Source: Deltaproteobacteria bacterium
Lineage (GTDB): Bacteria > Desulfobacterota > B13-G15 > RBG-16-54-18
Direction: 5' to 3'
Assembly: GCA_016927065.1 (NCBI GenBank)
Contig: JAFGNJ010000027.1
Span: 36,506-100,505, forward strand
Length of the DNA: 64,000 nt
Part shown: one piece after another, positions 1 through 64,000 of the stretch
Position numbering within the stretch: position 1 is the stretch's first letter
Layout of the letters: the number at the start of each line of letters is the position of its first letter
Notes under the pieces: generated by a model
Database searches by the model: none
What the model was told of the DNA's origin: nothing
What the model saw: only the letters and a program-made list of their open reading frames with translations
Made by a program: the position numbers and the translations under genes

Positions 1-1
1 G

Positions 2-373
2 ATGATGACCGCACTCGGCGGCCCGTCTATCTCCTGCTCTATGTATACCTCTTTCGGCGACGCCGTCAGGGGCTTTTCAAAGAACTTTTACCCCGGTTTC
101 AATACCACACCGTCGCGCTTTTCCTGTATGATCGCCATGTTTGCCTTTTTTTATCTCTTGCCGTTTTTTCTCGTTTTTTTCTATTCCGGAGTTCTTGTCC
201 CACTGGGATTGATATGTCTGCAACGCCTCCTCCTTGCCTTGACCGATCGGCAGAATCCCATTACCAATTGCCTCTTGCATCCCATTCAGATGGTCTTCAT
301 GGTTGTGGTAGGGGTCAATTCGATGCGTGTGGCTGAGGGCAAAAAGATCGTATGGAAGGGCCGCCGGGTATAA
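2..373 (+). CDS. C-terminal fragment of a membrane protein, truncated at window start; possibly the end of a glycosyltransferase
   Basis: ORF open to the window edge; hydrophobic helices (FAFFYLLPFFLVFFYSGVLVPLGLI); no catalytic motif visible in the fragment. Confidence 0.3.
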   Translation: MMTALGGPSISCSMYTSFGDAVRGFSKNFYPGFNTTPSRFSCMIAMFAFFYLLPFFLVFFYSGVLVPLGLICLQRLLLALTDRQNPITNCLLHPIQMVFMVVVGVNSMRVAEGKKIVWKGRRV

Positions 374-999
374 TCGCCAGGCTCAATTTTTTCAGAGGTC
401 TCGCTATCATCTATGCGGTCGGTCTTGCTGGGCACCTCATAACCCCGCTCAGGCCGCTAATGCTTGCAATAACGCCCTATGTCCTTTTGATAACGGGCGG
501 GATTGTCCTTGTGCCGGTGATCAAGGAGAGGAATTGGCGTGTGTTCGCGTGGTTATTGGGGGCAGGGGTGATCACCTTCTTCATTGAGGTCGTAGGCGTT
601 TCCACGGGGAAGATCTTTGGAAGCTATTCTTATACTGATGTCTTGGGCGCGCGGGTCTTGGGGGTCCCCCCCCTCATCGGTTTCAACTGGATGCTTGTGC
701 TCTTCGGCTGCGGCAACCTGGCACAGATCATTTCCCAACGTGCCGCCCTCCGGATCGCCATAGCCATCCTCTGTGCGCCCCTTTTTGATTATGTAATGGA
801 GCCCGTTGCCGTTGCCTTCAACTATTGGGGGTGGCAGGGAGGAGCACCGCCCATGCAGAACTACATCATATGGGGTTTGATCTCCGGTGTTATGTGCAGC
901 TTGTATCTCTTGTTCCGGTGCAACACGCAAAAGGCATTGCCGGCGTATTACCTCGCCATTCAGCTCGCTTATTTTTTTATACTCAAATTTATCGTGTGA
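352..999 (+). CDS. polytopic integral membrane protein, possibly carotenoid/isoprenoid-lipid associated (DUF422-like)
   Basis: 215 aa, about 6 predicted hydrophobic helices, no soluble domain; lies beside isoprenoid genes; family assignment from memory only. Confidence 0.45.
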   Translation: MEGPPGIIARLNFFRGLAIIYAVGLAGHLITPLRPLMLAITPYVLLITGGIVLVPVIKERNWRVFAWLLGAGVITFFIEVVGVSTGKIFGSYSYTDVLGARVLGVPPLIGFNWMLVLFGCGNLAQIISQRAALRIAIAILCAPLFDYVMEPVAVAFNYWGWQGGAPPMQNYIIWGLISGVMCSLYLLFRCNTQKALPAYYLAIQLAYFFILKFIV

Positions 1000-1075
1000 T
1001 TAGCCAGAAAATAAATGTTTTGCTTGCAACTTGTGAGAAGGGTGAAAAATCGCAATAGCAATGTTCTCGGTATTA

Positions 1076-2158
1076 TCAATAGCCTCGCTTAGCCAGGAAC
1101 TGCAAAAGGTGATGCAAGACGGGGTGTGAAAAGTTGATGGCATCGGCAATGGACTCAGCCCTATGTAATTGTTGATCAATAAATTCTTGCGCCTCAGCCA
1201 CGATCCCCGCCTCTACAACGGCGTCTCTGGCCGCAGGAAATTCCGGCAGGGCAAAGAGGTCCTGTGGAAGTTGAGGGTTTGCCGTGGCCTTCTGGTGATA
1301 GCCGATGGTGAGGTAGGTCTTTTTCTTTCGCCGCCAGTCGCTCCCGACATCTTTACCGAGGGCCTTTTCATCCGCCATGAAATCCAAGAGATCGTCCCTG
1401 ACTTGGAAGGCCAAACCGATGTGTTCCCCCATTTCTTTTAATGCCCCTAATGCATCAGTGGTGGACGCGCTGGAGAGGTATCCAAATTCGAAGGCCAAGG
1501 AAATAAGGCGCGCCGTCTTTTGAGAGATCATGAGGAGATAGTCATCCAGGTTAACATCATCTCTCGTCTCAAATGCTTTATCCCGCGCCTGACCTTCACA
1601 CACCACATACATGCCATCGGTAAAGGCATTAATCATGGTCATGAGTTGGGGTGAAGAGGAGGTTAACAGCTTCCGGTAGGCCAAGGCAATCATGGCATCA
1701 CCCGACAATACGGCAGTGCCGAGATCCCATTTTGCATGCACTGTTTCACATCCCCGCCTAAAACGATCGTCGTCCATGATATCATCATGGACGAGGGTGA
1801 AGTCATGCAGGACCTCGATGGCCACGGCAGAAGGAATGGCATTTTCGTAACTATTATAAAAGTGTTCCGCAGTAATTAAAGTGATCAACGGTCGAATCCG
1901 TTTTCCCGGCAAGGTGAAAAAATATGCAATGGGATCACGCAGTAATTCAACTTCTGTGAAGTTGTCGAATTGCCGCAATTCCATATCAACTCTTTCTTGA
2001 TAGGGGCGCAATATTTTCTTAAATGATTCCATCACTTGCTCATACAATGAAACAGTACCCCTCTTGATCCTAGAAGACAAGATCGGCGTGTGACAAAGGG
2101 CATGACAGCATATTCTATATGTTTTGTCAATAAAAACGCTATCTATATTTACTTTCAC
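1076..2158 (-). CDS. polyprenyl diphosphate synthase (trans-isoprenyl diphosphate synthase family)
   Basis: First Asp-rich motif LVHDDIMDDD and second motif FQVRDDLLD; true start probably the internal Met of MESFKKIL near 2032. Confidence 0.9.
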   Translation of the reverse strand: MKVNIDSVFIDKTYRICCHALCHTPILSSRIKRGTVSLYEQVMESFKKILRPYQERVDMELRQFDNFTEVELLRDPIAYFFTLPGKRIRPLITLITAEHFYNSYENAIPSAVAIEVLHDFTLVHDDIMDDDRFRRGCETVHAKWDLGTAVLSGDAMIALAYRKLLTSSSPQLMTMINAFTDGMYVVCEGQARDKAFETRDDVNLDDYLLMISQKTARLISLAFEFGYLSSASTTDALGALKEMGEHIGLAFQVRDDLLDFMADEKALGKDVGSDWRRKKKTYLTIGYHQKATANPQLPQDLFALPEFPAARDAVVEAGIVAEAQEFIDQQLHRAESIADAINFSHPVLHHLLQFLAKRGY

Positions 2159-2248
2159 GGCAGTTGGTTTGTCAAGACAGTTGTAATTCGCTGTGATCTT
2201 CCCTACAATAATTTAGCTACATGAGTACCACGCAAAGGAGAGGATGGT

Positions 2249-3982
2249 TTGAAGGTTAAGTTGGCAAGGACAGCGGGTTTCTGCATGGGGGTCCGACGCG
2301 CCATGGAGATAGTCCTAACGGAGATCAATAAAGGGACCTCTCCCCTGTATACCTACGGTCCTCTTATTCATAACCAACAGGTATTAGGGCTGCTCGAAAC
2401 CAAAGGTGTGAAGGCAGTCGATGATATCACGGATCTGGATGAAGGGACCATCATCATTCGGGCGCACGGTATCCCTCCGGCAGAGCGCCGTCGCATCAAG
2501 TCTTCCGGCCTGCGGATCAGGGATGCCACCTGCCCTCGTGTGGCCCGGGTACAGGCGATTATCAGCTCTTACACCAAGCAGGGATATCACGCCGTCATCG
2601 TGGGTGACAAGGATCACCCAGAGGTCAAGGGCCTGATGGGCTATGCCAACGGCAGGGCACACGCCATTAAGAGTGCGAAGGGAGCTTCTCAACTGCCTCG
2701 CATGCGAAAGGTTTTTGTAGTCGCCCAGACCACCCAGGCAGGCCCGACCTTTCGCGAAGTGGTGAAGGCCATCAAGGGTCGATTCCCAGACGCACTTGTC
2801 TTTGATACGATTTGCGACGCCACCTATCGTCGCCAGCGGGAGGTCAGGGCGTTATCGGATCATGTCGACGGCGTGGTGGTGGTGGGGGGCTATAACAGCG
2901 GGAATACCCAACGGCTCGCCCAGATCTCACAGGAAGCGGGGATGCCGACCTTCCACGTGGAGACCGAGGAGGAACTCGACAGTGAGAAATTGCGGGATAT
3001 GGAGGTGATAGGGGTTACGGCAGGTGCCTCGACCCCCACCTGGATGATCAAGAGCGTCGTCAGAGAGATAGAGGGCATACAGAGCCGTACCGAGACCTTG
3101 CTCGGCCGTTGGGTCATCAAGGCCGCTCGTTTCTTGTTGCTGAGCAATGTGGTCACGGCAGGAGGGGCCTTTGCCCTTGCCTATGCGGCCGCCCTCCTCG
3201 CAGGGAGAGATACCGGCATTATCTATCCATCGTTAGCCTTTTTTTATATTTACGCCATGCACGTACTAAATCGTTTTTTGGATAAGGGTGCCAGCGCTTA
3301 TAATGATCCTGAGGTAGCTACCTTTTACAGGAAATATCGGACCTTTTTAGTCGTATCGGGAGTTGTCTCTATTATAATGGCTCTTACCCTTTCCTGGTAT
3401 CTGGGTCTGTGGGTTTTTGTCGCCATGGCAGGGTTAAACCTCCTGGGGATCGTATACAGTGTACCCCTTGTGCCGGCAGGCATCAGGCATCTGTGGCCAT
3501 ACACCCGCATTAAGGACTTTCCTGGATCCAAGACCCTCTCGGAGGCCCTGGCTTGGGGGGTGGTGATCGCCCTCCTGCCCCTGTTAGGCCCCCGTCACGT
3601 TGCACTACTGAGTTCATTAGCAGCATTCATCTTCGTATTTTCCCTTACCTATATCCGGTCGGCCATCTTCGACATCTTTCAAGAGCAAGGGGACCTCATC
3701 GTAGGGGCAGAGACCCTGCCCATTATGCTGGGAGAGGAGAGGACCCTGCTGTTGTTGAAGGGTGTCGTCGTGTTTGCGGGGTTGTTCCTCATCGCAGCCC
3801 CCCTCTCCGGTGCGGTTGGCCCTTTTGCATATCTCCTGATTCTTACGGTCATCTCTTCGGCCTTCTGCCTCCTGGCATATGAGAAGCGGTGGCTTTTCCC
3901 CGGCAGGCGCTTTGAGGCCTTGGTGGAAGGCAATTTCTTCCTAGCGGGACTTTTGGGGTTGATATGGCAGATTCTTACATAA
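2249..3982 (+). CDS. ispH: IspH (4-hydroxy-3-methylbut-2-enyl diphosphate reductase) fused to a C-terminal UbiA-like polytopic prenyltransferase domain
   Basis: N-terminus MKVKLARTAGFCMGVRRA is typical IspH; after about residue 285 the protein becomes polytopic with Asp-containing motifs (HVLNRFLDKGASAYND, DIFQEQGD). Confidence 0.85.
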   Translation: MKVKLARTAGFCMGVRRAMEIVLTEINKGTSPLYTYGPLIHNQQVLGLLETKGVKAVDDITDLDEGTIIIRAHGIPPAERRRIKSSGLRIRDATCPRVARVQAIISSYTKQGYHAVIVGDKDHPEVKGLMGYANGRAHAIKSAKGASQLPRMRKVFVVAQTTQAGPTFREVVKAIKGRFPDALVFDTICDATYRRQREVRALSDHVDGVVVVGGYNSGNTQRLAQISQEAGMPTFHVETEEELDSEKLRDMEVIGVTAGASTPTWMIKSVVREIEGIQSRTETLLGRWVIKAARFLLLSNVVTAGGAFALAYAAALLAGRDTGIIYPSLAFFYIYAMHVLNRFLDKGASAYNDPEVATFYRKYRTFLVVSGVVSIIMALTLSWYLGLWVFVAMAGLNLLGIVYSVPLVPAGIRHLWPYTRIKDFPGSKTLSEALAWGVVIALLPLLGPRHVALLSSLAAFIFVFSLTYIRSAIFDIFQEQGDLIVGAETLPIMLGEERTLLLLKGVVVFAGLFLIAAPLSGAVGPFAYLLILTVISSAFCLLAYEKRWLFPGRRFEALVEGNFFLAGLLGLIWQILT

Positions 3983-4057
3983 CTGGCCCATGGATATAGC
4001 TGCCGTTATTTATGGTATTTTTTTATCTTTCAATTTAGACAGGGTAGAAGATAGCAG

Positions 4058-4330
4058 ATGAATGCATTGATAGATATGCTGCAAAACAATGACGTCCTGT
4101 TGGGATTTGCCAGCGTCGAGATAAAATTTGCCTATCTCGGATCGCTCTTCGCCACCTTGCTCTGCGTGATCTATGGTCTGATGATGTGGAACACGTGCAG
4201 AAAAGCTGCACGGGTACGGAGATCAGTGAAGACGATACGGGTGAAACAAAGAAGACCATCTCGAAGGAGACCAGCGAAGACGGTACGGGTCAGACAAATA
4301 AGACCATCCCGGCGGAGACGGCAACGCTAA
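4058..4330 (+). CDS. small ORF with hydrophobic N-terminus and Arg-rich repeat tail; coding status uncertain
   Basis: ATG ORF whose C-terminal half is encoded by an imperfect ~45-nt tandem DNA repeat; same DNA read in the symporter frame gives an acidic repeat. Confidence 0.2.
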   Translation: MNALIDMLQNNDVLLGFASVEIKFAYLGSLFATLLCVIYGLMMWNTCRKAARVRRSVKTIRVKQRRPSRRRPAKTVRVRQIRPSRRRRQR

Positions 4331-4344
4331 GAGAGGGCAGAGAG

Positions 4345-5955
4345 ATGTTTTTTTATTATAATATTATAATCGCTATCGTATACCTTATCGTCTTGGTCTC
4401 CCTTGCATACAAGGTGCATACGAGGACCAGCACGGCCTCCGATAATACGATCGCCGCCAGAGAGATGCGCCCCAGTGTGATGGCCTTATCGTATGGGGCG
4501 GGATTTCTCGGTACGACGGCGGTTATTGGATTTGGAGGGGCTGCGGCATTGTTTGGGTGTTCCCTCTTGTGGTTGAGTTTTTTCACTATCCTTGTGGGGA
4601 TTTTTATAGCCTTCGTTTTTTTCGGCAGGCGGACCCGACGCATGGGGATGGCCCTCAATGCCCATACCTTTCCGGAAATTTTGGGTGAGCGGTATCAGTC
4701 TCGTTTCATTCAGGGTTTTGCCGGGATGGTGGTCTTTGTCTTTATCCCCATCTATGCAGCCGCTATCCTCATCGGGGTCGCACGGTTCATCGAGGTTTTC
4801 CTCCATATACCCTATGTCGTGGCTCTAGGAACGTTCTCATTTTTTTTAGTTCTGTACGTTATCCTGGGCGGGTTTAAGGCCGTGTTGTATACCGATGCCT
4901 TTCAGGGTGTTGTCATGTTTGTCCTGATGGTGATCTTTTGCTACTTGACCTACCATATCCTTGGTGGAATCATTCCAGCTCATCAGGCCCTGACTGATAT
5001 CGCCCCGCTGGTCCCTGAACACTTGGTCCGCGAAGGTCATCTGGGTTGGACGGCAGGGCTGAGAATAGGGAGCCCCTTGTGGTGGACTGCGTGGTCCAGC
5101 CTCATCTACGGTGTGGGGATCGGTATTCTCGCTCAACCCCAGCTCGTTGAGAGATTTTTGAGGTCCCCTTCGGATCGAGATTTGAACCGTTCCGTATTGG
5201 TGGGAGGGATTTTTCTTTTGGCCATGATCGGGGTCCCTCTCACCGTCGGCCCCTTGACCAATAGTATTTTTATGGAAAGGTTTGGCTACATTGCTATAGT
5301 CATGGCCGAAGGAAATATGGATAAGATCATTCCGCTCTATATCGATACCGTTATGCCCTGGTGGTTTGGCATTGTCTTTCTGATGGGGATCTTGACGGCC
5401 TCTCTGGCTGCCTTAAGCTCGCAATTGCATGTAGGAGGCGCTTCTTTTGGGAGGGATTTTTACGGCAAGGCCATGGGGCTGCATGGGGCGATGGAGGGTT
5501 TTACCACTAAGTTGGGGATAACCATGACCATTATCGCAACTATTCTTTGGGGGCTTGTGTTGCCTCCGAGCGTGATCGTTCGCGCTACCGCCTTCTTTTT
5601 TGGACTTTGCGCCGCCTCTTTTTTACCGCTCTATTTTTTTGGCCTCTATTGGAAGGGGGTTACCAAGGCAGGGGGTATCGCAAGCATGGTGGGGGGGATC
5701 GTGGTAAGTTTTATCTGGATGATTTTTTTTCACGACCAGGAATCAACGATCATCGGGCTTTGCCGAGTCCTCTTCGGCGCGTCAAACCTGGTGGCGGACT
5801 TTCCGCCTCACTCCTGGATATGGCAGTTGCAGTATGTGGACCCCGTTATCGTCGCCCTTCCCCTCTCCTGTGTCCTCTGCTTACTGGTCAGCTCTCTGAC
5901 GCGGAAGATGCCCAGGGGCCACCTCAACCTCTGTTTTAAGTATATATCAAAATAA
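4345..5955 (+). CDS. sodium:solute symporter family transporter
   Basis: Polytopic protein with SSS-like N-terminal TM pattern; ATG at 4345 preceded by AGAGGG Shine-Dalgarno; longest ORF begins at GTG 4186. Confidence 0.85.
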   Translation: MFFYYNIIIAIVYLIVLVSLAYKVHTRTSTASDNTIAAREMRPSVMALSYGAGFLGTTAVIGFGGAAALFGCSLLWLSFFTILVGIFIAFVFFGRRTRRMGMALNAHTFPEILGERYQSRFIQGFAGMVVFVFIPIYAAAILIGVARFIEVFLHIPYVVALGTFSFFLVLYVILGGFKAVLYTDAFQGVVMFVLMVIFCYLTYHILGGIIPAHQALTDIAPLVPEHLVREGHLGWTAGLRIGSPLWWTAWSSLIYGVGIGILAQPQLVERFLRSPSDRDLNRSVLVGGIFLLAMIGVPLTVGPLTNSIFMERFGYIAIVMAEGNMDKIIPLYIDTVMPWWFGIVFLMGILTASLAALSSQLHVGGASFGRDFYGKAMGLHGAMEGFTTKLGITMTIIATILWGLVLPPSVIVRATAFFFGLCAASFLPLYFFGLYWKGVTKAGGIASMVGGIVVSFIWMIFFHDQESTIIGLCRVLFGASNLVADFPPHSWIWQLQYVDPVIVALPLSCVLCLLVSSLTRKMPRGHLNLCFKYISK

Positions 5956-6058
5956 AGGGTTCAAGCGTATTGTCATAGAGAAAGTCATTAGATCTTCAGC
6001 CCTTGCATATCTGAGATGAATCAATTGTCTCTTCGCGATGTTTTGGAAGAGCCCCTTC

Positions 6059-7054
6059 TCATTTCCTTTTCATCACCCTACCTTTTGATGCCTTCCTTGT
6101 TATCCTCCTCTTTTTCCTCTTGGGGATTTTTTTGAGTGATTCGGCTTCGACGAATATTTTCTTCACAGCGGACACTTGCTCTTGGATGCCCCGTTCTACC
6201 TTATCGATGGCCTCCTCGACCTGATCCGTGTTGAGGCCGTCCACAAAGTTGACGTCGATGTTGACCAGAATTTCCTCAGGTCCCAGGTGCATGGTGAGTA
6301 GATTTACAACTTCCTTTACCTCTGGGACAGTGTTGATGGCCGCCCTGATTTTTCTCAAATCTCCCTGTGATACCCCCTCCCCGATCAGGAGGCTCTTGGT
6401 TTCTAAGAAGAGTACAAAGGCTACCAGCGCAAGGATAATCCCAATGACAATAGAAGCCACGCCATCGAAGACGGGATTTTTGGTGAGTGATGAGAGAAGG
6501 ATACCCCCCAAGGCTATAGAGAGCCCGAGAATGGCGGCGGAATCCTCCATAAAGATGATGAAGATGGCCGGTGTCTTTGAATCACGGATAGTCCTAAAGA
6601 CCCCCCGTCTTTTAATGGTCCCCTTCAATGTGCGGAAGGCAATCCGCCAGGAATAACTATCAAAGAAGAAGGAGAGAACAATTACTACATACCCCCATCC
6701 TGCGTGCCTGAGAGGTTCGGGGTGGAGGATTTTTGTGATCCCTTCATGAACGGAGAAGACGGCCCCAATGATGAAGACGGAGAGAGAGACGACAAAGGCC
6801 CAGAAGTATCGCTCCATGCCGTAGCCAAAGGGGTGGTTTCGGTCAGGGGGGCGGGTGCTCAGCCGTAACCCCAGCAGGAGGAAGGCCTGGTTGCTCGTAT
6901 CTGCCAGGGAGTGAAAGCCCTCGGCCAACAGGGCGGTGCTGTTAATGAAGATGGCGACGGTGAACTTCATGAGGGCGATGAAGATATTGGCCGTCAAGGC
7001 CACTCTTACCGCCCGTTTTGTCCTGGAAGTCGCTGTTGTTAAATCCTCTAACAC
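6059..7054 (-). CDS. cation diffusion facilitator family divalent-metal efflux transporter
   Basis: CDF signature region FHSLADTSNQAFLLLGLRLSTRPPDRNHPFGYGMERYF, six TM helices, cytoplasmic C-terminal domain. Confidence 0.85.
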   Translation of the reverse strand: MLEDLTTATSRTKRAVRVALTANIFIALMKFTVAIFINSTALLAEGFHSLADTSNQAFLLLGLRLSTRPPDRNHPFGYGMERYFWAFVVSLSVFIIGAVFSVHEGITKILHPEPLRHAGWGYVVIVLSFFFDSYSWRIAFRTLKGTIKRRGVFRTIRDSKTPAIFIIFMEDSAAILGLSIALGGILLSSLTKNPVFDGVASIVIGIILALVAFVLFLETKSLLIGEGVSQGDLRKIRAAINTVPEVKEVVNLLTMHLGPEEILVNIDVNFVDGLNTDQVEEAIDKVERGIQEQVSAVKKIFVEAESLKKIPKRKKRRITRKASKGRVMKRK

Positions 7055-7062
7055 CTGGTTTT

Positions 7063-8493
7063 TCAGAGTTCCTCCACGGTGATCAGATTGGTGGTCCCCG
7101 GCAAATCGACCGGGGTCCCTGCCGTAACCACCACCCGCTGACCCTTAGTCACCCATTCCTGCTGGAGGGCGGCGGTGATCCCCTTGCCCACGATCTCATC
7201 GACGTTGGTGAATTCGGGCACCAGGATGGGGTGCACACCCCAGGAGAGGATGAGTTGCCTGACAGTGGTGGGTTGGGGACTAAAGGCGAGGATGGGATAG
7301 CGGGGTCGATATCGGGAGACCAAACGGGCTGTCCTGCCTGTACGAGTGGGGGTAATAATCGCAGCCACTCCCAGGTCCTCGGCCAACTGGCAGGCGGCAT
7401 GGCTCATAGAATCGGCGATCTCCCCCTTCTGATACGGGTCGGTGGGGAGGAAGGCTGCATGGGGGAAACTTCGCTCCGTCGCCTCGGCGATCATCACCAT
7501 GAACCGCACCGCCTCGACAGGATATCTCCCCATGGCGGTCTCTTCCGATAGCATGATGGCATCGGTGCCGTCGAAGATGGCGTTGGCCACATCCGATGCC
7601 TCAGCTCTGGTGGGCCGCGGAGTATCCACCATTGACCGCAGCATCTGGGTGGCGGTGATAACGGGTTTCCCAAGGCTATTGGCCCGCTTGATCAGGTCTT
7701 TTTGCACCAGAGGGACCTGCTCCAGAGGAATCTCAACACCCAGATCACCTCTGGCCACCATGATGCCGTCGGCCTCGTTCATGATCTCTTCAATGTGTTG
7801 TAAGGCCTCGTGTCGTTCTATTTTTGCGATGATGGGAATATCGGCATGATGAGAATTCAAGACCTCCCTGGCATCTTGAATATCCTCACCCCCCCTGACG
7901 TAGGAAAGTGCGACGAAGTCTACCTCCGCCTGTACACCGAACAGGAGATCGTCCTTATCTTTGTCCGTGAGGACCTTTGTCCGCAATTCTCCACTGGGGA
8001 TATTGATGCCTTTATGGGAACTGAGGTCTCCTCCCACCACCACCTGACACGTAATCTCAGGGGGCTGAATCGCAACTACCGTGACCTCGAGAGTTCCATC
8101 CGCCAGCAGGATTGAGTTTCCCTCGCTGACGTCGTTTGTCAGACCAGGGTAGGTGACCGATAGCTTCTGTGCATTGCCCATGATTTGTTCTGTAGTCAAG
8201 GTGACGGTTGTGCCCGTTTCCAGATGTACGGTTCCTCCCTCGATCTCCCCCACTCGTACCTTTCCCCCACCGAGGTCTTGGAGGATGGCCACCGGTCTCC
8301 CAGCCTTTTCGCTTAGTCGCTTCAACAGAGTGATTTTTTCGCCATGGTCCCGACGATCTCCATGGGAGAAGTTGAGACGAGCCACATCCATGCCTTGTCT
8401 GATCATCTCCTCCATGATGACGGGATTACTGCTGGCTGGCCCGATGGTACAAACTATTTTTGTCTTTCTTATTTTCTTGCTTGGTTCCTTCAC
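7063..8493 (-). CDS. pyk: pyruvate kinase
   Basis: KIVCTIGPAS N-terminus, MVARGDLGVEIP motif, full-length 476 aa; GTG start. Confidence 0.95.
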   Translation of the reverse strand: MKEPSKKIRKTKIVCTIGPASSNPVIMEEMIRQGMDVARLNFSHGDRRDHGEKITLLKRLSEKAGRPVAILQDLGGGKVRVGEIEGGTVHLETGTTVTLTTEQIMGNAQKLSVTYPGLTNDVSEGNSILLADGTLEVTVVAIQPPEITCQVVVGGDLSSHKGINIPSGELRTKVLTDKDKDDLLFGVQAEVDFVALSYVRGGEDIQDAREVLNSHHADIPIIAKIERHEALQHIEEIMNEADGIMVARGDLGVEIPLEQVPLVQKDLIKRANSLGKPVITATQMLRSMVDTPRPTRAEASDVANAIFDGTDAIMLSEETAMGRYPVEAVRFMVMIAEATERSFPHAAFLPTDPYQKGEIADSMSHAACQLAEDLGVAAIITPTRTGRTARLVSRYRPRYPILAFSPQPTTVRQLILSWGVHPILVPEFTNVDEIVGKGITAALQQEWVTKGQRVVVTAGTPVDLPGTTNLITVEEL

Positions 8494-8627
8494 TCGACGA
8501 TCCCCTTTTTTTCTTGGCTCCAGGAGTATTTTTCGTCATCTGGACATAGCAATACTTTTTCGCCGTCCGCCAACGTTTTTTGTATGTTAAGCGCCGTTAT
8601 AAAAAATGGACGTATACAATGGACACA

Positions 8628-8660
8628 AAAGGGCCTATCTACTATAGGCCCTTTCTTTTT
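8628..8660 (-). terminator. intrinsic terminator hairpin (11-bp stem AAAGGGCCTAT/ATAGGCCCTTT, 5-nt loop) flanked by T-runs on both strands
   Basis: Perfect inverted repeat read directly; lies about 40 nt downstream of the minus-strand small-protein gene ending at 8697. Confidence 0.55.
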
Positions 8661-8696
8661 ACAAACTGGTTGTCCTATCCTCCTTATGGTGTAACG

Positions 8697-8951
8697 CTAC
8701 TGATCTTCTCCTTCACTCGGCTCCTTTTTTGGCGTGGTCTTCACCTCTTTAGCCCTCAGACCCGTCTCTAATTTGTCAAGGACGTCGGCTGTCTTCTCCC
8801 GCAGGGAATTTGTTGCCTTGATAATGGCATCACCGATCTGGCTGAGGACTTCGGTTTGTTTCTTCAGATCTCCGAGCCCCCCCGCCTTTTGAAAGGCCAG
8901 AAAGGCCAATATTAAGGCGACGATAGCAACGAACAACGCGAAACCTGCCAT
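8697..8951 (-). CDS. small membrane-anchored protein (N-terminal TM helix, charged coiled-coil tail)
   Basis: MAGFALFVAIVALILAFLAF hydrophobic start then charged helical region. Confidence 0.5.
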   Translation of the reverse strand: MAGFALFVAIVALILAFLAFQKAGGLGDLKKQTEVLSQIGDAIIKATNSLREKTADVLDKLETGLRAKEVKTTPKKEPSEGEDQ

Positions 8952-8953
8952 AC

Positions 8954-9199
8954 CTATTCACCTCCCCCTTTTTTGTCATTTTTGACGTGTCTTTTTTTCT
9001 TCTGTTTGTTGAATTGATTTATCGTGGCGATAATGTAACCCAGGATGATCCCCGCCAGAAAAGACCCGATGGTGATCAATGCCTTGGATAGCTCGGTTTC
9101 CCAAAAAAGGAATTTTACCCCTACCGGCTGGGTATTGTATAAGACATAGACGACGATGAGACAGGTGAGTACGATCAGAGTGATAACGCGCCCCGACAT
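8954..9199 (-). CDS. LapA-like (DUF1049) small inner-membrane protein
   Basis: 81 aa, two TM helices and Lys-rich C-terminus; abuts the downstream small gene. Confidence 0.5.
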   Translation of the reverse strand: MSGRVITLIVLTCLIVVYVLYNTQPVGVKFLFWETELSKALITIGSFLAGIILGYIIATINQFNKQKKKRHVKNDKKGGGE

Positions 9200-9205
9200 A
9201 GCTAG

Positions 9206-10522
9206 CTATCCCCCTTTCTTTCCCTTGCTTGAAGAGAAGACTCGCTTATATATTACAGTAACATACTTGAGATGGCTATTCAAGTCGAAAACCCCTTGGA
9301 TTTCTTTCACGCTCAGCATAGCGGTGATATCCTTGTCATTCTGGACTAATTGTAGAAAATCCGCTTGCTCTCTCCACGCCCGCATGGCATTACGCTGCAC
9401 CCAGTGGTAGGCATCCCCTCGCGCAACACCCTTCCTGATGAGGGCCAAGAGGAGCTGCTGAGAGGCAATAAGCCCCTTGGTCAGATCGAGGTTCTTCTTC
9501 ATCCGGTCGGGATATACCACCAGTCCCTTGATGATATGGGTGAGCCGAGCAAGCATGTAATCCACGAGGATGGTGCTGTCCGGGGCGATGACTCGCTCCA
9601 CCGAGGAGTGGCTGATGTCCCGTTCGTGCCAGAGGGGGATGTTCTCCAGAGAAGCGAGGGAATTGGCCCTTACCAGTCGGGCCAGGCCGGAGAGATTCTC
9701 CGACCCGATAGGGTTTCTCTTGTGGGGCATGGCTGAAGAGCCCTTTTGACCTTCGGCGAATGGTTCCTCGGCCTCCATGACCTCGGTGCGTTGCAGGTGG
9801 CGGATCTCCACGGCGAACTTTTCTATTGAGGAAGCGATCAACGCCAGGGCCGTGAAGAATTCGGCATGCCTATCCCGTTGGATAATCTGTGAAGAAACGG
9901 GGTCGGGGGTGAGCCCCAGTTTTTTACAGACGTATGCCTCCACAGCCGGAGGGGCGTTGGCAAAGGTGCCCACGGCACCCGATAGTTTGCCCACGCTGAT
10001 GGCTGCGATGGCCCGTTCCATGCGCCCTCGGTTGCGGTGCATCTCCTCGTACCAGAGGGCCATCTTGAGGCCGAAGGTGATGGGCTCGGCGTGCACGCCA
10101 TGGGTCCGGCCGATCATGGCCGTCTCTTTATATTTAAAGGCCTTTTCCTTGATCGCCTCCATGAGGTTATTGATGTCTTCAATGATGATTCGTCCCGCCT
10201 CCCGGAGTCTCAGTGAGAGGGCGGTGTCGACGATATCGTAGGAGGTGAGCCCGAAATGGATATACCTTCCCGCATCGCCCACTGTTTCTTCCAATTGGCC
10301 CACGAAAGCGGCAACGTCGTGTTTGGTCTCGTGCTCGATTTCTTCAATGCGTTGAGTGTCGATGTGCGCCCGTTTTTTGATCTGTTGCACGGCCTCAGAA
10401 GGGATCTCTCCCAGCTCGGCCCAGGCCTCGCAGGCCAAGATCTCCACCTTAAGCCAGGTCTGATATTTATGCTCCTCGCTCCAGAGCGCCCCCATCTTTT
10501 CTCTCGTGTATCGCGAGATCAC
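9206..10522 (-). CDS. purB: adenylosuccinate lyase
   Basis: Fumarate-lyase signature SSAMPHKRNP and TSYDIVDTA motif; 438 aa. Confidence 0.95.
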   Translation of the reverse strand: MISRYTREKMGALWSEEHKYQTWLKVEILACEAWAELGEIPSEAVQQIKKRAHIDTQRIEEIEHETKHDVAAFVGQLEETVGDAGRYIHFGLTSYDIVDTALSLRLREAGRIIIEDINNLMEAIKEKAFKYKETAMIGRTHGVHAEPITFGLKMALWYEEMHRNRGRMERAIAAISVGKLSGAVGTFANAPPAVEAYVCKKLGLTPDPVSSQIIQRDRHAEFFTALALIASSIEKFAVEIRHLQRTEVMEAEEPFAEGQKGSSAMPHKRNPIGSENLSGLARLVRANSLASLENIPLWHERDISHSSVERVIAPDSTILVDYMLARLTHIIKGLVVYPDRMKKNLDLTKGLIASQQLLLALIRKGVARGDAYHWVQRNAMRAWREQADFLQLVQNDKDITAMLSVKEIQGVFDLNSHLKYVTVIYKRVFSSSKGKKGG

Positions 10523-10626
10523 CGTTATCGCTCCTTATCTGTTGATTACTTAACTCTAAGGGAGAAGGGGAGAGTTGTCAATGTGAAAATAGAAAGCGCC
10601 AAGGCATGCCGTTTTATACGGTAACC

Positions 10627-10655
10627 TTGACACCCCTTTGAGGCCCTGTTAGATT
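10627..10655 (+). promoter_or_regulatory. sigma70-like promoter (TTGACA - 17 nt - TAGATT) upstream of the GalT-like operon
   Basis: Hexamers and spacing read directly; about 40 nt upstream of the ATG at 10693. Confidence 0.35.
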
Positions 10656-10692
10656 GTTTTCATTGTGCTGAATCTTTCAGAGGAGTTGCAGA

Positions 10693-11718
10693 ATGGGAAT
10701 AGCCTTTAAGGGACGGTTCCAAAACGCGAAAATCTTGGATCCGAAAACGGGATATGAAGAAACAACACTAACCTTGGAAACGAGGTGGGACCCCCTGACG
10801 AAGCGGTCGGTAAGGGTCCTCGATCTCCCCATTAAAAAGCTTGCTACCATGGATATTGATGAAATTCTGAAAAGGGCAGAGGATATTCCGTGTCCCTTTT
10901 GCCCCGATGCTTTGGACGAGGTCACCCCCCGTTTTCCGAATGATTTCATCGAGGGGGGGAGGCTGTGCTTTGGCGAGGTCTGTATTATCCCCAATAGACT
11001 TCCCTTTGATCGATACTGTGCCGTCGTTGTGCTCACTCATCAGCACTATGTTCCTCTCGTCGATTTTACCGAGGAGCAGCTTTTTAACGGGTTTTCCACC
11101 GCCTGTGTCTTCCTGCGCAGGCTCGTAGAGGTGGATTCCTCGGTACGCTTCTTTTCCATCAACTGGAATTATCTCCCCATGTCGGGGGGGAGCATTATCC
11201 ATCCCCACCTTCAAATCATTGGGGGAGATCTCCCGACACACTACCAAGGAGAGATGATCCGGGGGGCGAGGGAATATCGCCAGCAATGGGAAGCTTCTTT
11301 TTGGGATGAGTTAATCGCTAAGGAAAAGGAACTTGGAGAGCGTTATATTGGTGCTGTCGGCAATACGGTGTGGCTGGCGAGCTATGCGCCGTTTGGCTTG
11401 GGTGATACTATGGCCGTTTTTCGTGAACGGACTTCCCTTCTCAATCTCACTGATCAGGATCTGAGAGATTTTACCCAAGGTCTGCTCAAGGTTTTCCGGT
11501 ATTATCAGGAATTCAATTACTATAGTTTCAACCTTAGTCTCTATTCTGGTGAATACGGCGGTGATGACTCCTTTTGGGTAAACGCCAGGATGCTGGCAAG
11601 GAGGTTATTGCCTCCGGTGGGGGCGAGCGATGTCAGTTACTTTGAGAAGTTGCACGGGGAGCCGATCGCATACAAAAGACCTGAACGGCAGTGCGAGGAG
11701 ATGCGAGGGTATTTCTAG
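10693..11718 (+). CDS. GalT-like HIT-superfamily nucleotidyltransferase (galactose-1-phosphate uridylyltransferase family)
   Basis: CPFC zinc-site motif and HPH active-site motif (SIIHPHLQIIGG). Confidence 0.7.
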   Translation: MGIAFKGRFQNAKILDPKTGYEETTLTLETRWDPLTKRSVRVLDLPIKKLATMDIDEILKRAEDIPCPFCPDALDEVTPRFPNDFIEGGRLCFGEVCIIPNRLPFDRYCAVVVLTHQHYVPLVDFTEEQLFNGFSTACVFLRRLVEVDSSVRFFSINWNYLPMSGGSIIHPHLQIIGGDLPTHYQGEMIRGAREYRQQWEASFWDELIAKEKELGERYIGAVGNTVWLASYAPFGLGDTMAVFRERTSLLNLTDQDLRDFTQGLLKVFRYYQEFNYYSFNLSLYSGEYGGDDSFWVNARMLARRLLPPVGASDVSYFEKLHGEPIAYKRPERQCEEMRGYF

Positions 11719-11919
11719 AGACTGTTTTTAGATGCCTGTTGAAAAGTGTTCCGTGGAACAGCAGCCCTCAATATCCGTAGCATCGTGGCGTTCTTCACTA
11801 CCTACGGCCTTGAGTTTAGATGAATTCCCCTCTCCTCGAAACGGCATGACATTGCTGCTGTCAGGGGTGGGGCAAGGACGATCCCTCAGGGGGTTGTTCC
11901 CGTTGCAGGGGAGCGAAAG

Positions 11920-13032
11920 ATGATATTACCCAACGAGGTCTATGTAGATTCCGCTTTGGAGACTCATCCGGTTGTCCATCGGATACGGCAAGGGCTTGAT
12001 CATCTCCCGTGGCATTCCCGAGGCGATCTCGACAGGGTGATTCAGGATGTCCTCTCCTACCAATCGGATCCCTGTGCTGCGGGGAAACAAATTCTCTGTA
12101 TCCGACCTTACCAGGGAAAACTGGTGAAGGATTGCCCTGGGACCATAGGGCACATCTGCTGCGGCTACAAGATCATCAACGTCATGACCAATTGCCCCCT
12201 CGATTGTTCGTACTGCATCCTCCAAACCTATTTGAACAACCCCTGTCTGACACTCTATCCAGAATTCACACGAATTTTCAGTGAAATAGACGAGATCCTG
12301 GATGCGCATCCTCATCGGATCTTTAGGTTTGGCACGGGGGAATTGGGGGACAGCCTGGCCCTCGATGGTATCGTCCGTTTTGCCGATGAGGCCGTCCCCC
12401 TTTTCGCTCGAAAGCTAAACGCGATCTTTGAGATCAAGACCAAGGCCTGTTCAGTGGATCACCTCCTTACCCTGAACCATGGGGGAAGGACCGTGTGCTC
12501 CTGGTCCCTCAATCCACCAACTGTGATAGAAGGAGAAGAGCATAGGGCAGCCTCCCTTGAGGAACGTTTGCGGGCGGCAAGCCGCTGCGCTGATGCGGGG
12601 TATCACGTGGGATTTCACTTTGACCCCCTCATCGCTTATCCGGGATGGGATGATGACTATCGCAGGGTGGTGGACCTCCTCTTTGAGCACATCGAACCCT
12701 GCAGGGCCATCTGGGTGAGTCTCGGTGCACTGCGCTGTTCCACCTCACTGAAACAGGTAGCCCAAGAGCGATTCCCGACCTCGCGTATATTCTCCGGCGA
12801 GTTGATACGGGGCGAGGATGGAAAGTTACGCTACCTCAAGCCCCTCAGGGTAGCGATGTACCGGCATATGGTCTCGTGGCTGAGATCCTATGACGCGGAA
12901 CTCTTTATTTATCTTTGTATGGAGCGGGATGACGTCTGGCAGGAGGTCTTCGGCACCAGCCCGGGGAGCACCGCGGGTCTCAACAGCTGGTTTGAGGAAC
13001 GCGTTCGGCAATTCACCGAAGGTGGACAATGA
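11920..13032 (+). CDS. radical SAM protein, spore photoproduct lyase (SplB) family
   Basis: CPLDCSYC radical SAM cysteine triad (CxxxCxxC) in SplB-like context. Confidence 0.75.
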   Translation: MILPNEVYVDSALETHPVVHRIRQGLDHLPWHSRGDLDRVIQDVLSYQSDPCAAGKQILCIRPYQGKLVKDCPGTIGHICCGYKIINVMTNCPLDCSYCILQTYLNNPCLTLYPEFTRIFSEIDEILDAHPHRIFRFGTGELGDSLALDGIVRFADEAVPLFARKLNAIFEIKTKACSVDHLLTLNHGGRTVCSWSLNPPTVIEGEEHRAASLEERLRAASRCADAGYHVGFHFDPLIAYPGWDDDYRRVVDLLFEHIEPCRAIWVSLGALRCSTSLKQVAQERFPTSRIFSGELIRGEDGKLRYLKPLRVAMYRHMVSWLRSYDAELFIYLCMERDDVWQEVFGTSPGSTAGLNSWFEERVRQFTEGGQ

Positions 13033-14003
13033 CCACAGCGGTGGGCCTCATCTCAGGGGGACTCGACAGCATCCTGGCTGCACGACTCATCCTCGAACAG
13101 GGGATTAAGATTCAAGGGGTGTCGTTCATCACCCCTTTTTTCAATTCCAAAGGCGCGGAGCGGGCAGCCCAGGCAGTGGGTATTCCCCTCCAGGTCCTGG
13201 ATATTACCGAGCCCCACCTTGCCATGTTGCGTAAACCCAAACATGGATACGGCAACAACATGAACCCTTGCATAGACTGTCATATACTCATGCTCAAAGA
13301 GGCGGGGAGGGTGATGGAAGAGGGAGGATATGATTTCCTCTTTACCGGCGAGGTGCTAGGACAGCGCCCCATGTCCCAGAACAAGGCTTCCTTGCGGGTT
13401 GTAGAGCGGGAGTCGGGGTATGAGGGGTTGGTCCTGCGTCCGCTCAGCGCCCAGCTCCTTCCCGAGACCATGCCGGAGCACGCAGGAAAGGTCGACAGGG
13501 AACAGCTTGTGGGGATCAAAGGGCGCTCCCGGAAGGAGCAGATGGAGTTGGCCAAGCGATACCATATTACGGAGTATCTCTCACCTGCCGGAGGGTGCCT
13601 CCTTACCGATCCTATCTTTTCCCGTCGCCTGGGGGATCTCTTCCGGCGTCCTGAGCCAGTCCAGATCAGGGACATAGAACTCCTGAAGATCGGCCGGCAC
13701 CTACGCCTTTCCCCTGCGGTGAAGCTGATCGTGGGGAGGCACGCACAGGACAATGAAAGGATATCGACGATGGTTATTCCCAAAGATGATCTCCTCAAGG
13801 TGGAAAAATACCCTGGCCCCCTCTGCCTCATCCCGTATGGCGGTGCATCAGAGGATATCGCACAGGCCGCCTCCATTTGTCTGAGATACAGTGATGCCCC
13901 CTCGGATGAAGAAGTGACGGTGTTGCGAAGAAGGGGAGGGGAGGAATGCCGGATAAAGGCGCGATCGTGCCCTGTGTCCTTACCTTCAGAGTTGATGATT
14001 TAG
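13029..14003 (+). CDS. PP-loop ATP pyrophosphatase, MnmA/ThiI-like tRNA thiolation family
   Basis: PP-loop SGGLDS near N-terminus, NPCIDCH cysteine motif; 4-nt overlap with upstream radical SAM gene. Confidence 0.7.
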   Translation: MTTAVGLISGGLDSILAARLILEQGIKIQGVSFITPFFNSKGAERAAQAVGIPLQVLDITEPHLAMLRKPKHGYGNNMNPCIDCHILMLKEAGRVMEEGGYDFLFTGEVLGQRPMSQNKASLRVVERESGYEGLVLRPLSAQLLPETMPEHAGKVDREQLVGIKGRSRKEQMELAKRYHITEYLSPAGGCLLTDPIFSRRLGDLFRRPEPVQIRDIELLKIGRHLRLSPAVKLIVGRHAQDNERISTMVIPKDDLLKVEKYPGPLCLIPYGGASEDIAQAASICLRYSDAPSDEEVTVLRRRGGEECRIKARSCPVSLPSELMI

Positions 14004-14071
14004 AAAAAAGATTCAACATATTTTTTTTGAGTCGTAACATACAGGATAAGTTAAAAGGGAGGTGTAGCAGC

Positions 14072-15406
14072 ATGGGGAAACAGTCTATTCTCGGATATGC
14101 TTTGATGATCTTTTTTGTAGCCGTTCTTTGCCTCCCTGCCTCTTCCGCAGGCAGCGATCCGTGTTGTCCGCTCAACGAGGAACTGAGATATCTCCTCCAG
14201 CCTCCATCAGAGGTCCGGTTCTCTTATCAAGTCCGTCATGAGACCTTTTTTTCCGCTTCTTTGGGAAAGGAGAAGAATTTTTTTCTCATCCTCCCTCCCG
14301 AATTTGATCCCCAGTCAGCTGAGCGATACCCTCTCCTTATACTTTTACATGGGTACGATTTTCACCGCAACGGAGGGGGGACGGTGTGCGATCCCAAGGC
14401 CGCCCTTGATATCCTGTGCCGCGAGGCGGAGGAGGAATATCACTGGCTCCTCTGGGAGGAGATCGCCCCTATTGCCGCAGCCATGATGGCAGAACGGAAT
14501 AAGACTTATAAGGACCTCAAGGAGGATTTGCAGGCTCGCTTCGAAGAACTTACGCACTATGGTGGCCTGGGAGCACAGGATTCCAGCCCCGCTGATATCG
14601 CCGTCTCATTGGTTGAGCACAACCTCCACCCTTTCGGCGGCATCGATGATTCCTTTCATCCTATCCGCAAGATGATCATCCTGCTCCCTGATGGCGATAA
14701 CAGCTTTTATACGGACGAGGACGAAAGAAAAGGTCTCTTTCCCCCTACCAGCAACAGAGGCGCATGCGATGTCTTCTACCCAGAGGAGTGCCTGAGGATT
14801 ATAAACGTTCCCCGTCGTTACATGCGGCCCGGTGCGTTGGGGAGATACGAGAGTTATATTATTGAGTTGATGGAGTACCTCCGCAATAAATCCTCTCTGA
14901 AAGGCAAACTCTTTCCACCTCCGCATACAGGGATCGGCGGTTTCTCTATGGGGGGATTCGGCGCCTTGCAGATCGCCCTGCGGCATTCTGAATTGTTCCG
15001 CTCGGTGAGCAGCCAGAGCGGGTTGGTCGATATAGAGCTTCTCACGAACAAGGTAGTTCTTAAGACTACAATGCCCGAGTTCTTGGAGGTCTTTGGTTAT
15101 CTTGCACCTTTGGCCCTTCCGAGCAGCTCGACAATCAATGAGGCCTATCGGAGGGCCCACAACCCGGTGCGCCTGATCAGAGAAGGCAAGGGAAAAGAGT
15201 TATGGGCAAAAATTTATTTCGACTATGGGTCAGGGGAGCGTCTGTCGTCCATCATGGATGGGAACAAGAGATTAGAAGAGGTCCTCGGCGTCAACGGTCG
15301 GATGATCTCAGTACAATCCTATAATGGAAAAGCGGGACACAATTACCTCTTTTGGCGGTCGAGGTTGGGGAACGTGCTCGAACACCACTCGCGGTGTTTG
15401 AGGTAA
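14072..15406 (+). CDS. secreted alpha/beta-hydrolase fold esterase
   Basis: Signal peptide MGKQSILGYALMIFFVAVLCLPASSA; nucleophile elbow GFSMGGFGA; longest ORF from 13946 overlaps upstream gene. Confidence 0.7.
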   Translation: MGKQSILGYALMIFFVAVLCLPASSAGSDPCCPLNEELRYLLQPPSEVRFSYQVRHETFFSASLGKEKNFFLILPPEFDPQSAERYPLLILLHGYDFHRNGGGTVCDPKAALDILCREAEEEYHWLLWEEIAPIAAAMMAERNKTYKDLKEDLQARFEELTHYGGLGAQDSSPADIAVSLVEHNLHPFGGIDDSFHPIRKMIILLPDGDNSFYTDEDERKGLFPPTSNRGACDVFYPEECLRIINVPRRYMRPGALGRYESYIIELMEYLRNKSSLKGKLFPPPHTGIGGFSMGGFGALQIALRHSELFRSVSSQSGLVDIELLTNKVVLKTTMPEFLEVFGYLAPLALPSSSTINEAYRRAHNPVRLIREGKGKELWAKIYFDYGSGERLSSIMDGNKRLEEVLGVNGRMISVQSYNGKAGHNYLFWRSRLGNVLEHHSRCLR

Positions 15407-15410
15407 TATC

Positions 15411-16079
15411 TTATCTCTTTTTATACTCCTTTCTGATTTGCTTCATATCCTCCCACACATGCTTCTTGAACTGTGGATTTCGCAGGAGGAAGGCGGGGTG
15501 GTAGGTGGGCATGAGTTTGGCGCCGTGGTACGAGTGAAAACGTCCCCTGAGGGCGGATATTTTTTCTTCGGTCTCCAAGAGAGTCTGGGCCGCGAAGGTT
15601 CCTAAAGCGCAGATGATCTTGGGTCGGATGACTTCCAGCTGCTTGAGGAGAAAGGGGAGACAGGCTTGAATCTCATCGGGTCGGGGATCGCGGTTGTTTG
15701 GGGGGCGGCATTTCACGATGTTGGCAATGTATACCTCCTCCCTCGTCAGGTCGATGGCCTCGATGATGCGGGTGAGAAGTTCACCGGCCCTGCCGACAAA
15801 GGGCTTGCCCTGCAGATCCTCGTCTCTGCCAGGCCCCTCTCCAACAAAGACGAGGCGGGCGTGGGGGGTTCCTTCGCCGAAGACCAGATGGTTTCTCCCC
15901 TCATGGAGCCGGCACCTCGTGCACTCTCCTATTTCCCGTCTTACTACATTGAGATCCAGCACGGGTCTTTTTTTCTTTTGAGAAAGGAGGGTATTGATCC
16001 CCAGTTCCTTCTGATATCTCAGATGCCCCTTTATCTGGGTGACGATCTGCCTTAATTCGCGATGGATGTCTTCTTTCAT
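15411..16079 (-). CDS. uracil-DNA glycosylase, family 4
   Basis: Motifs GEGPGRDEDLQGKPFVGRAG and CRPPNNR; Cys cluster CTRC. Confidence 0.9.
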   Translation of the reverse strand: MKEDIHRELRQIVTQIKGHLRYQKELGINTLLSQKKKRPVLDLNVVRREIGECTRCRLHEGRNHLVFGEGTPHARLVFVGEGPGRDEDLQGKPFVGRAGELLTRIIEAIDLTREEVYIANIVKCRPPNNRDPRPDEIQACLPFLLKQLEVIRPKIICALGTFAAQTLLETEEKISALRGRFHSYHGAKLMPTYHPAFLLRNPQFKKHVWEDMKQIRKEYKKR

Positions 16080-16083
16080 CTTT

Positions 16084-17277
16084 TTATACTTCTATCAACT
16101 CTTCATCTGCTGGTGTGAGCTTTTCAACCCCATGCTGACGGACGACAAAGGTATTCTCTATCCCTACGGCCCCCTCGGAGGGGAAGACCATCTTAGGCTC
16201 CAAGGCGAAGGTCATCCCCTCTTCTAGAGGATAGTCATGCCCCTGAGCGATGAAAGGGTATTCGTCGATCTCCAGGCCGATGCCGTGGCCGATGAACCGG
16301 GTTTTATGACCGGGAGGTCCCATGAAGTATTCTTTATAGCCCAATTCCTCGGCCACCTCCCACCCCCTGTGAAAGAGTTCTTGGCAGGAAATCCCTGGTC
16401 TGGCTATGGCTGCGACCTCGGTCTCTATTTGACGTGCGGCACGATAGGCATCCTTAAACTTTTGAGGAAGCTTTCCCAAGCAGAACATCCTGGTTTCGTC
16501 AATTTGATATCCATTGTAACAAATCCCGAAGTCGATAAGGATAGGTTCATGAGCCTTAATCGGTTTCAGGCTGGCCCCTACAGGAAAAGCGGGAGAGAGT
16601 CCCTTCCCCCCCATAGGGGCGTCGATAAAGCTTAGCTCTCCGCCTGTGAAACCGCTCAGTACATGCCATGAAAAGGCGTAAGAATTAAAAGACCTCATAC
16701 GGAGGTAGTTTTGATGTCCATGCCGCATGGCTACGGCCAACAAGAGGCCGGCGAGTTCTATTTCCATCATTCCCTCCTTGAGGATGTGCGGCACCTCGGC
16801 GTAGACGATCTTGCCGATCTCACCCGCTTGTTTCATTTGTTTGGTCTCATAAGGGGATTTTATTTTTCTGATCGCCCTGATCATGGATGATGAATCGGTG
16901 ATTGCAACCCCGGAAAATATCTTTTGCAGACGCATATACTCTTTGACCGGAAGGACATCGAGCTCTATGCCGATTGTGCGTGGGACACCACCATGATGAT
17001 CCTCTATGAGGGATGGTATTTCGTTCCATGAGTTGAGAGGAAGCACCTGTTCCACTGCCGATTCCCTCTGGGCACGCTCACCGTATTTTTTGACCATGAG
17101 AATCTCCTTGCCTGTCTGTGGGACGAACAGCAGGGCGTTCTGCATGGTGCCGGAGAAATAGAGGAGGTCCACATCCTGCACGATCAGGGCCGCGGCCCAC
17201 CCCCTCTGATCCAATTCAGTTCGCAATTTCTGTAATCTTCTCTTTATCTCTTCCGCAGGGACATAGTTTTTTTTCAT
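16084..17277 (-). CDS. M24 family metallopeptidase (Xaa-Pro aminopeptidase / creatinase fold)
   Basis: HGIGLEIDEYP metal-binding motif, pita-bread fold length. Confidence 0.85.
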   Translation of the reverse strand: MKKNYVPAEEIKRRLQKLRTELDQRGWAAALIVQDVDLLYFSGTMQNALLFVPQTGKEILMVKKYGERAQRESAVEQVLPLNSWNEIPSLIEDHHGGVPRTIGIELDVLPVKEYMRLQKIFSGVAITDSSSMIRAIRKIKSPYETKQMKQAGEIGKIVYAEVPHILKEGMMEIELAGLLLAVAMRHGHQNYLRMRSFNSYAFSWHVLSGFTGGELSFIDAPMGGKGLSPAFPVGASLKPIKAHEPILIDFGICYNGYQIDETRMFCLGKLPQKFKDAYRAARQIETEVAAIARPGISCQELFHRGWEVAEELGYKEYFMGPPGHKTRFIGHGIGLEIDEYPFIAQGHDYPLEEGMTFALEPKMVFPSEGAVGIENTFVVRQHGVEKLTPADEELIEV

Positions 17278-17474
17278 TAATACATCTCACTCGTACCGGA
17301 TAAGACCATACTTTTTCTTAGCCCCATCTGTCAACTTTTTTTCTAACGGCAGGGATGGAAGGATTTTTTCTCAAACCTTTATCGTTGACAAGAAAGAGAT
17401 AGCGTGATACATTTTTGTGCAGTTATCTTACATTTTCCGTATAATTAACGCTGTTGCTTATCGAACTTCTTTAG

Positions 17475-18851
17475 GTGGAGATCGTGGACATAAACGAAAG
17501 ACAAGTATTACAAACCGTGCGATCTTCCGACTTTCCTGATGCGACGTTCTATCAGCATCTTTCTCTCGGCACAAAAAAATTCCACAATAAGGAGTATGAG
17601 AAGGCCATCAGTGAATGGCAGGAGGCTGCCAAGCTTCGTCCTGATTTTTCAGAAATGACGGCTCTATCGGAATCCGCCTCTTTTCGGAGCAGACTTGATG
17701 ATGTCCCTCTGTTGGGACTTTTATATATACTGTTCTCCTATGCTTTCACCGGCGTGGCCTCCATTCACAGTGAGGATACCCACAAAGAGGTATTTTTTAA
17801 AGAGGGGTGGATCGTTTTCGCCCGTACCACCAGATCTGAAGAGCGTCTCGGCAATTTTCTGAGCCGGAGAGAATACCTTGCTTCATTCAATATGGAGGAT
17901 GTTGTTACACAGGCTAAGGAAAGTGGGGAGAAGCTCGGCACGTTCTTGGTAAAAGGTGGTTTGCTCTCTGAAAAAGAGCTTCTCGAATTATTGGATTTCC
18001 AAATCAAAGAAATTCTTGCCGACCTTTTTTCATGGAATGAAGGAGAGTTTTTTTTCGAACAAGGAGAGGTGTCAGAGGATGATGTGGTGGTAAGTTACAC
18101 CCCCCTGGACATAGCACTCTTTACCGCCAGGAGGGCCCTTGATTTCTCCACGTTCAGAAGGATGATCCCTAATAATAAGATCATCTTTCGTATTCCCCCC
18201 TACATTGAGAATGACAAAACGAGGGTTATGGAAGAACTCGATGCCAATGAGAAGTTCATTTTTTCCTTGATAGATGGCAACAGGAATGTTGACCAGCTGA
18301 TTAAGTTTAGCGGGGATGAGGAAATCTCAGTTATTAATATTCTCTATCGTTTGGTGCTGATGGGCCTTACTAAAAAGACGAAGGATATCGGCACATATGA
18401 AGACAAAGAATTTGCGGAGGTTTCCCGATTTTTGAGGACCTTTTTAGAGGTCTTCAGGCTGGTGTTGGACGGTTTAAAAAAGGAATTGGGGGCTAGGAGT
18501 AGAGGGGTGATAGATAAGGCCCTGGAACAATTGACTGTAGACTATGGCAAGCTATTTCAGGGGGTAGCGATAGACAAAATCCTCCCCCCAGATGAAAACA
18601 AGATCCTCAAGAATATTTCCCTCTACTATCCAGACCCGTCTGAACGTGCGATCTTTATTGATGGTTTTTACACATTAATAAAAAATATTTTACAAGAGAT
18701 GGCCTCTATACTAGGGATGCCCCTGACAAAACGAGTGGTTGCGGAGATCGGTAGGATCAGATGGGACATCTATCGATTTTACACCGATTCACCCATGAAA
18801 AGAAAGGTACTGGAGGCCTTTGATAAAATCGTAGCTCAGTATCCCAAGTGA
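17475..18851 (+). CDS. hypothetical protein with DUF4388-like domains
   Basis: Repeated pattern resembling DUF4388 (GWIVFARTT...GNFL...GLLSEKELLELL); GTG start. Confidence 0.55.
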   Translation: MEIVDINERQVLQTVRSSDFPDATFYQHLSLGTKKFHNKEYEKAISEWQEAAKLRPDFSEMTALSESASFRSRLDDVPLLGLLYILFSYAFTGVASIHSEDTHKEVFFKEGWIVFARTTRSEERLGNFLSRREYLASFNMEDVVTQAKESGEKLGTFLVKGGLLSEKELLELLDFQIKEILADLFSWNEGEFFFEQGEVSEDDVVVSYTPLDIALFTARRALDFSTFRRMIPNNKIIFRIPPYIENDKTRVMEELDANEKFIFSLIDGNRNVDQLIKFSGDEEISVINILYRLVLMGLTKKTKDIGTYEDKEFAEVSRFLRTFLEVFRLVLDGLKKELGARSRGVIDKALEQLTVDYGKLFQGVAIDKILPPDENKILKNISLYYPDPSERAIFIDGFYTLIKNILQEMASILGMPLTKRVVAEIGRIRWDIYRFYTDSPMKRKVLEAFDKIVAQYPK

Positions 18852-18881
18852 TACTAACACAAACGGAAAGGGGATAGATAT

Positions 18882-19175
18882 ATGATGATGCCCATGTATC
18901 TGACGGATGTAGTCCTTTCGCTTTGTCTGATGTTGGCTGTTTATTTGATTATTATGATCGTCTTCCTTTTTGCTCGGAGGAAATATAAGGGTGGATTGAT
19001 AGAGACGGTAATTAACCTGGTTATCTGTACCGTAGGTTTTCTGTTTGTGGCGGATTTTTCGCTCTTTTTGAGCTTTCAGTATGGCCTCAAACTTGCTTTT
19101 ACCATCCATGTTATTTTCAAGATCATCTCTATGATCTTTCTCTCGGTAGGGGGTATGAAGTTCTTTGTAAAATGA
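18882..19175 (+). CDS. small integral membrane protein
   Basis: 97 aa, three hydrophobic helices; AT-rich coding. Confidence 0.4.
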   Translation: MMMPMYLTDVVLSLCLMLAVYLIIMIVFLFARRKYKGGLIETVINLVICTVGFLFVADFSLFLSFQYGLKLAFTIHVIFKIISMIFLSVGGMKFFVK

Positions 19176-19240
19176 GGTCTCATCCCTCGATGATAAAATC
19201 GTATTGATTTTTACTCCCTTCTCCCGTAACATATTACTCT

Positions 19241-19873
19241 TTGCGGGAGAGGAGAGGGATGTCATTAGAGGGATTGATTGAATGGGTTGTTGCATGGGCC
19301 TATACCCCCTATGGGGGCGTGGCCCTTTTTCTTAACGCTGTCGCCGAATCATCCTTTTTTCCTCTGCCTCCCGATGTGTTGCTCATCGTCCTTTCCCTAC
19401 TTCGCCCTCAATGGGCCTTCGGGTACGCCGCACTCTGCAGTGTGGGATCGGTTATCGGGGGGGGTGTAGGCTATTTTCTGGGACTCAAAGGGGGGAGGCC
19501 CCTGATGCGACGCCTTTTCTCAGAGGAACGAATTCGCTTTGTGGAAAGGTATTATCAGAAATACGACGTCTGGGCGGTAGGAATCGCCGGCTTTACCCCC
19601 ATACCCTACAAGGTCTTTACTATTACTGCCGGGGTTTTTAACCTTGATCTAAAGCGGTTTATCCTCGCTTCCGTGGTCAGCAGAAGCGCCCGTTTCTTTT
19701 TGGTGGGGGCCATGATATTCATCTTTGGGGAGGCCGTAAAGGTCTATGCGACCAAATACGTGAATATCATTAGTATCGCCTTTGTGGCCTTATTGGTCCT
19801 CGGGTTTTGGGCCGTCCATTTTTTGACAAAAAGGGCGGCACGGGGCGAGGATACGACTCGGAGAAAGCCATGA
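19241..19873 (+). CDS. YqaA/DedA-like membrane protein (SNARE-associated domain)
   Basis: Polytopic, Gly-rich re-entrant motif GSVIGGGVGYFLG. Confidence 0.65.
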   Translation: MRERRGMSLEGLIEWVVAWAYTPYGGVALFLNAVAESSFFPLPPDVLLIVLSLLRPQWAFGYAALCSVGSVIGGGVGYFLGLKGGRPLMRRLFSEERIRFVERYYQKYDVWAVGIAGFTPIPYKVFTITAGVFNLDLKRFILASVVSRSARFFLVGAMIFIFGEAVKVYATKYVNIISIAFVALLVLGFWAVHFLTKRAARGEDTTRRKP

Positions 19874-21225
19874 ATCCTGCGATTTTTAGGGAGTATGACA
19901 TTAGGGGAGTGGTAGATAAGGATCTTACGAAGGAGACGGTCCGTGAACTCGGTCGGGGAGCTGGCAGTTACTTCGGCCGGCATGGAGTCAAGCGGATTAC
20001 GGTGGGGAGGGATTGTCGTCCGAGTTCCGATCCCTTCTTCGAAGTCCTCGTGGAGGGACTACTGGCCAGCGGCATGGAGGTTATCGATGTGGGTGTTTGT
20101 CCCACGCCGCTGCTCTACTTTTCCATCGTGCACCTGGAACAGGAAGGAGGGGTGATGATTACCGGCAGCCACAACCCTCCTGAGTTCAACGGCTTCAAGA
20201 TCTGCGTGGGTAAGGACGCCATCTACGGCGAAGAAATTCAGCGGGTGCGGGAGATCATTGAGAAGGGGGACTACGTAAAAGGAGAGGGGAACCTTGCTCA
20301 GCACGATATCATCCCGGACTATCATCATTATGTCCTTTCAAACATCCAGGTGAACCGGCCAATCAAGGTAGTGGTCGATGCCGGTAATGGGACGGGAGGA
20401 GTGGTGGGACTCCCCATCATGCGCGAGCTGGGGTGCAAGGTGGAGGCGCTGTACTGTGAGATGGACGGCCGCTTTCCTCACCATCACCCTGACCCCACGG
20501 TGGAGAAGAACCTCACGGACCTTATTGCTACGGTAAAAGATACCGGGGCTGACCTCGGCATTGGCTATGATGGTGATGCCGATCGTATTGGGGTCATCGA
20601 TGAGGAGGGGGGGATAATATGGGGTGATAAGCTGATGATCATCTTTGCCCGCGATATCATCAAAGAGCGGGGAGGGGGTACGTTTATCGGAGAGGTCAAG
20701 TGTTCCCAGACCCTCTACGATGAGATCGAGCGGCTGGGGGGGCGGGCCATCATGTGGAAGACCGGTCACTCCCTGATCAAGGACAAGATGAAAAAGGAGC
20801 GTGCCTTGCTGGCCGGAGAGATGAGCGGACATATGTTCTTCGCCGATCGTTACTTCGGCTTCGACGACGCCATTTATGCCTCCTGCCGCCTCCTGGAGAT
20901 CGTGGGCAAGACGGGGAAAAAGGTCTCAGAACTTCTGGAGGGGATTCCTCAGACAGCTGTTACCCCTGAGATCAGGGTGGAGTGCCCCGATGATATAAAA
21001 TTTAAGATTGTGGAGCGGGCTACTGAACACTTTCGCCGGGAATATCCCGTCATTGACGTCGACGGCATGAGGATCCAGTTCCCGGAAGGCTGGGGCCTGC
21101 TGCGGGCATCCAATACCCAGCCGGCCCTGGTCCTCAGGTTTGAGGCCGTATCCCAGGAGAGATTGGAGGAGATCAGGGGGATGATAGAGACGAAGGTGCA
21201 CGAGTTGATGGAGGGGGTGCAATAG
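19870..21225 (+). CDS. phosphomannomutase/phosphoglucomutase (alpha-D-phosphohexomutase)
   Basis: Active-site serine loop TGSHNPPEFNG, YDIRG N-terminus; ATGA overlap with upstream stop. Confidence 0.9.
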   Translation: MNPAIFREYDIRGVVDKDLTKETVRELGRGAGSYFGRHGVKRITVGRDCRPSSDPFFEVLVEGLLASGMEVIDVGVCPTPLLYFSIVHLEQEGGVMITGSHNPPEFNGFKICVGKDAIYGEEIQRVREIIEKGDYVKGEGNLAQHDIIPDYHHYVLSNIQVNRPIKVVVDAGNGTGGVVGLPIMRELGCKVEALYCEMDGRFPHHHPDPTVEKNLTDLIATVKDTGADLGIGYDGDADRIGVIDEEGGIIWGDKLMIIFARDIIKERGGGTFIGEVKCSQTLYDEIERLGGRAIMWKTGHSLIKDKMKKERALLAGEMSGHMFFADRYFGFDDAIYASCRLLEIVGKTGKKVSELLEGIPQTAVTPEIRVECPDDIKFKIVERATEHFRREYPVIDVDGMRIQFPEGWGLLRASNTQPALVLRFEAVSQERLEEIRGMIETKVHELMEGVQ

Positions 21226-21263
21226 GAGGGAGTGGCCCTCACAGAAGATTCTTAGGGGCCCAC

Positions 21264-22097
21264 ATGTCCATCGCCGGTGGGATCGATAAGGCCCTCTGTC
21301 GCGGAATGAAGCTCGGATGTGATGTCATCCAGCTCTTTACCAAAAACGCCAATCAGTGGCGGGCCAAGCCTCTTCTTCCGGATGCAATCGAGGCCTTCCG
21401 CCAGGCCCGCCGTGAGACAGGGGTCAGGCCCGTTGCGGCGCACGACAGCTACCTCATTAACCTCGCCTCCCCTGATGAAGGGCTCTATAAGCGGTCTGTT
21501 GAAGCCCTCTGGGAGGAGCTGGAGCGGGCCGAGACCCTGGGGCTCCCCTATCTGGTGATGCATCCCGGATCCCATCGGGGGGGCGGTGAAGAGGAGGGGT
21601 TTTATCGGATAGCCCGAGCCATCAATCTCCTCTATTACCAGGGCCCGGATATAAAGGTGCAGATTTTGTTGGAGACCACTGCTGGACAGGGTGCTACCGT
21701 GGGTTATCGCTTTGAGCACTTTGCCCGGATCATAGAGATGATTGAGGAGGATGAACGGATTGGGGTCTGTCTCGATACGAGTCACGTTTTTGCTGCGGGT
21801 TATGCAATCGAGACGTCGGAGGGGTATGAGGCCACCATGAAGGAGTTCGATCGGATCATCGGCCTGGACCGTTTGAAGCTTATTCACCTCAATGACTCCA
21901 AGGTCGCCTTGGGCACACGGGTGGACCGCCATGAACAGATCGGTCAGGGGTACCTGGGGCTGGAGCCCTTTCGTCTACTCATGCAGGACCCCCGTTTGGC
22001 AGACATCCCGTTTATCTTGGAGACCCCCAAGGGGTGGACCGCCAGCGGGGAGGATTGGGATAAGGTGAACCTCCGCACGCTGAGGGGGTTGGTGTAA
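21264..22097 (+). CDS. nfo: endonuclease IV (AP endonuclease family 2)
   Basis: 277 aa TIM-barrel AP endonuclease; metal-ligand HxH/E pattern (MHPGSH, HLNDS). Confidence 0.9.
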   Translation: MSIAGGIDKALCRGMKLGCDVIQLFTKNANQWRAKPLLPDAIEAFRQARRETGVRPVAAHDSYLINLASPDEGLYKRSVEALWEELERAETLGLPYLVMHPGSHRGGGEEEGFYRIARAINLLYYQGPDIKVQILLETTAGQGATVGYRFEHFARIIEMIEEDERIGVCLDTSHVFAAGYAIETSEGYEATMKEFDRIIGLDRLKLIHLNDSKVALGTRVDRHEQIGQGYLGLEPFRLLMQDPRLADIPFILETPKGWTASGEDWDKVNLRTLRGLV

Positions 22098-22100
22098 GGC

Positions 22101-23279
22101 GTGGAAAGCGCGGCTATCTCAGAGAGATTGCGGCAGGTTATCACGGAAGAGATCAGGGCCCAGGGGCCTGTCACCTTTGACCGGTTTATGGAGTTCTGCC
22201 TCTACCACCCGGAGTACGGCTACTATGCCTCGGGAAGGGCCTGTCGGGGACGGGAGGGGGATTATTACACCAGCCCCACGGTCCACCACGTCTTCGGAGC
22301 CCTCATTGCAAAACAGTTGGTCCAAATGTGGAGGATCCTGGGAGGAGAAAAATTCGAGGTCGTGGAGATGGGAGGGGGTGAAGGGTATCTATGTTTGGAT
22401 GTCCTGGATTACGTGCAGCGTTATGAAGCAGAATTCTACAATCTCTTATTTTACCATATGGTGGAGATGAGCCCTGTAGTCATCGAGCGACAAAAGGAGC
22501 TTTTGTCAGATCATTCGGGAAAGGTGATATGGGATGCAGTTGAACATGTTGGCGAGATGAAGATTTACGGTTGTTTTCTCTCCAACGAACTGGTCGACGC
22601 CTTTCCTGTGCATCGAGTGGTGCAGGAGGGTAGGAGATTAAAGGAGGTCTTTGTTGATTCGGTTCAGGGAGGATTGGGAGAGGTGCATGGTGATCCCTCT
22701 ACGCCGGAACTAGAGCAATACTTCCTGCGTTTAGGAATCACCCTGACTGAGGGACAGCGGGCGGAGGTAAACCTGGGGGCCCTGAGATGGCTCCAGGGGG
22801 TGGCCAAGGGGCTGGAGCGGGGCTTTGTCGTCACCATCGATTACGGGTATCCGGCCCAGGAGCTCTACAGCCCGCTTCGGGGGAAGGGGACCTTCCTGTG
22901 CTACCGGGGACACCAGGCCCTCACTGATCCCTATGGGGATCTGGGCCTGCAGGATATGACCGCACATGTGGATTTTACCTCACTCATTGAGTGGGGTAAA
23001 GAGTACGGGCTACAACTCACCGGTTTGCTCCCCCAGTACCGATTCCTCCTCGCCTTGGGAATCCTGGACGAGGTAGCACGGATGGGCGAGGGAAAGGAAG
23101 AATGGGAGGGCATGGCCGAGCGGCTTACCGTCAAGAATCTCATCCTCCCCGGGGGGATGGGTGAGACCTTTAAAGTGTTAATACAACACAAAGGGATACA
23201 GGCCCCTCAATTGGATGGTCTGAGAGGGAATATTCAAGGAGGTGAACAATGGTCGACGAAACAATCATTCGGTCTTTAG
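22101..23279 (+). CDS. class I SAM-dependent methyltransferase, MidA/NDUFAF7-like (DUF185)
   Basis: N-terminal FDRFMEFCLYHPEYGYYAS characteristic of the family; GTG start. Confidence 0.75.
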   Translation: MESAAISERLRQVITEEIRAQGPVTFDRFMEFCLYHPEYGYYASGRACRGREGDYYTSPTVHHVFGALIAKQLVQMWRILGGEKFEVVEMGGGEGYLCLDVLDYVQRYEAEFYNLLFYHMVEMSPVVIERQKELLSDHSGKVIWDAVEHVGEMKIYGCFLSNELVDAFPVHRVVQEGRRLKEVFVDSVQGGLGEVHGDPSTPELEQYFLRLGITLTEGQRAEVNLGALRWLQGVAKGLERGFVVTIDYGYPAQELYSPLRGKGTFLCYRGHQALTDPYGDLGLQDMTAHVDFTSLIEWGKEYGLQLTGLLPQYRFLLALGILDEVARMGEGKEEWEGMAERLTVKNLILPGGMGETFKVLIQHKGIQAPQLDGLRGNIQGGEQWSTKQSFGL

Positions 23280-24454
23280 CCGTAAAGACCACTTCTAAAA
23301 TCGTCCTGTTGGTCATGGACGGGGTAGGGGGGTTACGCGTAGACGGCAAGACAGAATTGGAGGCGGCTCATACCCCTCATTTGGATGAGTTGGCTGCCCG
23401 CTCCATCTGCGGGGTGGCCGACCCTGTCTCACCGGGGATCACGCCGGGGAGCGGACCGGGACACCTGGGGATGTTCGGTTACGACCCCCTGCTCTATGAG
23501 ATCGGCAGGGGGGTCTTGGAGGCCTTGGGGATCGGGATGGAGCTGGGAAAGAGCGATGTGGTGGCGCGCGGCAACTTCGCCACCATGGACCAAAAGGGGA
23601 TCATTGTCGACCGCCGGGCCGGGCGCATCCCCACGGAAAAGAACATGGAGCTCTGCGCCCTCCTGCAGAAGGAGATCCAGGAGATAGAGGGTGTTCAGGT
23701 GGAGGTCAGGCACGGCAAGGAGCACCGTTTTGTCCTGCGCTTTATGAAGGCGGGGCTGGACGGCCGGATCGAAGATACCGATCCGCAGAGAGAAGGCCAT
23801 CCTCCAAAAACGCCGACACCCTTAGTCCCGGAGGCCGAACACACAGCCGAGATCATCAAGCTTTTTGTTGAGCGGGCCAACCGCGTATTACAGGACCATC
23901 ACCCCGCCAACACGGTGCTGTTGCGGGGGATCTCCCAGATCCCCGCAATCCCCAGCATGAGCGACCTGTTCAAGCTGAGCCCTGCCTGCATCGCTACCTA
24001 TCCCATGTACAAGGGGCTGGCGAGGCTTGTAGGGATGGAGATCCTGGAGACAGGCGAGGGCATCGTCGATGAGTTCAAGACGCTCAAAAAGCACTATAAG
24101 GAATTCGACTACTTTTTCCTGCACATCAAGAAGACCGACAGCTACGGCGAGGACGGTAACTTTGAGAAAAAGGTCGAGGTCATCGAAGAGGTGGACCGGC
24201 ACCTTCCCGTGCTCTTGGAGCTGGACCCCGATGTCATCGCGGTGACCGGTGATCACTCTACCCCCTCACTGTTAAAGGGGCACAGCTGGCACCCCAACCC
24301 CTTCATGCTCTGTTCAAAATACGAGCGGATAGATGACGTTCAGGAGTTTGCCGAGGCGGCGTGCGTCAAAGGGGGACTTGGGAGATTACTGGCCGTGCAC
24401 GAGATGCCGTTGATGCTCGCCTCGGCCCTCAAGCTGGAGAAGTTCGGGGCATAA
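23249..24454 (+). CDS. apgM: 2,3-bisphosphoglycerate-independent phosphoglycerate mutase, archaeal-type
   Basis: LLVMDGVGG and GDHSTPS metal-site motifs; 401 aa. Confidence 0.9.
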   Translation: MVDETIIRSLAVKTTSKIVLLVMDGVGGLRVDGKTELEAAHTPHLDELAARSICGVADPVSPGITPGSGPGHLGMFGYDPLLYEIGRGVLEALGIGMELGKSDVVARGNFATMDQKGIIVDRRAGRIPTEKNMELCALLQKEIQEIEGVQVEVRHGKEHRFVLRFMKAGLDGRIEDTDPQREGHPPKTPTPLVPEAEHTAEIIKLFVERANRVLQDHHPANTVLLRGISQIPAIPSMSDLFKLSPACIATYPMYKGLARLVGMEILETGEGIVDEFKTLKKHYKEFDYFFLHIKKTDSYGEDGNFEKKVEVIEEVDRHLPVLLELDPDVIAVTGDHSTPSLLKGHSWHPNPFMLCSKYERIDDVQEFAEAACVKGGLGRLLAVHEMPLMLASALKLEKFGA

Positions 24455-24457
24455 AGA

Positions 24458-24493
24458 GGGGCCAGGCAGAGAGGTTACCCCCTGCCTGGCCCC
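24458..24493. terminator. GC-rich hairpin (12-bp stem GGGGCCAGGCAG/CTGCCTGGCCCC) between convergent genes
   Basis: Perfect inverted repeat starting 4 nt after the apgM stop; weak T-tract. Confidence 0.45.
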
Positions 24494-24524
24494 TGTGGTT
24501 CTACTCCGTATGTTTGGGTAGCTC

Positions 24525-24878
24525 CTATTTGGGTGGTTCAATTTTCTTATTACACCCCACTTCACAGCCATCAAAATAGTATTCCCACCCATCGGGACAT
24601 GACATAGTTGGCTGGTTTGGTAAACAACGGAATACCTCTTGGCCAGTACCAGTCTTTTTATGCCATCCTTGAGGACACTTCATAATTTGCAACGTATCTG
24701 ATGTTGTTGGTTGCGGCGGGGTCTGTTGTGTTTGGGGTGTTGATGGACCGGAACGGGACCATGCCATAAAACCCAGCCCCACGATAAATACCATTACCAT
24801 CACCACTAAAACTGTCCATCTGAAATTTTTCATAAATCCCTCCTTCTTGTTTTTTTGTTTATTATGCTTTATTTTCAA
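24525..24878 (-). CDS. small secreted Cys-containing protein
   Basis: Signal-like hydrophobic segment WTVLVVMVMVFIVGLGFMAW, Pro/Thr/Gln linker, six Cys in C-terminal 50 aa. Confidence 0.5.
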   Translation of the reverse strand: MKIKHNKQKNKKEGFMKNFRWTVLVVMVMVFIVGLGFMAWSRSGPSTPQTQQTPPQPTTSDTLQIMKCPQGWHKKTGTGQEVFRCLPNQPTMSCPDGWEYYFDGCEVGCNKKIEPPK

Positions 24879-24940
24879 TCGACCAGGTCAGAGAGGGTAC
24901 CCCCCCCCCTACCTGGTGGCCGCTGAGATTCTACTACTGC

Positions 24941-25813
24941 CTACTCCTGTTCAATCTTGAATGTTCCGCTGCAGCACGAACCAGAGAGGTCATGATAGGT
25001 GCCGTCAGTGGCGTACCACTTGCCAAGGGCATTTTTGCACAACGTGGCCTTGATCTCATGTAAACAGTCAGCATCTTCGGTGCCTTTCATTCCCTTCAGT
25101 CTCCCCACAAGCGTACAACAGTTGCCTGGCCCAGGGATCACCGTTGCTTTGAGCTTGGCGGTTATCGTACCGGTTGCGGGGTCTAGTACATCTCCCAGCA
25201 CTCCGGAACCACAATTGGTCTGCTGCAGAATCAAGGTGAACTTTGCTGACTCTGGGCCCACAGGGCATGCCGGATCGTCTACACTGATTCCCTTATATTT
25301 GCCGGCGATACAGCACGGACCGGTTTGAGCCTCGCAGGTGAGTTTCAGCTCTAGGTTGTTGTTGCCTTCATTCTCCTCCGTTACCACTTTCCACAGGTCC
25401 ACCACCGCCTTGATGCCTTGGATCCCTGATACCTTCAGCTTGCTTACGTAGGTGGCTGTGCCTCCCGGTGTCTTTAGATGTTTGGCAGGGTCGAAATTCC
25501 AAATAGGGCCTCCGCCCCAGCCGGTGCCGTTTTTGTAGAGATAGACCCCGGCGCTTTTGGGAGTGTGCACCGTCCAGACCTCATCGGGCACGATGCCGGG
25601 GCCGAGGTTCTTAATTACAACTGCCACGCGGCAGTCCTTGGTGAGATAGATATTATCGATGGTGAGGTCGGGCAGTCTACTCACAGGCGGTTTCTTCGTT
25701 TCAGAGATAGCTGCATCCTCTTTTTTTCCAGGCTGCTGGGCGAAGATAGTTCCTGTTGCCAAGATTGCAGCCGACCAAACAACCAATCCCATCAATAATG
25801 CTGATCTCTTCAT
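24941..25813 (-). CDS. secreted protein with N-terminal CARDB-like domain and Cys-rich C-terminal region
   Basis: Signal peptide; PDLTIDNIYLTKDCRVAVVIKNLGPG resembles CARDB; CC/CxxC pairs. Confidence 0.6.
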   Translation of the reverse strand: MKRSALLMGLVVWSAAILATGTIFAQQPGKKEDAAISETKKPPVSRLPDLTIDNIYLTKDCRVAVVIKNLGPGIVPDEVWTVHTPKSAGVYLYKNGTGWGGGPIWNFDPAKHLKTPGGTATYVSKLKVSGIQGIKAVVDLWKVVTEENEGNNNLELKLTCEAQTGPCCIAGKYKGISVDDPACPVGPESAKFTLILQQTNCGSGVLGDVLDPATGTITAKLKATVIPGPGNCCTLVGRLKGMKGTEDADCLHEIKATLCKNALGKWYATDGTYHDLSGSCCSGTFKIEQE

Positions 25814-25862
25814 GATCTTCCCTCCTTAATTACTTTTTTACCGCTGAGTGTCCATTCCCCTC

Positions 25863-25873
25863 AAAAAGGTTCA
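25863..25873 (-). promoter_or_regulatory. candidate ECF-type -35 element TGAACCTTTTT
   Basis: 11-mer on minus strand 50 nt upstream of ATG at 25813; same motif upstream of four other units in this locus. Confidence 0.35.
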
Positions 25874-25913
25874 TTTCCGTTAGTCTCGTCAGTATATGGT
25901 TTCCCCTTGATGC

Positions 25914-26735
25914 TTAAGGCCGAGCAGAACCAGGTAAACTGGCTGGGCGCGGGGTAACATGAACTGATATGTAATCAGATCTGACGTTTCCCGCCCCATC
26001 CAAAACTTGGATGTCAAACCCCGTATCACGTTCTATATCCCTAATAGTAATACTAAAAGGAGGTGTTGTATCAGTAACAGATCCGTACCAACCGCCCATC
26101 CAGACCGCACTGATCCCTGAAAAATCATCGCTGACGTCGAACTCAAAGGTAATATCAACGCTTCCACCGTCCTTATAAATCGTTTCTCCATCGGCGGGCC
26201 GAATGCTGTGAATCGTGGGACGTTCCATGTCACACCTCAGCCTGAGATCCCTGGTGGCTGCCTGCCCCAATCTATCCACGACTTTTGCCTGGAGGGTATA
26301 GGTTCCAGATCTTGCAGGCCGGTGAGGGGAGAGATCGAGTTTAAGGTCCCTGCCGCTCCGACTTGAGACTATAGGCCCTCCGAACGTTTCGTGATAGACT
26401 TGATGCCCTCTGAATAGAATCTCAAAACTACTTAATCCCTGTCTGGCAAATATATCGAAGTCAATGCTGACTCGATAGTCGTCACTCGGCGCACCACAAA
26501 AAAGCAGTATATTATAGTCATCGGTGAGGCTCTCGCAGGAAAATTCGTTGATTTTTGGTCCTGGGAGTCGTACGGTGGTATGTGGTAACGGCTCCAATTT
26601 TTCTTTTGGTTTTTCAACCTTCTCTGCATCGAGTTCCTTTTGTTTCGTGCTTTGTGCTGCCCACAGCGGCATACTTAAGGCCAATGACACAGCTAAAGCA
26701 ACAACCACTCCCCATGTAATAGTTTTGTCTTTCAT
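25914..26735 (-). CDS. secreted protein with Ig-like beta-sandwich region
   Basis: Signal peptide MKDKTITWGVVVALAVSLALSMPLWAA; beta-rich C-terminus. Confidence 0.55.
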   Translation of the reverse strand: MKDKTITWGVVVALAVSLALSMPLWAAQSTKQKELDAEKVEKPKEKLEPLPHTTVRLPGPKINEFSCESLTDDYNILLFCGAPSDDYRVSIDFDIFARQGLSSFEILFRGHQVYHETFGGPIVSSRSGRDLKLDLSPHRPARSGTYTLQAKVVDRLGQAATRDLRLRCDMERPTIHSIRPADGETIYKDGGSVDITFEFDVSDDFSGISAVWMGGWYGSVTDTTPPFSITIRDIERDTGFDIQVLDGAGNVRSDYISVHVTPRPASLPGSARP

Positions 26736-26785
26736 CGCAGTTCCCTCTCCCGTTTTCTCTCTATCTTTTTGTTCCTCATCCCTGC

Positions 26786-26796
26786 AAAAAGGTTCA
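26786..26796 (-). promoter_or_regulatory. candidate ECF-type -35 element TGAACCTTTTT
   Basis: 11-mer on minus strand about 50 nt upstream of ATG at 26735, just downstream of the S8 protease stop. Confidence 0.35.
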
Positions 26797-26814
26797 AAAA
26801 TATTTTCTAGTAAC

Positions 26815-28380
26815 TCAATCTAATAACTTCTTCAGATCAACCAGGCCCGAGCCGAACTGCTTGTCTTTGCCCGGCGGACCGTAGTCTTTTGCTGACTTTT
26901 CTAAAAGAGACCGCACCTCTTCTGGCCTCAGATTAGGGTGCTTCTGTAGCAGGAGGGCCACGGCCCCGCTCGCATAGGCCGCTGCCATGGAGGTGCCGGT
27001 ATAAAAGTCATATTTTTCCCCCGGTTGGGTGGTCATGATGTCCACCCCAGGAGCACAGAGAGTGATAAAGTCCCCTTTAATGCCCTCGGCATATGGTTTG
27101 CTCTTGATGTCCACGGCGGCTACGGCGATCACTTCAGGCAGGGCTGCAGGGTAGGGGGGATAAGTGGTGAGACTTTTATCACCGGCCGCCGCTACGATAA
27201 TAATACCTCGTGCGAAGGCCTCTTTGACGAGGTCGATTATTAAGGGATCTTTAGGCCCTCCCAGGCTGAGGTTTATCACTTGGACAGTTTGTATGATGGC
27301 GTAATCAATACCCTGGGAGAGCCAAAAAGAGGTTGTTGTGGCGGCTATCTTCCCTTCGGCGATGGGCTGACACGTCTTGATGGCCACGATCTTCGCCCCT
27401 GGGGCCAGGCCGCAGATACCGAGACCATTATTGCATTGTGCTGCGATGATGCCGGCTACAGCGGTGCCGTGAAGATCGTGCTGGAATGAGTTGCTGGCCG
27501 TGACGTCCTTTTTATGTGCAATTCGTCCTTTGAGATCTTGATGCAGGTAATCCACACCGGTATCTATTACTGCTACTGTGACGCCTCTTCCATCGATTCC
27601 GGATGGCAATTGATCGGCATTGAGCGACTTGAAGGCGTATTGCAGATCTGCGAGGGGATCAACCTTTGTCCCGGCGGTCCGGTAGAGATAGTTGGGTTGA
27701 GGAGACATCTCGTAGGGTTCACGGGAGAGAATCTCCATGACCTCCTCGACGGGGCGCCCGTCAGGTATCCGCAGGCGGACGAGGGATTTTCCTAAAGAGC
27801 CCAGTTCAACGACTTCTGCCACTTCCAGGCGATAGGACCGACTTATTCGTTCCAAGATAGGTCGTACGGACCGTTTGTCGCCTTGAACCGTTATCAGAAC
27901 CTCCCTTGTGATTATCGATTGCAAGGGGAAGCCCTCTGTGATGTTGATGACCTGCACCCGAGGGCCGGTTTTGATGATAAATGGGGGGCATCCCGGCACT
28001 TCGATGGCAGTACAAAAGGTGTATGTTCCTGGGGAGGCTTGATAGGTGGGCGTAATGCTGACCCGTGTTATGAAGCTCTGTTGAGGATGGACGGTTTGGA
28101 TATGAGAAGCCTTGATTTCAAACCACTTTTTGTGACTCGCTACAGTGGGGATAATGGATACTTCGACGCGTTGATAACGAGACCCGGTAAGATTTATCAG
28201 TTTGATTTCAAAGGTGGCCTCTTGTTCCCTCGTGACGGCCTTTGAGGGAGGGATAATTTCTGTCAGGAACCAATCTGGGCCTTTCATCATAGCGGGTTTC
28301 TGGCCAGACTGAGAGACGGTAGGGCAAAGGCTGCTGTAGCAGAGAAATACGACGAGAGCTAATCGAAGATATACGGACAT
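26815..28380 (-). CDS. subtilisin-like serine protease (peptidase S8)
   Basis: Catalytic triad motifs VAVIDTGVD, HGTAVAGIIAA, GTSMAAAYASGA; start chosen at ATG 28380, 1 nt after anti-sigma stop. Confidence 0.9.
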   Translation of the reverse strand: MSVYLRLALVVFLCYSSLCPTVSQSGQKPAMMKGPDWFLTEIIPPSKAVTREQEATFEIKLINLTGSRYQRVEVSIIPTVASHKKWFEIKASHIQTVHPQQSFITRVSITPTYQASPGTYTFCTAIEVPGCPPFIIKTGPRVQVINITEGFPLQSIITREVLITVQGDKRSVRPILERISRSYRLEVAEVVELGSLGKSLVRLRIPDGRPVEEVMEILSREPYEMSPQPNYLYRTAGTKVDPLADLQYAFKSLNADQLPSGIDGRGVTVAVIDTGVDYLHQDLKGRIAHKKDVTASNSFQHDLHGTAVAGIIAAQCNNGLGICGLAPGAKIVAIKTCQPIAEGKIAATTTSFWLSQGIDYAIIQTVQVINLSLGGPKDPLIIDLVKEAFARGIIIVAAAGDKSLTTYPPYPAALPEVIAVAAVDIKSKPYAEGIKGDFITLCAPGVDIMTTQPGEKYDFYTGTSMAAAYASGAVALLLQKHPNLRPEEVRSLLEKSAKDYGPPGKDKQFGSGLVDLKKLLD

Positions 28381-28381
28381 C

Positions 28382-29026
28382 TCACTCTCCCTGCACCTCC
28401 ACAAACCTGATGACATCCCTTTTCTGCCGTAGTGAGGAGATAATCCCCTGAAGTTCCTCGGCACTCATATCAGATTGCAACTCCACCGTATAGATCCCCA
28501 TAGGAGAAGGGCCTCGAACAATGGTCCCGTTTATTTCCAAGATAACCTCTCGAGCCGTCTTTTCCTGGACTCCGTCCTGAAAGAGTATGGATACTTTTGG
28601 TCCTGTGCCTTCGACTGCTTGCGGTCCGGAGAGGGTACGATAGAATCGCTCCCCAGCACCCCAGGGGTTAAGGGTAAAGAGGCCTATGAGCCCCGCAATC
28701 ACGATGAGCTGTGTGACGATGAGCAGGGCAGGTTGCGGTCTGGGGATAAGCGATGCAACCCTCTGCCAGATCGTTCTTTCTCGTTTTTCGATTTCCGCCA
28801 TGAGATGGGGGAAGATTTGGGGGACAGGGATCTCTTCGGCAATGGCTTGATAGCCTTTCTGTTCTTTCTTAATCGCTGCAAGCTCCTCTTGACAGATCGA
28901 ACAGTGTCGGAGGTGTTTTTTGACCGCTGCTTTCTCCTCTTTCTCCAGGGTGCCATTGAGATACCAGGGAAGAAGCAGATCGACCCCTTCAGGACAGAAG
29001 CCTGCTTTGACTTTTTTTTGTTTCAT
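28382..29026 (-). CDS. anti-sigma factor, zinc-finger (zf-HC2) type with TM helix and periplasmic domain
   Basis: HLRHCSICQEEL HxxxCxxC motif near N-terminus; 4-nt overlap with sigma factor gene. Confidence 0.7.
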   Translation of the reverse strand: MKQKKVKAGFCPEGVDLLLPWYLNGTLEKEEKAAVKKHLRHCSICQEELAAIKKEQKGYQAIAEEIPVPQIFPHLMAEIEKRERTIWQRVASLIPRPQPALLIVTQLIVIAGLIGLFTLNPWGAGERFYRTLSGPQAVEGTGPKVSILFQDGVQEKTAREVILEINGTIVRGPSPMGIYTVELQSDMSAEELQGIISSLRQKRDVIRFVEVQGE

Positions 29027-29625
29027 GCCTCACCTCCTATGCCCATTTGCTGTAAGATTCCTCCCAATCGTTTGCGGGCGTAAAACATCCTTGTCTTAAC
29101 TGTATTGGAGGGGCATCCCATGATCTCGGCTATCTCCTTTATGGAGAGCCCCTGATAATAGGTCATGTCGAGTACCTCCCGGTGTTCCCGGCTTAAGCTG
29201 TTGATGGCCATGCGCATCTTGTCCCTCAACTCGGAGCTATAGGTTGCATCGTCTTGTGTGATCTTATTGTCTGCCGTTATCTCCACGGTCTCTAAATCCT
29301 TGTGCGTAGGTGGCCTCTTTTTGATTTCCTTGCGGACCTTGTTGACGGCGATCCCGAACATCCAGGTAGAGGGTTTTGACTCGCCCCTGAACCGTTTTGC
29401 CCCTCTCCAAATCTCCAGCATGACTTCATTGGCCACCTCCTTGGCCCCCTCTCCTTCGCCGAGTAGGCGATAGGAGAAAAGGTATAACCGCTTATAGTAT
29501 CTATCGTAGATCTCACGGAAGGCCTGGTGATTGCCCGCTGCCACCAACTCCAACAACCTTCCATCTTCCAACGATCGTTTATGTGTTCTCAATAGATAAG
29601 TCCTCGCACAGAGAAAAAGGTTCAA
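29023..29625 (-). CDS. RNA polymerase sigma factor, ECF (sigma-70 region 2 and region 4)
   Basis: Regions 2/4 motifs (YRLL..., YYQGLSIKEIAEIMGCPSNTVKTRMFYARKRL); listed TTG start coincides with promoter motif, so true start is probably a downstream non-ATG codon. Confidence 0.8.
   Translation of the reverse strand: MNLFLCARTYLLRTHKRSLEDGRLLELVAAGNHQAFREIYDRYYKRLYLFSYRLLGEGEGAKEVANEVMLEIWRGAKRFRGESKPSTWMFGIAVNKVRKEIKKRPPTHKDLETVEITADNKITQDDATYSSELRDKMRMAINSLSREHREVLDMTYYQGLSIKEIAEIMGCPSNTVKTRMFYARKRLGGILQQMGIGGEA
29614..29624 (-). promoter_or_regulatory. candidate autoregulatory ECF-type -35 element TGAACCTTTTT
   Basis: 11-mer at the extreme 5' end of the sigma ORF. Confidence 0.35.
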
Positions 29626-29722
29626 AGGGGGTTTTGCCCCTCTTGTGAAATACTAAGCCCCAATCTCCATGAAATGAAGATTGAGGCGTGGGATGACACC
29701 TTTCCTCCTTCAGGATCAAGTG

Positions 29723-30520
29723 TTACGGCCTCATCCGGGCCGCCGTCCCGAAATAACGGTCCTTTTCCTGAAGCACTATCTTGAGCTGATCTGTTGGGTC
29801 GAAGTGGATTTCTGCATAACCTTCCTCCGGTATGACGAGGCCGGCATAGGTGAGTCGCCAGTGCATCTCGGCCATGATGACCCCCTCCAGCTCATAGACC
29901 TGGTCGACGGTGAAGCGCAGGACGATGTTGTTAAGGGTTTTAAAGTCATTATCAATGGTTCTTCGCAGTCCCTGCCAACCCTTAGGATATTGCTGATAGT
30001 CTTTTGATATTAATTCCATATACTGTTCTAGACGTCTGGACATGTAGGCCTTGGCCAGCTTATCCGCTTGCTGCTGGATCAACTCCCACAGCGTGATGGG
30101 AAGATAGGTGAGCCGTTTTATCCCGAAAGCTTTGGGGGCGGAGATAAGACCTGCAGAATTGGTAACCCTGAAGATTAGTTGGTAGCTCTTGTTGGGAAGG
30201 GGGACAAACCTGAACTGCCAACTCTCATGCCCTGTTGCCTTTTCCCATGTTTTTCCGCCGTCAAGGGAGACCTCCACTTTTTTCACCTGAGATCCGGCTC
30301 CATCGGCTGTTCCCACGATCAGGATCTCACCGTTGCTGGTAAGATCCTCCTTAATGATCGTCACGTCGGTCGCGTTCGTGAGATCTTTTTTGCCGATGGC
30401 GGCATTGGTGATGCTCGGTTTATCCAGTTTTTGAGGAGCCATTCCCCAGGCCAACGATACGAGCGACAGCAAGACAATACTGGTTACAACACACCTATAA
30501 CATCCCTTCCATAAAGACAT
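29723..30520 (-). CDS. secreted protein, paralog A (Ig-like N-domain plus NTF2-like-looking C-domain)
   Basis: Signal peptide; extended sequence similarity to the adjacent gene (e.g. FGIKRLTYLPITL, HWRLTYAGL). Confidence 0.6.
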   Translation of the reverse strand: MSLWKGCYRCVVTSIVLLSLVSLAWGMAPQKLDKPSITNAAIGKKDLTNATDVTIIKEDLTSNGEILIVGTADGAGSQVKKVEVSLDGGKTWEKATGHESWQFRFVPLPNKSYQLIFRVTNSAGLISAPKAFGIKRLTYLPITLWELIQQQADKLAKAYMSRRLEQYMELISKDYQQYPKGWQGLRRTIDNDFKTLNNIVLRFTVDQVYELEGVIMAEMHWRLTYAGLVIPEEGYAEIHFDPTDQLKIVLQEKDRYFGTAARMRP

Positions 30521-30573
30521 CGATTTCTCCCCGATGAGAATTTCTTTATCTTTTATTCGTTACTTATTTTATG

Positions 30574-30584
30574 AAAAAAGTTCA
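30574..30584 (-). promoter_or_regulatory. candidate ECF-type -35 element TGAACTTTTTT (variant)
   Basis: Variant 11-mer on minus strand 54 nt upstream of ATG at 30520. Confidence 0.3.
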
Positions 30585-30886
30585 TGAGGCCTTCGCCTGC
30601 TGTTGAGTTATCCGCTTATCTGGAATCGGAGGCCTTATTGTTCTATTTTTTTATAGTAAATTAAGCAGGATAAAAGACCTTGCCTTGGATCTTTGAGCTA
30701 AAATCTTCCTTTTCACGCTAGCTTTATACAGCCAATATTACACGGCAGCCTTAATGCGTCTCGTCAGCGATAACCCAAAAAGTGTTTGAACTACTAACTG
30801 ATTGTTTCCGTGCCCCTTACTGTACGCTGAACACCTTGATATCCGCGATGTAGTGACGTTATCAACACTTCTAGTTCACACACAGC

Positions 30887-31966
30887 TCAGGTGAATGTAA
30901 AGGTAGTAACCCGCCGTACATTCCTTCGCCAATCAGCAGTAATCTCATCTGTATAGGTAATGGTAATAGTGTCTCCTAGTGTAAGGGGGAAAAAACGTGA
31001 CCCCACAAACTTTCCCGAGCGGCGCGGGGTCTCTGTTAGCGTTATATTGCCGTTAAATATAACAACACCGCCTATTACCGTTCTAACTCTTACGGTAATT
31101 ATGTTGGCGCCGACCTTGTCCAGATCGGTAACGATGAACTCGTATACCGACGCAGCTAAAGGGACTATCTGTATTGTCCCATTATATCCGATGGGTGCGG
31201 ATCCAAAGTAGAGATCATTTTTCTGGACCAGAATCGCCAGTTGATCATTGCGATCGAAATGGATCTCTACGTAGCCCTCCTTGGGCTCGAGGAGCCCCGC
31301 GTAGGTGAGCCGCCAATGGATATCGGCCATGATCATCTCTTCCAATTCAAAGATTTGATTCACGCTAAAGCTCAGAACGATGTTATTAAGGGACTTGAAG
31401 TCATTTTCTATAGCCTTGCGCAGGTTTTGCCACCCTCGGGGATAGTTCTGATATCCTCTCGAGATAAAACCCATATACCTATCTCTATCTTTGGCCATAT
31501 ACACCTTGGCCAGTTCATCGAGCCGCTCCTCGATTAATTCCGACAGCGTTATGGGAAGATAGGTGAGCCGTTTTATGCCGAATGTCTTTGGATTGGAAAC
31601 GGCACCATCGGCGTTGGTGACCCGGAGGGTGAGATGATAGGTATAGTTGGGGAGAGGAAGGAACTCATGCTGCCACTTCTCGCGTCCCGTTGCTTCCTTC
31701 CAGGTCTGTCCGCCGTTGAGAGAGACTTCAACCTTTTCGACCGGGGGGCCTCCTCCTGCGGACTGTCCCCCAATGAGGATCTTGCGTTCGCGGGTGAGAT
31801 CATCCTTTATAACCGTTACTTCAGATGTTGTTATAAGGTTCTGTTTGCCGATCGTGGCCGAGGTGATATGTGGTTCATCGGCGGCAGCCACCAATGGCAC
31901 TGTCAACACAGAGAGTACAAGGATAATGTTCAGACACCCATAAAACAGTCTTTTCTGTACCCCCAT
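30887..31966 (-). CDS. secreted protein, paralog B, with extra C-terminal beta-rich extension
   Basis: Start set at Met of MGVQKRLF (signal peptide) with Shine-Dalgarno GGAAAGGGAGG; longest ORF to 32035 would include the promoter motif. Confidence 0.6.
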   Translation of the reverse strand: MGVQKRLFYGCLNIILVLSVLTVPLVAAADEPHITSATIGKQNLITTSEVTVIKDDLTRERKILIGGQSAGGGPPVEKVEVSLNGGQTWKEATGREKWQHEFLPLPNYTYHLTLRVTNADGAVSNPKTFGIKRLTYLPITLSELIEERLDELAKVYMAKDRDRYMGFISRGYQNYPRGWQNLRKAIENDFKSLNNIVLSFSVNQIFELEEMIMADIHWRLTYAGLLEPKEGYVEIHFDRNDQLAILVQKNDLYFGSAPIGYNGTIQIVPLAASVYEFIVTDLDKVGANIITVRVRTVIGGVVIFNGNITLTETPRRSGKFVGSRFFPLTLGDTITITYTDEITADWRRNVRRVTTFTFT

Positions 31967-32023
31967 ATTTCCTCCCTTTCCGTAATACGAGCTCGATCTT
32001 TTATGTAAGTGCTTATTTCCCCA

Positions 32024-32034
32024 ATAAAGGTTCA
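32024..32034 (-). promoter_or_regulatory. candidate ECF-type -35 element TGAACCTTTAT
   Basis: 11-mer on minus strand 58-68 nt upstream of ATG at 31966; overlaps stop of the upstream barrel gene. Confidence 0.35.
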
Positions 32035-33669
32035 TTAAAATGTTAGCTTCAATCCACAGTAATAGACACCTTCTATGTAGTTCTGGTCATAGGCATCCTC
32101 ATCAAAGTGCATATAACTTGCACTGAGGGTCAAGTTAGCAGTAAATAGATTTCGTTCCCACAACACCTGATCAAAGACGGCACTGCACGAGCGACTGATA
32201 TTATCTACGAACCCTAAGGAAGGGTCAGGATCATTATCGTAGTACTCGACGGCTACAGTGAGGCTTAACGATGATTTAGTACGTTCATAGCTGAGAGCGA
32301 GTCCCGCATTACCACTGTAGACCCGATCGATCAATCTTGAAAGGATATATTGTCGATATTCATAGGTCCCTCCGAAGTTCCATGCCCAGTCCAGGGCCAA
32401 CCAGGGATAGTTGATACCGAGAGATACAGTAGGTGTGTGGCTGAAGTACTCACAAGTGTCATCGGTCCTGTTCCAATTCCTGCTATAGGTATAGCCGATG
32501 GAGTAATTCCAGTGCGTGAAGCTTTGGTACACTGTACCGTAGACCATGAGATCATCCTGGTCCGTCGTGCGGGGTTCATCCTTGGTGTAGTATTTTGAAT
32601 GATCAATCATGAGATCAACGGCAAGGCTATTCCACATATCTTCTCTTTTGTAAAAAGGATAGATGGTAGAGCTGAAAGAGGTCAGGTGAGTATGGGTGCG
32701 GTGTTCCGCCAGTGAATGTTTATCTATTTTGTCGTAAGAATACTCATAAAAGAGCATTGTACTCACCATTTCCCACGGGGCGTACTCTATTTCTCCCTTT
32801 ACCCGCTGTACATCCGCTGAGGCATATCCCATGGTCGAATAGAACCAGGGTTCCACGCGCTCAAACTCGGCCCGTATCGTGAGATTGTCGCGCGGACTGA
32901 TATCCCCCCTCGCTAAGAAGGCGTTTCCGTATTGGTCTCGGAGTGTTTTATCCCGCTCATCGTAATTATAGATGCTACGGGCATACTCAGCATCGAAATG
33001 GAGTCGGTCGCTCCACAGGCTCAGGTGAAGATCACCTCCAAACACCTGGTTGAACTGATCTCCGAGCGAGGAATCGGCCCGCAGCGAATCCCGTTCAACA
33101 TCTGAATAGATAAAGGTACCTCCTAGGGTAAGGTGTTCTTTGTAAAAGAGTTCTATCCTCCCGCCGGTGGTGTTTTGGATGTAATCATCCAAGTCTTGAT
33201 CTCGGTTTCTTCCATAGAGGGCCGATACTTTTATCCAATCGTTATATTTGTAGAACCCCTTCGCTCCCAGCAAGGAGGTGCTGAGGGTATACGGGGTATA
33301 ATCCTCGGCGTAATCCCCGCCCCAGAGTTCATAGAATTCATCGTAGAGACGAAAGTAACCCTCCACGAACATCCACTCTCGCTCATCGATTTGGTGTAAT
33401 GAATCGTTACTGTTCCTAAAGTGAGTATAGCCCTGGAACTTTATCTTATCAGTAAATTCGTGGTTGAGATCGAGGATTAGGTTCTCCACATAGAACCAGC
33501 CTTGCTCCAAGGATGATTTTTCCTCGTTACCCCTGACATAGTTATAGTAGCCCTCTGACGAGAGATAAATATCAAAGGAGCCTTTTTCCCAATTGATGGC
33601 GGAGACGGTGATGGGAAGCAGAAAAATAGTAATCGCTATACATAAGGAGAGCAATCTCATGTTATCCAT
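32035..33669 (-). CDS. putative outer-membrane beta-barrel protein
   Basis: Signal peptide MDNMRLLSLCIAITIFLLPITVSA, Tyr/Asp-rich alternating pattern, C-terminal ...GLKLTF ending in aromatic residue. Confidence 0.6.
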   Translation of the reverse strand: MDNMRLLSLCIAITIFLLPITVSAINWEKGSFDIYLSSEGYYNYVRGNEEKSSLEQGWFYVENLILDLNHEFTDKIKFQGYTHFRNSNDSLHQIDEREWMFVEGYFRLYDEFYELWGGDYAEDYTPYTLSTSLLGAKGFYKYNDWIKVSALYGRNRDQDLDDYIQNTTGGRIELFYKEHLTLGGTFIYSDVERDSLRADSSLGDQFNQVFGGDLHLSLWSDRLHFDAEYARSIYNYDERDKTLRDQYGNAFLARGDISPRDNLTIRAEFERVEPWFYSTMGYASADVQRVKGEIEYAPWEMVSTMLFYEYSYDKIDKHSLAEHRTHTHLTSFSSTIYPFYKREDMWNSLAVDLMIDHSKYYTKDEPRTTDQDDLMVYGTVYQSFTHWNYSIGYTYSRNWNRTDDTCEYFSHTPTVSLGINYPWLALDWAWNFGGTYEYRQYILSRLIDRVYSGNAGLALSYERTKSSLSLTVAVEYYDNDPDPSLGFVDNISRSCSAVFDQVLWERNLFTANLTLSASYMHFDEDAYDQNYIEGVYYCGLKLTF

Positions 33670-34003
33670 TGCCTCCTTCTACATTTAACTGCTTCTCAGC
33701 ACCTGTAAAATCATGGTCGCAAAAAAGCCTCCAGAGGGCATACTTAAACCTTGAAGACTCAATACAGCGTGCTTTTTCGCAAACTTTCCTTCTCATCCTC
33801 CCCCTTCTGAAAGATAGCGACAATATTGTTGTATAATATCAGTCCTTTTCAGATTGTACTGTAGCACACTAGTTAAAAGTTTAGCCCTTGTCAAGAATAA
33901 ATATGTTCATTCGGAAGATGGGTATAGACAAAGTTATTAGCAACTTAGGTAACATAAAAGCCGTGGTTAATGTGTCAGGGACAGAAGGAGTGGTGTTATC
34001 CAG

Positions 34004-34597
34004 TTATTGTTGCTGGAGGAGCTTTATTTCCTTTAAGGCAAAATCATCGTGGTTGCCGCACTTGGGACCTTTTGCTGTGACGATGAGCTTGTTGATCCCA
34101 GGGCGCAATACGTGTGAGGGGAGGGGGACCTGGATGGTTCTGAATGTTCTATCCTCTTCTTGATAAACGTAGTTATTGAGGTTATCAATATAATTGCCAT
34201 TGATATATAATTTATTTGTAAAGAAACCGTTGCGGTAGTCTGTACTCTCATTGTCGTTGCGTACGGCAACCATTCCTGCTACCTGCAAGGAGAGGGTGTT
34301 TTTACTTCCCACTGATCCTAGAGTAAATTCCTTCTGATACTCCAGACCGACCCCACTATTATCATCACCTATGTAGCTCATCTCGGGGTCAATAATGATA
34401 GTTTTTGTCATTTCCTCTACGTTGGATATCTCCCTATTAATGTACTGTTCACTCTGGGGGGTAGCTTGGGAAATGTTGGATATTAAGCGAAAAAATAATC
34501 GGGGGGTAACGGGGAAAAGGCCTAATATTAAAAGAATAATTATACAATAACTGAAGCCCTTTTTCATCAATGCCTCTTTTTTCGGAGACGAACCCAA
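34004..34597 (-). CDS. secreted hypothetical protein
   Basis: Signal peptide; likely start at internal Met MKKGFSYCIIILLILG (about 34567). Confidence 0.5.
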   Translation of the reverse strand: MGSSPKKEALMKKGFSYCIIILLILGLFPVTPRLFFRLISNISQATPQSEQYINREISNVEEMTKTIIIDPEMSYIGDDNSGVGLEYQKEFTLGSVGSKNTLSLQVAGMVAVRNDNESTDYRNGFFTNKLYINGNYIDNLNNYVYQEEDRTFRTIQVPLPSHVLRPGINKLIVTAKGPKCGNHDDFALKEIKLLQQQ

Positions 34598-34708
34598 TTT
34601 ATATAATAATTTGACGAAAAGGTCAAGCTTTTTTGTATAAAGAAGCAGTTGACATTAATGCTTTCTGTATGGTTAATTAATACTGTACGATTCTTTGAAT
34701 AATTTTTA

Positions 34709-35788
34709 TTGTCAATGCCTGAGATAAGGGAAAGATATAAGGATGTCAAGAAGATCTTGGTCAAAGGAACAAACTGGGTAGGCGATACCATTATATCGTT
34801 CCCTGCTGTTTACTCCTTACGCCGTCTCTTTCCGAAAGCCCATATTACTGTATTGACAAAATCCCATCTCACCGGGCTCTGGAAGGCTAATACAGATCTC
34901 GATGAAGTAATACCGTATGATATGCCCACAGGCGCGGGCAGGATCTTCGGTGAGTTGAAGGTAGCGCGACGCATCAGAAAGAGAGGTATAGACCTTGCAA
35001 TCGTTTTGCCCCGATCCTTTAGCTCAGCCTGGATGGTTTTTGGGGGAGGGATCCCCCATCGCATTGGGTATAAAGGTGAGGGACGAGATTGGCTTTTGAC
35101 CGAAAGGATCGACCGCACAGGCGATCTTTTGAGTCAGCACCGTATGTACTATTATCTCCATCTCATAGAGCGCATAGGACGCTGTTCCTCCCCCCCTGTT
35201 CCTTCATTATCCCTTAATGGAAATCAAGAAAACTGGTCCAATGCATTTCTTTCGCAGCATGGCCTAAAAGGCACGGTGCTGATTGGTTTTAACCCCGGGG
35301 CCACATATGGGGAGGCCAAGTGTTGGCCTTCGGAGCGATTTATAGAATTGGGGAGGAGATTGAGAAAGGAATATGGTGCCTTTATCCTTATCTTTGGCTC
35401 TTCTCGTCCTCAAGAAAAGGCATTAAATGTCATGATTGCCCAGGGAATCGGTGAAGGATGCCTCAATCTATCAGGGGAAACCTCGTTATTACAGTTGGCG
35501 GCGCTGCTTCGACACTGTCAGGTGTTAGTCACCAATGACACGGGTACCATGCACGTTGCGGCGGCGGTGGGCACACGGGTGATGGCCATATTCGGCCCCA
35601 CTGATCCCCGGACGACCTCACCCCTGGGGGAAGGAAATGTGGTCATCCGCAAGAAAGTTTCATGTAGCCCCTGTCTCAAAAGGGTATGTTCTGAAGATCA
35701 TCGATGTATGGATTTGATAGAGGTGGAAGAAGTTTATCATACGGTATGTGCGCACATACCTGGGGGAACGGTATCGGTGAAAGGATAA
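34709..35788 (+). CDS. ADP-heptose:LPS heptosyltransferase-like glycosyltransferase (GT9)
   Basis: GT9-like N-terminus KILVKGTNWVGDTIISFPA and C-terminal TNDTGTMHVAAAVG motif. Confidence 0.8.
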   Translation: MSMPEIRERYKDVKKILVKGTNWVGDTIISFPAVYSLRRLFPKAHITVLTKSHLTGLWKANTDLDEVIPYDMPTGAGRIFGELKVARRIRKRGIDLAIVLPRSFSSAWMVFGGGIPHRIGYKGEGRDWLLTERIDRTGDLLSQHRMYYYLHLIERIGRCSSPPVPSLSLNGNQENWSNAFLSQHGLKGTVLIGFNPGATYGEAKCWPSERFIELGRRLRKEYGAFILIFGSSRPQEKALNVMIAQGIGEGCLNLSGETSLLQLAALLRHCQVLVTNDTGTMHVAAAVGTRVMAIFGPTDPRTTSPLGEGNVVIRKKVSCSPCLKRVCSEDHRCMDLIEVEEVYHTVCAHIPGGTVSVKG

Positions 35789-36543
35789 TGGAAAAGATCT
35801 CTGTTTACGTCCTTACTTTTAATAATGAGAGGACTATTGAGCGGTGTTTAGAAAGTATCCGGTGGGCCGATGAGTTGGTGATCGTGGATTCTTACAGTAC
35901 CGATGACACGCTGGATAGATGTCGCCGCTTTACCAACCAGGTCTATCAACGAAAGTGGACAAACCACCAAGATCAATATCAGTATGCCGCTGATCTGACG
36001 GCGAACCGCTGGGTGATGTTCGTTGATGCCGATGAAGAGATCCCCCCTGCGTTGGCCCAGGAGATCCAAGAGGAATTAAAGATCAAAGACGGTCAGTGGG
36101 ATGGCTATATCGTACATCGACACACCTATTACCTGGGGCGATGGATACAGCACGGTGGGTGGTACCCTGACTATGAGATCAGATTATACGATCGGAACAA
36201 GGGAAAGTGGGCAGGGGGCCTGCATGCCAAGGTAACGGTGGATGGGAGGATCAAGACCTTGCAGAACCGTTATCACCATTATACTTATCGAGACATTTCC
36301 GATCAGATTCAGACTATTGACAGATATTCTCAGATCGCCTCGGAGGATATGCTTCGAGAGGGTAAAAATTTTAGTCTTATAAATATGTTGCTGAATCCAC
36401 CCTTTCGTTTTATAAAGGAGTATATCTTTAAAAGGGGTTTTCTGGATGGGATACCTGGTTTGATAATTATTGTCTCCACTATGTTTTATGTGTTTATTAA
36501 GCATGCCAAGCTGTGGGAACGGCAAAAAGGATTGAGTGAATAA
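35788..36543 (+). CDS. glycosyltransferase family 2
   Basis: SVYVLTFNNERTIERCL...VIVDSYSTDDT GT2 signature; TAATG stop-start overlap. Confidence 0.8.
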   Translation: MEKISVYVLTFNNERTIERCLESIRWADELVIVDSYSTDDTLDRCRRFTNQVYQRKWTNHQDQYQYAADLTANRWVMFVDADEEIPPALAQEIQEELKIKDGQWDGYIVHRHTYYLGRWIQHGGWYPDYEIRLYDRNKGKWAGGLHAKVTVDGRIKTLQNRYHHYTYRDISDQIQTIDRYSQIASEDMLREGKNFSLINMLLNPPFRFIKEYIFKRGFLDGIPGLIIIVSTMFYVFIKHAKLWERQKGLSE

Positions 36544-36544
36544 T

Positions 36545-37552
36545 ATGGCGGGCAAAGAGACCTTTGAGGGGAAACGGGCACTGATCACCGGAGGGTTAGG
36601 CTTTGTGGGAAGCAACTTGGCTATTCGGCTTGTGGAGGAAGGAGCTGCAGTTACTCTTGTGGATAATATGATCCCCCGTCAAGGTGGCAATTTGTTTAAC
36701 ATTTCTCCCATTGCCGACAAGGTCCATGTAAACTTCAGCGACGTGAGAAATCAACTCTCCATGGATCATCTTGTGCAGGGACAAGATTATATTTTCCATC
36801 TGGCTGGCCAGGTGAATCACGTGGAGAGCGTGCGCAATCCCATTCAGGACCTTGATATCAACTGCCGGGGCACCTTGGTTCTGTTAGAGGCCTGTAGGCG
36901 GTTCAACAGAGATGTCAGGATTATTTTTTCAGGTACCAGGGGAGAATACGGTGCAAGTGTCCATCTGCCCGTCGATGAAAACCATCCCACGAATCCTAAA
37001 GGAATATACGCCGTGACCAACTTAACGGCGGAAAAGATGATCCTCGTCTATCACGATATCCATAAGATCCACGGGGTTTGCCTCAGGATTACCAATACCT
37101 ACGGTGAGCGTCACCAGATGCACCACGATGAATTTGGTGTGCTGAATTGGTTCATCCGTCAGGCCATGGATGGTAAGACCATACCGGTCTTTGGGGATGG
37201 GATGATCTTGCGAGATTTTTTGTACGTAGAAGACGTGGTAGATTGTTTTTTGATGGTGACGACCTGTCCTCAGGCCTATGGCGAGGTATTCAACGTGGGC
37301 ACGGGGGTTCCCATCAATTTTGTTGATCTGGCCAAGAAGATTGTAGCGATCGCAGGTAGTGGCAGGATGGACTTCACCGAATTTACCCCGGAACGGAAAG
37401 AAGTAGAACCGGGGGACTACTATACTGATATTGCCAAGATCAAACAGGTGGTGGGCTGGGAGCCTAAGACCTCCCTTGATGAGGGGATCAGCAGGACCAT
37501 AGCGTTTTATCGACAATATAAAGACCACTATTGGAAGGACCCTGCTCAGTGA
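36545..37552 (+). CDS. NAD-dependent sugar epimerase/dehydratase (SDR family)
   Basis: Rossmann GGLGFVGSNL; catalytic YxxxK region. Confidence 0.85.
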   Translation: MAGKETFEGKRALITGGLGFVGSNLAIRLVEEGAAVTLVDNMIPRQGGNLFNISPIADKVHVNFSDVRNQLSMDHLVQGQDYIFHLAGQVNHVESVRNPIQDLDINCRGTLVLLEACRRFNRDVRIIFSGTRGEYGASVHLPVDENHPTNPKGIYAVTNLTAEKMILVYHDIHKIHGVCLRITNTYGERHQMHHDEFGVLNWFIRQAMDGKTIPVFGDGMILRDFLYVEDVVDCFLMVTTCPQAYGEVFNVGTGVPINFVDLAKKIVAIAGSGRMDFTEFTPERKEVEPGDYYTDIAKIKQVVGWEPKTSLDEGISRTIAFYRQYKDHYWKDPAQ

Positions 37553-38712
37553 AAATCCTCCATCTTTTTTCGGATTGGAAGTGGACGGGGGCGGCCGAAC
37601 CGGTGGTAAACCTTTGCTCGGCCCTCCAGCAGCGAGGACATGAGGTGGTTCTGGCCTATCGGTGTCCTCCCTTTGAGGTCTCGGAAAGTCTAGAAATAAG
37701 AGCGAGGGAGAAAGGCGTTTGTGGCACTGGTGTCTTTCGTCTTGAACCTATCTCTAAGCTTCACAAGATATATTTCTTAAAGGCACTTGTTGGTGATATC
37801 AAAGATATCGCGCGCTACATCGATCAGGATCAATTTGATATCGTCACTGTTCATAATTCTCATGATCATATCGTGGGGGGGTTAGCGGTGAAGGCTTCAA
37901 GAAGACATCCCCCGATAATCCGGATGGATCATAAGCAGAATTCCCTGAAGGCGGATCTTATCAGCAAGTGGTTTTTCAAGAGATATACCGATGGCCTTAT
38001 TACTTTTTCTAAAGGGGGAGAGGAGAGGTTGACGAACGGTTTAGGATTTCCTCCTGACAGGGTGATCAAAGTACCTACAGCCGTGGACCTCACCAGGTTT
38101 GATCCACAGAGGGGCTACAAAGATATGCGCCCGGTTTTCGGGATACCCCCCACATCTCCCGTCGTGGGGATCGCGGCCAGGTTTCAGAGATATAGAAGGA
38201 CCGATATCCTTTTGGAAGCCGTATCGCATCTGACTAAAGATGTTCCTGAGGTAAGGCTTTTATTGGTAGGCCACAGTAGCCAGATGCAAAAGAGTATCAT
38301 AGAACCTATGGAAAATTTAGGGATATCTTCTCACGTGATTTTAGCCGGGTATCGAATGGATGACTATGTCGATACCCTTGCCTGTATGGATGTCTTCGTC
38401 TTGCTTACCCCTGGTTCTGATGGAACGGCCCGTGCCCTGCGGGATGCCATGGCCATGGGGAAGCCGGTAGTTGCAACCACAAAAGGTATTTTGCCGGAGC
38501 TCGTACGTAATGGGGTTAACGGATTTATCGTACAGGAGACTCCGCAGGCCATCTGCCAAGCCCTTTTACCCCTCGTGAAGGATCAGCAATTGCGCCATTC
38601 AGTAGGAAAGGCTGCTCGGAAGACGGCCCAAGAGGAATTTCGCCTGGAGCGTCAGGCCGAAGCGGTGGAGGCGTTTTATCAAAAGATAGTGGAGGCGCTT
38701 CCTCGTTCATGA
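37531..38712 (+). CDS. glycosyltransferase family 4 (GT-B fold)
   Basis: GT-B C-terminal domain pattern; start may be GTG 37549 (GTGA overlap with upstream stop). Confidence 0.8.
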   Translation: MEGPCSVKILHLFSDWKWTGAAEPVVNLCSALQQRGHEVVLAYRCPPFEVSESLEIRAREKGVCGTGVFRLEPISKLHKIYFLKALVGDIKDIARYIDQDQFDIVTVHNSHDHIVGGLAVKASRRHPPIIRMDHKQNSLKADLISKWFFKRYTDGLITFSKGGEERLTNGLGFPPDRVIKVPTAVDLTRFDPQRGYKDMRPVFGIPPTSPVVGIAARFQRYRRTDILLEAVSHLTKDVPEVRLLLVGHSSQMQKSIIEPMENLGISSHVILAGYRMDDYVDTLACMDVFVLLTPGSDGTARALRDAMAMGKPVVATTKGILPELVRNGVNGFIVQETPQAICQALLPLVKDQQLRHSVGKAARKTAQEEFRLERQAEAVEAFYQKIVEALPRS

Positions 38713-39878
38713 AGATCGCCCTTGGCATACGAAATTTTTCTCCCGCCAAGGGTGGGGCTGAAAGATATCTGGTAGAGCTCACACAGTTTCTTGTGCAAGA
38801 GGGGCATGAGGTTCACGTCTTTACGCACAGTTTCGACAAAAGAATAGAAGGCCTTTATCTACATAACGTAACCCTTTTTCCTTTCCCCAAAGGGCTGCGC
38901 ATCCTCTCCTTCGCCTCGAAGTGTCATAAACTCATGAAACGGGATAATTTCGATGTGATCATAGGGGTGGGCAATACCTGGCAGGCAGATCTCTTACAGC
39001 CGCACGGAGGGGTCCATTGGAAATGGTTTTGGCGGAGTTTAAAGGCTTATCAAAGTCCGTGGCTTTGGGGCGCAAAGTTTCTGGGGAGGGTTTTGAGTCC
39101 TAAACAGTGGATTGAAGGGATCGTGGAGGATGCCCCTTATCGTACAGGGGTGAAACAGATTGTAGCCATTTCCGAGATGGTTAAGAGAGATATCGTTGAT
39201 TATTATGGTATTCCCGAGAAGAAAGTAGTGGTGATTTACAATGGTGTTGATACCGAATACTTCCACCCTCGTAACAAAAAATATAGGAAGAAGATCAGAA
39301 GTCAGTATGGTTTAGGCGCACAGGATGTCGTGCTCATATTCGTTGCGCATAACTTCAGGCTTAAAGGATTGCGATGCCTTATTCAGGCCCTACCTTTGAT
39401 TAAGAAAAAGAATGAGAAGATCAAACTTTTGGTGGTAGGCCGTGATAACAACGATCCTTATCGGCGTCTCGCCAAGAAGATGGGATGTGAGAGTGATGTC
39501 TTTTTTGCTGGGGGAGTACGGTATCTTGAGCGATATTATCCGAGTGCGGATATTTTGGTACATCCTACTTTTTACGATGCCTGTTCCTTGGTGGTTCTAG
39601 AGGCCTTGGCCAGTGGGGTGCCGGTGATCACGACGCAATATAATGGTGCAGGGGGAATCATTGCAGATGGGAAGGAAGGGTTTGTATTGGAAGATCCAAG
39701 AAAGGTGGAAATCTTAGCTAAAAAAATCTTGTATTTTGCAGATCCTATAAAGCTTAAAGAGGCCTCGTCTGCTGCCAGAAATTTAGCCAAAAGATATCCG
39801 CTAAAAACGTCTTATGGGGCAATGTTGAAGACCATGCAATCTATTGCGTCTAAAGACTCGCAGTTAAGACAGTTATGA
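38709..39878 (+). CDS. glycosyltransferase family 4 (GT-B fold)
   Basis: GT-B pattern incl. EALASGVPVITT motif; 4-nt overlap upstream. Confidence 0.8.
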   Translation: MKIALGIRNFSPAKGGAERYLVELTQFLVQEGHEVHVFTHSFDKRIEGLYLHNVTLFPFPKGLRILSFASKCHKLMKRDNFDVIIGVGNTWQADLLQPHGGVHWKWFWRSLKAYQSPWLWGAKFLGRVLSPKQWIEGIVEDAPYRTGVKQIVAISEMVKRDIVDYYGIPEKKVVVIYNGVDTEYFHPRNKKYRKKIRSQYGLGAQDVVLIFVAHNFRLKGLRCLIQALPLIKKKNEKIKLLVVGRDNNDPYRRLAKKMGCESDVFFAGGVRYLERYYPSADILVHPTFYDACSLVVLEALASGVPVITTQYNGAGGIIADGKEGFVLEDPRKVEILAKKILYFADPIKLKEASSAARNLAKRYPLKTSYGAMLKTMQSIASKDSQLRQL

Positions 39879-39887
39879 GTTAGGAAG

Positions 39888-40565
39888 ATGAATTTTTTCG
39901 ATTACGGCTTAATTAAATCATTTATTCAGGCATTTCGATACCAAGGGCCGGTAGTGGAGATTGGATCTTTAGTGGTAGACGAAAGTATGAAAGTTTTTGA
40001 TGTGAGGAGTCTATTTCCAAAGAAGAGCTTTTCTGGGGTGGATTTACGGCACGGTGCTGGAGTCGATATCATGGGTGATATTGAAGGATTACCCTTTCAG
40101 CAACATTCTATTGGTACGCTCCTGTGTCTTGACACCATCGAGCATGTCTGGGATGTCCATGCCGCTTTTAAAGAGATAAAAAGGGTATTAAAAAAGGATG
40201 GAATCGCCGTGATTTCCTCCGTATTCAATTTTAAGATTCACGCGTGTCCCCACGATTTTTGGCGGTTTACCCCTGAAGCCTTAGATAGACTCACCAAGGG
40301 TTTCCCGTACAAAATCTTAGGATATCAAGGATATCGAAAACGACCGAGGCATGTTTTTACCGTCGTCTTTGGCAAGGAGTATCGCACTCAAGATATTGAG
40401 AGTCAGATAACGGAATTTAAAAAGTTACTTCAAGGAGAGGCAGTTAGATATTTTTCGGTCTTTGACAGGATGCGTCACTATATTGCTAGCCTCTTTGCCA
40501 AGAAACCGCTCATGGATTTTAGGTACTATAACCACATAGAGGTTCTTCACAAGATTAAGGTTTGA
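39888..40565 (+). CDS. class I SAM-dependent methyltransferase
   Basis: Methyltransferase-fold motifs (VEIGS..., LDTIEHVWD, LKKDGIAVIS). Confidence 0.65.
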   Translation: MNFFDYGLIKSFIQAFRYQGPVVEIGSLVVDESMKVFDVRSLFPKKSFSGVDLRHGAGVDIMGDIEGLPFQQHSIGTLLCLDTIEHVWDVHAAFKEIKRVLKKDGIAVISSVFNFKIHACPHDFWRFTPEALDRLTKGFPYKILGYQGYRKRPRHVFTVVFGKEYRTQDIESQITEFKKLLQGEAVRYFSVFDRMRHYIASLFAKKPLMDFRYYNHIEVLHKIKV

Positions 40566-40592
40566 TTATTCCCTACATTAGGGGAGATTGCC

Positions 40593-41180
40593 ATGAATGT
40601 GACAAAAGCAATAAAAAGGACAATTATTCCTCCTGACCCCTTTTTTATGAATAACAACAAGCTTTATAAAAAGTATCAAATTGGCGATTGGACATATGGT
40701 ACCCCTAAGGTGTTCTCATGGCGTGAAGGTACGACCTTAAAGATTGGACGGTTCTGTGCAATTGCTGATGGTGTAATAATTTTATTGGGCGGAGAACACA
40801 GGATAGATTGGGTGACCACCTACCCGTTTACTAAGCTCTTTCCGAAGGCCAAGGGGTTTACGGGCCATCCTCGTTCCAGAGGTAATGTTATTATAAAAAA
40901 TGATGTGTGGATTGGTACAGATGCATTAATCCTATCGGGCGTTACGATAGGTAACGGCGCTGTGATAGCTGCCCGTAGTGTTGTCAAGGAAAATGTGTTA
41001 CCTTATTCAATAGTTGCTGGGAATCCAGCAAAGCATATTAAGTTTCGGTTTAGTAAGTCAATAATAGATGATTTACAGAAAATTGCGTGGTGGAATTGGC
41101 CTTTGTCAAAAATTGAGGAAGCATGGCCATTGTTGCTTTCGTCGGATATAGGAGCATTTGTAGACAAGTATAAAGCGTGA
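40593..41180 (+). CDS. hexapeptide-repeat acetyltransferase (left-handed beta-helix)
   Basis: Hexapeptide repeats VWIGTDALILSGVTIGNGAVIAARSVV, NPAKHI C-terminus. Confidence 0.8.
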   Translation: MNVTKAIKRTIIPPDPFFMNNNKLYKKYQIGDWTYGTPKVFSWREGTTLKIGRFCAIADGVIILLGGEHRIDWVTTYPFTKLFPKAKGFTGHPRSRGNVIIKNDVWIGTDALILSGVTIGNGAVIAARSVVKENVLPYSIVAGNPAKHIKFRFSKSIIDDLQKIAWWNWPLSKIEEAWPLLLSSDIGAFVDKYKA

Positions 41181-41318
41181 ACACTGTTTGATGCTTTTGA
41201 CGATCAATATGTACATGCAAAAATTATTATAGCAAAATTGAAAAATTAAGAATGAGATCGTCAAAAAAGTTTCTAACGATCAACAGAGATGCCATGATTT
41301 TGTAATAACTAAGGTGAT

Positions 41319-41930
41319 TTGATGATAACTTGGAGTCAGCTTGTCAAAGGTCGCGATCAGATCCACGAGCGCTATCCTACGATATGGGGACTAATGTTGA
41401 TCAAAAGGCCCTCCAGATTGGCAAAGAGTAGGTATGCGCATCCGCGATGTGGGGAGAATAGAAGAATTGACAATAGAGTGAAACATATTTATCCTGATAT
41501 CTGTTATGAAAATATGTATGAAGATCAAAAATTGCTTCATGATTATTAGTCATTAGATGCGATTGATGGGTAATTTGATCTCATTATACTTTTGAAAGCC
41601 ATAGAACATTTGGAGCTGGGAGAAGGGATGACGATGTTAAGCCGGCTCAATGAATTGCTCGTAGATGGAGGTAGGTTGGTTATCAGTGCTCCCAATATTT
41701 TTAACCCCAGCCGGTTTTGGTTTAAAGCGACTCACAAGGTAGCCTATAGCTATGAAGAGTTGGGAGGGATTGTACTTGGTCAGAGCTTTGATGTATCGGG
41801 AATTTATCGTACCTCTAATGATTCCTTTTTAAAGTATTTTTGGCGTCTTACCCTCATTTGTTTCCCGCCTAGAATTTTATATAAGGATTTTGTCAAATCA
41901 ATTCTTATTACGACCTGCAAAAGAGGTTGA
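41319..41930 (+). pseudogene. decayed copy of the locus-specific methyltransferase paralog (intact at 44697 and 47091)
   Basis: Two short ORFs with near-identical nucleotide stretches to 44697..45335 but missing the SAM-binding middle and broken frame. Confidence 0.6.
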
Positions 41931-42016
41931 TCTATAGTTCATCGCAAGGTGTGAGTGGATAAGAACATGATAGAAGCCAATCACTTGATTAAAAAACTCT
42001 TAAAAGGAGATAACAG

Positions 42017-42736
42017 GTGAATGTGAAAGAACTTTCAATTTTTATCAATAACACCCAAAGAGACTTGTACAATTTTATTTATCAAAAAATTTTTGTTAAT
42101 TTTAAATTAAAGAAAAATGTCATTGACCATTTTCATAAACTTTATTATGAATCACATAAAGTAACTTGGGAAAACACATTTTGGTTAGGTATTCAAGCCC
42201 ATAAATGCCCTTTAGATCTCTGGATTTACCAAGAGATTATCTTTGAGATTAAGCCAGATATAATAATAGAATGTGGAACATTTCATGGTGGAAGTGCTTT
42301 GTTTTTAGCATCTATATGTGATTTGTTAAATAAGGGGAAAATTATTTCTATAGATATAGAAAACAAAAAAGACAGACCAAAACATGAAAGAATCACATAT
42401 TTACTTGGTTCTTCAACTTCTGAAGAAATCGTAGAGAAAGTTCAAATCTTCATAAAAAACATTGATAGGATTATGGTCATTTTGGATTCAGATCATAGCA
42501 AAGAACATGTCCTAAGGGAATTAGAAATTTATAGTAAATTTGTGACAAAAGGCAGTTATATCATTGTTGAGGACACAAACATTAATGGCCATCCTATAGG
42601 ACCAGACTTTGGGCCAGGTCCGATGGAGGCAGTTAAGGAATTTTTAAAGATGAAAAGAGATTTTGCCATAGATAAGTCAAGAGAAAAATTTTATCTAACT
42701 TTTAATCCAGATGGATATCTCAAAAGGGTAAGATGA
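42017..42736 (+). CDS. CmcI-family (cephalosporin hydroxylase-like) sugar O-methyltransferase
   Basis: ECGTFHGGSALFLA motif; strongly AT-rich coding; GTG start. Confidence 0.65.
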   Translation: MNVKELSIFINNTQRDLYNFIYQKIFVNFKLKKNVIDHFHKLYYESHKVTWENTFWLGIQAHKCPLDLWIYQEIIFEIKPDIIIECGTFHGGSALFLASICDLLNKGKIISIDIENKKDRPKHERITYLLGSSTSEEIVEKVQIFIKNIDRIMVILDSDHSKEHVLRELEIYSKFVTKGSYIIVEDTNINGHPIGPDFGPGPMEAVKEFLKMKRDFAIDKSREKFYLTFNPDGYLKRVR

Positions 42737-42803
42737 CAAGAAGAAAATACTTTTTCGTCTGAACTACCAAAAGAAGATATCTTTTTATCTGAACTATTGT
42801 GAA

Positions 42804-43463
42804 ATGGATAGTAAACGAAGGAACTTATATTATTTCAGCGTTCGAAATGATCTTATCCGACTTATCCCTCTCCATGCAAAACGAATTTTAGAAGTGGGAT
42901 GTGCAGGTGGTATGACCGGGAAAGCATTAAGGGAGAAAGGATTTAAAGAAATTGTAGGTATTGAGGTCAATAGAAAAATCGCTCAAAAAGGGAAATTGTA
43001 TTACGATAAATTAATTATTGGAGATGTAGAGAAAATAAAACTTCCATTTGAAAAAGGGCATTTCGATTGTATTCTATATGGTGATGTCTTAGAGCATTTG
43101 GTGGATCCGTGGAAAGTGTTAAAAGAGCACAACGCATTGTTAAAGTTGGAGGGGGTCATTATCTGTAGTATCCCGAACGTACGACATTACAAGATTATCA
43201 AAAAACTGGTCTTCAGTGGAACTTGGGAGTATACTGAGTATGGGATATTGGATAGAACCCATCTCCGTTTTTTCACACTGGATTCAATTAGAAAGATGTT
43301 AAGAGAGACGGGTTTTGAGATCAGAGATTTGATAAAGCGCCCTTCGGGCGCAAAATGGTTGAAGGTTTTAAATCGACTTTTAAAGAATCTAATAATTAAT
43401 TTTTTGGTGGGGCAATATACGGTTGTGGCGGTAAAAAGAGAAGAGGCGGAAGGTAGCGTATAG
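42804..43463 (+). CDS. class I SAM-dependent methyltransferase
   Basis: Motif I ILEVGCAGGMTG, motif post-II GDVLEHLVDP. Confidence 0.8.
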   Translation: MDSKRRNLYYFSVRNDLIRLIPLHAKRILEVGCAGGMTGKALREKGFKEIVGIEVNRKIAQKGKLYYDKLIIGDVEKIKLPFEKGHFDCILYGDVLEHLVDPWKVLKEHNALLKLEGVIICSIPNVRHYKIIKKLVFSGTWEYTEYGILDRTHLRFFTLDSIRKMLRETGFEIRDLIKRPSGAKWLKVLNRLLKNLIINFLVGQYTVVAVKREEAEGSV

Positions 43464-43626
43464 TCAAGATGGGCATTTCGGCTCGATGTTAAAAAAAATT
43501 GCTTGCATCTCGCTGATCTCCTTGATGCGACAATTTTTGATATTTTGATATTAATATTTTTAAAAATAGTTCGTATGAGGGGTCATATAACTTCTCATTT
43601 GACAAATCTTCTTCGAACGGGCAAAG

Positions 43627-44538
43627 ATGGCTGAACTTCAGGTAAGCATTGTCATTCCATGCTACAATAGCGCAAAATTTATTGATACAACCTTGCAAGC
43701 AGTATTCAATAGTACTTACAAGGACTTCGAGGTACTAGTTATAGACGATGGTTCCACAGATGGTACCAAGAAGGTTTTACAAGAGAAAGGTTGGATCAAA
43801 AAGGTCCGATACGTTTACCAGGAAAACAAAGGCATAGCTGGTGCACGCAATGCGGGGATTACAATCGCTCAAGGGAAATACATAAGTCTTTTAGATCATG
43901 ATGACCAACCGTTACCTGAAAAATTGGAAAGAATGGTTTCTTACCTGAATAACCACCCTGAATTTAAGATGGCTTACTCGCCATGTATTATTGAACGTAT
44001 TGATAAAGGTGGAGAGCGCTATAAACAGGGTATATACTCATCACATACGCCCCGTTGGCTTCGAAACAAGTATGAAGGTGATCTTTTTGAAAATCTATTT
44101 TATATGCGCATTCTTATTACCAGTGTTCTTATGTATAAGGAGGCGGCTTTGGCCGTCGGTCTTTTTGACGAAACCTTTAAGGTATGTGAAGATCTAGAGT
44201 TCTACTTGAGATTTGGCGCACAGTATAGAATTGGTTTTATTAAAGAACCTTGCAATGTTCATATCGAACACTTTTCAAATAGCAGCAAGCATTTTGCCGA
44301 TTTATACCCTACCTATGCAATTCTTGCGTATAATCGTCACTATCAAAGCCTAAAAAAGAAAAGTTCCAGGGCCGAAAAGATTTATCGTGAGCGCATGACA
44401 GCTGCCTACAGAGGGCTTGCAGACGTATCATTAAAGAACGACAATAGAAAGGGCGCAAGAAAATATGCTGTTGATGCAATCCGCATGAATCCATACCATC
44501 CGAAATATTATTTTAAAATGTTTAAAACTTGGCTATGA
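43627..44538 (+). CDS. glycosyltransferase family 2
   Basis: VSIVIPCYNSAKFI...VLVIDDGSTDGT, DxD-like DHDD. Confidence 0.85.
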   Translation: MAELQVSIVIPCYNSAKFIDTTLQAVFNSTYKDFEVLVIDDGSTDGTKKVLQEKGWIKKVRYVYQENKGIAGARNAGITIAQGKYISLLDHDDQPLPEKLERMVSYLNNHPEFKMAYSPCIIERIDKGGERYKQGIYSSHTPRWLRNKYEGDLFENLFYMRILITSVLMYKEAALAVGLFDETFKVCEDLEFYLRFGAQYRIGFIKEPCNVHIEHFSNSSKHFADLYPTYAILAYNRHYQSLKKKSSRAEKIYRERMTAAYRGLADVSLKNDNRKGARKYAVDAIRMNPYHPKYYFKMFKTWL

Positions 44539-44696
44539 ATTGAGCAAGAAAGTGTTCTTGGAAATTTTTGATATTGGGAAATATGTTCAACATCATCTGG
44601 TAAACAGAAGAACAAGCTAGCTTTTTAGTACAAAAGTGTTTTAATAAACTATCCTACACTGAGTTAGTAAGAAACAGACAAATATAGAGGGGTAGT

Positions 44697-45335
44697 ATGT
44701 TAGATATGTTATATTGGAGTCAGCTTGTCAAAGGTCGCGATCAGATCCACGAACGATATCCTACGATATGGGGTTTACGGTTAATCAAGAGACCCTCCAG
44801 GTTGGTTAAAACCCTTCTTCGTCCAGGTATGCGCATCCTTGATGTCGGCGCGAGTGACAGAAGGATGGAGAGAGGAATTAAGGAGATTTACCCTAACGTT
44901 ATTTACAAAAGCATGGATGTTGATCGCGGATTGCCTCATGATTATTATACTTTGGATGGAATAAATGAGCAGTTCGATCTTATTATGCTTTTTGAAGTTA
45001 TAGAGCATCTGGAGTTGGAAGTAGGGATAAAAATGTTAAGTCGGCTCAATGAATTGCTCGTACATGGAGGTAGGTTGGTTATCAGTACTCCCAATATTTT
45101 TAACCCCAGCCGATTTTGGTTCGATGCGACTCACAAGGTAGCCTATAGCTATGAAGAGTTGGGAGGGATTTTGCTTGGTCAGGGGTTTGAAGTACTGGAT
45201 ATCTACCGCACCTTTAACGCTTCATTTCCAAAGTATTTTGTGCGCCTCACCCTTTTCTACCCCTTGCATAGGATTTTAAATGTAGATTTTGCCAAGTCTA
45301 TTGTATTTCTGGCCCAAAAAAGAGGGAACCGGTGA
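44697..45335 (+). CDS. methyltransferase-fold protein, locus-specific paralog family (copy 2)
   Basis: ILDVGASDRRMERG motif I-like, EVIEHLE motif; paralog of 47091 and of the decayed copy at 41319. Confidence 0.65.
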   Translation: MLDMLYWSQLVKGRDQIHERYPTIWGLRLIKRPSRLVKTLLRPGMRILDVGASDRRMERGIKEIYPNVIYKSMDVDRGLPHDYYTLDGINEQFDLIMLFEVIEHLELEVGIKMLSRLNELLVHGGRLVISTPNIFNPSRFWFDATHKVAYSYEELGGILLGQGFEVLDIYRTFNASFPKYFVRLTLFYPLHRILNVDFAKSIVFLAQKRGNR

Positions 45336-45380
45336 TGAGAAAATATTACCTTCATATACCAACAGCAAGCAGAGTGATGT

Positions 45381-45986
45381 ATGCGCATTGCTTATAAACT
45401 ATCAAAATTCTTTTTTAAATTGGCCAATCAAAAGCAGGTTATCGAATGGGTAAAAATATATGGTGCGTTTGATAAGACTAATTACGAAGATTATACAATA
45501 CGCAATCTTAAGAGCGAGTCCTCAATCTACCATGGCGAGCTTATTAAATGGGCACAAGACATTATGCCTTCTCCTCGCAAAGTTTTACTATCAGGTGATT
45601 GCAACAACCCCGCACAATTTGTGCAGGAAAAAATTCGAGCTAAGGAGATGTACACAGCAGGTCTATTAGATGTTGATTTCAAATGGGGTTTCGATGAAGA
45701 TCCTCCCACAATGGGCCAGTTTGACCTTATTATCAGTCAAGCAATTTTGGAGCATCTGCTAAATCCTTATAAGCATATGCACGATCTGGCTGGTCTTTTG
45801 GTGCCTGATGGTTATTTGATAGTGCATACTGTAATCCCTGGTTTTTGATATCATCGATATCCTATTGATGCCTTTCGTTTTTTCCCTGACTGGTTTGAAG
45901 AAATAGCGAAGAGGTTAAATTTTTCGATAGTTAAAAAAAGAATCAAACGGACCCACATATTTTATATGTATAAAAAAATCAGTTAA
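45381..45986 (+). pseudogene. methyltransferase-fold-like ORF interrupted by an in-frame TGA at 45846-45848
   Basis: Reading frame continues through the TGA for 45 more codons to TAA at 45984; TGA replaces a likely Trp codon. Confidence 0.5.
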
Positions 45987-46060
45987 GAGCAGGAAAGATT
46001 TGAATGTAGAAGAGCTTTGATTTGCTATGTGTATTATAAAACTAAGACACAAGGGTGACA

Positions 46061-47044
46061 ATGAAGGTAACCATCTTACTCTCGCGTAATGCTGGTACAA
46101 GATATCGATTTCCTCAGTTTATACAAGCCCTTACCAGAGAAGGAATACAGGCAGAAATATATAGGTTTCAATCTTCTCTTCCACTTTTTCTTAAGTTGTT
46201 ACAAGATTTGAAGAAAGCAGATATCGTAGTAATATTGAGAAAACTCTTATCACCATGGAAACAGCAGTTAATCCGAAGATTCGCAAAAAAAATTGTTTTT
46301 GAATATGATGATTCAATTATGTATCGATCTTCACGTTGGGAGAATCAATACTCCCGTACCCGGAGAGCACGATTTAAAGATATGGTGAAGATATGCGACC
46401 TCATCATTGCTGGCAATCAATTTCTCAAGGGAGAAGCGACGAAGTACGTGAATGAGGAAAAAGTGCATGTTATACCCACGGTCGTTGATATTGAAAGATA
46501 TGTACGAAAGCAATATCATGATTCAAAAGATGAAGTGATAATTGGCTGGTTTGGAAGCAAGGGGACCCTCTATTACCTCAAGAAACTTGTTCCGGCGCTT
46601 ACAGAAATCGGCAAAAGATTTCCCTTTGCTCAATTGAAGATCGTATGCAATGATTTTCTTGATATCCCCAATATGAAAGTGATAAAAAAAGAATGGTCAG
46701 AAACGGATGAGGTTGCTGATCTTCAGAGCTTTGATATCGGGTTGGGTCCTTTGACGGATGATGTATGGACACGAGGTAAGTGTGGTCTGAAACTGGTTCA
46801 ATATCTAGCAGTGGGGATCCCAGTCATTTGTTCCCCGGTAGGAGCGAATAAGGAAATTGTTAGCGATGGTGATGTTGGATTATGGGCCCGGGATACGCGG
46901 GAATGGATAGAGAAACTTAGTTTACTCATTGAAAAACCAGAGATGAGAAAAAAGATGGGGGAAAAAGGAAGAGAGAGAATAGAGAAGCAATATTCTCTTC
47001 AGGCCGTTGCCCCTAAATTAATTGATATACTAAGCAGATTGTGA
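46061..47044 (+). CDS. GT-B fold glycosyltransferase (GT4-like), paralog of 48477
   Basis: Similarity to 48477 protein (YSRTR...FLK..A.K, WFGSKGTLYYL vs WIGDHGSIHYL); ATG 46061 preceded by AAGGGTGA. Confidence 0.75.
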   Translation: MKVTILLSRNAGTRYRFPQFIQALTREGIQAEIYRFQSSLPLFLKLLQDLKKADIVVILRKLLSPWKQQLIRRFAKKIVFEYDDSIMYRSSRWENQYSRTRRARFKDMVKICDLIIAGNQFLKGEATKYVNEEKVHVIPTVVDIERYVRKQYHDSKDEVIIGWFGSKGTLYYLKKLVPALTEIGKRFPFAQLKIVCNDFLDIPNMKVIKKEWSETDEVADLQSFDIGLGPLTDDVWTRGKCGLKLVQYLAVGIPVICSPVGANKEIVSDGDVGLWARDTREWIEKLSLLIEKPEMRKKMGEKGRERIEKQYSLQAVAPKLIDILSRL

Positions 47045-47090
47045 AATATCTTTTTAAGATAATTGGAATGTCTATTTCCAAGGAATAACG

Positions 47091-47741
47091 ATGTTGGACT
47101 GGAGTCAAATAATTCATTATCGTGATCAAATTCATGAACGTTATCGGAAGATATGGAACATTCCTTTGATTAAGAGACGGTTTAGCCTCTTAGAGAGAAA
47201 CATTCGTCCTGGGATGCGCCTTCTCGATGTGGGGGCTGGAGAGCGAGGGATGGAAGATAAGATCGTGAAAAAACACAATGGAGTAATATACAAAAGTATG
47301 GACATAGATCGTCGTCTCCACCATGACTATTACTCGCTAGATGATATTGATGAACAGTTTGATCTTGTTTTGCTCCTCGATGTCATTGAGCATGTGGAGT
47401 TGGAGGAAGGGGTGAAGATGTTACAGCGAATCAATGAACTCCTCGTCGATGGTGGGAATTTGATTATCAATACGCCGAACATATTTAATCCTAATCGTTT
47501 TTGGTTAGATGCTACTCATAAAGTGGCATACAGCTATGAGGAGCTGGGTGGTATCTTGCTCAGCCAAAGCTTCGATGTGTTGGAAATCTATCGTACCTAT
47601 AATGATTCATTCCCAAAGTATATTCTCCGCCTTACACTTTGTTATCCCCTGCATAGAATGTTAAATGTTGATTTTGCAAAATCTATTATAATCTTGGCGA
47701 GCAAGAAGAAGGATACTGTAGAAGTACGGGTGTCTGAATGA
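47091..47741 (+). CDS. methyltransferase-fold protein, locus-specific paralog family (copy 3)
   Basis: Full-length similarity to 44697 protein; LLDVGAGERGMED motif I. Confidence 0.65.
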   Translation: MLDWSQIIHYRDQIHERYRKIWNIPLIKRRFSLLERNIRPGMRLLDVGAGERGMEDKIVKKHNGVIYKSMDIDRRLHHDYYSLDDIDEQFDLVLLLDVIEHVELEEGVKMLQRINELLVDGGNLIINTPNIFNPNRFWLDATHKVAYSYEELGGILLSQSFDVLEIYRTYNDSFPKYILRLTLCYPLHRMLNVDFAKSIIILASKKKDTVEVRVSE

Positions 47742-48469
47742 GCGTTAGTAGAATAAGGGCCCATAATTTGGTAATAGAAATCCTGAAAAATGCGGGAAAG
47801 CCAGGAAAAATTCTGGATGCTCCTGCGGGAACCGGTACAATATCTAAAACATTGCAGGATGCAGGATTTGAAGTCTATGCCGCTGATATAACACCTGAGT
47901 TGTTTAAGCTTCCAGATATTCATTGTGAGAAGGCAGACCTCAATTCCCGTCTCCCTTATAAGGATGGATTTTTTGATTATATTTTAAATTCCAATGGTAT
48001 TGAACATCTGGAGGACCAGTATAATTTTGTCCGGGAGTGTTACCGGATTCTAAAGCCAAACGGCAAACTACTTATCACGACCCCTAATATCCTGAACTTA
48101 AAAGCGCGGGTTGCATATATGTTACTTGGCTTCCATACGTTTCATGATAGACCCCACGATGAAGTAGGTGATTACGAGGGCGGCGGGCATATTAATATGG
48201 CCTCCTACTTCGATTTGCGAGTAAATCTGCACAGAAACGGGTTTAAAATCATCTCAATTTCAACGCATATGTACAGTGCTACTGCTCTGTTTTTTTCCTT
48301 TCTTGTTCCGTTTGTGTATGTGATGATGTTTAAATCCTTTAAGAGAGAAAAGAATAGAGAACAGAGAGTGAGGAACAAAGACATCGCAAAACATGTTTTA
48401 TCAGCCGATCTTCTGTTTGGTAAAAAGCTTTTTGTGCTCGCAGAAAAAGATCACCGTTATAAAAAATAG
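47738..48469 (+). CDS. class I SAM-dependent methyltransferase
   Basis: Motif I ILDAPAGTGTIS, YRILKPNGKLLITTPN. Confidence 0.8.
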   Translation: MSVSRIRAHNLVIEILKNAGKPGKILDAPAGTGTISKTLQDAGFEVYAADITPELFKLPDIHCEKADLNSRLPYKDGFFDYILNSNGIEHLEDQYNFVRECYRILKPNGKLLITTPNILNLKARVAYMLLGFHTFHDRPHDEVGDYEGGGHINMASYFDLRVNLHRNGFKIISISTHMYSATALFFSFLVPFVYVMMFKSFKREKNREQRVRNKDIAKHVLSADLLFGKKLFVLAEKDHRYKK

Positions 48470-48476
48470 TTACGCT

Positions 48477-49475
48477 ATGCGAGTTCTCTTTCTCATCCAA
48501 GGTTGGGATGTAGCAGCTAGTCGGTATAGAGTACTTCAATATCTGCCATATCTGGAGAAAAGGGGGGTCGAGACCCACGTAGCCACGTATCCCAGGGGTA
48601 TTACCGACTTTGCAACGTTCTTGAGGAGGGTTGCAGATTATGATGTGCTCTTTCTTCAGAGAAAAAGATATAATCCACCTTTTTTGCAGCTTTTACGCTG
48701 GAGGGCACAGGGGATCGTGTATGACTTTGACGATGCTGTGATGTATAGAAACTCTACGGCGCCATCACCTTACTCCAGAACCCGTCAGAAAAGATTTGCC
48801 CGTATCATAAGGGCCGCAGATTATGTCATTGCTGGTAATAATTTCTTGAAAGATCAAGCTTCGAAATTTACCGAACAGGTAACTGTGATACCTACGTCAA
48901 TTGACCGGGATCGATATGATGTTAAAGACTACCAAGAAAAAAAGAACAGGGTATCGATCGGGTGGATCGGAGATCACGGGAGCATCCACTATCTGCAAAA
49001 AATGCGGTCTATCTTTGAAAAACTGGGCAGGAGATATCCTGACCTCGAGCTTAAAATCATCTGCGATACCTTCTTTGACTGTAAAAACATTGAGGTTGTC
49101 AAAAAGCCGTGGAGCCAGAAAGAAGAGGTTGAGGACTTGAAAAGCCTAGACATCGGTGTGATGCCTCTCTTGGATGATCCCTGGTCGTGGGGCAAATGTG
49201 GACTCAAGATACTGCAGTATTATGGAGTAGGAGTGCCGGTAGTCTGCACGCCCGTGGGTGTCAACAGGGATGTGGTACAAAATGGGGTGAACGGTTTTTG
49301 GGCCATGACCAATGACGAATGGATTGAGAAGCTCTCCGTATTGATTGAAGACCCTTCCCTGCGGCAAAAGATGGGGTTACGAGGCCGAGAGTTGGTGAGA
49401 AAGTCATATTCCATACAAGGGTGTGCGTCAATATTTTATGGGGTGTTGGATGAGGTGGCCCGTGGGGGTGTCTGA
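48477..49475 (+). CDS. GT-B fold glycosyltransferase (GT4-like), paralog of 46061
   Basis: Paralog of 46061 protein; ATG at 48477. Confidence 0.75.
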   Translation: MRVLFLIQGWDVAASRYRVLQYLPYLEKRGVETHVATYPRGITDFATFLRRVADYDVLFLQRKRYNPPFLQLLRWRAQGIVYDFDDAVMYRNSTAPSPYSRTRQKRFARIIRAADYVIAGNNFLKDQASKFTEQVTVIPTSIDRDRYDVKDYQEKKNRVSIGWIGDHGSIHYLQKMRSIFEKLGRRYPDLELKIICDTFFDCKNIEVVKKPWSQKEEVEDLKSLDIGVMPLLDDPWSWGKCGLKILQYYGVGVPVVCTPVGVNRDVVQNGVNGFWAMTNDEWIEKLSVLIEDPSLRQKMGLRGRELVRKSYSIQGCASIFYGVLDEVARGGV

Positions 49476-51159
49476 TGATCTATCATATAAGCGGGGGGTG
49501 AAGGGATGGCGATGGACCCTTGTCGAAGGCACGGCTCAGGAGTTACCCCCCTCGTTGCTCGATGATCCAGAGCGATTTCTGTGCAAACACCCTCCACAAA
49601 AAGTTTTAAAAGAATCCCCTGTCCGAACGGTCTCGATTATTTCAGGGCCTCGTGGAAGGCTCTTCCTGAAACGCTATAAGATAAAAAAATTCAAAGAGAA
49701 ATTTAAATACCTCGCGGTCCCCTCCAAGGCACACAAAGAATGGTTGATGGGGCGTCAAGCACTGCGCAAAGGAATCCCCACCCCCATGCCTTTGGCCATA
49801 GCCGAGAGGCGAAAAGGGATTTTTTTACAAGATGCCTTTCTCATAACCCAAGCCATTTTCCCTTCAAGCTCCTTCATTGAATTGATTTTGGACGGAAGAC
49901 ATAAGGACCTTCTATCCCCTGCAGCCCGATTAATCCATCAGATCCATGAAGCCGGTCTCTTCCATCAGGATCTGCATGCCGGCAATATCTTGGTCGGCGA
50001 AAATAATAACAAGCTTTACCTCATTGACCTCCATCGTTCCAGATTCGTAAAGAGTGTTTCCCAACGCAGGAAACTATGGAACCTGGCGCAGTTTTTTTAT
50101 TCTCTCAAAGGATTAATTTCGAATAAAAATAAAAAGGTTTTTTTAAATAGGTACGATAAAGAAGGGAAGACATTTAACAAGGGATTTGAGGAAACTTTGC
50201 GGAGAATCGAGAGGGTGGAGGAGCGGATTTATCGGCGGCATATGAAGAGCAGGACGAAGCGATGTCTCAAAGACAGCGGAGGATTTTATGTCGCCAAGGA
50301 TGATTCCTGGCGGATATGGGCACGGAGGGGGTGGGAGTTCCAGACATTGCTGCAGCTCATAAAAAAACACAAGAAAATTGTTGACAAGGGTACCGATGGC
50401 TTGATCAAGACAGATCGCCGTTCAGCTATCTCCCTTTTCAATTATAGGAAGACCAGGATTTGCGTGAAGGAATACCGTTATAGGGGGGGGCTGGGATGCA
50501 TAAAGGACTGTTTCAGAAGATCCAGGGCCCGCAGGGGATGGCTGATGGGCAATGGGTTGGTGGTCAGGGGCGTCCCAGGGATTACGCCGCAGGCCCTCTT
50601 GGAGCGCAGGGTGAGAGGGTTTTTAAAGGATGCCTTTCTCATCATGGAGACCCCCCCCGGCTATGTCGAGCTTGACCGCTATATGGTTCGGTCTTTTGAA
50701 GGCTTCCCTCATAAAAAACTTAAGGCAAGGACCTTTCTGATGGCCTTGGCAGGGTTCATAGCTCACCTGTATACGCTCAGGATTTCTCATAGGGACCTGA
50801 AGGCCTGCAACATCATGGTGCGGGAGGAGCACGTGGGGTGGGAATTCGGTTTAGTCGATATGGATGATATCCGTTTGGACAAAAACATCCGCACCAGGAG
50901 GTTTGTGAAGGCATTGATTCAATTACATACGTCTACTCCCCTTTTTATCGGCATGGACGATCGAATTGCATTCCTGAGCGAGTATCTGCGGTTGATCGGC
51001 CGAGGTGACATAAGGGAGATCATCAGCGCGGTGAGCAGGGGCAGTAGGGGAAGACAATTGGTCTATGTAGACCCTCAGGGTGATGTGATCATGGATGTTG
51101 CTTGGGAAAAGACTTGCGCTTCCTGTTGTGAACCCGCTCTTTCAAAAGAGGACTTGTGA
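49423..51159 (+). CDS. tandem two-domain lipopolysaccharide (Kdo/WaaP-type) kinase-like protein
   Basis: Two kinase catalytic loops: FHQDLHAGNILV...LIDLHRS and SHRDLKACNIMV...LVDMDD; start uncertain. Confidence 0.7.
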   Translation: MRQYFMGCWMRWPVGVSDDLSYKRGVKGWRWTLVEGTAQELPPSLLDDPERFLCKHPPQKVLKESPVRTVSIISGPRGRLFLKRYKIKKFKEKFKYLAVPSKAHKEWLMGRQALRKGIPTPMPLAIAERRKGIFLQDAFLITQAIFPSSSFIELILDGRHKDLLSPAARLIHQIHEAGLFHQDLHAGNILVGENNNKLYLIDLHRSRFVKSVSQRRKLWNLAQFFYSLKGLISNKNKKVFLNRYDKEGKTFNKGFEETLRRIERVEERIYRRHMKSRTKRCLKDSGGFYVAKDDSWRIWARRGWEFQTLLQLIKKHKKIVDKGTDGLIKTDRRSAISLFNYRKTRICVKEYRYRGGLGCIKDCFRRSRARRGWLMGNGLVVRGVPGITPQALLERRVRGFLKDAFLIMETPPGYVELDRYMVRSFEGFPHKKLKARTFLMALAGFIAHLYTLRISHRDLKACNIMVREEHVGWEFGLVDMDDIRLDKNIRTRRFVKALIQLHTSTPLFIGMDDRIAFLSEYLRLIGRGDIREIISAVSRGSRGRQLVYVDPQGDVIMDVAWEKTCASCCEPALSKEDL

Positions 51160-52107
51160 AACCGTCTTGATTCGATTGGTTCCTTTGATCTCCAAGGGGG
51201 AAAGGGGAAGGAAGATGAGGCGGAGGCGTTCACCATAGGTATCGGAGAGTAATCGGATATAGTGGGCCTGCATTGTCTTCCTTTGTTGGTGGAAGGCGCA
51301 ATCCGCCTGCTCAATGCAATTGTTGACAATCAGATAGTGCACGGGAAGCCCGTGAGTGTCGAAGTTGTGGATGATACGTTCCGTCTGCTTGACCCCTAAC
51401 GACTCGGGGATGGTGACCACGATGTATTCCGTGAGGCGCTCATCTCTGATAAAGGCGGCAATTTCATTGGAGAGTGCCTGCCATCCGGTGATGATTTCCA
51501 AGAGTGATCGCTTGCCTTTCTGCAGCTTCACCGCTTCCTTCGCTTTTTCAAAATAACTATACAGGTTGAGATAGAATTTCGTCGCCCCCTCCAGGTGGCG
51601 TAGGAAGATCTCGGGGAGGTGGAGCAGGCGCAGGGTGTGTCCTGCCGGGGCGGTGTCCCATACCACCAGGTCATACCGTCCCTCGCGCACCAGTTCCATG
51701 ATGAAATAGAGCATATACTCCTCTTCTATCCCCGGTGCGCCTCCCACATAGTCCATGACAAAGTCATAATCGAGGTCGGTAAACGAGGATACTACCTCAT
51801 AGATCTCACGACCGAAACGCTCCTTCCATTTTTCCCGAACGATCTCAGAGGAGACCTCCAGGGCAGTAAGATCGGTGCAAAGAGGGATAGGGGTTTCTCG
51901 GGGGCCGACGGTGATCTCAAAGATATCCGAGAGGGACGGCGTCGGGTCGCTGGACAGGATAAGGGTCTTCTTCCCCAATTCGGCCATGTGCATGGCTATG
52001 GCCGCCGCACAGGTGGTTTTCCCCACTCCGCCTTTTCCCCCTACCAGGATCAATTGTTTTGATCTCCTCTCTAAATCGGAGAAAGACCTTTTCTCTGCGC
52101 TCATCAC
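51142..52107 (-). CDS. ArsA/GET3-family P-loop ATPase (single domain)
   Basis: Deviant Walker A GGKGGVGKTT; 18-nt 3' overlap with convergent kinase gene. Confidence 0.8.
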   Translation of the reverse strand: MMSAEKRSFSDLERRSKQLILVGGKGGVGKTTCAAAIAMHMAELGKKTLILSSDPTPSLSDIFEITVGPRETPIPLCTDLTALEVSSEIVREKWKERFGREIYEVVSSFTDLDYDFVMDYVGGAPGIEEEYMLYFIMELVREGRYDLVVWDTAPAGHTLRLLHLPEIFLRHLEGATKFYLNLYSYFEKAKEAVKLQKGKRSLLEIITGWQALSNEIAAFIRDERLTEYIVVTIPESLGVKQTERIIHNFDTHGLPVHYLIVNNCIEQADCAFHQQRKTMQAHYIRLLSDTYGERLRLIFLPLSPLEIKGTNRIKTVSQVLF

Positions 52108-52114
52108 CGTTTTC

Positions 52115-52378
52115 CTACAATAATACCCCCACCAGGGTCTCAGTGGTTTGGACTCCTTGCAGCCCGCGAATTTGATTGATGACCATTCGTGATAGATCAG
52201 GTATGTTTTTGATCTGGACCTGCACTACTACGTCCCAGCGACCGAAGACCAGATCGGTCTCTTCCACCCCCGGCAGGGCGCTGATCTGCGAGATAGTGTC
52301 GGCCTCCAGTCCGGGAACGAGACTAACCAAGATATAGGCTTTCATCATATTCTCACCCCCCTCTCCTTGTATCTTCAC
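52115..52378 (-). CDS. stand-alone Lrp/AsnC-type ligand-binding (RAM) domain protein
   Basis: About 75-aa beta-alpha-beta-beta-alpha-beta-like pattern; start probably internal Met (MKAYILV). Confidence 0.45.
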   Translation of the reverse strand: MKIQGEGGENMMKAYILVSLVPGLEADTISQISALPGVEETDLVFGRWDVVVQVQIKNIPDLSRMVINQIRGLQGVQTTETLVGVLL

Positions 52379-53257
52379 CTATGAGAGACCTCGGCATCTG
52401 GTCTCTCTCCTCGACTTCAATTCTTCCACCACGTTATATGTGCAGTTCATATCTCCATAACCCTCGCCAAGTTCTTCTTTATCTTTGTTGAGACCGTGAA
52501 AATCACTTCCCCCTGTGACGACAAGTCCATATCTTTGCGCGAGATAGAGGTAAAATTTCGTCTGGCCTTCTGAGTGTTCAGGGTAATATGTCTCTATTCC
52601 ATCCAGGCCTTTTTCTTTTAATACAACTACTACGGTTTCAAGATCCTGTAGTTGGATCTGGTTAAGGGTAAAGGGATGGGCCAAGACCGCTACCCCTCCA
52701 GCCTTGTGAATGACGCTGATGGCCTCTGCCGGGGAGAATCTAAACTTCTCCACGTAGGCAGGTCCTCCCTTGCCAAGGTAGCGATCGAAGGCATCTTGGA
52801 TATTCTTCGCATAACCCTTTTGGACCAGTGCGTATGCGAAGTGTGGACGACCTGTCTGCCCGTCTTCCGGGGCTTTTTTGATCTCTGAGAGTTCTATTTT
52901 GATCCCGAGTCTTTGGAGCTTTTCGATCATTTTTAGATTTCGTTCTACGCGGGCCCGTTGAACAACCGTTAATTTGTCCAATAGTTCTCCATTGGTGTGA
53001 TCAATATAGTATCCTAATAAGTGCATGGTCCCTTTAGGAAAATCCACGCTTAACTCAACCCCGGGGATTACCTCTAATCCCAGCTTGCTTCCCTCCTGCA
53101 ATCCTTCTGCTATACCCTCTATGGTGTCATGGTCGGTAATGGCAATGGCACGAAGCCCCTTTTTTTTGGCATATTGTACTACCTCGCTAGGACTCATTGT
53201 CCCATCGGAAGCCGTGGTGTGGATGTGGAGATCGATTTCGCTCATGGGTGTAGCCAC
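52379..53257 (-). CDS. PHP-domain metal-dependent phosphoesterase
   Basis: IDLHIHTTASDG and AITDHD motifs. Confidence 0.85.
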   Translation of the reverse strand: MATPMSEIDLHIHTTASDGTMSPSEVVQYAKKKGLRAIAITDHDTIEGIAEGLQEGSKLGLEVIPGVELSVDFPKGTMHLLGYYIDHTNGELLDKLTVVQRARVERNLKMIEKLQRLGIKIELSEIKKAPEDGQTGRPHFAYALVQKGYAKNIQDAFDRYLGKGGPAYVEKFRFSPAEAISVIHKAGGVAVLAHPFTLNQIQLQDLETVVVVLKEKGLDGIETYYPEHSEGQTKFYLYLAQRYGLVVTGGSDFHGLNKDKEELGEGYGDMNCTYNVVEELKSRRETRCRGLS

Positions 53258-53259
53258 GT

Positions 53260-54123
53260 TTAAAAGACCTCTCTGAGCCCCACGGCGAGGGTGGGGAAGG
53301 GGATAGGGATGAAGGCGGTAAAGAAGATGACAAAGGTGAGGCCCCCAAGGACCTTTCTACGCCAACCCAAAGGGGTACGGTCGTCGAGGGGGGGAGGATG
53401 CTGGTAACCGATTCGGCTAAAGTGCAATAGGATTGCCAACACGAGCCATCCGAGGTTGTAGATGAGACCGAGGAGGGTGATCCCCACCAGAGTAAGACGG
53501 AAGATGATCTTGCTGTGGCGACCGAAGAGTGCGTAGATGATGTGCCCCCCGTCGAGCTGTCCTGCAGGTAAGAGATTAAGGGCGGTGATAAAAAATCCCA
53601 ACCATCCCGCATACGCAATGGGATGCAAGATGACATCGGTACCTGGGGGGAGATTCCCCAGGACTATCCGCTGCAGGAGCGAGAACAGGGGGGAATTACC
53701 CAATGAAATACTCCTTGCTGCGAGCTGGGATACATCCGTAACCTCAGATAAGAGGAACCCTACGATCACTGCCGGAATGGCCAGTGCAAGACCAAACAGA
53801 GGTCCCCATGACCCGATGTCGAAGAGGGCCTTGCGTTGGGGTATGGGACCTTTCATCCTGATGAAGGCCCCGAGGGTACCAAAAGGGGGGAGGGGCAAGG
53901 GTATAAAATAGGGGAGCGAGCAAGGCACACCGTATTTGCGGCTGGCAAGATAATGCCCGGTCTCATGGGCTCCGAGAATGGAAAGAATGGCTATGGAATA
54001 ACAGATGCCACCCGTTATTGAGTAGCTCAATGTACCTGATGTGGATAATCCCAACCCTCCAATAAAAAGGGTAGAGCCAACGGTCATGAGAAAAAGGACC
54101 ACATTGGGCCAAAAAGATCTCAT
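53260..54123 (-). CDS. M50 (site-2 protease) family zinc metalloprotease
   Basis: HExxH within TM helix (GAHETGHYL) and LDGG motif (AGQLDGGHIIY). Confidence 0.85.
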   Translation of the reverse strand: MRSFWPNVVLFLMTVGSTLFIGGLGLSTSGTLSYSITGGICYSIAILSILGAHETGHYLASRKYGVPCSLPYFIPLPLPPFGTLGAFIRMKGPIPQRKALFDIGSWGPLFGLALAIPAVIVGFLLSEVTDVSQLAARSISLGNSPLFSLLQRIVLGNLPPGTDVILHPIAYAGWLGFFITALNLLPAGQLDGGHIIYALFGRHSKIIFRLTLVGITLLGLIYNLGWLVLAILLHFSRIGYQHPPPLDDRTPLGWRRKVLGGLTFVIFFTAFIPIPFPTLAVGLREVF

Positions 54124-54137
54124 GGAGGTCGGTTAAG

Positions 54138-54227
54138 CTATTTCCTTTTGTGGCGATCTCTGACAAGTTGTTTTTTGTGTTTGTGTTTTCTCATTTTCTT
54201 ACGTCTTTTTTTTGTAACGCTTCCCAT
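54138..54227 (-). CDS. 29-aa highly basic small protein resembling ribosomal protein bS22 (formerly AURKAIP1/COX24-like)
   Basis: Not in ORF track; MGSVTKKRRKKMRKHKHKKQLVRDRHKRK; AAAGGAG Shine-Dalgarno 7 nt upstream. Confidence 0.5.
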   Translation of the reverse strand: MGSVTKKRRKKMRKHKHKKQLVRDRHKRK

Positions 54228-54229
54228 AT

Positions 54230-54559
54230 CTAATCTCCTTTTCCAGTTGCTGTTTCTATCCATTGCAAATAATCGGCATCGCCCTTTTCTAATGATATGG
54301 CGGTGATCTCCGGGACCTCATAGCTATGAAGTTCTCTAATGCGGCTCCGTATTTTCTCGAAGAGATCCGCCCGGCTTTTAATCAAGATGAGGCTTTCACT
54401 TTCGTCACAGATATCACCCTTCCACCGGTAGATGGAGCGGATCTGAGGTATTATGTTTGCGCAGGCGGCCAGCCCTTCTTCCACTAAATGTTTACCAATC
54501 GAAGCAGCCTCCTGTTCAGAGGCAGCGGTTACAAAAATGATAACAGTTTTACTTTTCAC
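54230..54559 (-). CDS. cutA: divalent-cation tolerance protein CutA
   Basis: 109 aa; CutA1-like pattern (ACANIIP, SIYRWKG, HSYEVPE). Confidence 0.85.
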   Translation of the reverse strand: MKSKTVIIFVTAASEQEAASIGKHLVEEGLAACANIIPQIRSIYRWKGDICDESESLILIKSRADLFEKIRSRIRELHSYEVPEITAISLEKGDADYLQWIETATGKGD

Positions 54560-54808
54560 GGCTTTCCTTCTTTAAACAAAGCTTACTATAGGGAACCTCG
54601 CTGAAACAGATATCACGTTATCGTAGATAGTCCAAGCGAAGAGGTTTCTTTGTTCATCTGCTATATTTCATGCTATCATAAGCTACGTTCTTGTATGGTC
54701 AGAGGATAAGTTTAAAAAATTACAATAACAGGAGCCACTTGTCAAGGAGAACTCGTTTGACATTAAGGTGAAAGTTGCTATCTTTGAAATGGAGATGCAG
54801 CATTTTTT

Positions 54809-56134
54809 GTGGAGGTTACAGGGTTGACCAAAACCAAAAAAAGAAAGATGCGGTTGGAGCATTTGACCAAATTTCAAGATAAAGTCTCGCAGTGTATGAA
54901 GTGTGGCTTCTGTATGTACTTCTGTCCTGTCTACCGGGAGATCCATACTGAACCTGTCGTAGCTCGGGGAAGGAATGTCCTCGCCATGGAACTCCTGGAG
55001 GGCGTCCCCTTTGATTGGGGGCACTTGGAAGAACGCTATAGTAAATGTCTTACGTGTAATCGATGCGCTCAATTCTGCCCTGCAAAAGTAGAAGTAGCCA
55101 CCATCACCATGGCAGCCAGGGCTGATATCGTTGCCAATAAAGGACTCCCCTTTGCCAAGAAGGTAGTATTTGAAAAACTCCTGAAGAAGAGAGGCCTCTT
55201 TGGTAGGGTGTTGAAGCTTGCCTCGAAGCTTCAGTGGTTGCTTCCGAGGACAAAGGGGAAGATCCGTCACCTTCCCGTCTTCCTTTCCGCCCTGGCCAAA
55301 GGCAGACAGATTCCGGAGATCGCCCCTACGTTTCTGCGCGATAAACTCCCAGAGATCAACTCACCCCCGCCGGGGGTCACAAAGCGTATGCGGGTCGCCT
55401 TTTTCGTGGGGTGTGCCACTGATTATGTCTTTCCTGACGTAGGGAAGCGGACCATAGACTTCCTGACCAGCCAGGGAGTTGAGGTGGTCTTCCCCAAAGG
55501 ACAGGGGTGTTGCGGAATGCCGGTTTTTGGTAGCGGCGATTTTGTTACCGCCAGGGAGATGGCCGATAGAAACGTAGCGGTCTTTTCTCAGTTGAAAGAT
55601 GTGGATTACATCGTTACCTCCTGTGCGACATGTGGGTCTGCCTTGAAAGAGGGGTATATAACCTACTTAGCGGATACCCCAGACAGGGAACAGCGGTATA
55701 AAGAGTTTAGGGACAAAGTGAAGGATATCAACGAATTCATCATCGATATTCTCAAGCCCCCTCCTGAGGCGTTTCGCACTACCTTGCCCAAGGGGACTAA
55801 AATCACGTACCATGATCCCTGCCATTTGGTGCGGTATCAGAATATCTCAGCGCAGCCGCGTGAGGTCATTAAGTCCATCCCGGGTCTAGAGCTAGTGGAG
55901 ATGAGGGAGCCGGACCGATGCTGCGGCATGGGGGGGTCTTTCAATGTTCAATACTATGACCTCTCAAAGAAGATAGCCGATCATAAGATGAAAGCAATCG
56001 CCGATACCGACGCCGATATCGTGGTTACGGCCTGCCCTGGTTGCATGATTCAATTGATCGACAACACTATCCAGAAGAAAATGCCCCAGCGGGTGATGCA
56101 CGTGATGGAGCTGTTGGGTTCAAGGACTGATTAA
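54809..56134 (+). CDS. (Fe-S)-binding oxidoreductase subunit with two 4Fe-4S motifs and two CCG domains (GlcF/GlpC/LutA-like)
   Basis: CMKCGFCMYFCP and CLTCNRCAQFCP ferredoxin motifs; CCG motifs GCCGMP and CCGMGG. Confidence 0.8.
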   Translation: MEVTGLTKTKKRKMRLEHLTKFQDKVSQCMKCGFCMYFCPVYREIHTEPVVARGRNVLAMELLEGVPFDWGHLEERYSKCLTCNRCAQFCPAKVEVATITMAARADIVANKGLPFAKKVVFEKLLKKRGLFGRVLKLASKLQWLLPRTKGKIRHLPVFLSALAKGRQIPEIAPTFLRDKLPEINSPPPGVTKRMRVAFFVGCATDYVFPDVGKRTIDFLTSQGVEVVFPKGQGCCGMPVFGSGDFVTAREMADRNVAVFSQLKDVDYIVTSCATCGSALKEGYITYLADTPDREQRYKEFRDKVKDINEFIIDILKPPPEAFRTTLPKGTKITYHDPCHLVRYQNISAQPREVIKSIPGLELVEMREPDRCCGMGGSFNVQYYDLSKKIADHKMKAIADTDADIVVTACPGCMIQLIDNTIQKKMPQRVMHVMELLGSRTD

Positions 56135-56155
56135 GGGATTTTGAGAAGAGGGTTT

Positions 56156-56413
56156 CTAGATCTCCTCTTGGTGCTTTTTCTCCTGTAAACTCTTTCGGAT
56201 CTCAGAGATGATAGCGTTGGCCTTCGCCTCCAGCTCTTCAGGCACCATGACTGCTGCCCACCCCTTTTGGGGGATGAAAATCCCGTCGTAGGCGGTATCG
56301 TGATAGGATCTGATCATACAGGGGATTTCTTCCTCTTGTAAGGTCTGGGCGATTAGATCCGCTTCGAATTTATTTTCGGCTACCGTGATTTTTTTGTAGT
56401 TTTCCCCGCTCAT
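56156..56413 (-). CDS. small DUF2007-like protein
   Basis: 85 aa, acidic; pattern similar to DUF2007 family. Confidence 0.4.
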   Translation of the reverse strand: MSGENYKKITVAENKFEADLIAQTLQEEEIPCMIRSYHDTAYDGIFIPQKGWAAVMVPEELEAKANAIISEIRKSLQEKKHQEEI

Positions 56414-56495
56414 GATATTTCCTTTTTGGTAGGGGATAATACCATCGGATCATCCTCCGGTCAAGGATATCTCCTCTGAATTCAGTACTCTTCCC

Positions 56496-57707
56496 TTGAT
56501 TGTTGTTCTCACTAACGATACTATGGTATCGGTGAGGGAGATGATGGGAACCCACCGGCTTACGCGGAGGGAATTTTTAGCGACCTGCGGCAAAGGTCTT
56601 TTGGCCCTTACCGCTACCCCCCTTGTCTTGCACAGTGAGGCTTACCCTTCTGAAAAAACCGGGTTGGAGAGTGGATGGGGATTGGTGGAGACAAAACTCT
56701 CCCTCTATTTTCAACCCCTTACAGACAACGACGTTCAGTGTTTACTTTGCCCACGGGAGTGCGTGATCTCCGCAGGTGAAAGGGGGTATTGTGAGGTAAG
56801 GGAAAACAGAAAAGGGAAGCTATACAGCCTCGTTTATGGGAATCCCTGCGCAGTCCATATAGATCCTATCGAGAAAAAACCGTTTTTCCATGTTCTGCCG
56901 GCAACCCCTTCATTTTCCATCGCTACCGCGGGTTGCAACTTCGACTGCAAGTTCTGCCAGAATTGGGAGATTTCTCAGGAGGTGCCGGAGAAAACCCTCA
57001 ATTTCCGATTACCACCTGCTCAGGTGGTGGAGATGGCCCGCGAGAATCGATGCCTTAGCATTGCATCGACCTATGTAGAGCCTACCATCTTCTTCGAGTA
57101 CATGTATGACATCTCGGTTCTGGCCAAGAAGAAGGGGATCTTGAGCGTCTATCACTCCAATGGCTATATTAATCCCCAGCCCTTGGCAGGCCTCAGCCCT
57201 TATCTGGGGGCCGCCTGTATTGACCTTAAAGGTTTTACCAATGATTTCTATCAGGAAATGACTGAAGGAAGTCTTGAGCCGGTCCTGCGCACCATCAAGA
57301 CCTTACGGCAGAAGGGTGTTCACGTGGAGTTGGTCAATCTTGTTATCCCCACTAAGAATGATGATATGAAGGTGGTGCAAGAGATGTGTCAGTGGATCAA
57401 GGAGGAACTCGGTCCTGATGTTCCTCTCCATTTCAGCCGCTTTTATCCTCTGTATAAACTGCGCAATCTCCCCCCCACCCCGGTGAAGACTCTGGAACGG
57501 GCGAGGGAAACCGCACTCGCTGTCGGCCTTGAATATGTCTATATCGGGAACGTCCCTGGCCATGCAGGGGAGAATACCTACTGCCCCCATTGTAAGAAGG
57601 TCCTCATCGCCAGGAAGGGGTATTATATCCTTGCCAATCATGTGATCAAAGGACGGTGTAAATATTGCGGCAAGGAGATCCCCGGGATCTGGAAGGAGTG
57701 GTTGTAG
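56496..57707 (+). CDS. radical SAM enzyme of the PFL-activase-like / AmmeMemoRadiSam type with twin-arginine-like N-terminus
   Basis: N-terminal Cys cluster CLLCPREC...YCEV then GCNFDCKFCQN radical SAM motif; N-terminus THRLTRREFLATCGKGLLALTATPLVL. Confidence 0.75.
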   Translation: MIVVLTNDTMVSVREMMGTHRLTRREFLATCGKGLLALTATPLVLHSEAYPSEKTGLESGWGLVETKLSLYFQPLTDNDVQCLLCPRECVISAGERGYCEVRENRKGKLYSLVYGNPCAVHIDPIEKKPFFHVLPATPSFSIATAGCNFDCKFCQNWEISQEVPEKTLNFRLPPAQVVEMARENRCLSIASTYVEPTIFFEYMYDISVLAKKKGILSVYHSNGYINPQPLAGLSPYLGAACIDLKGFTNDFYQEMTEGSLEPVLRTIKTLRQKGVHVELVNLVIPTKNDDMKVVQEMCQWIKEELGPDVPLHFSRFYPLYKLRNLPPTPVKTLERARETALAVGLEYVYIGNVPGHAGENTYCPHCKKVLIARKGYYILANHVIKGRCKYCGKEIPGIWKEWL

Positions 57708-57720
57708 GAGTGTGAGATAC

Positions 57721-59067
57721 TCACCACTGGGCTGGCGCCCGTAAAGGGCCTTCCCACTTGGCATGAATCTCTCGCATCTTGCTGCGCCACATGGAGAAGT
57801 TGAGGATTAAGGCCAGTGGGATATTTTTGAGAGGGGCATGCCAAAGCCGCGAGATAATGGAACGCGGCGCGCAACAATACTTTTTGGCCCAGAGATAGCC
57901 CTCCTGTAGTTCATCGGGGGTCATTAAGGCGGGAAGAAAGAGGACTTGCCCGACATCGTATTTACGCCAATCCTTGCTTGCTTCCAGAAGGCGACCTTCC
58001 TTGATGAGGCGGCGCCGCAACGCGGTGCCTGGGTAGGGGGTAAGGATTGAGAAGACCGGCACCTCCATTCCCGACTCTTGGACATAGTCCACCGTACGGC
58101 GAAAGATATCCCTGGTGTCATCGTCGTGTCCAAAGATAAAGGCCCCCTGAACGATGATCCCCGCTCGGTGGAAGTCACGCACATGCTGTGTAAACTGCTT
58201 TGTACTGGCCCACGATTTTCCCGCTATGTCGAGGTTTAATTGATCAAGGGATTCGAAACCGACAAAGAGCTGTGTGCAGCCACTTTTTGCCGCTAGATCG
58301 AGGAGTTCCGGGTCTTCTGACATCCTGAGGGAGGCAAAACTCGCCCAGCGGATCTTGAGGGGAATCAGGGCTCGAAGCAATTCCTTGGCATATCGAGGGG
58401 TGCCGCCGATGTTATCGTCGACGAAGAAGACGTTGAGCTGCGAGTAGATATCCGATACTTCTTTGATCTCGGCTACTACGTCCTGCACCGGGCGGGGCCG
58501 GTATTTGTATCCAAAGAAGAGGGGAACCGAACAAAATTCGCAATTATTAGGACAGCCTCGGGTGGCTTGCGCGGCAAAAATATGGCGGTGATGGTGCCGC
58601 CGCAAGAGGTCTCTGCGAGCGAAAGGTTTTCCATAGATAGGAGGTGGTTTGGGAGAGTGATAGATGTTTTTCAGTGTTCCTGCGCTGAGGTCCGCTAAAA
58701 GCATTGGCATAACTCCTTCGGCTTCTCCTCGCACCACCGCATCGCAGTGTTCCAAGGCTTCCTCCGGTTCATTACTGACATGCAGACCGCCCATCACCAC
58801 GGGGATCGAGCGGGAGCGAAAGTAGTCCGCCAATTCATAGGCATGGGGCGCATTCATGGTAAGGGAGGAGATCCCCACCACATCCGCCTCCCTATTCAAG
58901 TCCACTGGCTCTAGATCCTCGTCCACTACTTCGACCTCCCATTCCTCTTCGGGGAAGAGGGCGGCAACTGTGGTGATACCGAGGACAGGGAAGGGGAACG
59001 GAGGGTGATCCGAGCTCACCACGGATTTATCGATGGCATGGATCAAATATGCTTTCCGTCTTGACAT
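57721..59067 (-). CDS. B12-binding domain radical SAM protein
   Basis: N-terminal B12-binding-like domain, radical SAM motif ATRGCPNNCEFCSV. Confidence 0.8.
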   Translation of the reverse strand: MSRRKAYLIHAIDKSVVSSDHPPFPFPVLGITTVAALFPEEEWEVEVVDEDLEPVDLNREADVVGISSLTMNAPHAYELADYFRSRSIPVVMGGLHVSNEPEEALEHCDAVVRGEAEGVMPMLLADLSAGTLKNIYHSPKPPPIYGKPFARRDLLRRHHHRHIFAAQATRGCPNNCEFCSVPLFFGYKYRPRPVQDVVAEIKEVSDIYSQLNVFFVDDNIGGTPRYAKELLRALIPLKIRWASFASLRMSEDPELLDLAAKSGCTQLFVGFESLDQLNLDIAGKSWASTKQFTQHVRDFHRAGIIVQGAFIFGHDDDTRDIFRRTVDYVQESGMEVPVFSILTPYPGTALRRRLIKEGRLLEASKDWRKYDVGQVLFLPALMTPDELQEGYLWAKKYCCAPRSIISRLWHAPLKNIPLALILNFSMWRSKMREIHAKWEGPLRAPAQW

Positions 59068-59261
59068 TGTGATATCTGTCCGGGTCGCTTTAATGAATTA
59101 TGGTTATATAATAACACAGAGAAGGCATGAACGAAAAGCCCGTGCATAGTCATTTCCTTGTTTATACAATGATTTTACCCCTTCTCGCAAACTATAAACG
59201 ATAAAAACAGTTGCTTTTTCTCAGGTGATCATTTATTTTTAACTTTTATTCTCTGAGGAGG

Positions 59262-61157
59262 TTGATTATGCTGAAGTTTATGAGGACCCATGCCACCTCG
59301 TGGGCTATCAAGATCATTCTGGTATTGATCATTATAGTCTTTGTCCTTTGGGGAGCAGGAAGTATTAAGGAAAGAGAAGAGACAGTTGTGGCCACCGTCG
59401 GACATCAGTCTATCACCACAGAAGAGTTCGGACGAGCATACAATAGCATTTTGGCATACTATGAGCGGGTTTTCGGACAGCAACTTCCCCCTGATTTTCT
59501 TAAAGGAATGGATATCAAACAACAGGTCCTTGACCAATTGGTCAATACAGCAGTGGTGCAGCAGGAGGTTCAAGAGATAGGCCTTCAAGTGACAGATGAG
59601 GAGTTTAAGGAAGCGATCAAACAAGACCCAACCTTTCAACGGGGGGGGAAGTTTGACCGCGGCCTGTACGAACAGATTGTGCGTAACCTGGGTACTCAAT
59701 TACTAGTCCAGATCCACACAGATTTAATGAACCAGCGTTTTGTGGAGCTTATCGGAGATACCGCCGTGATCCTAAACGAAGAAGAGGTAAAAGAGCTCTA
59801 TGCAGTGGAAAACGAGAAGATTAGTTTGAGTTTTGTTAAGGTTTCCCCAGAGGGTTTTACAAAGAAGGTTGTGGTGACCGCGGGTGAATTGGAACAATAC
59901 TACGCGGAGCACAAGGAGGAATTTCGTACTCCTTCACAGGTGAGTGTTCTCTATGTTCGATTTTCTCCCAATGCATATCTCAATGAGGTCACTGTTTCAA
60001 CGCAGGAGGTCCAAGATTATTATGATATGAATAGAGAGCAGTATCAAAGCCCTGAACAGGTGCGGATTAGACATATCCTCATTAGGGTTGGTTCCGAGGC
60101 TACCCCTGAAGAAGTGGATAAAGCGAAACAAAAAGCGGAGAAGATCCTTGCACAAGCCCGCCAAGGGGCGAATTTTGCTGCCTTGGCGCGTCAATACTCC
60201 GATGACTCGTCAGCTTCTGAAGGGGGTGACGTGGGCTATTTCTCTCGGGGCGAGATGGAGCCAGCCTTTGAAAAAACGGTTTTTTCTCTTCGAAAAGGAG
60301 AGATAGGGCCTGTAATTCGGACCAGTCAAGGTTTTCATATTGTTAAGGTTGAAGATGTGCAAAAGGAAAAAAGTAAATCCCTCGATGAAGCAGAGGAAGA
60401 GATCATTTCTTTTCTGAGGTGGGAGAAGGCGAAACATTTGGCTGCTATGAATGCTGAAGATGCTGCCTATCAGGCGAAAAACCGAGAAGGTTTGAAACCC
60501 TATGCCGATGAGAAGGGACTTCAAGTGAGGAATGGAGGGCCCTTTATAGCAGGCACGGGGGGGTATGAGGAGAAAATGTCCTCTATAGCCTTTACGTTGG
60601 ATGCGGGTGATATTTCGTCGGCTTTTCAGGATGGTGAGGACTACTTTGTCTTGGAAGTAACTGATAAGGTACCGCCTTTGATCCCTCCGTTAGAGGAGGT
60701 AACAGAACGGGTGCAGGGAGCACTGGTCTCCTCATCGGCCCAAGGGTTAGCGCAGAGTACCGCCCAGAATCTCCTTGAAGCCTGGAAGAAAGGAGAAGGA
60801 TTTGAGGAGGTATTAAGGGCCAATGGCTTACTGGTGGAGAAGACCGGTTTCTTCAAGAGGAGTTCAACGTCACCTCCTTCCATAGGCCCCCTAGGAGCAG
60901 ATGCTGATGAGATTGCTACCTTGAGCCGAGAGGCGCCCTGGCCTGATGACATAGTTGAGGTGAACGGTGCTTTTATTGTGGCCAGACTTGAAGGCGTAGA
61001 GCGGGTGGACGAAAGAGAATATGAAAAGGAGAATACCGCCTATCGCACGCAGCTCAACAACCGTAAGACAATGGAACTGTTTAAGGCATGGCTTACGGTG
61101 GCGAAGCAACGGGCAGATATTGAGATTAATGAGAAGCTTTTAGGAAGATATCGGTAA
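59262..61157 (+). CDS. periplasmic chaperone / peptidyl-prolyl isomerase, PpiD/SurA-like with parvulin domain
   Basis: N-terminal TM anchor, SurA-N-like region, parvulin motifs RIRHILIRV and GDVGYFSRGEMEPAFE...GFHIVKV. Confidence 0.8.
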   Translation: MIMLKFMRTHATSWAIKIILVLIIIVFVLWGAGSIKEREETVVATVGHQSITTEEFGRAYNSILAYYERVFGQQLPPDFLKGMDIKQQVLDQLVNTAVVQQEVQEIGLQVTDEEFKEAIKQDPTFQRGGKFDRGLYEQIVRNLGTQLLVQIHTDLMNQRFVELIGDTAVILNEEEVKELYAVENEKISLSFVKVSPEGFTKKVVVTAGELEQYYAEHKEEFRTPSQVSVLYVRFSPNAYLNEVTVSTQEVQDYYDMNREQYQSPEQVRIRHILIRVGSEATPEEVDKAKQKAEKILAQARQGANFAALARQYSDDSSASEGGDVGYFSRGEMEPAFEKTVFSLRKGEIGPVIRTSQGFHIVKVEDVQKEKSKSLDEAEEEIISFLRWEKAKHLAAMNAEDAAYQAKNREGLKPYADEKGLQVRNGGPFIAGTGGYEEKMSSIAFTLDAGDISSAFQDGEDYFVLEVTDKVPPLIPPLEEVTERVQGALVSSSAQGLAQSTAQNLLEAWKKGEGFEEVLRANGLLVEKTGFFKRSSTSPPSIGPLGADADEIATLSREAPWPDDIVEVNGAFIVARLEGVERVDEREYEKENTAYRTQLNNRKTMELFKAWLTVAKQRADIEINEKLLGRYR

Positions 61158-61211
61158 CCGTGCCAAATTTTCTTGACAAATCTCTCTTAATTTGGTAAGA
61201 GTTATTGTACT

Positions 61212-61784
61212 TTGATAATGTGCAGAGTTAAAGATAATCAGATGGATATTGCAAATCGGCTGAGCAAAATTTGTATAGTGGCCATGATGGTCATCTTCTT
61301 TTGTGCTGTCTTAGCCGGTGCACAAGGAAAGACTGAGGAAAACAAGGAGCTGATGGGCCTTGTCGAAGTAAAGGAGTGTGAGGGGGTGGGGGTGAGCCAT
61401 TGCGAACTGGCCAAAAATCTTGTTCTCACCCTGAAGATGGGGGAGGATTTAATCTGTGAGGCCTGTTTCATTCAATTACAGGCATTAGGAATTGCCCCGG
61501 GTGAAGAGTGGAGCTACGCGGATCCTCACAAAGTTGTTACACAGGAAGATATTCAGGAAGTGGCATTGGAAATCCATCGGGCTTATAACAATGGTATGGT
61601 CCGCGTCGATGGTTTTGTAGCGGCGGCAGGCATCAATAGTTTCTGCCGCGATATAAAAGGGATTTCTCCTCCACCGGAGAAGGAGGAAAAAGGACAGCCG
61701 GAAAAGCAGCCTGAGGAACAACCAACTACAGCCACCCCACCGCAGGCTGAAGAGACCGGCGTTCAAAAAGAGAAAAAAGAATAA
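61212..61784 (+). CDS. secreted hypothetical protein with Pro/Glu-rich C-terminal tail
   Basis: Signal-like MMVIFFCAVLAGAQG; low-complexity C-terminus. Confidence 0.5.
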   Translation: MIMCRVKDNQMDIANRLSKICIVAMMVIFFCAVLAGAQGKTEENKELMGLVEVKECEGVGVSHCELAKNLVLTLKMGEDLICEACFIQLQALGIAPGEEWSYADPHKVVTQEDIQEVALEIHRAYNNGMVRVDGFVAAAGINSFCRDIKGISPPPEKEEKGQPEKQPEEQPTTATPPQAEETGVQKEKKE

Positions 61785-61858
61785 GCTTTGGGCTGCGTTC
61801 GCAAAGACAGGCGTTGTGAAATATCCTACACCAGGTACCACAACATTAGAAATACTTA

Positions 61859-61884
61859 AGGCCTCTGCATAAGAGGTTTTTTTG
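61859..61884 (+). terminator. weak intrinsic terminator (5-bp stem CCTCT/AGAGG plus T7)
   Basis: Short hairpin followed by TTTTTTT about 75 nt after the stop at 61784. Confidence 0.3.
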
Positions 61885-62034
61885 TGTCTTTATCAAACAT
61901 AGAGAGAATTTACTTCCGCGTACAGATTGGCACGGCACGCTTTCGGAGCGCAGAAAAGATCGAAGCGTTATCAATCCATCAACACGTTTGATGTGAGTTT
62001 CTTAGAAGAGACTGATTACATTACGGAGATACCG

Positions 62035-62469
62035 ATGGCTCGTATTACGATTGGACTTCCTGAGCAATTTCAGTTTTCAACCGATATTGCAGTACGCATT
62101 AGTGATATCAATTATGGCGGGCATCTTGGGCATGATTCCATAATCTCTCTTATGCATGAAACCCGGGTGAGATTTTTAAACTCTCGTGGTTTTTCCGAAT
62201 CAGATATCGAAGGCTTCGGTCTGATCATGACAGATTTGGCAGTTGTCTATAAAGCAGAGGTCTTGTACGGAGAAATATTGACGATTGAAATTGGTATTCA
62301 AAATATTACTAAATACGGTTGGGATTTTGTTTATCGCGTTATCAACAAGAAGACGGATAAAGAAGTGGCGCGGGCAAAAACAGGGGTATTGATTTTTGAT
62401 TATAAGCAAAAAAAGGTTATTGTGATACCGGAACGTTTTATGAAAGACTTTGGATTAGGAAAAGACTAA
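62035..62469 (+). CDS. hotdog-fold acyl-CoA thioesterase (4HBT/YbgC-like)
   Basis: About 145 aa from internal Met with GGAG Shine-Dalgarno; longest ORF starts 61927. Confidence 0.7.
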   Translation: MARITIGLPEQFQFSTDIAVRISDINYGGHLGHDSIISLMHETRVRFLNSRGFSESDIEGFGLIMTDLAVVYKAEVLYGEILTIEIGIQNITKYGWDFVYRVINKKTDKEVARAKTGVLIFDYKQKKVIVIPERFMKDFGLGKD

Positions 62470-62633
62470 CAGTCGGACTATAATGGCCACAGGAAAAATC
62501 TAAGGCTGTCATCATATAATGATTTACACGGAAGATGCACAAAATAAGTTTTCTATTGCAAGAAGAAGTGTTGTGTGATAAATTTTTCATCAGTTTATAC
62601 GTATTGACTAAATAGTTATTCAGCGGAGGTATA

Positions 62634-62849
62634 GTGAGCAGAGACGATTTAATCAAGCTTGAAGGAATAGTGACTAAGGTTATAGGACGGGGGAGTATGG
62701 AGATCGAGTGTGATAATAATACTATTGTTAAAGGTGTCCTCTGTGGCCGGATGAAAAAAAAGAGAGTTCGGGTGATGGAGGGCGACCGAGTTCAAGTAAG
62801 TGTTTCACCGTATGATACCACTCACGGTATCGTTACGTGGCGTTTTTGA
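62634..62849 (+). CDS. infA: translation initiation factor IF-1
   Basis: 71 aa S1-like fold; pattern matches IF-1 (LEGIVTKV..., GRMKKKRVRVMEGDRVQVSVSPYD); GTG start after GGAGGT. Confidence 0.85.
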   Translation: MSRDDLIKLEGIVTKVIGRGSMEIECDNNTIVKGVLCGRMKKKRVRVMEGDRVQVSVSPYDTTHGIVTWRF

Positions 62850-63006
62850 AAGAGTTCTTTGTAAGAAAGAGGAAAAGAGTCGCTTCCTTTAATTACATCA
62901 AAAAATATTTCCTATCTTCCCACCGCGTTTAATCGCACAAATAGTTAAGCTCAGTCACGCTAGTGCCAAGTCTAAAAGCACTGTGCACACCATTGAGGTA
63001 TGCTCC

Positions 63007-63624
63007 CTATTTTACATCTGCGTCATTATCAAATCCTCTTTGTTCCCAATATCCCTTATAAGGCTTATCCGACAATTCAATTTCTTTAACCCACTTTACC
63101 CATTTGTATCCCAACTTTGATTCGGCCACCACTTGAAAGGGAAAGCCCCGCTGGGCATCGAGGACCCGCCCATTGATCTTGGCCGCTAGCAAAATGTCAA
63201 GGCGGATAATATCATCATAGAATAGAGAAGAGGAATAGCCATCAACAGCATAGAAGATGACGGTTTGCACCCCTTTTTTTGGCTTTGCCAGGGCCAGCAG
63301 ATCGGCCAGGCGCACCCCCTCAAAGAGGAGGTGTTCGTCCCAACCTTCCACACAATAGAGGGTGACGGCACGTTTTGCGTTGGGTAAATTCAGTACTTCT
63401 TGATAGGTCAAGGATTGGGGGGTTTGCACCAAACCCGTTATGCGAAGCCGGTATTGCTCGATATCGACCTGCTGGGGGCCCTTAATAGAATTGTCGTATT
63501 TTCTGTCAAAGGGATCAAGATGTTCACCTTTATACTCCCGGATTTCACGCTCCGCCTGCGGTGCGGGACACGCCATCAAGCCTATGCCTGCAAATATCAA
63601 GGATATCCAGATGAGGTGCTTCAT
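63007..63624 (-). CDS. sulfite-oxidase-family molybdopterin-binding oxidoreductase domain protein, lipoprotein-like
   Basis: Signal plus Cys (LIFAGIGLMAC); Moco-binding-domain pattern (LYCVEGWDE...). Confidence 0.75.
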   Translation of the reverse strand: MKHLIWISLIFAGIGLMACPAPQAEREIREYKGEHLDPFDRKYDNSIKGPQQVDIEQYRLRITGLVQTPQSLTYQEVLNLPNAKRAVTLYCVEGWDEHLLFEGVRLADLLALAKPKKGVQTVIFYAVDGYSSSLFYDDIIRLDILLAAKINGRVLDAQRGFPFQVVAESKLGYKWVKWVKEIELSDKPYKGYWEQRGFDNDADVK

Positions 63625-63826
63625 ATCAATACCCTCCCTTGTTGCTTTTATTTATAGACTACCCCCTTTTCCCCTTGGCGGTCTCTCTGGGGGTACGACA
63701 GAGGATTGTTAGAGTGTCAAGTGTAAAGGGTTATGAAGGAGTTTAAGTTTTCACCACTCTCCCGCACACCATCCTCATGGTCGTCCGGGAGAGTGGCATT
63801 CAACATTTTCAATAAAAAACGGTCTT

Positions 63827-64000
63827 CTATTTCTTTTTCTTTGCTGTCTTCTTTTTCGCCTTCTTGGGTGCTTTCTTTTTTGATTTTTTTGTCGATATGT
63901 TAAAGAGGACATACAAAGGGCAAAATCCTACCAGGCTCGTTAGGAAAAAAATCACCGCAATGATGCCGAGGATGATGGCAGCGGTGCCCGACAGGTTGCC
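63827..64000 (-). CDS. DUF2892-like small membrane protein, N-terminally truncated at window end
   Basis: Not in ORF track; ...LVGFCPLYVLFN motif then Lys-rich tail; open to window edge. Confidence 0.4.
   Translation of the reverse strand, partial: GNLSGTAAIILGIIAVIFFLTSLVGFCPLYVLFNISTKKSKKKAPKKAKKKTAKKKK

Follow-up and report, generated by a model that had tools for sequence, protein, structure and literature searches.

Fusion of IspH to a UbiA-fold membrane domain in sulfate-reducing bacteria: a single inherited unit and a putative membrane prenyltransferase

The 64,000-nucleotide stretch of Deltaproteobacteria DNA analysed here (the window) encodes a 577-aa protein in which an N-terminal IspH continues into a C-terminal UbiA-fold membrane domain. 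The protein belongs to the published IspH-UbiA class, and the fusion is already known; the first-pass annotation, which knew only of an IspH fusion to ribosomal protein S1, had overlooked a 2015 description that carries the same channelling idea (PMC4746011). We find that the two halves are inherited and selected as a single unit and that members of this UbiA clade are seen hardly anywhere except in fusion with IspH. We lean towards reading the protein as an IspH anchored in the membrane by a partner domain that works as a prenyltransferase.

Rao, O'Dowd, Li, Wang and Oldfield described IspH-UbiA as a 'Rosetta stone' hybrid and reported 47 such proteins in sulfate reducers, from isolate genomes (Chem Sci 2015; PMC4746011); the carriers they name include Desulfobacterium autotrophicum and Desulfobacula toluolica. 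The UbiA domain of these hybrids falls in CDD subgroup PT_UbiA_5; its role could not be determined by these authors, who did not express the full-length protein and obtained a truncated product only. They proposed that IspH supplies C5 units locally to the prenyltransferase, likewise raised localisation and sensor roles, and reported a separate MenA/UbiA gene in carrier genomes (PMC4746011). The window protein shows no difference in kind from these hybrids: a single chain holds an N-terminal IspH and a C-terminal nine-TM UbiA-like domain, the hosts come from the same group (Desulfobacterales and related sulfate reducers), and the published 47 sequences compare with 910 representatives here. 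Where that study speaks of two 'DXXXD' repeats, the motifs found here are N-x3-D-x7-D and D-x2-Q/D-x3-D. To this description we add a larger class, its near-exclusive fusion, the motifs, a DusB-fusion-GT2 operon and occasional hopanoid or carotenoid neighbours. Our search found no later literature on IspH-UbiA beyond this paper and a citing paper; a Lipocone paper and a Nitrospirota quinone paper were set aside as irrelevant to the fusion.

Is the fusion real? The gene (2249..3982, + strand) is a single uninterrupted ORF of 577 aa plus stop that contains both Pfam domains, just as first described, and the junction, which had been singled out for checking, shows no stop or frame change in the sequence around about 3074-3148. 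An identical protein is deposited at NCBI (P0001), encoded on a 159.5-kb MAG contig and named as Deltaproteobacteria. When the same fusion was sought elsewhere, as the earlier annotation had advised, the architecture reappeared in at least 120 clusters (90% identity level) that carry both Pfam domains, share 60-100% identity with the query and come from independent JGI, ENA, NCBI and Logan assemblies; their proteins measure 559-580 aa, with the exception of one 460-aa entry. A genome scan found it encoded in 211 species-level genomes. An assembly or frameshift artefact fusing two genes is thus effectively refuted: the frame and length are kept in all but one of the 120 best clusters as well as across these genomes, the length of the linker region is conserved, and the published description of the class drew independently on isolate genomes (PMC4746011). 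We are virtually certain that the fusion is real.

A search with the C-terminal domain returned 910 cluster representatives (50% clustering), and nearly all full-length matches lie at residues ~290-580 of ~575-585-aa proteins. Fourteen 'short' representatives were also returned; most begin within the tail of IspH, one begins at contig base 3, and most are therefore fragments. No convincing unfused member of this UbiA clade was found among the 910 representatives. Record titles place nearly all of 80 related genome loci in the Thermodesulfobacteriota, Desulfobacteraceae or Desulfatiglandales. As a side observation on such assemblies, artefact-like joins do occur in MAGs, as at the related locus L015.

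The IspH/LytB domain (HMBPP reductase; 2249..3073, + strand, aa 1-275) matches PF02401 (LYTB) over aa 3-274 and profile positions 1-266 of 267, with 307 bits against a cut-off of 24.5 (E 1.4e-91), and the NCBIfam model TIGR00216 (ispH_lytB) with 286 bits against 187.85. Cys12, Cys95 and Cys189, which we take to be the [4Fe-4S] ligands by mapping from E. coli IspH, are present and invariant in 40 relatives, and so are His41, His123, Glu125, Thr161-162, Ser217-Gly-Asn219 and Ser261, whose His, Glu, Thr and Ser-Asn side chains presumably bind substrate. C95, H41, H123, E125 and the A-G-A-S-T-P loop show no variation across 85 diverse fusions, and C12 is found in all 74 diverse fusions with a fully called N-terminus. 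All catalytic residues are present in the N-terminal half, which upholds the original claim of a complete IspH. Judged by these residues, the domain is predicted to be a complete HMBPP reductase with a [4Fe-4S] cluster, yielding IPP and DMAPP, and it is very likely active. Over aa 1-281 the best-scoring NCBIfam model is NF000907 (327 bits), the short anaerobe-type IspH shared with the IspH-RPS1 fusions of Clostridia and Fusobacteria (PMC4746011). IspH is N-terminal in both fusions; the C-terminal partner in IspH-RPS1, in contrast, consists of four to six soluble S1 RNA-binding repeats unrelated to isoprenoid chemistry, and the whole window protein scores far below the NF000907 cut-off of 624.

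The two halves are connected by a 25-aa linker (3074..3148, + strand, aa 276-300) with a predicted helix at 284-298. Of 85 diverse members, 68 have 37 residues in the interval from P263 to N300, within which the linker lies. The full-length AF2 model (pTM 0.78) is confident in the linker (pLDDT 78-89 over 261-300) and has low confidence only in two motif loops. The identities of the two domains correlate (r = 0.57), and dN/dS is about 0.10-0.15 in IspH and UbiA domains alike.

The membrane domain (3149..3979, + strand, aa 301-577) was recognised by PF01040, AF2, Foldseek and a profile match to DGGGPS. It has nine predicted TM helices (301-317, 325-344, 364-385, 387-404, 427-446, 453-479, 496-520, 526-545 and 553-576). 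PF01040 covers aa 310-544 and passes marginally, at 34.7 bits against a gathering score of 34.2; precomputed PF01040 matches are on record for 119 of the 120 listed relatives. The AF2 model of the domain (pLDDT 82.8, pTM 0.84) was matched by Foldseek to AfUbiA, ApUbiA and DGGGPS at probability 1.0 with TM 0.56-0.67, and also to UBIAD1; the structures retrieved include 4tq4 (E 3.8e-6), 4od4 (TM 0.67), 7bpu and 8djk, each at probability 1.0. A profile was required for detection by sequence: when the C-terminal domain was searched against the PDB as a single sequence, only bestrophin noise came back, and the sole PDB match of the profile was DGGGPS 6m31 (E 2.3e-6). Thus, of the UbiA-like domain with Asp motifs proposed by the first-pass annotation, the fold is borne out by AF2 and Foldseek but the motifs are not canonical, reading N-x3-D-x7-D and D-x2-Q-x3-D.

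Three polar motifs stand out. (i) The first, N341-RFL-D345-KGASAYN-D353-P354 (3269..3310, + strand), departs from the canonical N-D-x2-D-x3-D after TM2 but sits at the expected location; the near clade keeps it unchanged, and in the wider family N341 is kept at 89%, [DE]345 at 73% and [DE]353 at 69%. (ii) A family-specific loop motif between TM4 and TM5, K422-D-F-P-G-S427-K428 (3512..3532, + strand), is conserved at S427 (95%), P425 (93%) and position 428 (K 89%, R 11%). (iii) The second motif, D475-IF-Q478-EQG-D482-LIV-G486-A-E488-T489-L-P491 (3671..3721, + strand), has Gln for the middle Asp, with D482 at 99% and G486 at 98%; in profile alignment this stretch pairs with the DGGGPS motif D-x2-D-x-E-G-D. 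Of 119 near-clade members, 113 read D-x2-Q-x3-D; across the wider family D-x2-D-x3-D predominates, the middle position being Asp or Glu in 53 of 76 diverse representatives with a parsed second motif. Eleven positions of the UbiA domain are conserved at 90% or more, all of them polar, charged, Gly or Pro.

What does the membrane domain do? It could be an anchor or scaffold only, a UbiA fold devoid of transferase activity that tethers IspH to the membrane, close to electron donors bound there or to enzymes consuming prenyl units, perhaps with a prenyl diphosphate as ligand or sensor. The non-canonical state of both Asp motifs, with Gln478 in nearly the whole near clade, would suit a tether, as would the marginal Pfam score and an acceptor pathway that is not conserved family-wide; localisation and sensor roles were moreover among those raised by Rao et al. 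(PMC4746011). However, one helix would suffice for anchoring and a nine-helix enzyme fold is costly. The polar residues D482, Y403, R470, S427, E488 and T489 are conserved at 91-99%, whereas all 166 apolar consensus positions stay below 90%; dN/dS is as low in the UbiA half as in IspH, and most of the wider family keeps the canonical second motif. We consider anchoring alone possible but rather unlikely, and the UbiA half is probably catalytically active.

In the reading that we favour, an anchored IspH with an active transferase, IspH must be cytoplasmic. Together with the helix count, this would place the three conserved polar loops (first motif, K-D-x-P-G-S-K and second motif) on the cytoplasmic face beside IspH, and with its polar loops so placed the membrane domain would most likely be an active Mg2+-dependent transferase that binds prenyl diphosphate. 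The UbiA domain would transfer an isoprenoid chain onto an acceptor associated with the membrane and, by retaining IspH there, let C5 units be produced at their site of use.

Which acceptor might be used? No named UbiA subfamily model reached its cut-off in the NCBIfam search. The best match of the window domain is NF010117 'prenyltransferase' (51.8 bits, cut-off 238), and the DGGGPS models NF009512, NF009522 and NF009521 give 13-20 bits against cut-offs of 278-353. Among 22 diverse members, DGGGPS-type models match 17-21, MenA 13 and ChlG 11; the best family-wide E-values to DGGGPS-type models are 1e-9 to 1e-11, far under the cut-offs. MenA models give E 4e-3 for the window domain and at best 6e-7 among the 22, weak matches short of the curated score, and membership of the MenA/UbiA quinone prenyltransferases was rejected. 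By these profiles, the nearest named relative is the archaeal DGGGP-synthase type, yet the protein is not a DGGGPS member. It shares the nine-helix fold with archaeal DGGGPS and UbiA homologues (6m31/7bpu, 4tq3-6, 4od4/5; TM-score 0.56-0.67) and its second-motif region aligns to the D-x2-D-x-E-G-D…G…P of DGGGPS, but identity is 15-18%, the spacing between the acidic positions of the first motif is four residues longer, the window clade carries Gln in place of the second motif's middle Asp, and the domain is fused to IspH. Because the nearest named relatives are of DGGGP-synthase type, O-prenylation would be favoured over aromatic prenylation of the quinone type, and the acceptor would be a hydroxyl-bearing lipid or polar head group, an assignment by analogy that we hold as tentative at best. 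No GGGP synthase gene was found near the fusion.

Gene neighbourhoods were counted for members at 49-84% C-terminal identity, and remoter branches were sampled singly. Of 85 loci, 72 have a GT2 glycosyltransferase directly downstream of the fusion; DusB directly precedes the fusion in 66 of 79, the DusB-fusion overlap being 4 bp in 51 of those 66; the coupling is kept at 44% and 36% UbiA-domain identity. Most Desulfobacterales-type genomes thus carry a tightly coupled DusB–IspH-UbiA–GT2 operon. The partner GT2 drew generic matches and names only. The usual surroundings of the fusion are dusB, parAB, plsY, proBA and thyX, and divergent branches of the family also have housekeeping neighbours, which suggests that the fusion is also the cell's ordinary ispH. 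Among the loci and the sampled divergent branches no acceptor-pathway gene is kept family-wide, and GT2 coupling is clade-specific. Where the soluble GT-A glycosyltransferase is translationally coupled, as in most Desulfobacterales-type genomes, the end product would plausibly be a glycosylated isoprenoid lipid.

The operon is sometimes followed by hopanoid genes. In NaphS2 (L085) it runs straight into HpnB (387 bits), an HpnN-like transporter and HpnH (510 bits), with the HpnB and HpnH scores exceeding their cut-offs, and HpnB-cluster genes lie at most four genes from the fusion in 9 of 86 loci. The UbiA domain and its coupled GT2 might therefore modify hopanoids or their precursors. But hpn genes are absent near most loci, and neither HpnH nor HpnN occurs within the 64 kb of the window. 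Since ispH by itself clusters with shc and hpnH (PMC5462960), the IspH half accounts for the adjacency, and we regard a hopanoid-pathway enzyme as highly improbable.

A bolder reading would make the fusion the sole IspH of an order-level radiation of sulfate reducers, carrying out the last MEP-pathway step at the membrane, with UbiA and GT2 making an undescribed prenylated glycolipid, ether- or O-linked in the manner of DGGGPS products, and with UbiA perhaps taking its C5 substrate straight from the fused IspH; so composite a reading is speculative, and we would be surprised to see it hold in full. The last isoprenoid-precursor step is here physically tied to a membrane prenyltransferase domain, a 'Rosetta stone' case that marks out a UbiA subfamily in an environmentally dominant group of anaerobes. 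If the acceptor were identified, a new isoprenoid lipid might come to light, possibly a sulfate-reducer biomarker, and metabolite channelling from IspH would also be put to the test. The DusB–IspH-UbiA–GT2 operon and the invariant polar residues, as targets for mutation, offer experimental handles.

The window itself departs from the common arrangement: the DusB/GT2 operon is absent at its locus, and a window GT2 at 43627..44538 was rejected as an orthologue of the conserved partner (30% identity, LPS/EPS context). Immediately upstream of the fusion, as first noted, and transcribed divergently lies a polyprenyl diphosphate synthase (1076..2158, − strand; PF00348, E 6e-63). It scores 210-216 bits with the IdsA and GGPPS models, under their NCBIfam cut-offs, and has a FARM DDIMD without insertion, Phe at -5 and a SARM DDLLD, features that we take to indicate a short-chain (C15/C20-type) enzyme; its true start is probably Met43 (nt 2032). 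The synthase adjoins the fusion in every upstream-extending locus of the window's clade (8 loci and the window). As a general fusion partner it was rejected, the adjacency being confined to this small clade. In the window lineage, the fusion gene has a promoter-like site of its own and stands beside the putative short-chain prenyl synthase.

At its left edge the window holds the 3' end of a carotenoid operon (2..999, + strand), a neighbouring context that does not imply a link with the function of the fusion. It comprises the tail of an HpnB/CruG-like GT2 (2..373, + strand) overlapping a CruF-like PF04240 gene (352..999, + strand; PF04240 1.2e-25, TIGR03460 72.7 bits). The syntenic locus L008, which keeps the window arrangement and reaches further upstream, stands in for the contig beyond this edge: CrtID, a CrtB-like synthase and CrtD lie upstream, and the GGPPS-like prenyl synthase adjoins the carotenoid operon. 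UbiA-family lycopene elongases of the LyeJ/CrtEb type use DMAPP and, with CruF and CrtD, form the C50 carotenoid pathway; CrtD, a UbiA-family elongase and CruF also make up the haloarchaeal bacterioruberin gene set. The UbiA domain near the CruF-like and CrtD genes of the window and L008 could likewise be a C5 elongase adding DMAPP from the fused IspH to the neighbouring operon's carotenoid, and since DMAPP is an IspH product, such a donor would make the fusion logical. Yet of 86 loci only two, those of the window and L008, have crt genes adjoining the fusion; such genes are absent from the other same-clade loci, and the fusion family extends far beyond this carotenoid cluster. The best named matches are DGGGPS, MenA and ChlG types with no carotenoid elongase among them, and the NCBIfam profiles gave no evidence grouping the window domain with lycopene elongases; to our knowledge LyeJ/CrtEb elongases are not IspH-fused. 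We thus find an elongase very unlikely.

Finally, the start of the fusion gene merits a correction. The TTG codon is preceded by a Shine-Dalgarno sequence, AAGGAGAGG (2235..2243, + strand), whose AAGGAG core ends 8 nt before it. In the divergent intergenic region a sigma-70-like match, TTGTAA-17-TACAAT (2181..2209, + strand), is a consensus match only, the number of promoter matches there equalling shuffle expectation. The TTG start is required for the cluster ligand Cys12, and the 565-aa database versions, which begin at Met13 and thereby leave out the first cluster cysteine, are miscalled, a correction that applies to many database entries.

The fusion gene lies at 2249..3982 (+) as a single uninterrupted ORF of 577 codons, in which Pfam finds LYTB at residues 3-274 (E 1.4e-91) and UbiA at residues 310-544 (34.7 bits, gathering score 34.2) and which scores 286 bits against the NCBIfam ispH equivalog TIGR00216 (cut-off 187.85). 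The first-pass annotation had thus described the sequence correctly. The start codon is TTG, and the AAGGAG core of a Shine-Dalgarno sequence, AAGGAGAGG, ends 8 nt before it. This TTG is the correct start because no other takes in Cys12 of the G-F-C-M-G-V motif. A shorter form of 559-567 aa occurs in 51 of 120 close relatives (database entries P0002, P0008, P0025 and others). All eight of these that we examined begin at Met13 and hence lack Cys12, the first [4Fe-4S] ligand; the real start of each, a TTG, GTG or ATG, lies 12 codons further upstream. Given the missing cluster ligand, the Met13 starts look like a systematic start-site miscall across the fusion family.

Is the fusion real? An identical protein from a Deltaproteobacteria MAG is deposited at NCBI under the name "IspH", and both domains occur in at least 120 clusters (90% identity; JGI, ENA, NCBI and Logan assemblies) that are 60-100% identical to the query, with proteins of 559-580 aa except for one 460-aa entry. 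The C-terminal 293 residues alone, searched exhaustively with HMMER, returned 910 representatives at 50% clustering, and in nearly all full-length matches the C-terminal match fell at about 290-580 of a protein of about 575-585 aa. Most short matches are fragments, since they start within the tail of IspH ("VTAGASTPNW…") or where a contig ends; this UbiA clade is thus essentially confined to fusions. A spacing of exactly 37 residues separates the A-G-A-S-T-P loop of IspH from TM1 in 68 of 85 diverse full-length members; each half's identity to the query (means of 49% for IspH and 33% for UbiA) correlates with that of the other (r = 0.57), and dN/dS is 0.10-0.15 in both halves within the window's clade. 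The fusion is real. When species-representative genomes were scanned with restrictive seed peptides, 211 of them contained a relative, and the titles of the best 80 are almost without exception Thermodesulfobacteriota, Desulfobacteraceae, Desulfatiglandales or NaphS2.

Three loci on short contigs come from MAGs titled Bacteroidales (L025), Gammaproteobacteria (L029) and Anaerolineales (L030). Their fusion genes share 53-54% identity with the C-terminal domain of the window's protein and are followed, as usual, by a family-2 glycosyltransferase (GT2) gene; L025 and L030 also have a Dus-like gene upstream. Binning contamination explains them most simply; horizontal transfer is less likely. Another relative (L015, 1971..4556) has one 861-aa ORF in which DusB (residues 1-314) runs in frame into an IspH-UbiA part that lacks its first 30 residues, Cys12 included. 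This probably reflects a deletion or a misassembly in the MAG and not a functional triple fusion.

The fusion is nevertheless already known: the first-pass annotation was right about the domains and wrong in treating their union as unrecorded, since the class was published by Rao et al. 2015 (PMC4746011) and the window's protein is another member. The suggested channelling of isoprenoid units had been proposed there as well, with the UbiA domain localising IspH to the membrane and IspH giving a high local IPP/DMAPP concentration. The same study noted a separate MenA/UbiA gene in these genomes and unsuccessful attempts to express full-length IspH-UbiA (PMC4746011). A literature search for the term IspH-UbiA returned that study and one citing paper, with no later characterisation. 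What remains of value is the question of the acceptor, together with leads from operons and residues.

Cys12, Cys95 and Cys189 are all present in the IspH half, as are His41, His123, Glu125, Thr161-162, Ser217-Gly-Asn219 and Ser261. Every one of these residues is invariant in relatives, and their functions are established in E. coli IspH. Among NCBIfam models, the IspH portion of the IspH-RPS1 family fits this domain best, which makes the half one of the short anaerobe type. No second ispH was found within the 64-kb window.

What does the membrane half do? Modelled alone, it forms an all-helical bundle (pLDDT 82.8, pTM 0.84), and its top Foldseek matches in the PDB are solely UbiA-superfamily membrane prenyltransferases: AfUbiA (4tq4, E 3.8e-6), ApUbiA (4od4, TM 0.67), digeranylgeranylglyceryl phosphate synthase (DGGGPS; 7bpu/6m31), UBIAD1 and the membrane phosphoribosyltransferase 8j8k. 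By sequence profile the sole solved relative is DGGGPS (E 2.3e-6). Of 22 diverse members, 17-21 match archaeal DGGGPS-type NCBIfam models, 13 MenA and 11 ChlG, all far under the cut-offs for membership. In the full-length model (pLDDT 85.1, pTM 0.78) the linker is predicted with confidence, and low confidence is limited to 346-348 and 480-488, the two acidic-motif loops; such cap loops are likewise mobile in UbiA crystal structures. Because IspH requires the cytoplasm, we counted the nine helices from a cytoplasmic N-terminus, which would place the first-motif, K-D-x-P-G-S-K and second-motif loops all on the cytoplasmic side.

The Asp motifs had been called UbiA-like; acidic motifs are indeed present, but both depart from the canonical form. 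The first, N341-RFL-D345-KGASAYN-D353-P, carries four extra residues between its acidic positions (wider-family conservation: N341 89%, [DE]345 73%, [DE]353 69%). The second, with the family consensus D475-x2-D478-x3-D482…G486-x-E488-T489-x-P491 (D482 99% conserved), aligns to the DGGGPS stretch D-x2-D-x-E-G-D…G…P. The window has Gln for the middle Asp, as do 113 of 119 members of its clade at 60% identity and above, so the substitution marks the clade and is not a lesion of this one gene. A membrane domain serving merely as anchor or scaffold is the main rival explanation, and we consider it less likely: all 11 membrane-domain positions conserved at 90% or more are polar, charged, Gly or Pro, and none of the 166 apolar-consensus positions is so conserved, which looks like the pattern of an active or binding site rather than of a generic hydrophobic anchor. 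We lean, with moderate confidence, towards a membrane-anchored, probably housekeeping IspH fused to what would be an active but divergent UbiA-superfamily transferase, with DGGGPS-type enzymes as its nearest relatives and coupled in most lineages to an uncharacterised GT2.

That coupling emerged when ORFs of 86 loci were called and clustered without prior labels. A GT2 of about 290 aa lies directly downstream on the same strand in 72/85 loci, and DusB (TIGR00737, 353 bits, above cut-off) directly upstream in 66/79, its stop overlapping the fusion start by 4 bp in 51 of the 66. The operon is kept where UbiA-domain identity to the window falls to 44% and 36%. The GT2 beside the 36% domain is 60% identical to that of L056, the UbiA domains of these two lineages each being about 36-50% identical to the window's, so the GT2 looks the better conserved. 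Databases give the partner GT2 no specific name beyond a generic GT-A enzyme. In L003, L004, L013-L085 and L092-L094 it is a soluble GT-A glycosyltransferase of about 280-290 aa, translationally coupled to the fusion. These operons usually lie near plsY and parAB, and still more divergent members sit among proBA, deoC, thyX or parAB-smr, without GT2. What the family shares throughout is thus a place in the core genome, consistent with the fusion being the cell's ordinary ispH. In a divergent branch (L087/L088, UbiA-domain identity 29%), proB-proA precedes the fusion and a convergent gene for a flippase-like, HpnL-family LPG_synthase_TM membrane protein follows it (9767..10735 (-)).

In NaphS2 (L085, 8135..20619) the operon is followed directly by HpnB, a class-III aminotransferase and an HpnN-like RND transporter, then BstB-like and BstC-like genes, HpnH and an HpnJ-like radical SAM gene; L045 and L080 show the same run-on into a hopanoid cluster. 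Other bacteria are already known to have ispH clustered with shc and hpnH (PMC5462960), so these neighbours are no evidence of a role for the UbiA half. That homologues of BstB and BstC, which are components of a sterol transporter, lie within a hopanoid cluster may merit attention.

At the fusion locus of the window, L001, L002 and L006-L012, neither DusB nor GT2 is present. A divergent short-chain prenyl synthase lies upstream instead, and genes for an SSF symporter, a CDF transporter and pyruvate kinase follow the fusion. The polyprenyl synthase that had been placed directly upstream on the opposite strand is there (1076..2158 (-), PF00348, E 6e-63; longest ORF 360 aa), with FARM DDIMD without insertion, Phe at -5 and SARM DDLLD. 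Its relatives in syntenic loci have 319 aa by ORF calls and 319-345 aa by source annotation; translation probably begins at Met43 (nt 2032), which gives a divergent intergenic region of 216 bp with promoter-like matches on both strands (2181-2209 (+) and 2096-2067 (-)). A carotenoid operon is truncated at the window's left edge, leaving its end inside: the tail of an HpnB/CruG-like GT2 (2..373 (+)) and, next to it, a CruF-like gene (352..999 (+)). In L008, which has the window's gene order and reaches further upstream, the order over 1708..7890 is CrtID (651 bits, above cut-off), a CrtB/HpnD-like synthase, CrtD (485 bits), a 222-aa protein with no family match, the HpnB/CruG-like GT2 and CruF-like. 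Such an operon is unusual in a presumably anaerobic Thermodesulfobacteriota MAG, and predicts an acyclic, hydroxylated, glycosylated carotenoid. CrtD and CruF together with a UbiA-family protein recall the haloarchaeal C50 pathway, in which case the UbiA domain might act like the lycopene elongase LyeJ; we rank this low because crt genes flank the fusion in just 2 of 86 loci.

Elsewhere in the window, three ORFs had no Pfam match at E ≤ 1e-5: the abutting 30887..32035 (-) and 32035..33669 (-), and 10693..11718 (+) (382, 544 and 341 aa). Ahead of the SSF symporter, a small ORF (4058..4330 (+)) is the equivalent of a 73-aa "Symport_access" protein of L001 and overlaps the longest symporter ORF (4186..5955 (+)). 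The symporter start probably lies downstream of 4186, as this ORF has 589 aa and the L001 orthologue 536 aa.

Follow-up and report, generated by a model that had tools for sequence, protein, structure and literature searches.

A probable lineage-specific operon of GalT-like, SPL-fold radical SAM and ThiI-NFACT-R genes in an uncultured Thermodesulfobacteriota clade

The described systems closest to the three genes analysed here are spore photoproduct lyase (SPL, SplB), represented by the Geobacillus thermodenitrificans structures 4fhc/4rh0 and by the equivalog TIGR04070, the GalT / ADP-glucose phosphorylase branch (At5g18200, E. coli GalT, DUF4931) and the ThiI+DUF814 (NFACT-R) family. For the latter, Burroughs & Aravind (2014, PMC4075521) predicted a role as an alternative enzyme of tRNA 4-thiouridylation. 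According to the same work, the family is defined by a CxxC motif, an internal Cys and a GRxRxxQ motif, the phyla listed include the delta-proteobacteria, and the only conserved neighbour given is TusA, which is frequent but not universal. Searching the literature for NFACT-R and thiouridine we found this 2014 prediction paper only, and no later experimental paper. Regarding the genes that accompany SPL-like and ParB-like proteins, PMC3765255 deals with SplB-like contexts of SOS/ImuB-C and not with the radical SAM family studied here, and a ParB homologue has been described as the activator of phage thymine dioxygenases (PMC13229309). A literature search for a pair of ParB and SPL-like genes gave unrelated ParB papers only, and the family is not described there.

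The window, by which we mean the whole 64-kb stretch of DNA that was analysed, contains three genes on the + strand. Gene 1 (10693-11718, 341 aa) encodes a GalT-branch enzyme of the HIT superfamily, gene 2 (11920-13032, 370 aa) an SPL-fold radical SAM protein (rSAM), and gene 3 (13029-14003, 324 aa) a ThiI-type PP-loop ATPase with a C-terminal NFACT-R (DUF814) domain, as judged from the ORFs and their homologues. Because each of them has many homologues, we consider the three genes real. The initial annotation had described three genes on one strand, the last two overlapping by 4 nt, and this layout is correct: the ATGA at 13029-13032 combines the stop codon of the rSAM gene with the start codon of the PP-loop gene. 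All the motifs quoted there (CPFC, HPH, CPLDCSYC, SGGLDS and NPCIDCH) were also found in the translations.

The trio is flanked by purB on one side and, downstream of gene 3, by a secreted esterase-family gene on the + strand (14073-15406; Pfam Esterase, 6e-17), with a Shine-Dalgarno-like GGGAGG ahead of its ATG at 14073. Homologues of this esterase with 69-71% identity lie downstream of ThiI in two related loci (L002 and L025); its synteny with the trio is limited to the closest relatives, and functionally it is probably unconnected to the trio. The surrounding core genes are purB, pyruvate kinase, UDG and aminopeptidase, the GC content of the trio equals that of its flanks, and no integrase, repeats or tRNA were found nearby.

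A good sigma70-like promoter had also been proposed ahead of gene 1. Actually, a match to 10/12 consensus positions (TTGACA / 17 nt / TAGATT) is present at 10627-10655 on the + strand, in the divergent intergenic region common to gene 1 and purB. However, this region contains 3 promoter-like sites versus 2.7 +/- 1.8 in shuffled sequence, and because the site count equals the shuffle expectation the match is no evidence by itself, and we dropped it as an argument for an operon. The 200-nt spacer between genes 1 and 2 (11719-11919, no strand assigned) shows no terminator-like site, no Rfam match at E <= 1 and nothing unusual in its folding (z-score +0.43), and we rejected a riboswitch, an sRNA or a terminator in it. 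At this position most related genomes have two or three extra genes, which in the sister genomes are a SagB-like nitroreductase and an NTPase gene, sometimes together with a DnaJ-like gene. We found no homologue of these genes relocated elsewhere in the window, and the spacer is probably a deletion scar.

Gene 1 carries CPFC at residues 67-70 and HPH at residues 170-172 (HPHLQ), and the residues C67, P68, F69, C70, H118, H170, P171 and H172 are invariant. Its score against the NCBIfam galT equivalog (PRK11720) was 21.8 bits, below the cutoff of 448; DUF4931_N remained under its own cutoff, no significant Pfam or NCBIfam membership was found, and the sequence matches to the PDB were all at E > 0.1. 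The AF2 model (pLDDT 90.7) was most similar in Foldseek to ADP-glucose phosphorylase At5g18200 (1z84; E 3e-17, TM about 0.7), followed by the E. coli and human GalT (1hxq/1hxp, E 1e-14). By fold, gene 1 falls with GalT and ADP-glucose phosphorylase, but it is no genuine galT. The initial annotation had considered a true galT in a galactose operon as one example of what would overturn its proposal, and this is not what we found, neither by score nor by context: no Leloir-pathway genes (galK/galE) adjoin gene 1, which lies between purB and the rSAM gene. The homologue search gave 205 matches, which makes it a small family, hosted by Thermodesulfobacteriota, Dehalococcoidia and a few other groups. 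Around homologues that share 63%, 40% and 40% identity the neighbours are unrelated, among them LplA-like, AMP-binding and ferredoxin genes. The enzyme would form a covalent His-NMP intermediate through its HPH motif, on a nucleotide-sugar or dinucleotide substrate.

Gene 2 matches Pfam SPL (1.8e-28) and contains CPLDCSYC at residues 92-99, whose radical SAM CxxxCxxC (C92-x3-C96-x2-C99) is invariant in 14 homologues. Against the SPL equivalog TIGR04070 it reached only 115.5 bits, below the cutoff of 400, with residues 86-290 alone aligned. Nevertheless, its AF2 model (pLDDT 88) matched the SPL structures 4rh0/4fhe over about 346 columns (E 1e-20, TM 0.76/0.83), while the next PDB fold after SPL was at E 3e-4. 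In the HMMER alignment with 4rh0, the catalytic Cys140 of SPL (G. thermodenitrificans numbering) corresponds to an invariant Glu141 in the family of gene 2, within GTGELxDS, and the relay residue Tyr98 to Ile/Val100, whereas the equivalent of SPL Tyr96 is kept in gene 2 as Y98. Four further cysteines (C72, C80, C81 and C333) are invariant in the family, and the family-invariant segments CPGT..CCGY, CPxDCSYC, GTGELxDS, HFDP and YLCME are all found in the rSAM of the window. Gene 2 thus shows the SPL fold in full without being an SPL, and it belongs to a distinct subfamily, present in at least 580 species-level genomes.

Gene 3 has SGGLDS at residues 9-14 and NPCIDCH at residues 79-85. Residues 3-139 match Pfam ThiI (3.4e-10) and residues 222-305 match NFACT-R_2 (PF18297; 8.3e-20, 71 bits, cutoff 26.9). 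Pfam found no further domains in the 324 aa, neither THUMP nor rhodanese; the PDB matches are ThiI 4kr6 and 2c5s only, and the MnmA equivalog gave 19.7 bits, below its cutoff of 284. The cysteines C81xxC84 and C190 (GGC190) are present, together with the loop motif G164RSRKEQ170, which fits the GRxRxxQ of the ThiI+DUF814 family, and NCBI names its relatives tRNA 4-thiouridine(8) synthase ThiI. By its sequence, gene 3 is a ThiI-NFACT-R fusion, that is, a predicted alternative tRNA 4-thiouridine synthetase. As inferred from family membership, its PP-loop most likely adenylates U8 of tRNA in order to replace oxygen with sulfur; a [4Fe-4S] cluster is probably bound by the three cysteines, and the tRNA by the NFACT-R domain, which would stand in for THUMP. 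Homologues at 56-60% identity adjoin greA or a LysM gene. Regarding the family calls of the initial annotation, the profile searches it had suggested placed gene 2 in Pfam SPL and gene 3 in ThiI plus NFACT-R_2 with the equivalog cutoffs not reached. Its calls (GalT-like HIT, SPL-family radical SAM, ThiI/MnmA-like PP-loop) were right at the level of fold and superfamily. It had also recognised no described pathway in the trio, and it overlooked that one member, the PP-loop protein, belongs to a described family with a predicted function (PMC4075521).

In order to follow the trio across genomes, we examined the 10-kb flanks of the closest rSAM homologues in 80 genomes. GalT-like and ThiI genes lay within 10 kb of the rSAM gene in 7 of these 80 loci, all with at least 53% identity to the rSAM of the window and forming one monophyletic clade nested in the rSAM family; the trio was also present on two metagenome contigs. 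Therefore, the co-conservation that the initial annotation had proposed to look for failed beyond one clade. Within the clade the three genes are usually parted by others, the usual order being GalT-like, SagB-like nitroreductase, NTPase, (DnaJ-like), rSAM, ThiI, with a variable gene content between the GalT-like and rSAM genes. Compared with this order, the window is reduced. purB synteny is kept in L001, L003 and L025. The junction between rSAM and ThiI is tight throughout the clade: the two genes overlap by 4 nt in the window, L025, L002 and L090, and by 7 nt in L004. In L090 the cluster is compact along its entire length, with overlaps of 4 nt. The genes have stayed together down to about 53% identity for the rSAM and about 41% for the GalT-like protein, perhaps longer than random synteny would last, and this persistence, like the constantly tight junction, speaks against a reading in which the enzymes serve separate processes. 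No independent recurrence of the rSAM-ThiI adjacency was found in the 73 other rSAM loci or in 5 ThiI loci.

Outside the clade the rSAM family has another partner. In 62-64 of the 80 closest loci the rSAM gene is directly preceded, on its own strand, by a ParB_N/Noc-like gene of about 330 aa; of the 68 loci outside the clade with enough upstream sequence, 64 show this pair. The ParB-associated SPL-like rSAM family is defined in this analysis from the 80 loci. In the window no ParB-like gene was found, either by tblastn with 62 ParB-like queries or by a profile HMM over the six-frame ORFs, and we rejected a hidden or degraded copy there; tblastn and profile searches found none at the 7 clade loci. 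Because the normal partner of the family is a ParB/Noc-like DNA-binding protein, gene 2 would most likely carry out a radical reaction on a base that is flipped out of the DNA as in SPL, and would do so without the Cys140/Tyr98 hydrogen-return relay of SPL.

We consider the trio to be, with a probability of roughly 0.68, a lineage-specific operon of an uncultured Thermodesulfobacteriota clade that gathers three enzymes from separate processes. Since the trio occurs together in one narrow lineage only, it appears to be a local gene order rather than a novel pathway that the three enzymes share. The adjacency in the window would be secondary, caused by the loss of the middle genes from an ancestral clade order identical to the usual one, and gene 3 would be a housekeeping enzyme in a housekeeping operon specific to the lineage. 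The joint role in the modification or repair of nucleic acids or nucleotide cofactors that the initial annotation had put forward does not agree with a trio confined to one clade (7/80 closest genomes and two metagenome contigs), with an rSAM family paired outside that clade with a ParB/Noc-like gene, and with GalT-like and ThiI-NFACT-R homologues found elsewhere in unrelated contexts. However, the ParB-like partner has been lost at least locally in the clade, and therefore the rSAM might have a new one. It is doubtful that the clade exchanged the ParB/Noc-like partner for the RNA-binding ThiI-NFACT-R and that the rSAM acts on tRNA or RNA, e.g. on 4-thiouridine (s4U) or its photo-crosslink, with the GalT-like enzyme and other operon members supplying or recycling a nucleotide intermediate. 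The start/stop overlap conserved across the clade, the tight packing in L090, the absence of a ParB-like gene from the window and the clade loci and the retention of the cluster to 53% and 41% identity are in its favour. There is also a thematic link, as s4U serves as a photosensor for UVA and the lesion repaired by SPL is a photoproduct. Nevertheless, the association has a single evolutionary origin in one clade, and which genes stand between GalT-like and rSAM varies. Moreover, the clade rSAM and ThiI look like ordinary orthologues, because they keep all the family-invariant residues and their lengths, and the hosts are, by their record titles, anaerobic sediment or subsurface lineages, where UV damage is unlikely. 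That the clade rSAM was captured by the translationally coupled ThiI-NFACT-R, so that thiolated RNA would undergo a radical-SAM step such as undoing the s4U8-C13 crosslink or modifying s4U further, seems to us unlikely. Separately, and with a higher probability, the pairing of ParB-like and SPL-like genes, which at least 64 genomes show, would be an undescribed chromosomal system for DNA base repair or modification.

The public annotations name gene 1 a UDPglucose--hexose-1-phosphate uridylyltransferase, gene 2 a spore photoproduct lyase / DNA photolyase and gene 3 a tRNA-specific 2-thiouridylase, and the Foldseek results for genes 1 and 2 agree with such folds. That these are textbook enzymes in classical roles (galactose-1-phosphate uridylyltransferase, spore photoproduct lyase and MnmA/ThiI) is nevertheless very improbable, given that the galT, SPL and MnmA equivalogs are all missed at the scores reported above, that Cys140 and Tyr98 of SPL are not conserved, that purB and the esterase gene adjoin the trio instead of gal genes, and that the hosts are labelled Thermodesulfobacteriota, which are not known spore formers. 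Least probable of all is a mobile island for anti-phage defence or DNA modification. Nucleic acids are possible substrates of each of the families, and Dnd-type systems contain ParB-like and PP-loop proteins; however, the three proteins had no match in PADLOC-DB at E <= 0.01, for which a defence system was dropped, and the GC content equal to that of the flanks, the core-gene neighbours, the purB synteny kept in L001, L003 and L025 and the lack of a nearby integrase, repeats or tRNA all count against an island.

Thus, the trio as such matters little, being a local feature of one uncultured lineage that defines no new pathway. Nevertheless, the public names of its genes (galT, spore photoproduct lyase / DNA photolyase, tRNA 2-thiouridylase) are misleading. 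The more interesting lead is the ParB-like and SPL-like pair: a widespread rSAM family with the SPL fold but without the SPL catalytic cysteine, encoded almost always behind a dedicated ParB/Noc-like gene, is a testable candidate for a DNA repair or modification activity in anaerobes.

Compared with the known systems, gene 1 shares with the GalT branch the modelled two-lobed fold, the HPH(L)Q nucleotidyl-histidine motif and CPFC at the zinc-site position, whereas its identity is 15-17% and its gene context variable. Gene 3 shows every sequence-level feature of the ThiI+DUF814 family (PMC4075521), with an N-terminal PP-loop, a C-terminal NFACT-R_2 and neither THUMP nor rhodanese. It differs in that no TusA partner accompanies it, since neither a TusA-like ORF nor a CPxP motif in a plausible ORF was found in the 64-kb window or the clade loci, and in its translational coupling to an SPL-like rSAM, a link absent from that work. 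Gene 2 resembles SplB in its full-length fold, its CxxxCxxC and the equivalent of Tyr96. However, its identity is 21% and its score far under the equivalog cutoff, and its family has Glu for Cys140, Ile/Val for Tyr98, four extra invariant cysteines, hosts not labelled as spore formers and, usually, a ParB/Noc-like partner. Regarding the ParB-dependent base-modifying enzymes (PMC13229309), the rSAM family differs in being a radical SAM and not an Fe/2OG dioxygenase, in its chromosomal housekeeping context, which is not that of a phage, and, in the window, in the missing ParB-like gene. Nevertheless, it is also encoded beside a dedicated ParB homologue, and by analogy only, it may act on the thymine C5-methyl region of DNA.

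The three genes lie on the + strand, as the initial annotation had described: a GalT-like HIT enzyme gene (10693-11718, 341 aa), a radical SAM (rSAM) gene of the spore photoproduct lyase (SPL) fold (11920-13032, 370 aa) and a PP-loop ATPase gene, ThiI-NFACT-R (13029-14003, 324 aa). The last two do overlap, sharing the ATGA at 13029-13032, and every motif quoted for the three proteins was present in the translations. Regarding the good sigma70-like promoter also claimed, a TTGACA-17-TAGATT site does exist at 10627-10655, but such sites are no commoner in the region than in shuffled sequence (3 observed versus 2.7 +/- 1.8). A 200-nt spacer sets the first two genes apart; we found in it neither a terminator-like site nor an Rfam match at E <= 1, and it folded no better than shuffles. 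Records of relatives carry the label Thermodesulfobacteriota. Downstream, the esterase ORF as listed (13946-15406) shares its first 58 nt with the end of the ThiI gene; GGGAGG, a Shine-Dalgarno-like sequence upstream of ATG 14073, and the signal-peptide-like N-terminus encoded there point to this ATG as the putative true start. It is followed by a convergent family-4 uracil-DNA glycosylase gene (15411-16079, - strand; TIGR00758, 222 bits), which looks like an ordinary member of its family and whose synteny was found only in L025, the closest relative examined. Elsewhere in the window, 17475-18851 encodes a protein of 458 aa that contains a DUF4388 domain (PF14332, 3.8e-18), and a low-GC stretch at about 40000-49500 (0.35-0.40 versus about 0.50 elsewhere, with strong positive GC skew) carries genes for glycosyltransferases (GT2, GT4/GT1) and for numerous SAM methyltransferases, among them a CmcI/rhamnosyl O-methyltransferase. 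This stretch is probably a surface-polysaccharide island, possibly gained horizontally.

The joint role proposed for the trio did not survive the co-conservation test. An alignment of rSAM homologues was used to scan GTDB at one genome per species; relatives turned up in at least 580 genomes, and we sampled the neighbourhoods of the best 80 of them, with 10-kb flanks each. In tblastn searches with the three window proteins, GalT-like and ThiI-NFACT-R genes accompanied the rSAM gene in only seven loci (L001-L006 and L025), where rSAM identity was never below 53%, and neither gene was found within the flanks of the other 73. Clustering of the flanking ORFs revealed instead a protein of about 330 aa directly upstream of rSAM on the same strand in 62 of the 80 loci, matching ParB_N plus the N-terminal and HTH regions of Noc/ParB, with the ParB GERR box as a GFRR version. 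By profile search this ParB/Noc-like gene was present in 64/80 loci, that is, in 64 of the 68 loci outside the trio's clade whose upstream sequence was long enough, and it had no match in the window or the seven trio-bearing loci, which together form this one clade, nested among ParB-linked clades in a neighbour-joining tree. Therefore, the ParB/Noc-like DNA-binding protein is the general, ancestral partner of the rSAM family, and the trio represents a derived arrangement found in a single lineage. Such pairs (within L007-L080, for example L009:8784-9749 with 10001-11080, and L007:8867-9841 with 9998-11077) are spread over Thermodesulfobacteriota, KSB1, Clostridia, Aerophobetes and further groups, and our literature search for this pair found no description of it.

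The other two families have unrelated neighbours as well. The GalT-like family is small (205 matches among 5.8 billion sequences), and homologues at 63%, 40% and 40% identity lie beside LplA-like, AMP-binding ligase and ferredoxin/NADH-dehydrogenase genes. The ThiI-NFACT-R family is very large (at least 8000 members, all 8000 scored candidates passing E 1e-5); at 56-60% identity its members have greA behind them or a LysM gene ahead of them, with neither rSAM nor GalT-like gene nearby.

Within the clade the order in L025, L001 and L002 is GalT-like, SagB-family nitroreductase (TIGR03605, 127 bits), THEP1-type NTPase (PRK13695, 183 bits), rSAM and ThiI, the intervening genes occupying L025:8860-9992, L001:8860-9985 and L002:5079-6225. 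An additional DnaJ-like gene occurs in L004 (7649-9509 between GalT-like and rSAM), L005 and the metagenome contig L090 (5184-6996); in another contig, L091, it stands ahead of rSAM, the upstream part being truncated. L006 is without the nitroreductase, and both middle genes are missing in L003 and in the window. The window arrangement is thus a reduced one that lost its middle genes, and the 200-nt spacer is best read as a deletion scar, since sister genomes hold these genes there.

The initial annotation's family assignments stood at superfamily level. The GalT-like protein scored 21.8 bits against both Pfam DUF4931_N (cutoff 24.1) and the galT equivalog of NCBIfam (cutoff 448), so that GalT itself was rejected, and its PDB sequence matches had E > 0.1. 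Nevertheless, its AlphaFold model, built with 21 homologues, was confident (pLDDT 90.7). Its best structural match was At5g18200, the ADP-glucose phosphorylase of Arabidopsis (E 3e-17, TM about 0.7); GalT of E. coli and of humans ranked next, ahead of DUF4931 and Ap4A phosphorylase. Given these matches, the sub-threshold profiles and the invariant C67-P-F-C70, H118 and H170-P-H172, this is a GalT-branch HIT enzyme other than GalT, predicted to form a histidine-NMP intermediate. Similarly, the rSAM protein belongs to the SPL family (Pfam SPL, 1.8e-28) without being SPL, as it reached only 115.5 bits of the 400 required by the equivalog, over residues 86-290. Its model (pLDDT 88.2) superposed about 346 columns on SPL of G. 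thermodenitrificans (TM 0.76/0.83, 21% identity), the second-best fold trailing by far. However, the H-atom donor Cys140 of SPL aligns with Glu141 (HMMER alignment to 4rh0), invariant across the rSAM family within GTGELxDS, and Tyr98 is replaced by Ile/Val100, only the Tyr96 equivalent being retained; therefore, it cannot perform the SPL catalytic cycle. Four further invariant cysteines outside the radical SAM motif, C72, C80, C81 and C333 (in CPGT, CCGY and YLCME), could bind zinc or an additional Fe-S cluster.

We consider the trio an operon that is specific to one lineage and combines genes of separate function, with a probability of about two in three, because the association has a single origin, all three families occur in other contexts at comparable sequence distances, the genes between GalT-like and rSAM vary, and the clade proteins resemble ordinary orthologues. 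SPL works by DNA base flipping, which together with the ParB/Noc-like partner points to DNA as the probable substrate of the rSAM family; tRNA is the predicted target of ThiI-NFACT-R. There is a recent experimental precedent in a thymine-modifying enzyme activated on dsDNA by a ParB homologue (PMC13229309).

A functional clade operon in which rSAM swapped partners and now works with ThiI-NFACT-R on RNA is unlikely on these grounds. What chiefly speaks for it is that the rSAM-ThiI junction is tight throughout the clade (overlaps of 4 or 7 nt), that 4-nt overlaps run across most of the six-gene operon of L090, and that the cluster is maintained down to 53% rSAM and 41% GalT-like identity. Textbook enzymes are poorly supported, with both equivalog scores far below their cutoffs, and so is a defence island. 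The lead worth pursuing is the ParB-like and SPL-like pair, located outside the window.

The MnmA/ThiI-like assignment of the third gene was borne out: Pfam places a ThiI PP-loop at residues 3-139 and NFACT-R_2 at 222-305 (8.3e-20), and ThiI structures are its sole PDB relatives. This architecture is the ThiI+DUF814 of Burroughs and Aravind, who predicted an alternative tRNA 4-thiouridine synthetase without THUMP or rhodanese, nearly mutually exclusive with canonical ThiI in phyletic distribution (PMC4075521); we found no later experimental work on it in the literature. TusA is the sole conserved neighbour of that family (PMC4075521), whereas no TusA-like gene is present across the window. The PP-loop, CxxC with internal Cys and GRxRxxQ loop motif that the family retains (PMC4075521) are all shared by our protein, as SGGLDS, C81xxC84, C190 and GRSRKEQ. 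Its family and proposed role are already published. All three genes add new members to known superfamilies, and the trio does not make up a new system.

Follow-up and report, generated by a model that had tools for sequence, protein, structure and literature searches.

The sigma factor systems closest to the locus described here are sigma-E/RseA/DegS/RseP of Escherichia coli and AlgU/MucA/AlgW of Pseudomonas aeruginosa, both of which combine an RpoE-like sigma factor, a GAAC-type −35 element, an operon that is autoregulated and includes a single-pass anti-sigma factor, and stepwise proteolytic activation. RseB protects RseA from degradation. Promoters read by AlgU, SigW and sigma-E contain GAAC in the −35 element, and those of the sigma-E/AlgU class follow the pattern GGAACTT-N16-TCNAA. 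In the sigma-W/RsiW/PrsW system of Bacillus subtilis, RsiW is a zinc-binding single-pass anti-sigma factor with a dedicated site-1 protease, and this protease, PrsW, is a membrane protein encoded apart from the sigma factor. More generally, extracytoplasmic function (ECF) sigma factors usually show autoregulation, and their genes are co-encoded with those of their regulators and targets (PMC7826278).

We analysed a 64-kb stretch of deltaproteobacterial DNA (the window), in which a sigma factor, an anti-sigma factor and a protease are encoded in immediate succession; all features given below as coordinate ranges lie on the minus strand. The sigma factor (29023..29571, ∼182 residues from a probable TTG start) matches Sigma70_r2, r4_2 and Sigma70_ECF in Pfam and scores 100 bits against TIGR02937, for which the cut-off is 42.9. 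Of the proteins with solved structures, AlgU, SigW and sigma-E are nearest to it, SigW being a top match, and by sequence it is RpoE-like; against the RpoE equivalog itself it scores 82 bits, below the cut-off of 236. The start must lie downstream of TTG 29625, because the longest open reading frame would contain the −35 element discussed below. The stop codon of the sigma gene shares the tetranucleotide ATGA (29026–29023) with the start codon of the anti-sigma gene. The anti-sigma factor (28382..29026, 214 residues) is a single-pass protein with a zf-HC2 domain (32 bits, cut-off 22.2; residues H38, C42 and C45), a transmembrane helix at ∼99–119 and a linker bearing a conserved (Y/F)xTLS motif. 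One nucleotide separates its stop (28382) from the ATG (28380) of a secreted S8 subtilase (26815..28380, 521 residues), comprising a signal peptide, an Ig-like N-terminal domain, its own prodomain at about residues 150–240, where the pro-region matches PF22148, and a catalytic domain (Peptidase_S8, 167 bits; catalytic triad D273/H304/S464). The identities of all three proteins and the 4-nt and 1-nt junctions proposed in the earlier note are thereby confirmed. As in the sigma-E and AlgU systems, a putatively autoregulated operon includes a single-pass anti-sigma factor, and by analogy stepwise proteolytic activation is expected here too. Unlike RseA and MucA, however, this anti-sigma factor is of the zf-HC2 type and no RseB is present, and unlike DegS, the protease is a co-encoded S8 subtilase without PDZ domains.

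The earlier note had also placed a shared motif before five transcription units. TGAACYTTT occurs five times in the window (1.3 expected), at 32034, 30584, 29624, 26796 and 25873, in every case on the minus strand. Measured from the T of TGAAC, these sites lie 53–68 nt 5′ of start codons: 68 nt for parA (ATG 31966), 64 nt for parB (ATG 30520), 53 nt for the sigma gene (probable TTG 29571), 61 nt for p273 (ATG 26735) and 60 nt for p290 (ATG 25813). Scanning the window for the 11-mer with at most one mismatch returned these five sites and two off-target positions, 14005 (−) and 29388 (+). A conserved −10 element was present in 5/5 cases, as a box AC(T/G/A)(T/A/C)A beginning 23–24 nt past the T of TGAAC; the resulting consensus is a −35 of TGAACCTTT and, 17–18 nt after TGAACC, a −10 of (G/C)ACT(T/C)A. 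Judged from these features, TGAACYTTT is the −35 half of a predicted bipartite ECF-type promoter.

A two-block matrix was trained on 30 sites from ten related loci, with the window left out, and applied at a threshold of 14 bits, at which shuffled sequences gave 0.57 matches. In the 64-kb window it found exactly the five sites, scoring 18–34 bits, and nothing else; there is thus no scatter of the motif over the rest of the window. The sigma/anti-sigma/S8 operon has the top score, 34 bits (29596..29624; −35 TGAACCTTT, −10 ACTTA at 29601–29597), and two terminator-like hairpins (29624..29687) lie between parB and this promoter. The same −35 element, TGAACCTTT, is found before p290 (25844..25873; −10 ACTCA, 27.8 bits), p273 (26767..26796; −10 ACAAA, 24.6 bits) and parA (32005..32034; −35 at 32034–32026, −10 ACTTA at 32010–32006, 25.3 bits), where the promoter overlaps the stop codon of the preceding barrel gene (TAATGAACC). 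The weakest of the five, before parB (30555..30584), has a −35 of TGAACTTTT and a −10 of ACGAA (18.3 bits).

In the ten related loci (anti-sigma protein identity 52–76%), sites occupy orthologous positions: before the sigma gene, at the barrel stop codon, before parB and after S8. The sigma-gene promoter is kept in 10/10 loci, and a promoter immediately 3′ of the S8 stop is found in every one. The arrangement TAATGAACC at the parA promoter recurs in seven loci (L002, L003, L005–L007, L009 and L010), sites orthologous to the parB promoter are present in L006, L007, L009 and L010, and p290 orthologues follow the same promoter type in L002, L007 and L010. Across these loci and that of the window, 46 of the 47 matrix matches share the strand of the genes; the remaining one precedes a CARDB gene of opposite orientation. 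These data bear on the idea that the motif is not a promoter but a regulator's operator, or a scar at the edges of duplicated or exchanged cassettes. Between S8 and the phosphoglycerate mutase gene there are, depending on the locus, 0–8 different genes, each with its own motif, an arrangement that does look cassette-like. The two boxes, however, are conserved in a fixed 23–24-nt register without dyad symmetry, while flanks and spacers vary; the motif is strictly co-oriented with the downstream genes, 32–151 nt before their start codons, and the genes bearing it are unrelated. We consider this explanation highly improbable.

More distant members of the family, from Gamma-, Beta- and Alphaproteobacteria, NC10 and Nitrospirae, also have TGAACC 5′ of the sigma gene, in many loci together with a −10-like box, and CARDB proteins are motif-preceded targets there too. 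The −10 box depends on lineage while TGAACC is constant: ACTTA or ACTCA here, as against CCACCTA and CGACATA in an NC10 locus. Another RpoE-type sigma factor elsewhere in the genome, such as a general envelope-stress factor, might instead read the motif, which resembles the GGAACTT-N16-TCNAA class, and genome coverage amounts to 64 kb. Against this, the window contains no further site, every close locus and most of the distant ones have the motif before the local sigma gene, and the −10 box varies by lineage together with the local sigma factor; such a reading is very unlikely. Because the matrix, the strand bias and the distant −35 conservation agree, the autoregulated ECF regulon for secreted proteins that the earlier note envisaged is supported in silico. 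We infer that the local sigma factor reads the five promoters. One of them would drive the coupled sigma/anti-sigma/S8 operon, giving positive autoregulation, and the remaining four would drive parA, parB, p273 and p290, all of which encode signal peptides.

Unlike the envelope-repair genes controlled by sigma-E and AlgU, the predicted targets are lineage-specific secreted proteins, for which the description 'envelope or extracellular module of unknown function' still fits. ParA (30887..31966, 359 residues) comprises Ig-like and NTF2-like domains and ∼100 extra C-terminal residues, while its tandem paralogue ParB (29723..30520, 265 residues) consists of an Ig-like (E-set) and an NTF2-like domain; as had been noted from the outset, the two are paralogous, with 56% identity over 259 residues. 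In Foldseek, an AF2 model of ParB (pLDDT 83) matched NTF2-like folds as well as Ig domains of the sulfite-oxidase dimerisation and Y_Y_Y types; the 90 members of the ParB family are without exception hypothetical proteins confined to the clade. The gene order 3′ of S8 differs from that given earlier: the secreted Ig-like protein p273 (25914..26735; weak Big_7 and Big_13 matches) comes first, followed by p290 (24941..25813), a secreted protein whose N-terminal domain is CARDB-like (E = 0.012, sub-threshold), whose C-terminal half is Cys-rich and which has orthologues in seven loci at 54–68% identity, and then by a small Cys-rich protein (24525..24833, 102 residues). The gene for the latter lacks its own ECF motif, a tblastn search of the other loci turned up no relatives, and it is an uncertain member of the regulon. 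It is flanked by a hairpin after p290 (24875..24926; a G10 run, −29 kcal/mol, z −2.4) and a strong hairpin at the locus end (24457..24494; −45.6 kcal/mol, z −7.0), which have the core AGGGGGTAACCTCTCTG in common. At the other end, the outer-membrane β-barrel protein (32035..33669; 544 residues, signal peptide, C-terminal Phe) has no matrix match upstream and no ECF motif of its own. The window copy gave no Pfam or PDB sequence match, and orthologues in L001, L003, L005 and L007 weakly match SlpA_C in Pfam.

The core of the locus is widely conserved. Among 89 loci, the sigma gene is directly upstream of the anti-sigma gene in 87 and S8 adjoins it in 72, and this triad of sigma factor, zf-HC2 anti-sigma factor and S8 subtilase spans Proteobacteria, Nitrospirae, NC10 and Acidobacteria, while other neighbours vary. 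Several of the loci lacking S8 end at contig boundaries; about 10 of sufficient sequence have no adjacent S8, and in one locus lacking S8 a caspase-family peptidase occupies its position. Outer-membrane barrels recur beside the triad, as the 544-residue barrel here and as Gcw_chp in 22 distant loci. If S8 is transcribed together with the factor that activates it, the resulting positive loop would run unchecked unless a signal gated it.

A closer link between protease and anti-sigma factor is suggested by the periplasmic C-terminal domain of the latter (28391..28597, residues 144–212), which is predicted to adopt a β-α-β-β-α-β fold (AF2 pLDDT ∼84). The top Foldseek matches of the model were POIA1 (1ITP), subtilisin propeptides (1SCJ/1SPB; TM 0.68–0.69) and the fervidolysin N-prodomain (PF22148), which share this fold with TM scores up to 0.69, at E-values of only 8e-3 to 7e-2; the ferredoxin-like folds of ribosomal protein S6 and ACT scored similarly. 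PF22148 matches 24 of 32 members of the domain family (best 3.5e-6) and no other family recurs; the window protein itself falls below the 21-bit cut-off (16.4 bits, E = 0.012). Aligned with hhalign, the anti-sigma domain profile and the pro-region of the cognate S8 match in register (E = 2e-5, probability 77%), and a profile search of PDB sequences with the domain found nothing relevant. The V-x-F-A-E-P motif in which distant members terminate is a further point of likeness. The domain thus resembles, remotely, a subtilase prodomain, and this likeness in sequence and model suggests protease control of the switch. RsiW is not known to have such a domain. There are also differences from true prodomains, which precede the catalytic domain: here the domain is C-terminal on a membrane anti-sigma factor, and it belongs to a distinct family of 1666 clusters (E ≤ 1e-3), in the best 150 of which it is always C-terminal, in a protein of ∼220 residues or a shorter fragment. 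It lacks the linker by which prodomains enter the active site, since the chain ends 2–5 residues past the last strand. A modular extracytoplasmic sensor domain on the anti-sigma factor, with proteolysis in signalling, is also known from SigI/RsgI (PMC10328401), but RsgI autocleaves and bears carbohydrate-binding modules, whereas the window protein has neither an autoproteolytic domain nor such a module.

Subtilases cut or degrade their own prodomains. In our preferred model, the single-pass zf-HC2 anti-sigma factor would keep the sigma factor at the inner membrane in the resting state, its periplasmic domain being a mimic or homologue of the type of prodomain that S8 itself bears. Mature S8 would recognise this domain and then cut or degrade it as a dedicated site-1 cleavage; release of the sigma factor would then fall to a site-2 protease and proteases of the cytoplasm. 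That S8 acts on the anti-sigma factor, and the direction of this effect, we likewise infer. Taken as a whole, from promoters read by the local sigma factor and autoregulation to the anti-sigma hold and the action of S8 on the prodomain-like domain, we regard this model as probable.

The promoters and autoregulation could also be real with S8 no more than an output that processes or degrades either external substrates or the secreted CARDB or Ig-like proteins; the anti-sigma domain would then sense something else, and its likeness to prodomains would reflect ferredoxin-like convergence. The weak similarity, the comparable scores of other ferredoxin-like folds, the sub-threshold PF22148 match of the window protein, the family members missing an adjacent S8 and the want of a C-terminal tail able to reach the active site are all consistent with this. 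The retention of S8 across phyla among variable neighbours, the recurrence of a single prodomain family and the in-register alignment with the cognate pro-region argue against it, and we hold it to be possible but doubtful. Subtilase prodomains on their own inhibit tightly, as do I9 proteins such as POIA1, and the relation could be reversed: the anti-sigma domain would bind S8 as an inhibitor or chaperone, bound S8 would shield the anti-sigma factor from degradation much as RseB does RseA, and export or titration of S8 would turn the sigma factor on, a homeostatic negative feedback on S8 supply. POIA1 being the top Foldseek match is in keeping with this arrangement, which would avoid a runaway positive loop and in which the recurring barrels could bear on export. 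Its binding, stability and outer-membrane crossing steps are all conjectural, however, and we think it rather unlikely.

Returning to the preferred model, a 2020 review lists DegS, DegP, SipS/SipT and Prc as bacterial site-1 proteases and names no subtilase (PMC7593790). The S1P of the eukaryotic SREBP/ATF6 pathway, in which S1P is followed by S2P, is described as a subtilisin-type enzyme (PMC12067269), a likeness that is one of analogy only. What is new here is the combination of sigma factor, zf-HC2 anti-sigma factor and S8 subtilase as a core triad. If the model is true, S8 would make the first, periplasmic cut before intramembrane cleavage, much as S1P and S2P act in turn on SREBP and ATF6.

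The 64-kb window is part of a 159.5-kb contig of the ‘Deltaproteobacteria bacterium’ MAG, and the locus runs along its minus strand from 33669 to 24525, with a heptosyltransferase gene and a phosphoglycerate mutase gene flanking it on its two sides. In order, it encodes a putative outer-membrane barrel protein of 544 aa, two secreted paralogues (parA, JXA50_10865, 359 aa; parB, JXA50_10860, 265 aa), an ECF sigma factor, an anti-sigma factor (100% identical to its NCBI entry), an S8 subtilase, an Ig-like protein (p273), a Cys-rich secreted protein with CARDB-like features (p290) and a small Cys-rich protein. The tandem paralogy of parA and parB claimed in the earlier note holds, the two proteins being 56% identical, and the junctions it gave for the sigma/anti-sigma/S8 triad read the same from the sequence, with a 4-nt overlap of the sigma stop and anti-sigma start codons and a 1-nt gap between the anti-sigma stop and the S8 start. 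Terminator-like hairpins lie between parB and the sigma promoter, which fits separate transcription units for parB and the sigma operon. Rfam and tRNA scans of the window returned no matches.

Several further features adjoin these genes. Two related strong hairpins on the minus strand follow p290 (24875-24926) and the small Cys-rich gene (24457-24494), sharing a core of (A/G)GGGGGTA(A/C)CCTCTCTG with no further copies in the window; the former contains a G10 run that could be slippage-prone or an assembly artefact. Upstream of the barrel gene, a 197-aa ORF (34004-34597, minus strand) has a signal or membrane-anchor sequence, no Pfam match and no ECF motif, and is kept at 61-67% identity in three related loci (L003, L008, L011) and degraded in two (L006, L009). 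A Cys/His-containing ORF of 44-53 codons (33662-33823, minus strand), with a strong Shine-Dalgarno sequence and no ECF motif, abuts the barrel start.

The sigma factor matches Pfam Sigma70_r2, Sigma70_r4_2 and Sigma70_ECF, and scores 100.2 bits against TIGR02937 (cut-off 42.9). It has the make-up of an ECF (group 4) sigma factor, with only the sigma-2 and sigma-4 regions and a co-encoded zf-HC2 anti-sigma factor, and its gene is preceded by a bipartite promoter with an AAC-containing -35 element, predicted in silico to be autoregulatory. Against the RpoE equivalog TIGR02939 it reaches 82.3 bits, below the cut-off of 236, and we class it by these sequence scores as RpoE-like and not as an RpoE orthologue. 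The anti-sigma factor has the architecture of a class I zinc-binding anti-sigma factor, a zf-HC2 N-terminus (PF13490, 32.1 bits; cut-off 22.2) followed by one transmembrane helix (residues 99-119 in the model), and the residues of its H-x3-C-x2-C motif (H38, C42, C45) are invariant.

TGAACYTTT, the -35 half of the ECF-type promoter, is present in five copies over 64 kb (1.3 expected), each of them on the minus strand (32034, 30584, 29624, 26796 and 25873); their distances to the start codons are 68 nt for parA, 64 for parB, 53 for sigma, 61 for p273 and 60 for p290. This confirms the shared motif that had been claimed upstream of five transcription units (5/5 on the minus strand, 53-68 nt from start codons). 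The conserved -10 element that the earlier note proposed looking for is present as an AC-N-N-A box (ACTTA, ACGAA, ACTTA, ACAAA and ACTCA) 23-24 nt after the T of TGAAC at 5/5 sites, giving a locus consensus of TGAACCTTT-N14-(G/C)ACT(T/C)A. A two-block (-35 plus -10) matrix was trained on 30 sites, all from ten related loci and with the window sites left out; scanned over both strands, it recovered exactly the five sites, at 18-34 bits, and no others in the 64-kb window, whereas shuffled windows gave 0.57 hits at the same threshold. As sigma-70-type promoters are no more frequent in the locus than expected (10 against 12.9; likewise simple terminators, 8 against 10.9), housekeeping promoters do not account for the pattern, and an origin of the repeats as cassette junctions was rejected on account of the two-box register and the strand bias.

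The ten related loci were fetched via the anti-sigma protein (52-76% identity), and all ten keep the gene order barrel, parA, (parB), sigma, anti-sigma, S8. Their motif sites lie upstream of sigma and of parB, on the barrel stop codon (TAATGAACC) and immediately past S8; the downstream secreted-protein genes, which vary in number, each have the motif in front as well. Only the two boxes are conserved. Counted over the window locus and these ten, the matrix gave 46 hits on the gene strand and 1 on the opposite strand, the latter in front of an oppositely oriented CARDB gene. We consider it likely from these sequence patterns that the local RpoE-like sigma factor reads the five promoters, so that it would activate its own operon and the four secreted-protein units headed by parA, parB, p273 and p290. 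The autoregulated ECF regulon for secreted proteins put forward previously is supported in silico, with the outside-trained matrix recovering only five sites and these being conserved in related loci, and an autoregulating sigma factor matches general ECF knowledge (PMC7826278). For the barrel gene, for the 197-aa ORF at 34004-34597 and for the small Cys-rich gene the matrix gave no hits, and these were left out of the regulon or marked uncertain.

In most of the related loci the sigma ATG follows the T of the -35 box by a mere 38 nt (L003, L006 and L009, around 9438), implying a leaderless or nearly leaderless sigma mRNA. In the window (29560-29625, minus strand) the matching codon is ACA, so the window sigma gene probably starts at the downstream TTG at 29571, which has no obvious ribosome-binding site. 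Leaders of ~135 nt follow promoters of the ‘CACTCATAGATAAAA’ class (L002 13285-13420 and 14503-14638; L007 15537-15673 and 19340-19470; L010 10256-10387); they carry a strong Shine-Dalgarno sequence as well as a short ORF of 16-30 codons, which has a conserved CAGTTTxGxTTGGTTTGG and either terminates at the main start codon or overlaps it. The p290 leader of the window is only 60 nt and is without this arrangement.

The interval from S8 to the phosphoglycerate mutase gene is a variable cargo region (window 24455-26815; L002, L003, L007, L008, L009), ranging from no called forward-strand gene in L008, where the motif copy after S8 is still present, to at least 8 different secreted-protein genes. 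Its gene kinds are CARDB, PASTA-domain, Lnt and small Cys-rich, most with their own ECF promoter copy in front. The p290 protein scores 16.2 bits against CARDB, under the 22.7 cut-off, and a motif-preceded CARDB target in a distant locus (L013) passes it at 25.3 bits. For the 544-aa barrel, a signal peptide and a terminal ...KLTF are read from the sequence; the window copy has no Pfam match and no PDB sequence relatives, and SlpA_C matches are weak and in orthologues only. The parB model (pLDDT 83) comprises an Ig-like and an NTF2-like domain, and structure comparison returned only generic folds of these two kinds, with no functional lead. All 90 members of the parA/parB family are hypothetical proteins from the window's clade.

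To place the triad more widely, one genome per species was scanned, yielding 191 anti-sigma relatives from which 80 loci were kept, with 89 loci compared in all. The 80 represent Delta-, Gamma-, Beta- and Alphaproteobacteria, Nitrospirae, NC10 and Acidobacteria; among their cultured sources are several Dyella species, Povalibacter uvarum, Methyloglobulus morosus, Methylotetracoccus oryzae, Pelagibius marinus, Sphingomonas mali and Crenothrix. The sigma gene is immediately upstream of the anti-sigma gene in 87 of the 89 loci and S8 is adjacent in 72, several of the remainder ending at contig ends; the barrel, parA and parB are confined to the close clade. Many distant loci have TGAACC and a -10-like box ~17 nt downstream, upstream of the sigma gene, the -10 box varying by lineage (for example GGAATTA, GCACTTA and CGACTTA). 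Further motif copies in these loci stand in front of genes for CARDB proteins, a 1011-aa HExxH protein, an RTX-repeat protein and others; sigma, anti-sigma and S8 thus make up the conserved core, and the secreted proteins that serve as targets vary.

Two variations on this layout recur in gammaproteobacterial loci. Several of them (L016, L042, L049, L061 and L083, ~7150-7400) have a second motif copy in the opposite direction just upstream of the sigma promoter, forming predicted divergent promoter pairs in which the second copy faces an RTX-repeat or another secreted protein. In 22 distant loci a small outer-membrane beta-barrel, Gcw_chp (PF09694), adjoins the triad (for example L074 6497-7228), which parallels the 544-aa barrel of the window clade.

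Beyond its membrane helix, the anti-sigma factor carries a conserved C-terminal domain of ~70 aa, modelled by AlphaFold as beta-alpha-beta-beta-alpha-beta (pLDDT ~84), after a linker with a (Y/F)xTLS motif. Top Foldseek hits in the PDB included POIA1 (1ITP), three subtilisin propeptides (1SCJ_B, 1SPB_P and 3CNQ_P, at TM 0.61-0.69), EpiP and fervidolysin, with E-values of only 8e-3 to 7e-2 and with ribosomal protein S6, ACT and other ferredoxin-like folds matching too; superposition on 1ITP, 1SCJ_B, 1SPB_P and 3CNQ_P gave TM 0.55-0.69 and rmsd 2.5-3.6 Å. Of 32 diverse members, 24 matched the Fervidolysin_NPro-like prodomain family (PF22148) at E<=1, the best of them at 3.5e-6; no other family recurred, and the window domain scored 16.4 bits (E 0.012), under the gathering cut-off of 21. 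Using hhalign, the domain profile aligned with that of the S8 pro-region over 70 columns (E 2e-5, probability 77%), and the pro-region itself matched PF22148 weakly in 5 of 9 members. It takes profiles to see the relation, direct BLASTP of the domain against S8 giving no match, and the domain profile found only a spurious superoxide reductase match among PDB sequences. Searched with the profile, 1.84 billion representative proteins yielded 1666 clusters at E<=1e-3; in every one of the best 150 the domain is at the extreme C-terminus of proteins of ~190-260 aa or shorter fragments, and it therefore forms a dedicated anti-sigma domain family. Judged by profile and model, the sensor domain resembles the prodomain of the protease itself. 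The linker between it and the membrane helix is modelled with low confidence, and its (Y/F)xTLS(G)P (residues 129-135, window 28622-28642), conserved across phyla, is a candidate recognition or cleavage site.

The S8 protein itself matches PF00082 at 167 bits, with the catalytic triad in order (D273, H304, S464). We tentatively propose that it would recognise the anti-sigma factor's prodomain-like domain and make the first cut of a regulated-proteolysis cascade, a reading we regard as possible but rather doubtful. The tail of a true subtilase prodomain occupies the active site; the anti-sigma domain ends just after its last strand, and the absence of a tail to fill the active site weakens the cleavage model. 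It is weakened too by about ten loci that have no adjacent S8, though one of these has a caspase-family peptidase there. The alternatives would be that S8 is an output of the regulon only, or that its binding protects the anti-sigma factor. The exceptional locus is L055 (8677-10962, Nitrospirae), where the gene right after the anti-sigma gene encodes a secreted caspase-family protein (Peptidase_C14, 103 bits), and its sequence suggests that a protease partner of another family can fill the S8 slot.

The predicted logic of the locus is that of sigma-E/RseA/DegS or sigma-W/RsiW/PrsW. Unlike in the sigma-E system, the sigma factor here is no RpoE orthologue (82 against 236 bits) and the anti-sigma factor is of the zf-HC2 type. 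The protease partner is a subtilase, unlike the bacterial site-1 proteases that a 2020 review lists as identified, namely DegS, DegP, SipS/SipT and Prc (PMC7593790). By analogy, a decoy-prodomain system would be a bacterial counterpart of the eukaryotic cascade from S1P, a subtilase, to S2P. A literature search found no paper linking an ECF or anti-sigma factor to a subtilase or prodomain, though the ECF Hub may already catalogue the neighbourhood; a search for a TGAACC ECF promoter gave nothing relevant, and the ECF classification 2.0 paper, in its main text, makes no mention of peptidase, subtilase or TGAAC.

Among bacterial signalling systems, ECF sigma factors form a major class, and for most ECF groups we know of no input. 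The locus offers a conserved promoter consensus and a compact regulon, and is one of a large, uncharacterised family whose sigma, anti-sigma and subtilase travel together. Taken as an autoregulated ECF regulon, the system is of an ordinary kind; what makes it a new variant is that a subtilase is paired, in a conserved way, with an anti-sigma sensor resembling a prodomain. With some reserve, we suggest that this may be the first family known in bacterial signalling where an ECF sigma factor is controlled by a dedicated S8 protease, acting through an anti-sigma factor whose periplasmic sensor is a decoy of that protease's prodomain; it spans 1666 clusters and Proteobacteria, Nitrospirae, NC10 and Acidobacteria, with CARDB, Ig-like and other surface proteins as variable targets. 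If S8 does not act on the domain, the finding is an ordinary autoregulated ECF regulon; if it does, the family would represent a new type of site-1 protease and a ‘decoy prodomain’ sensing principle in bacterial regulated proteolysis.
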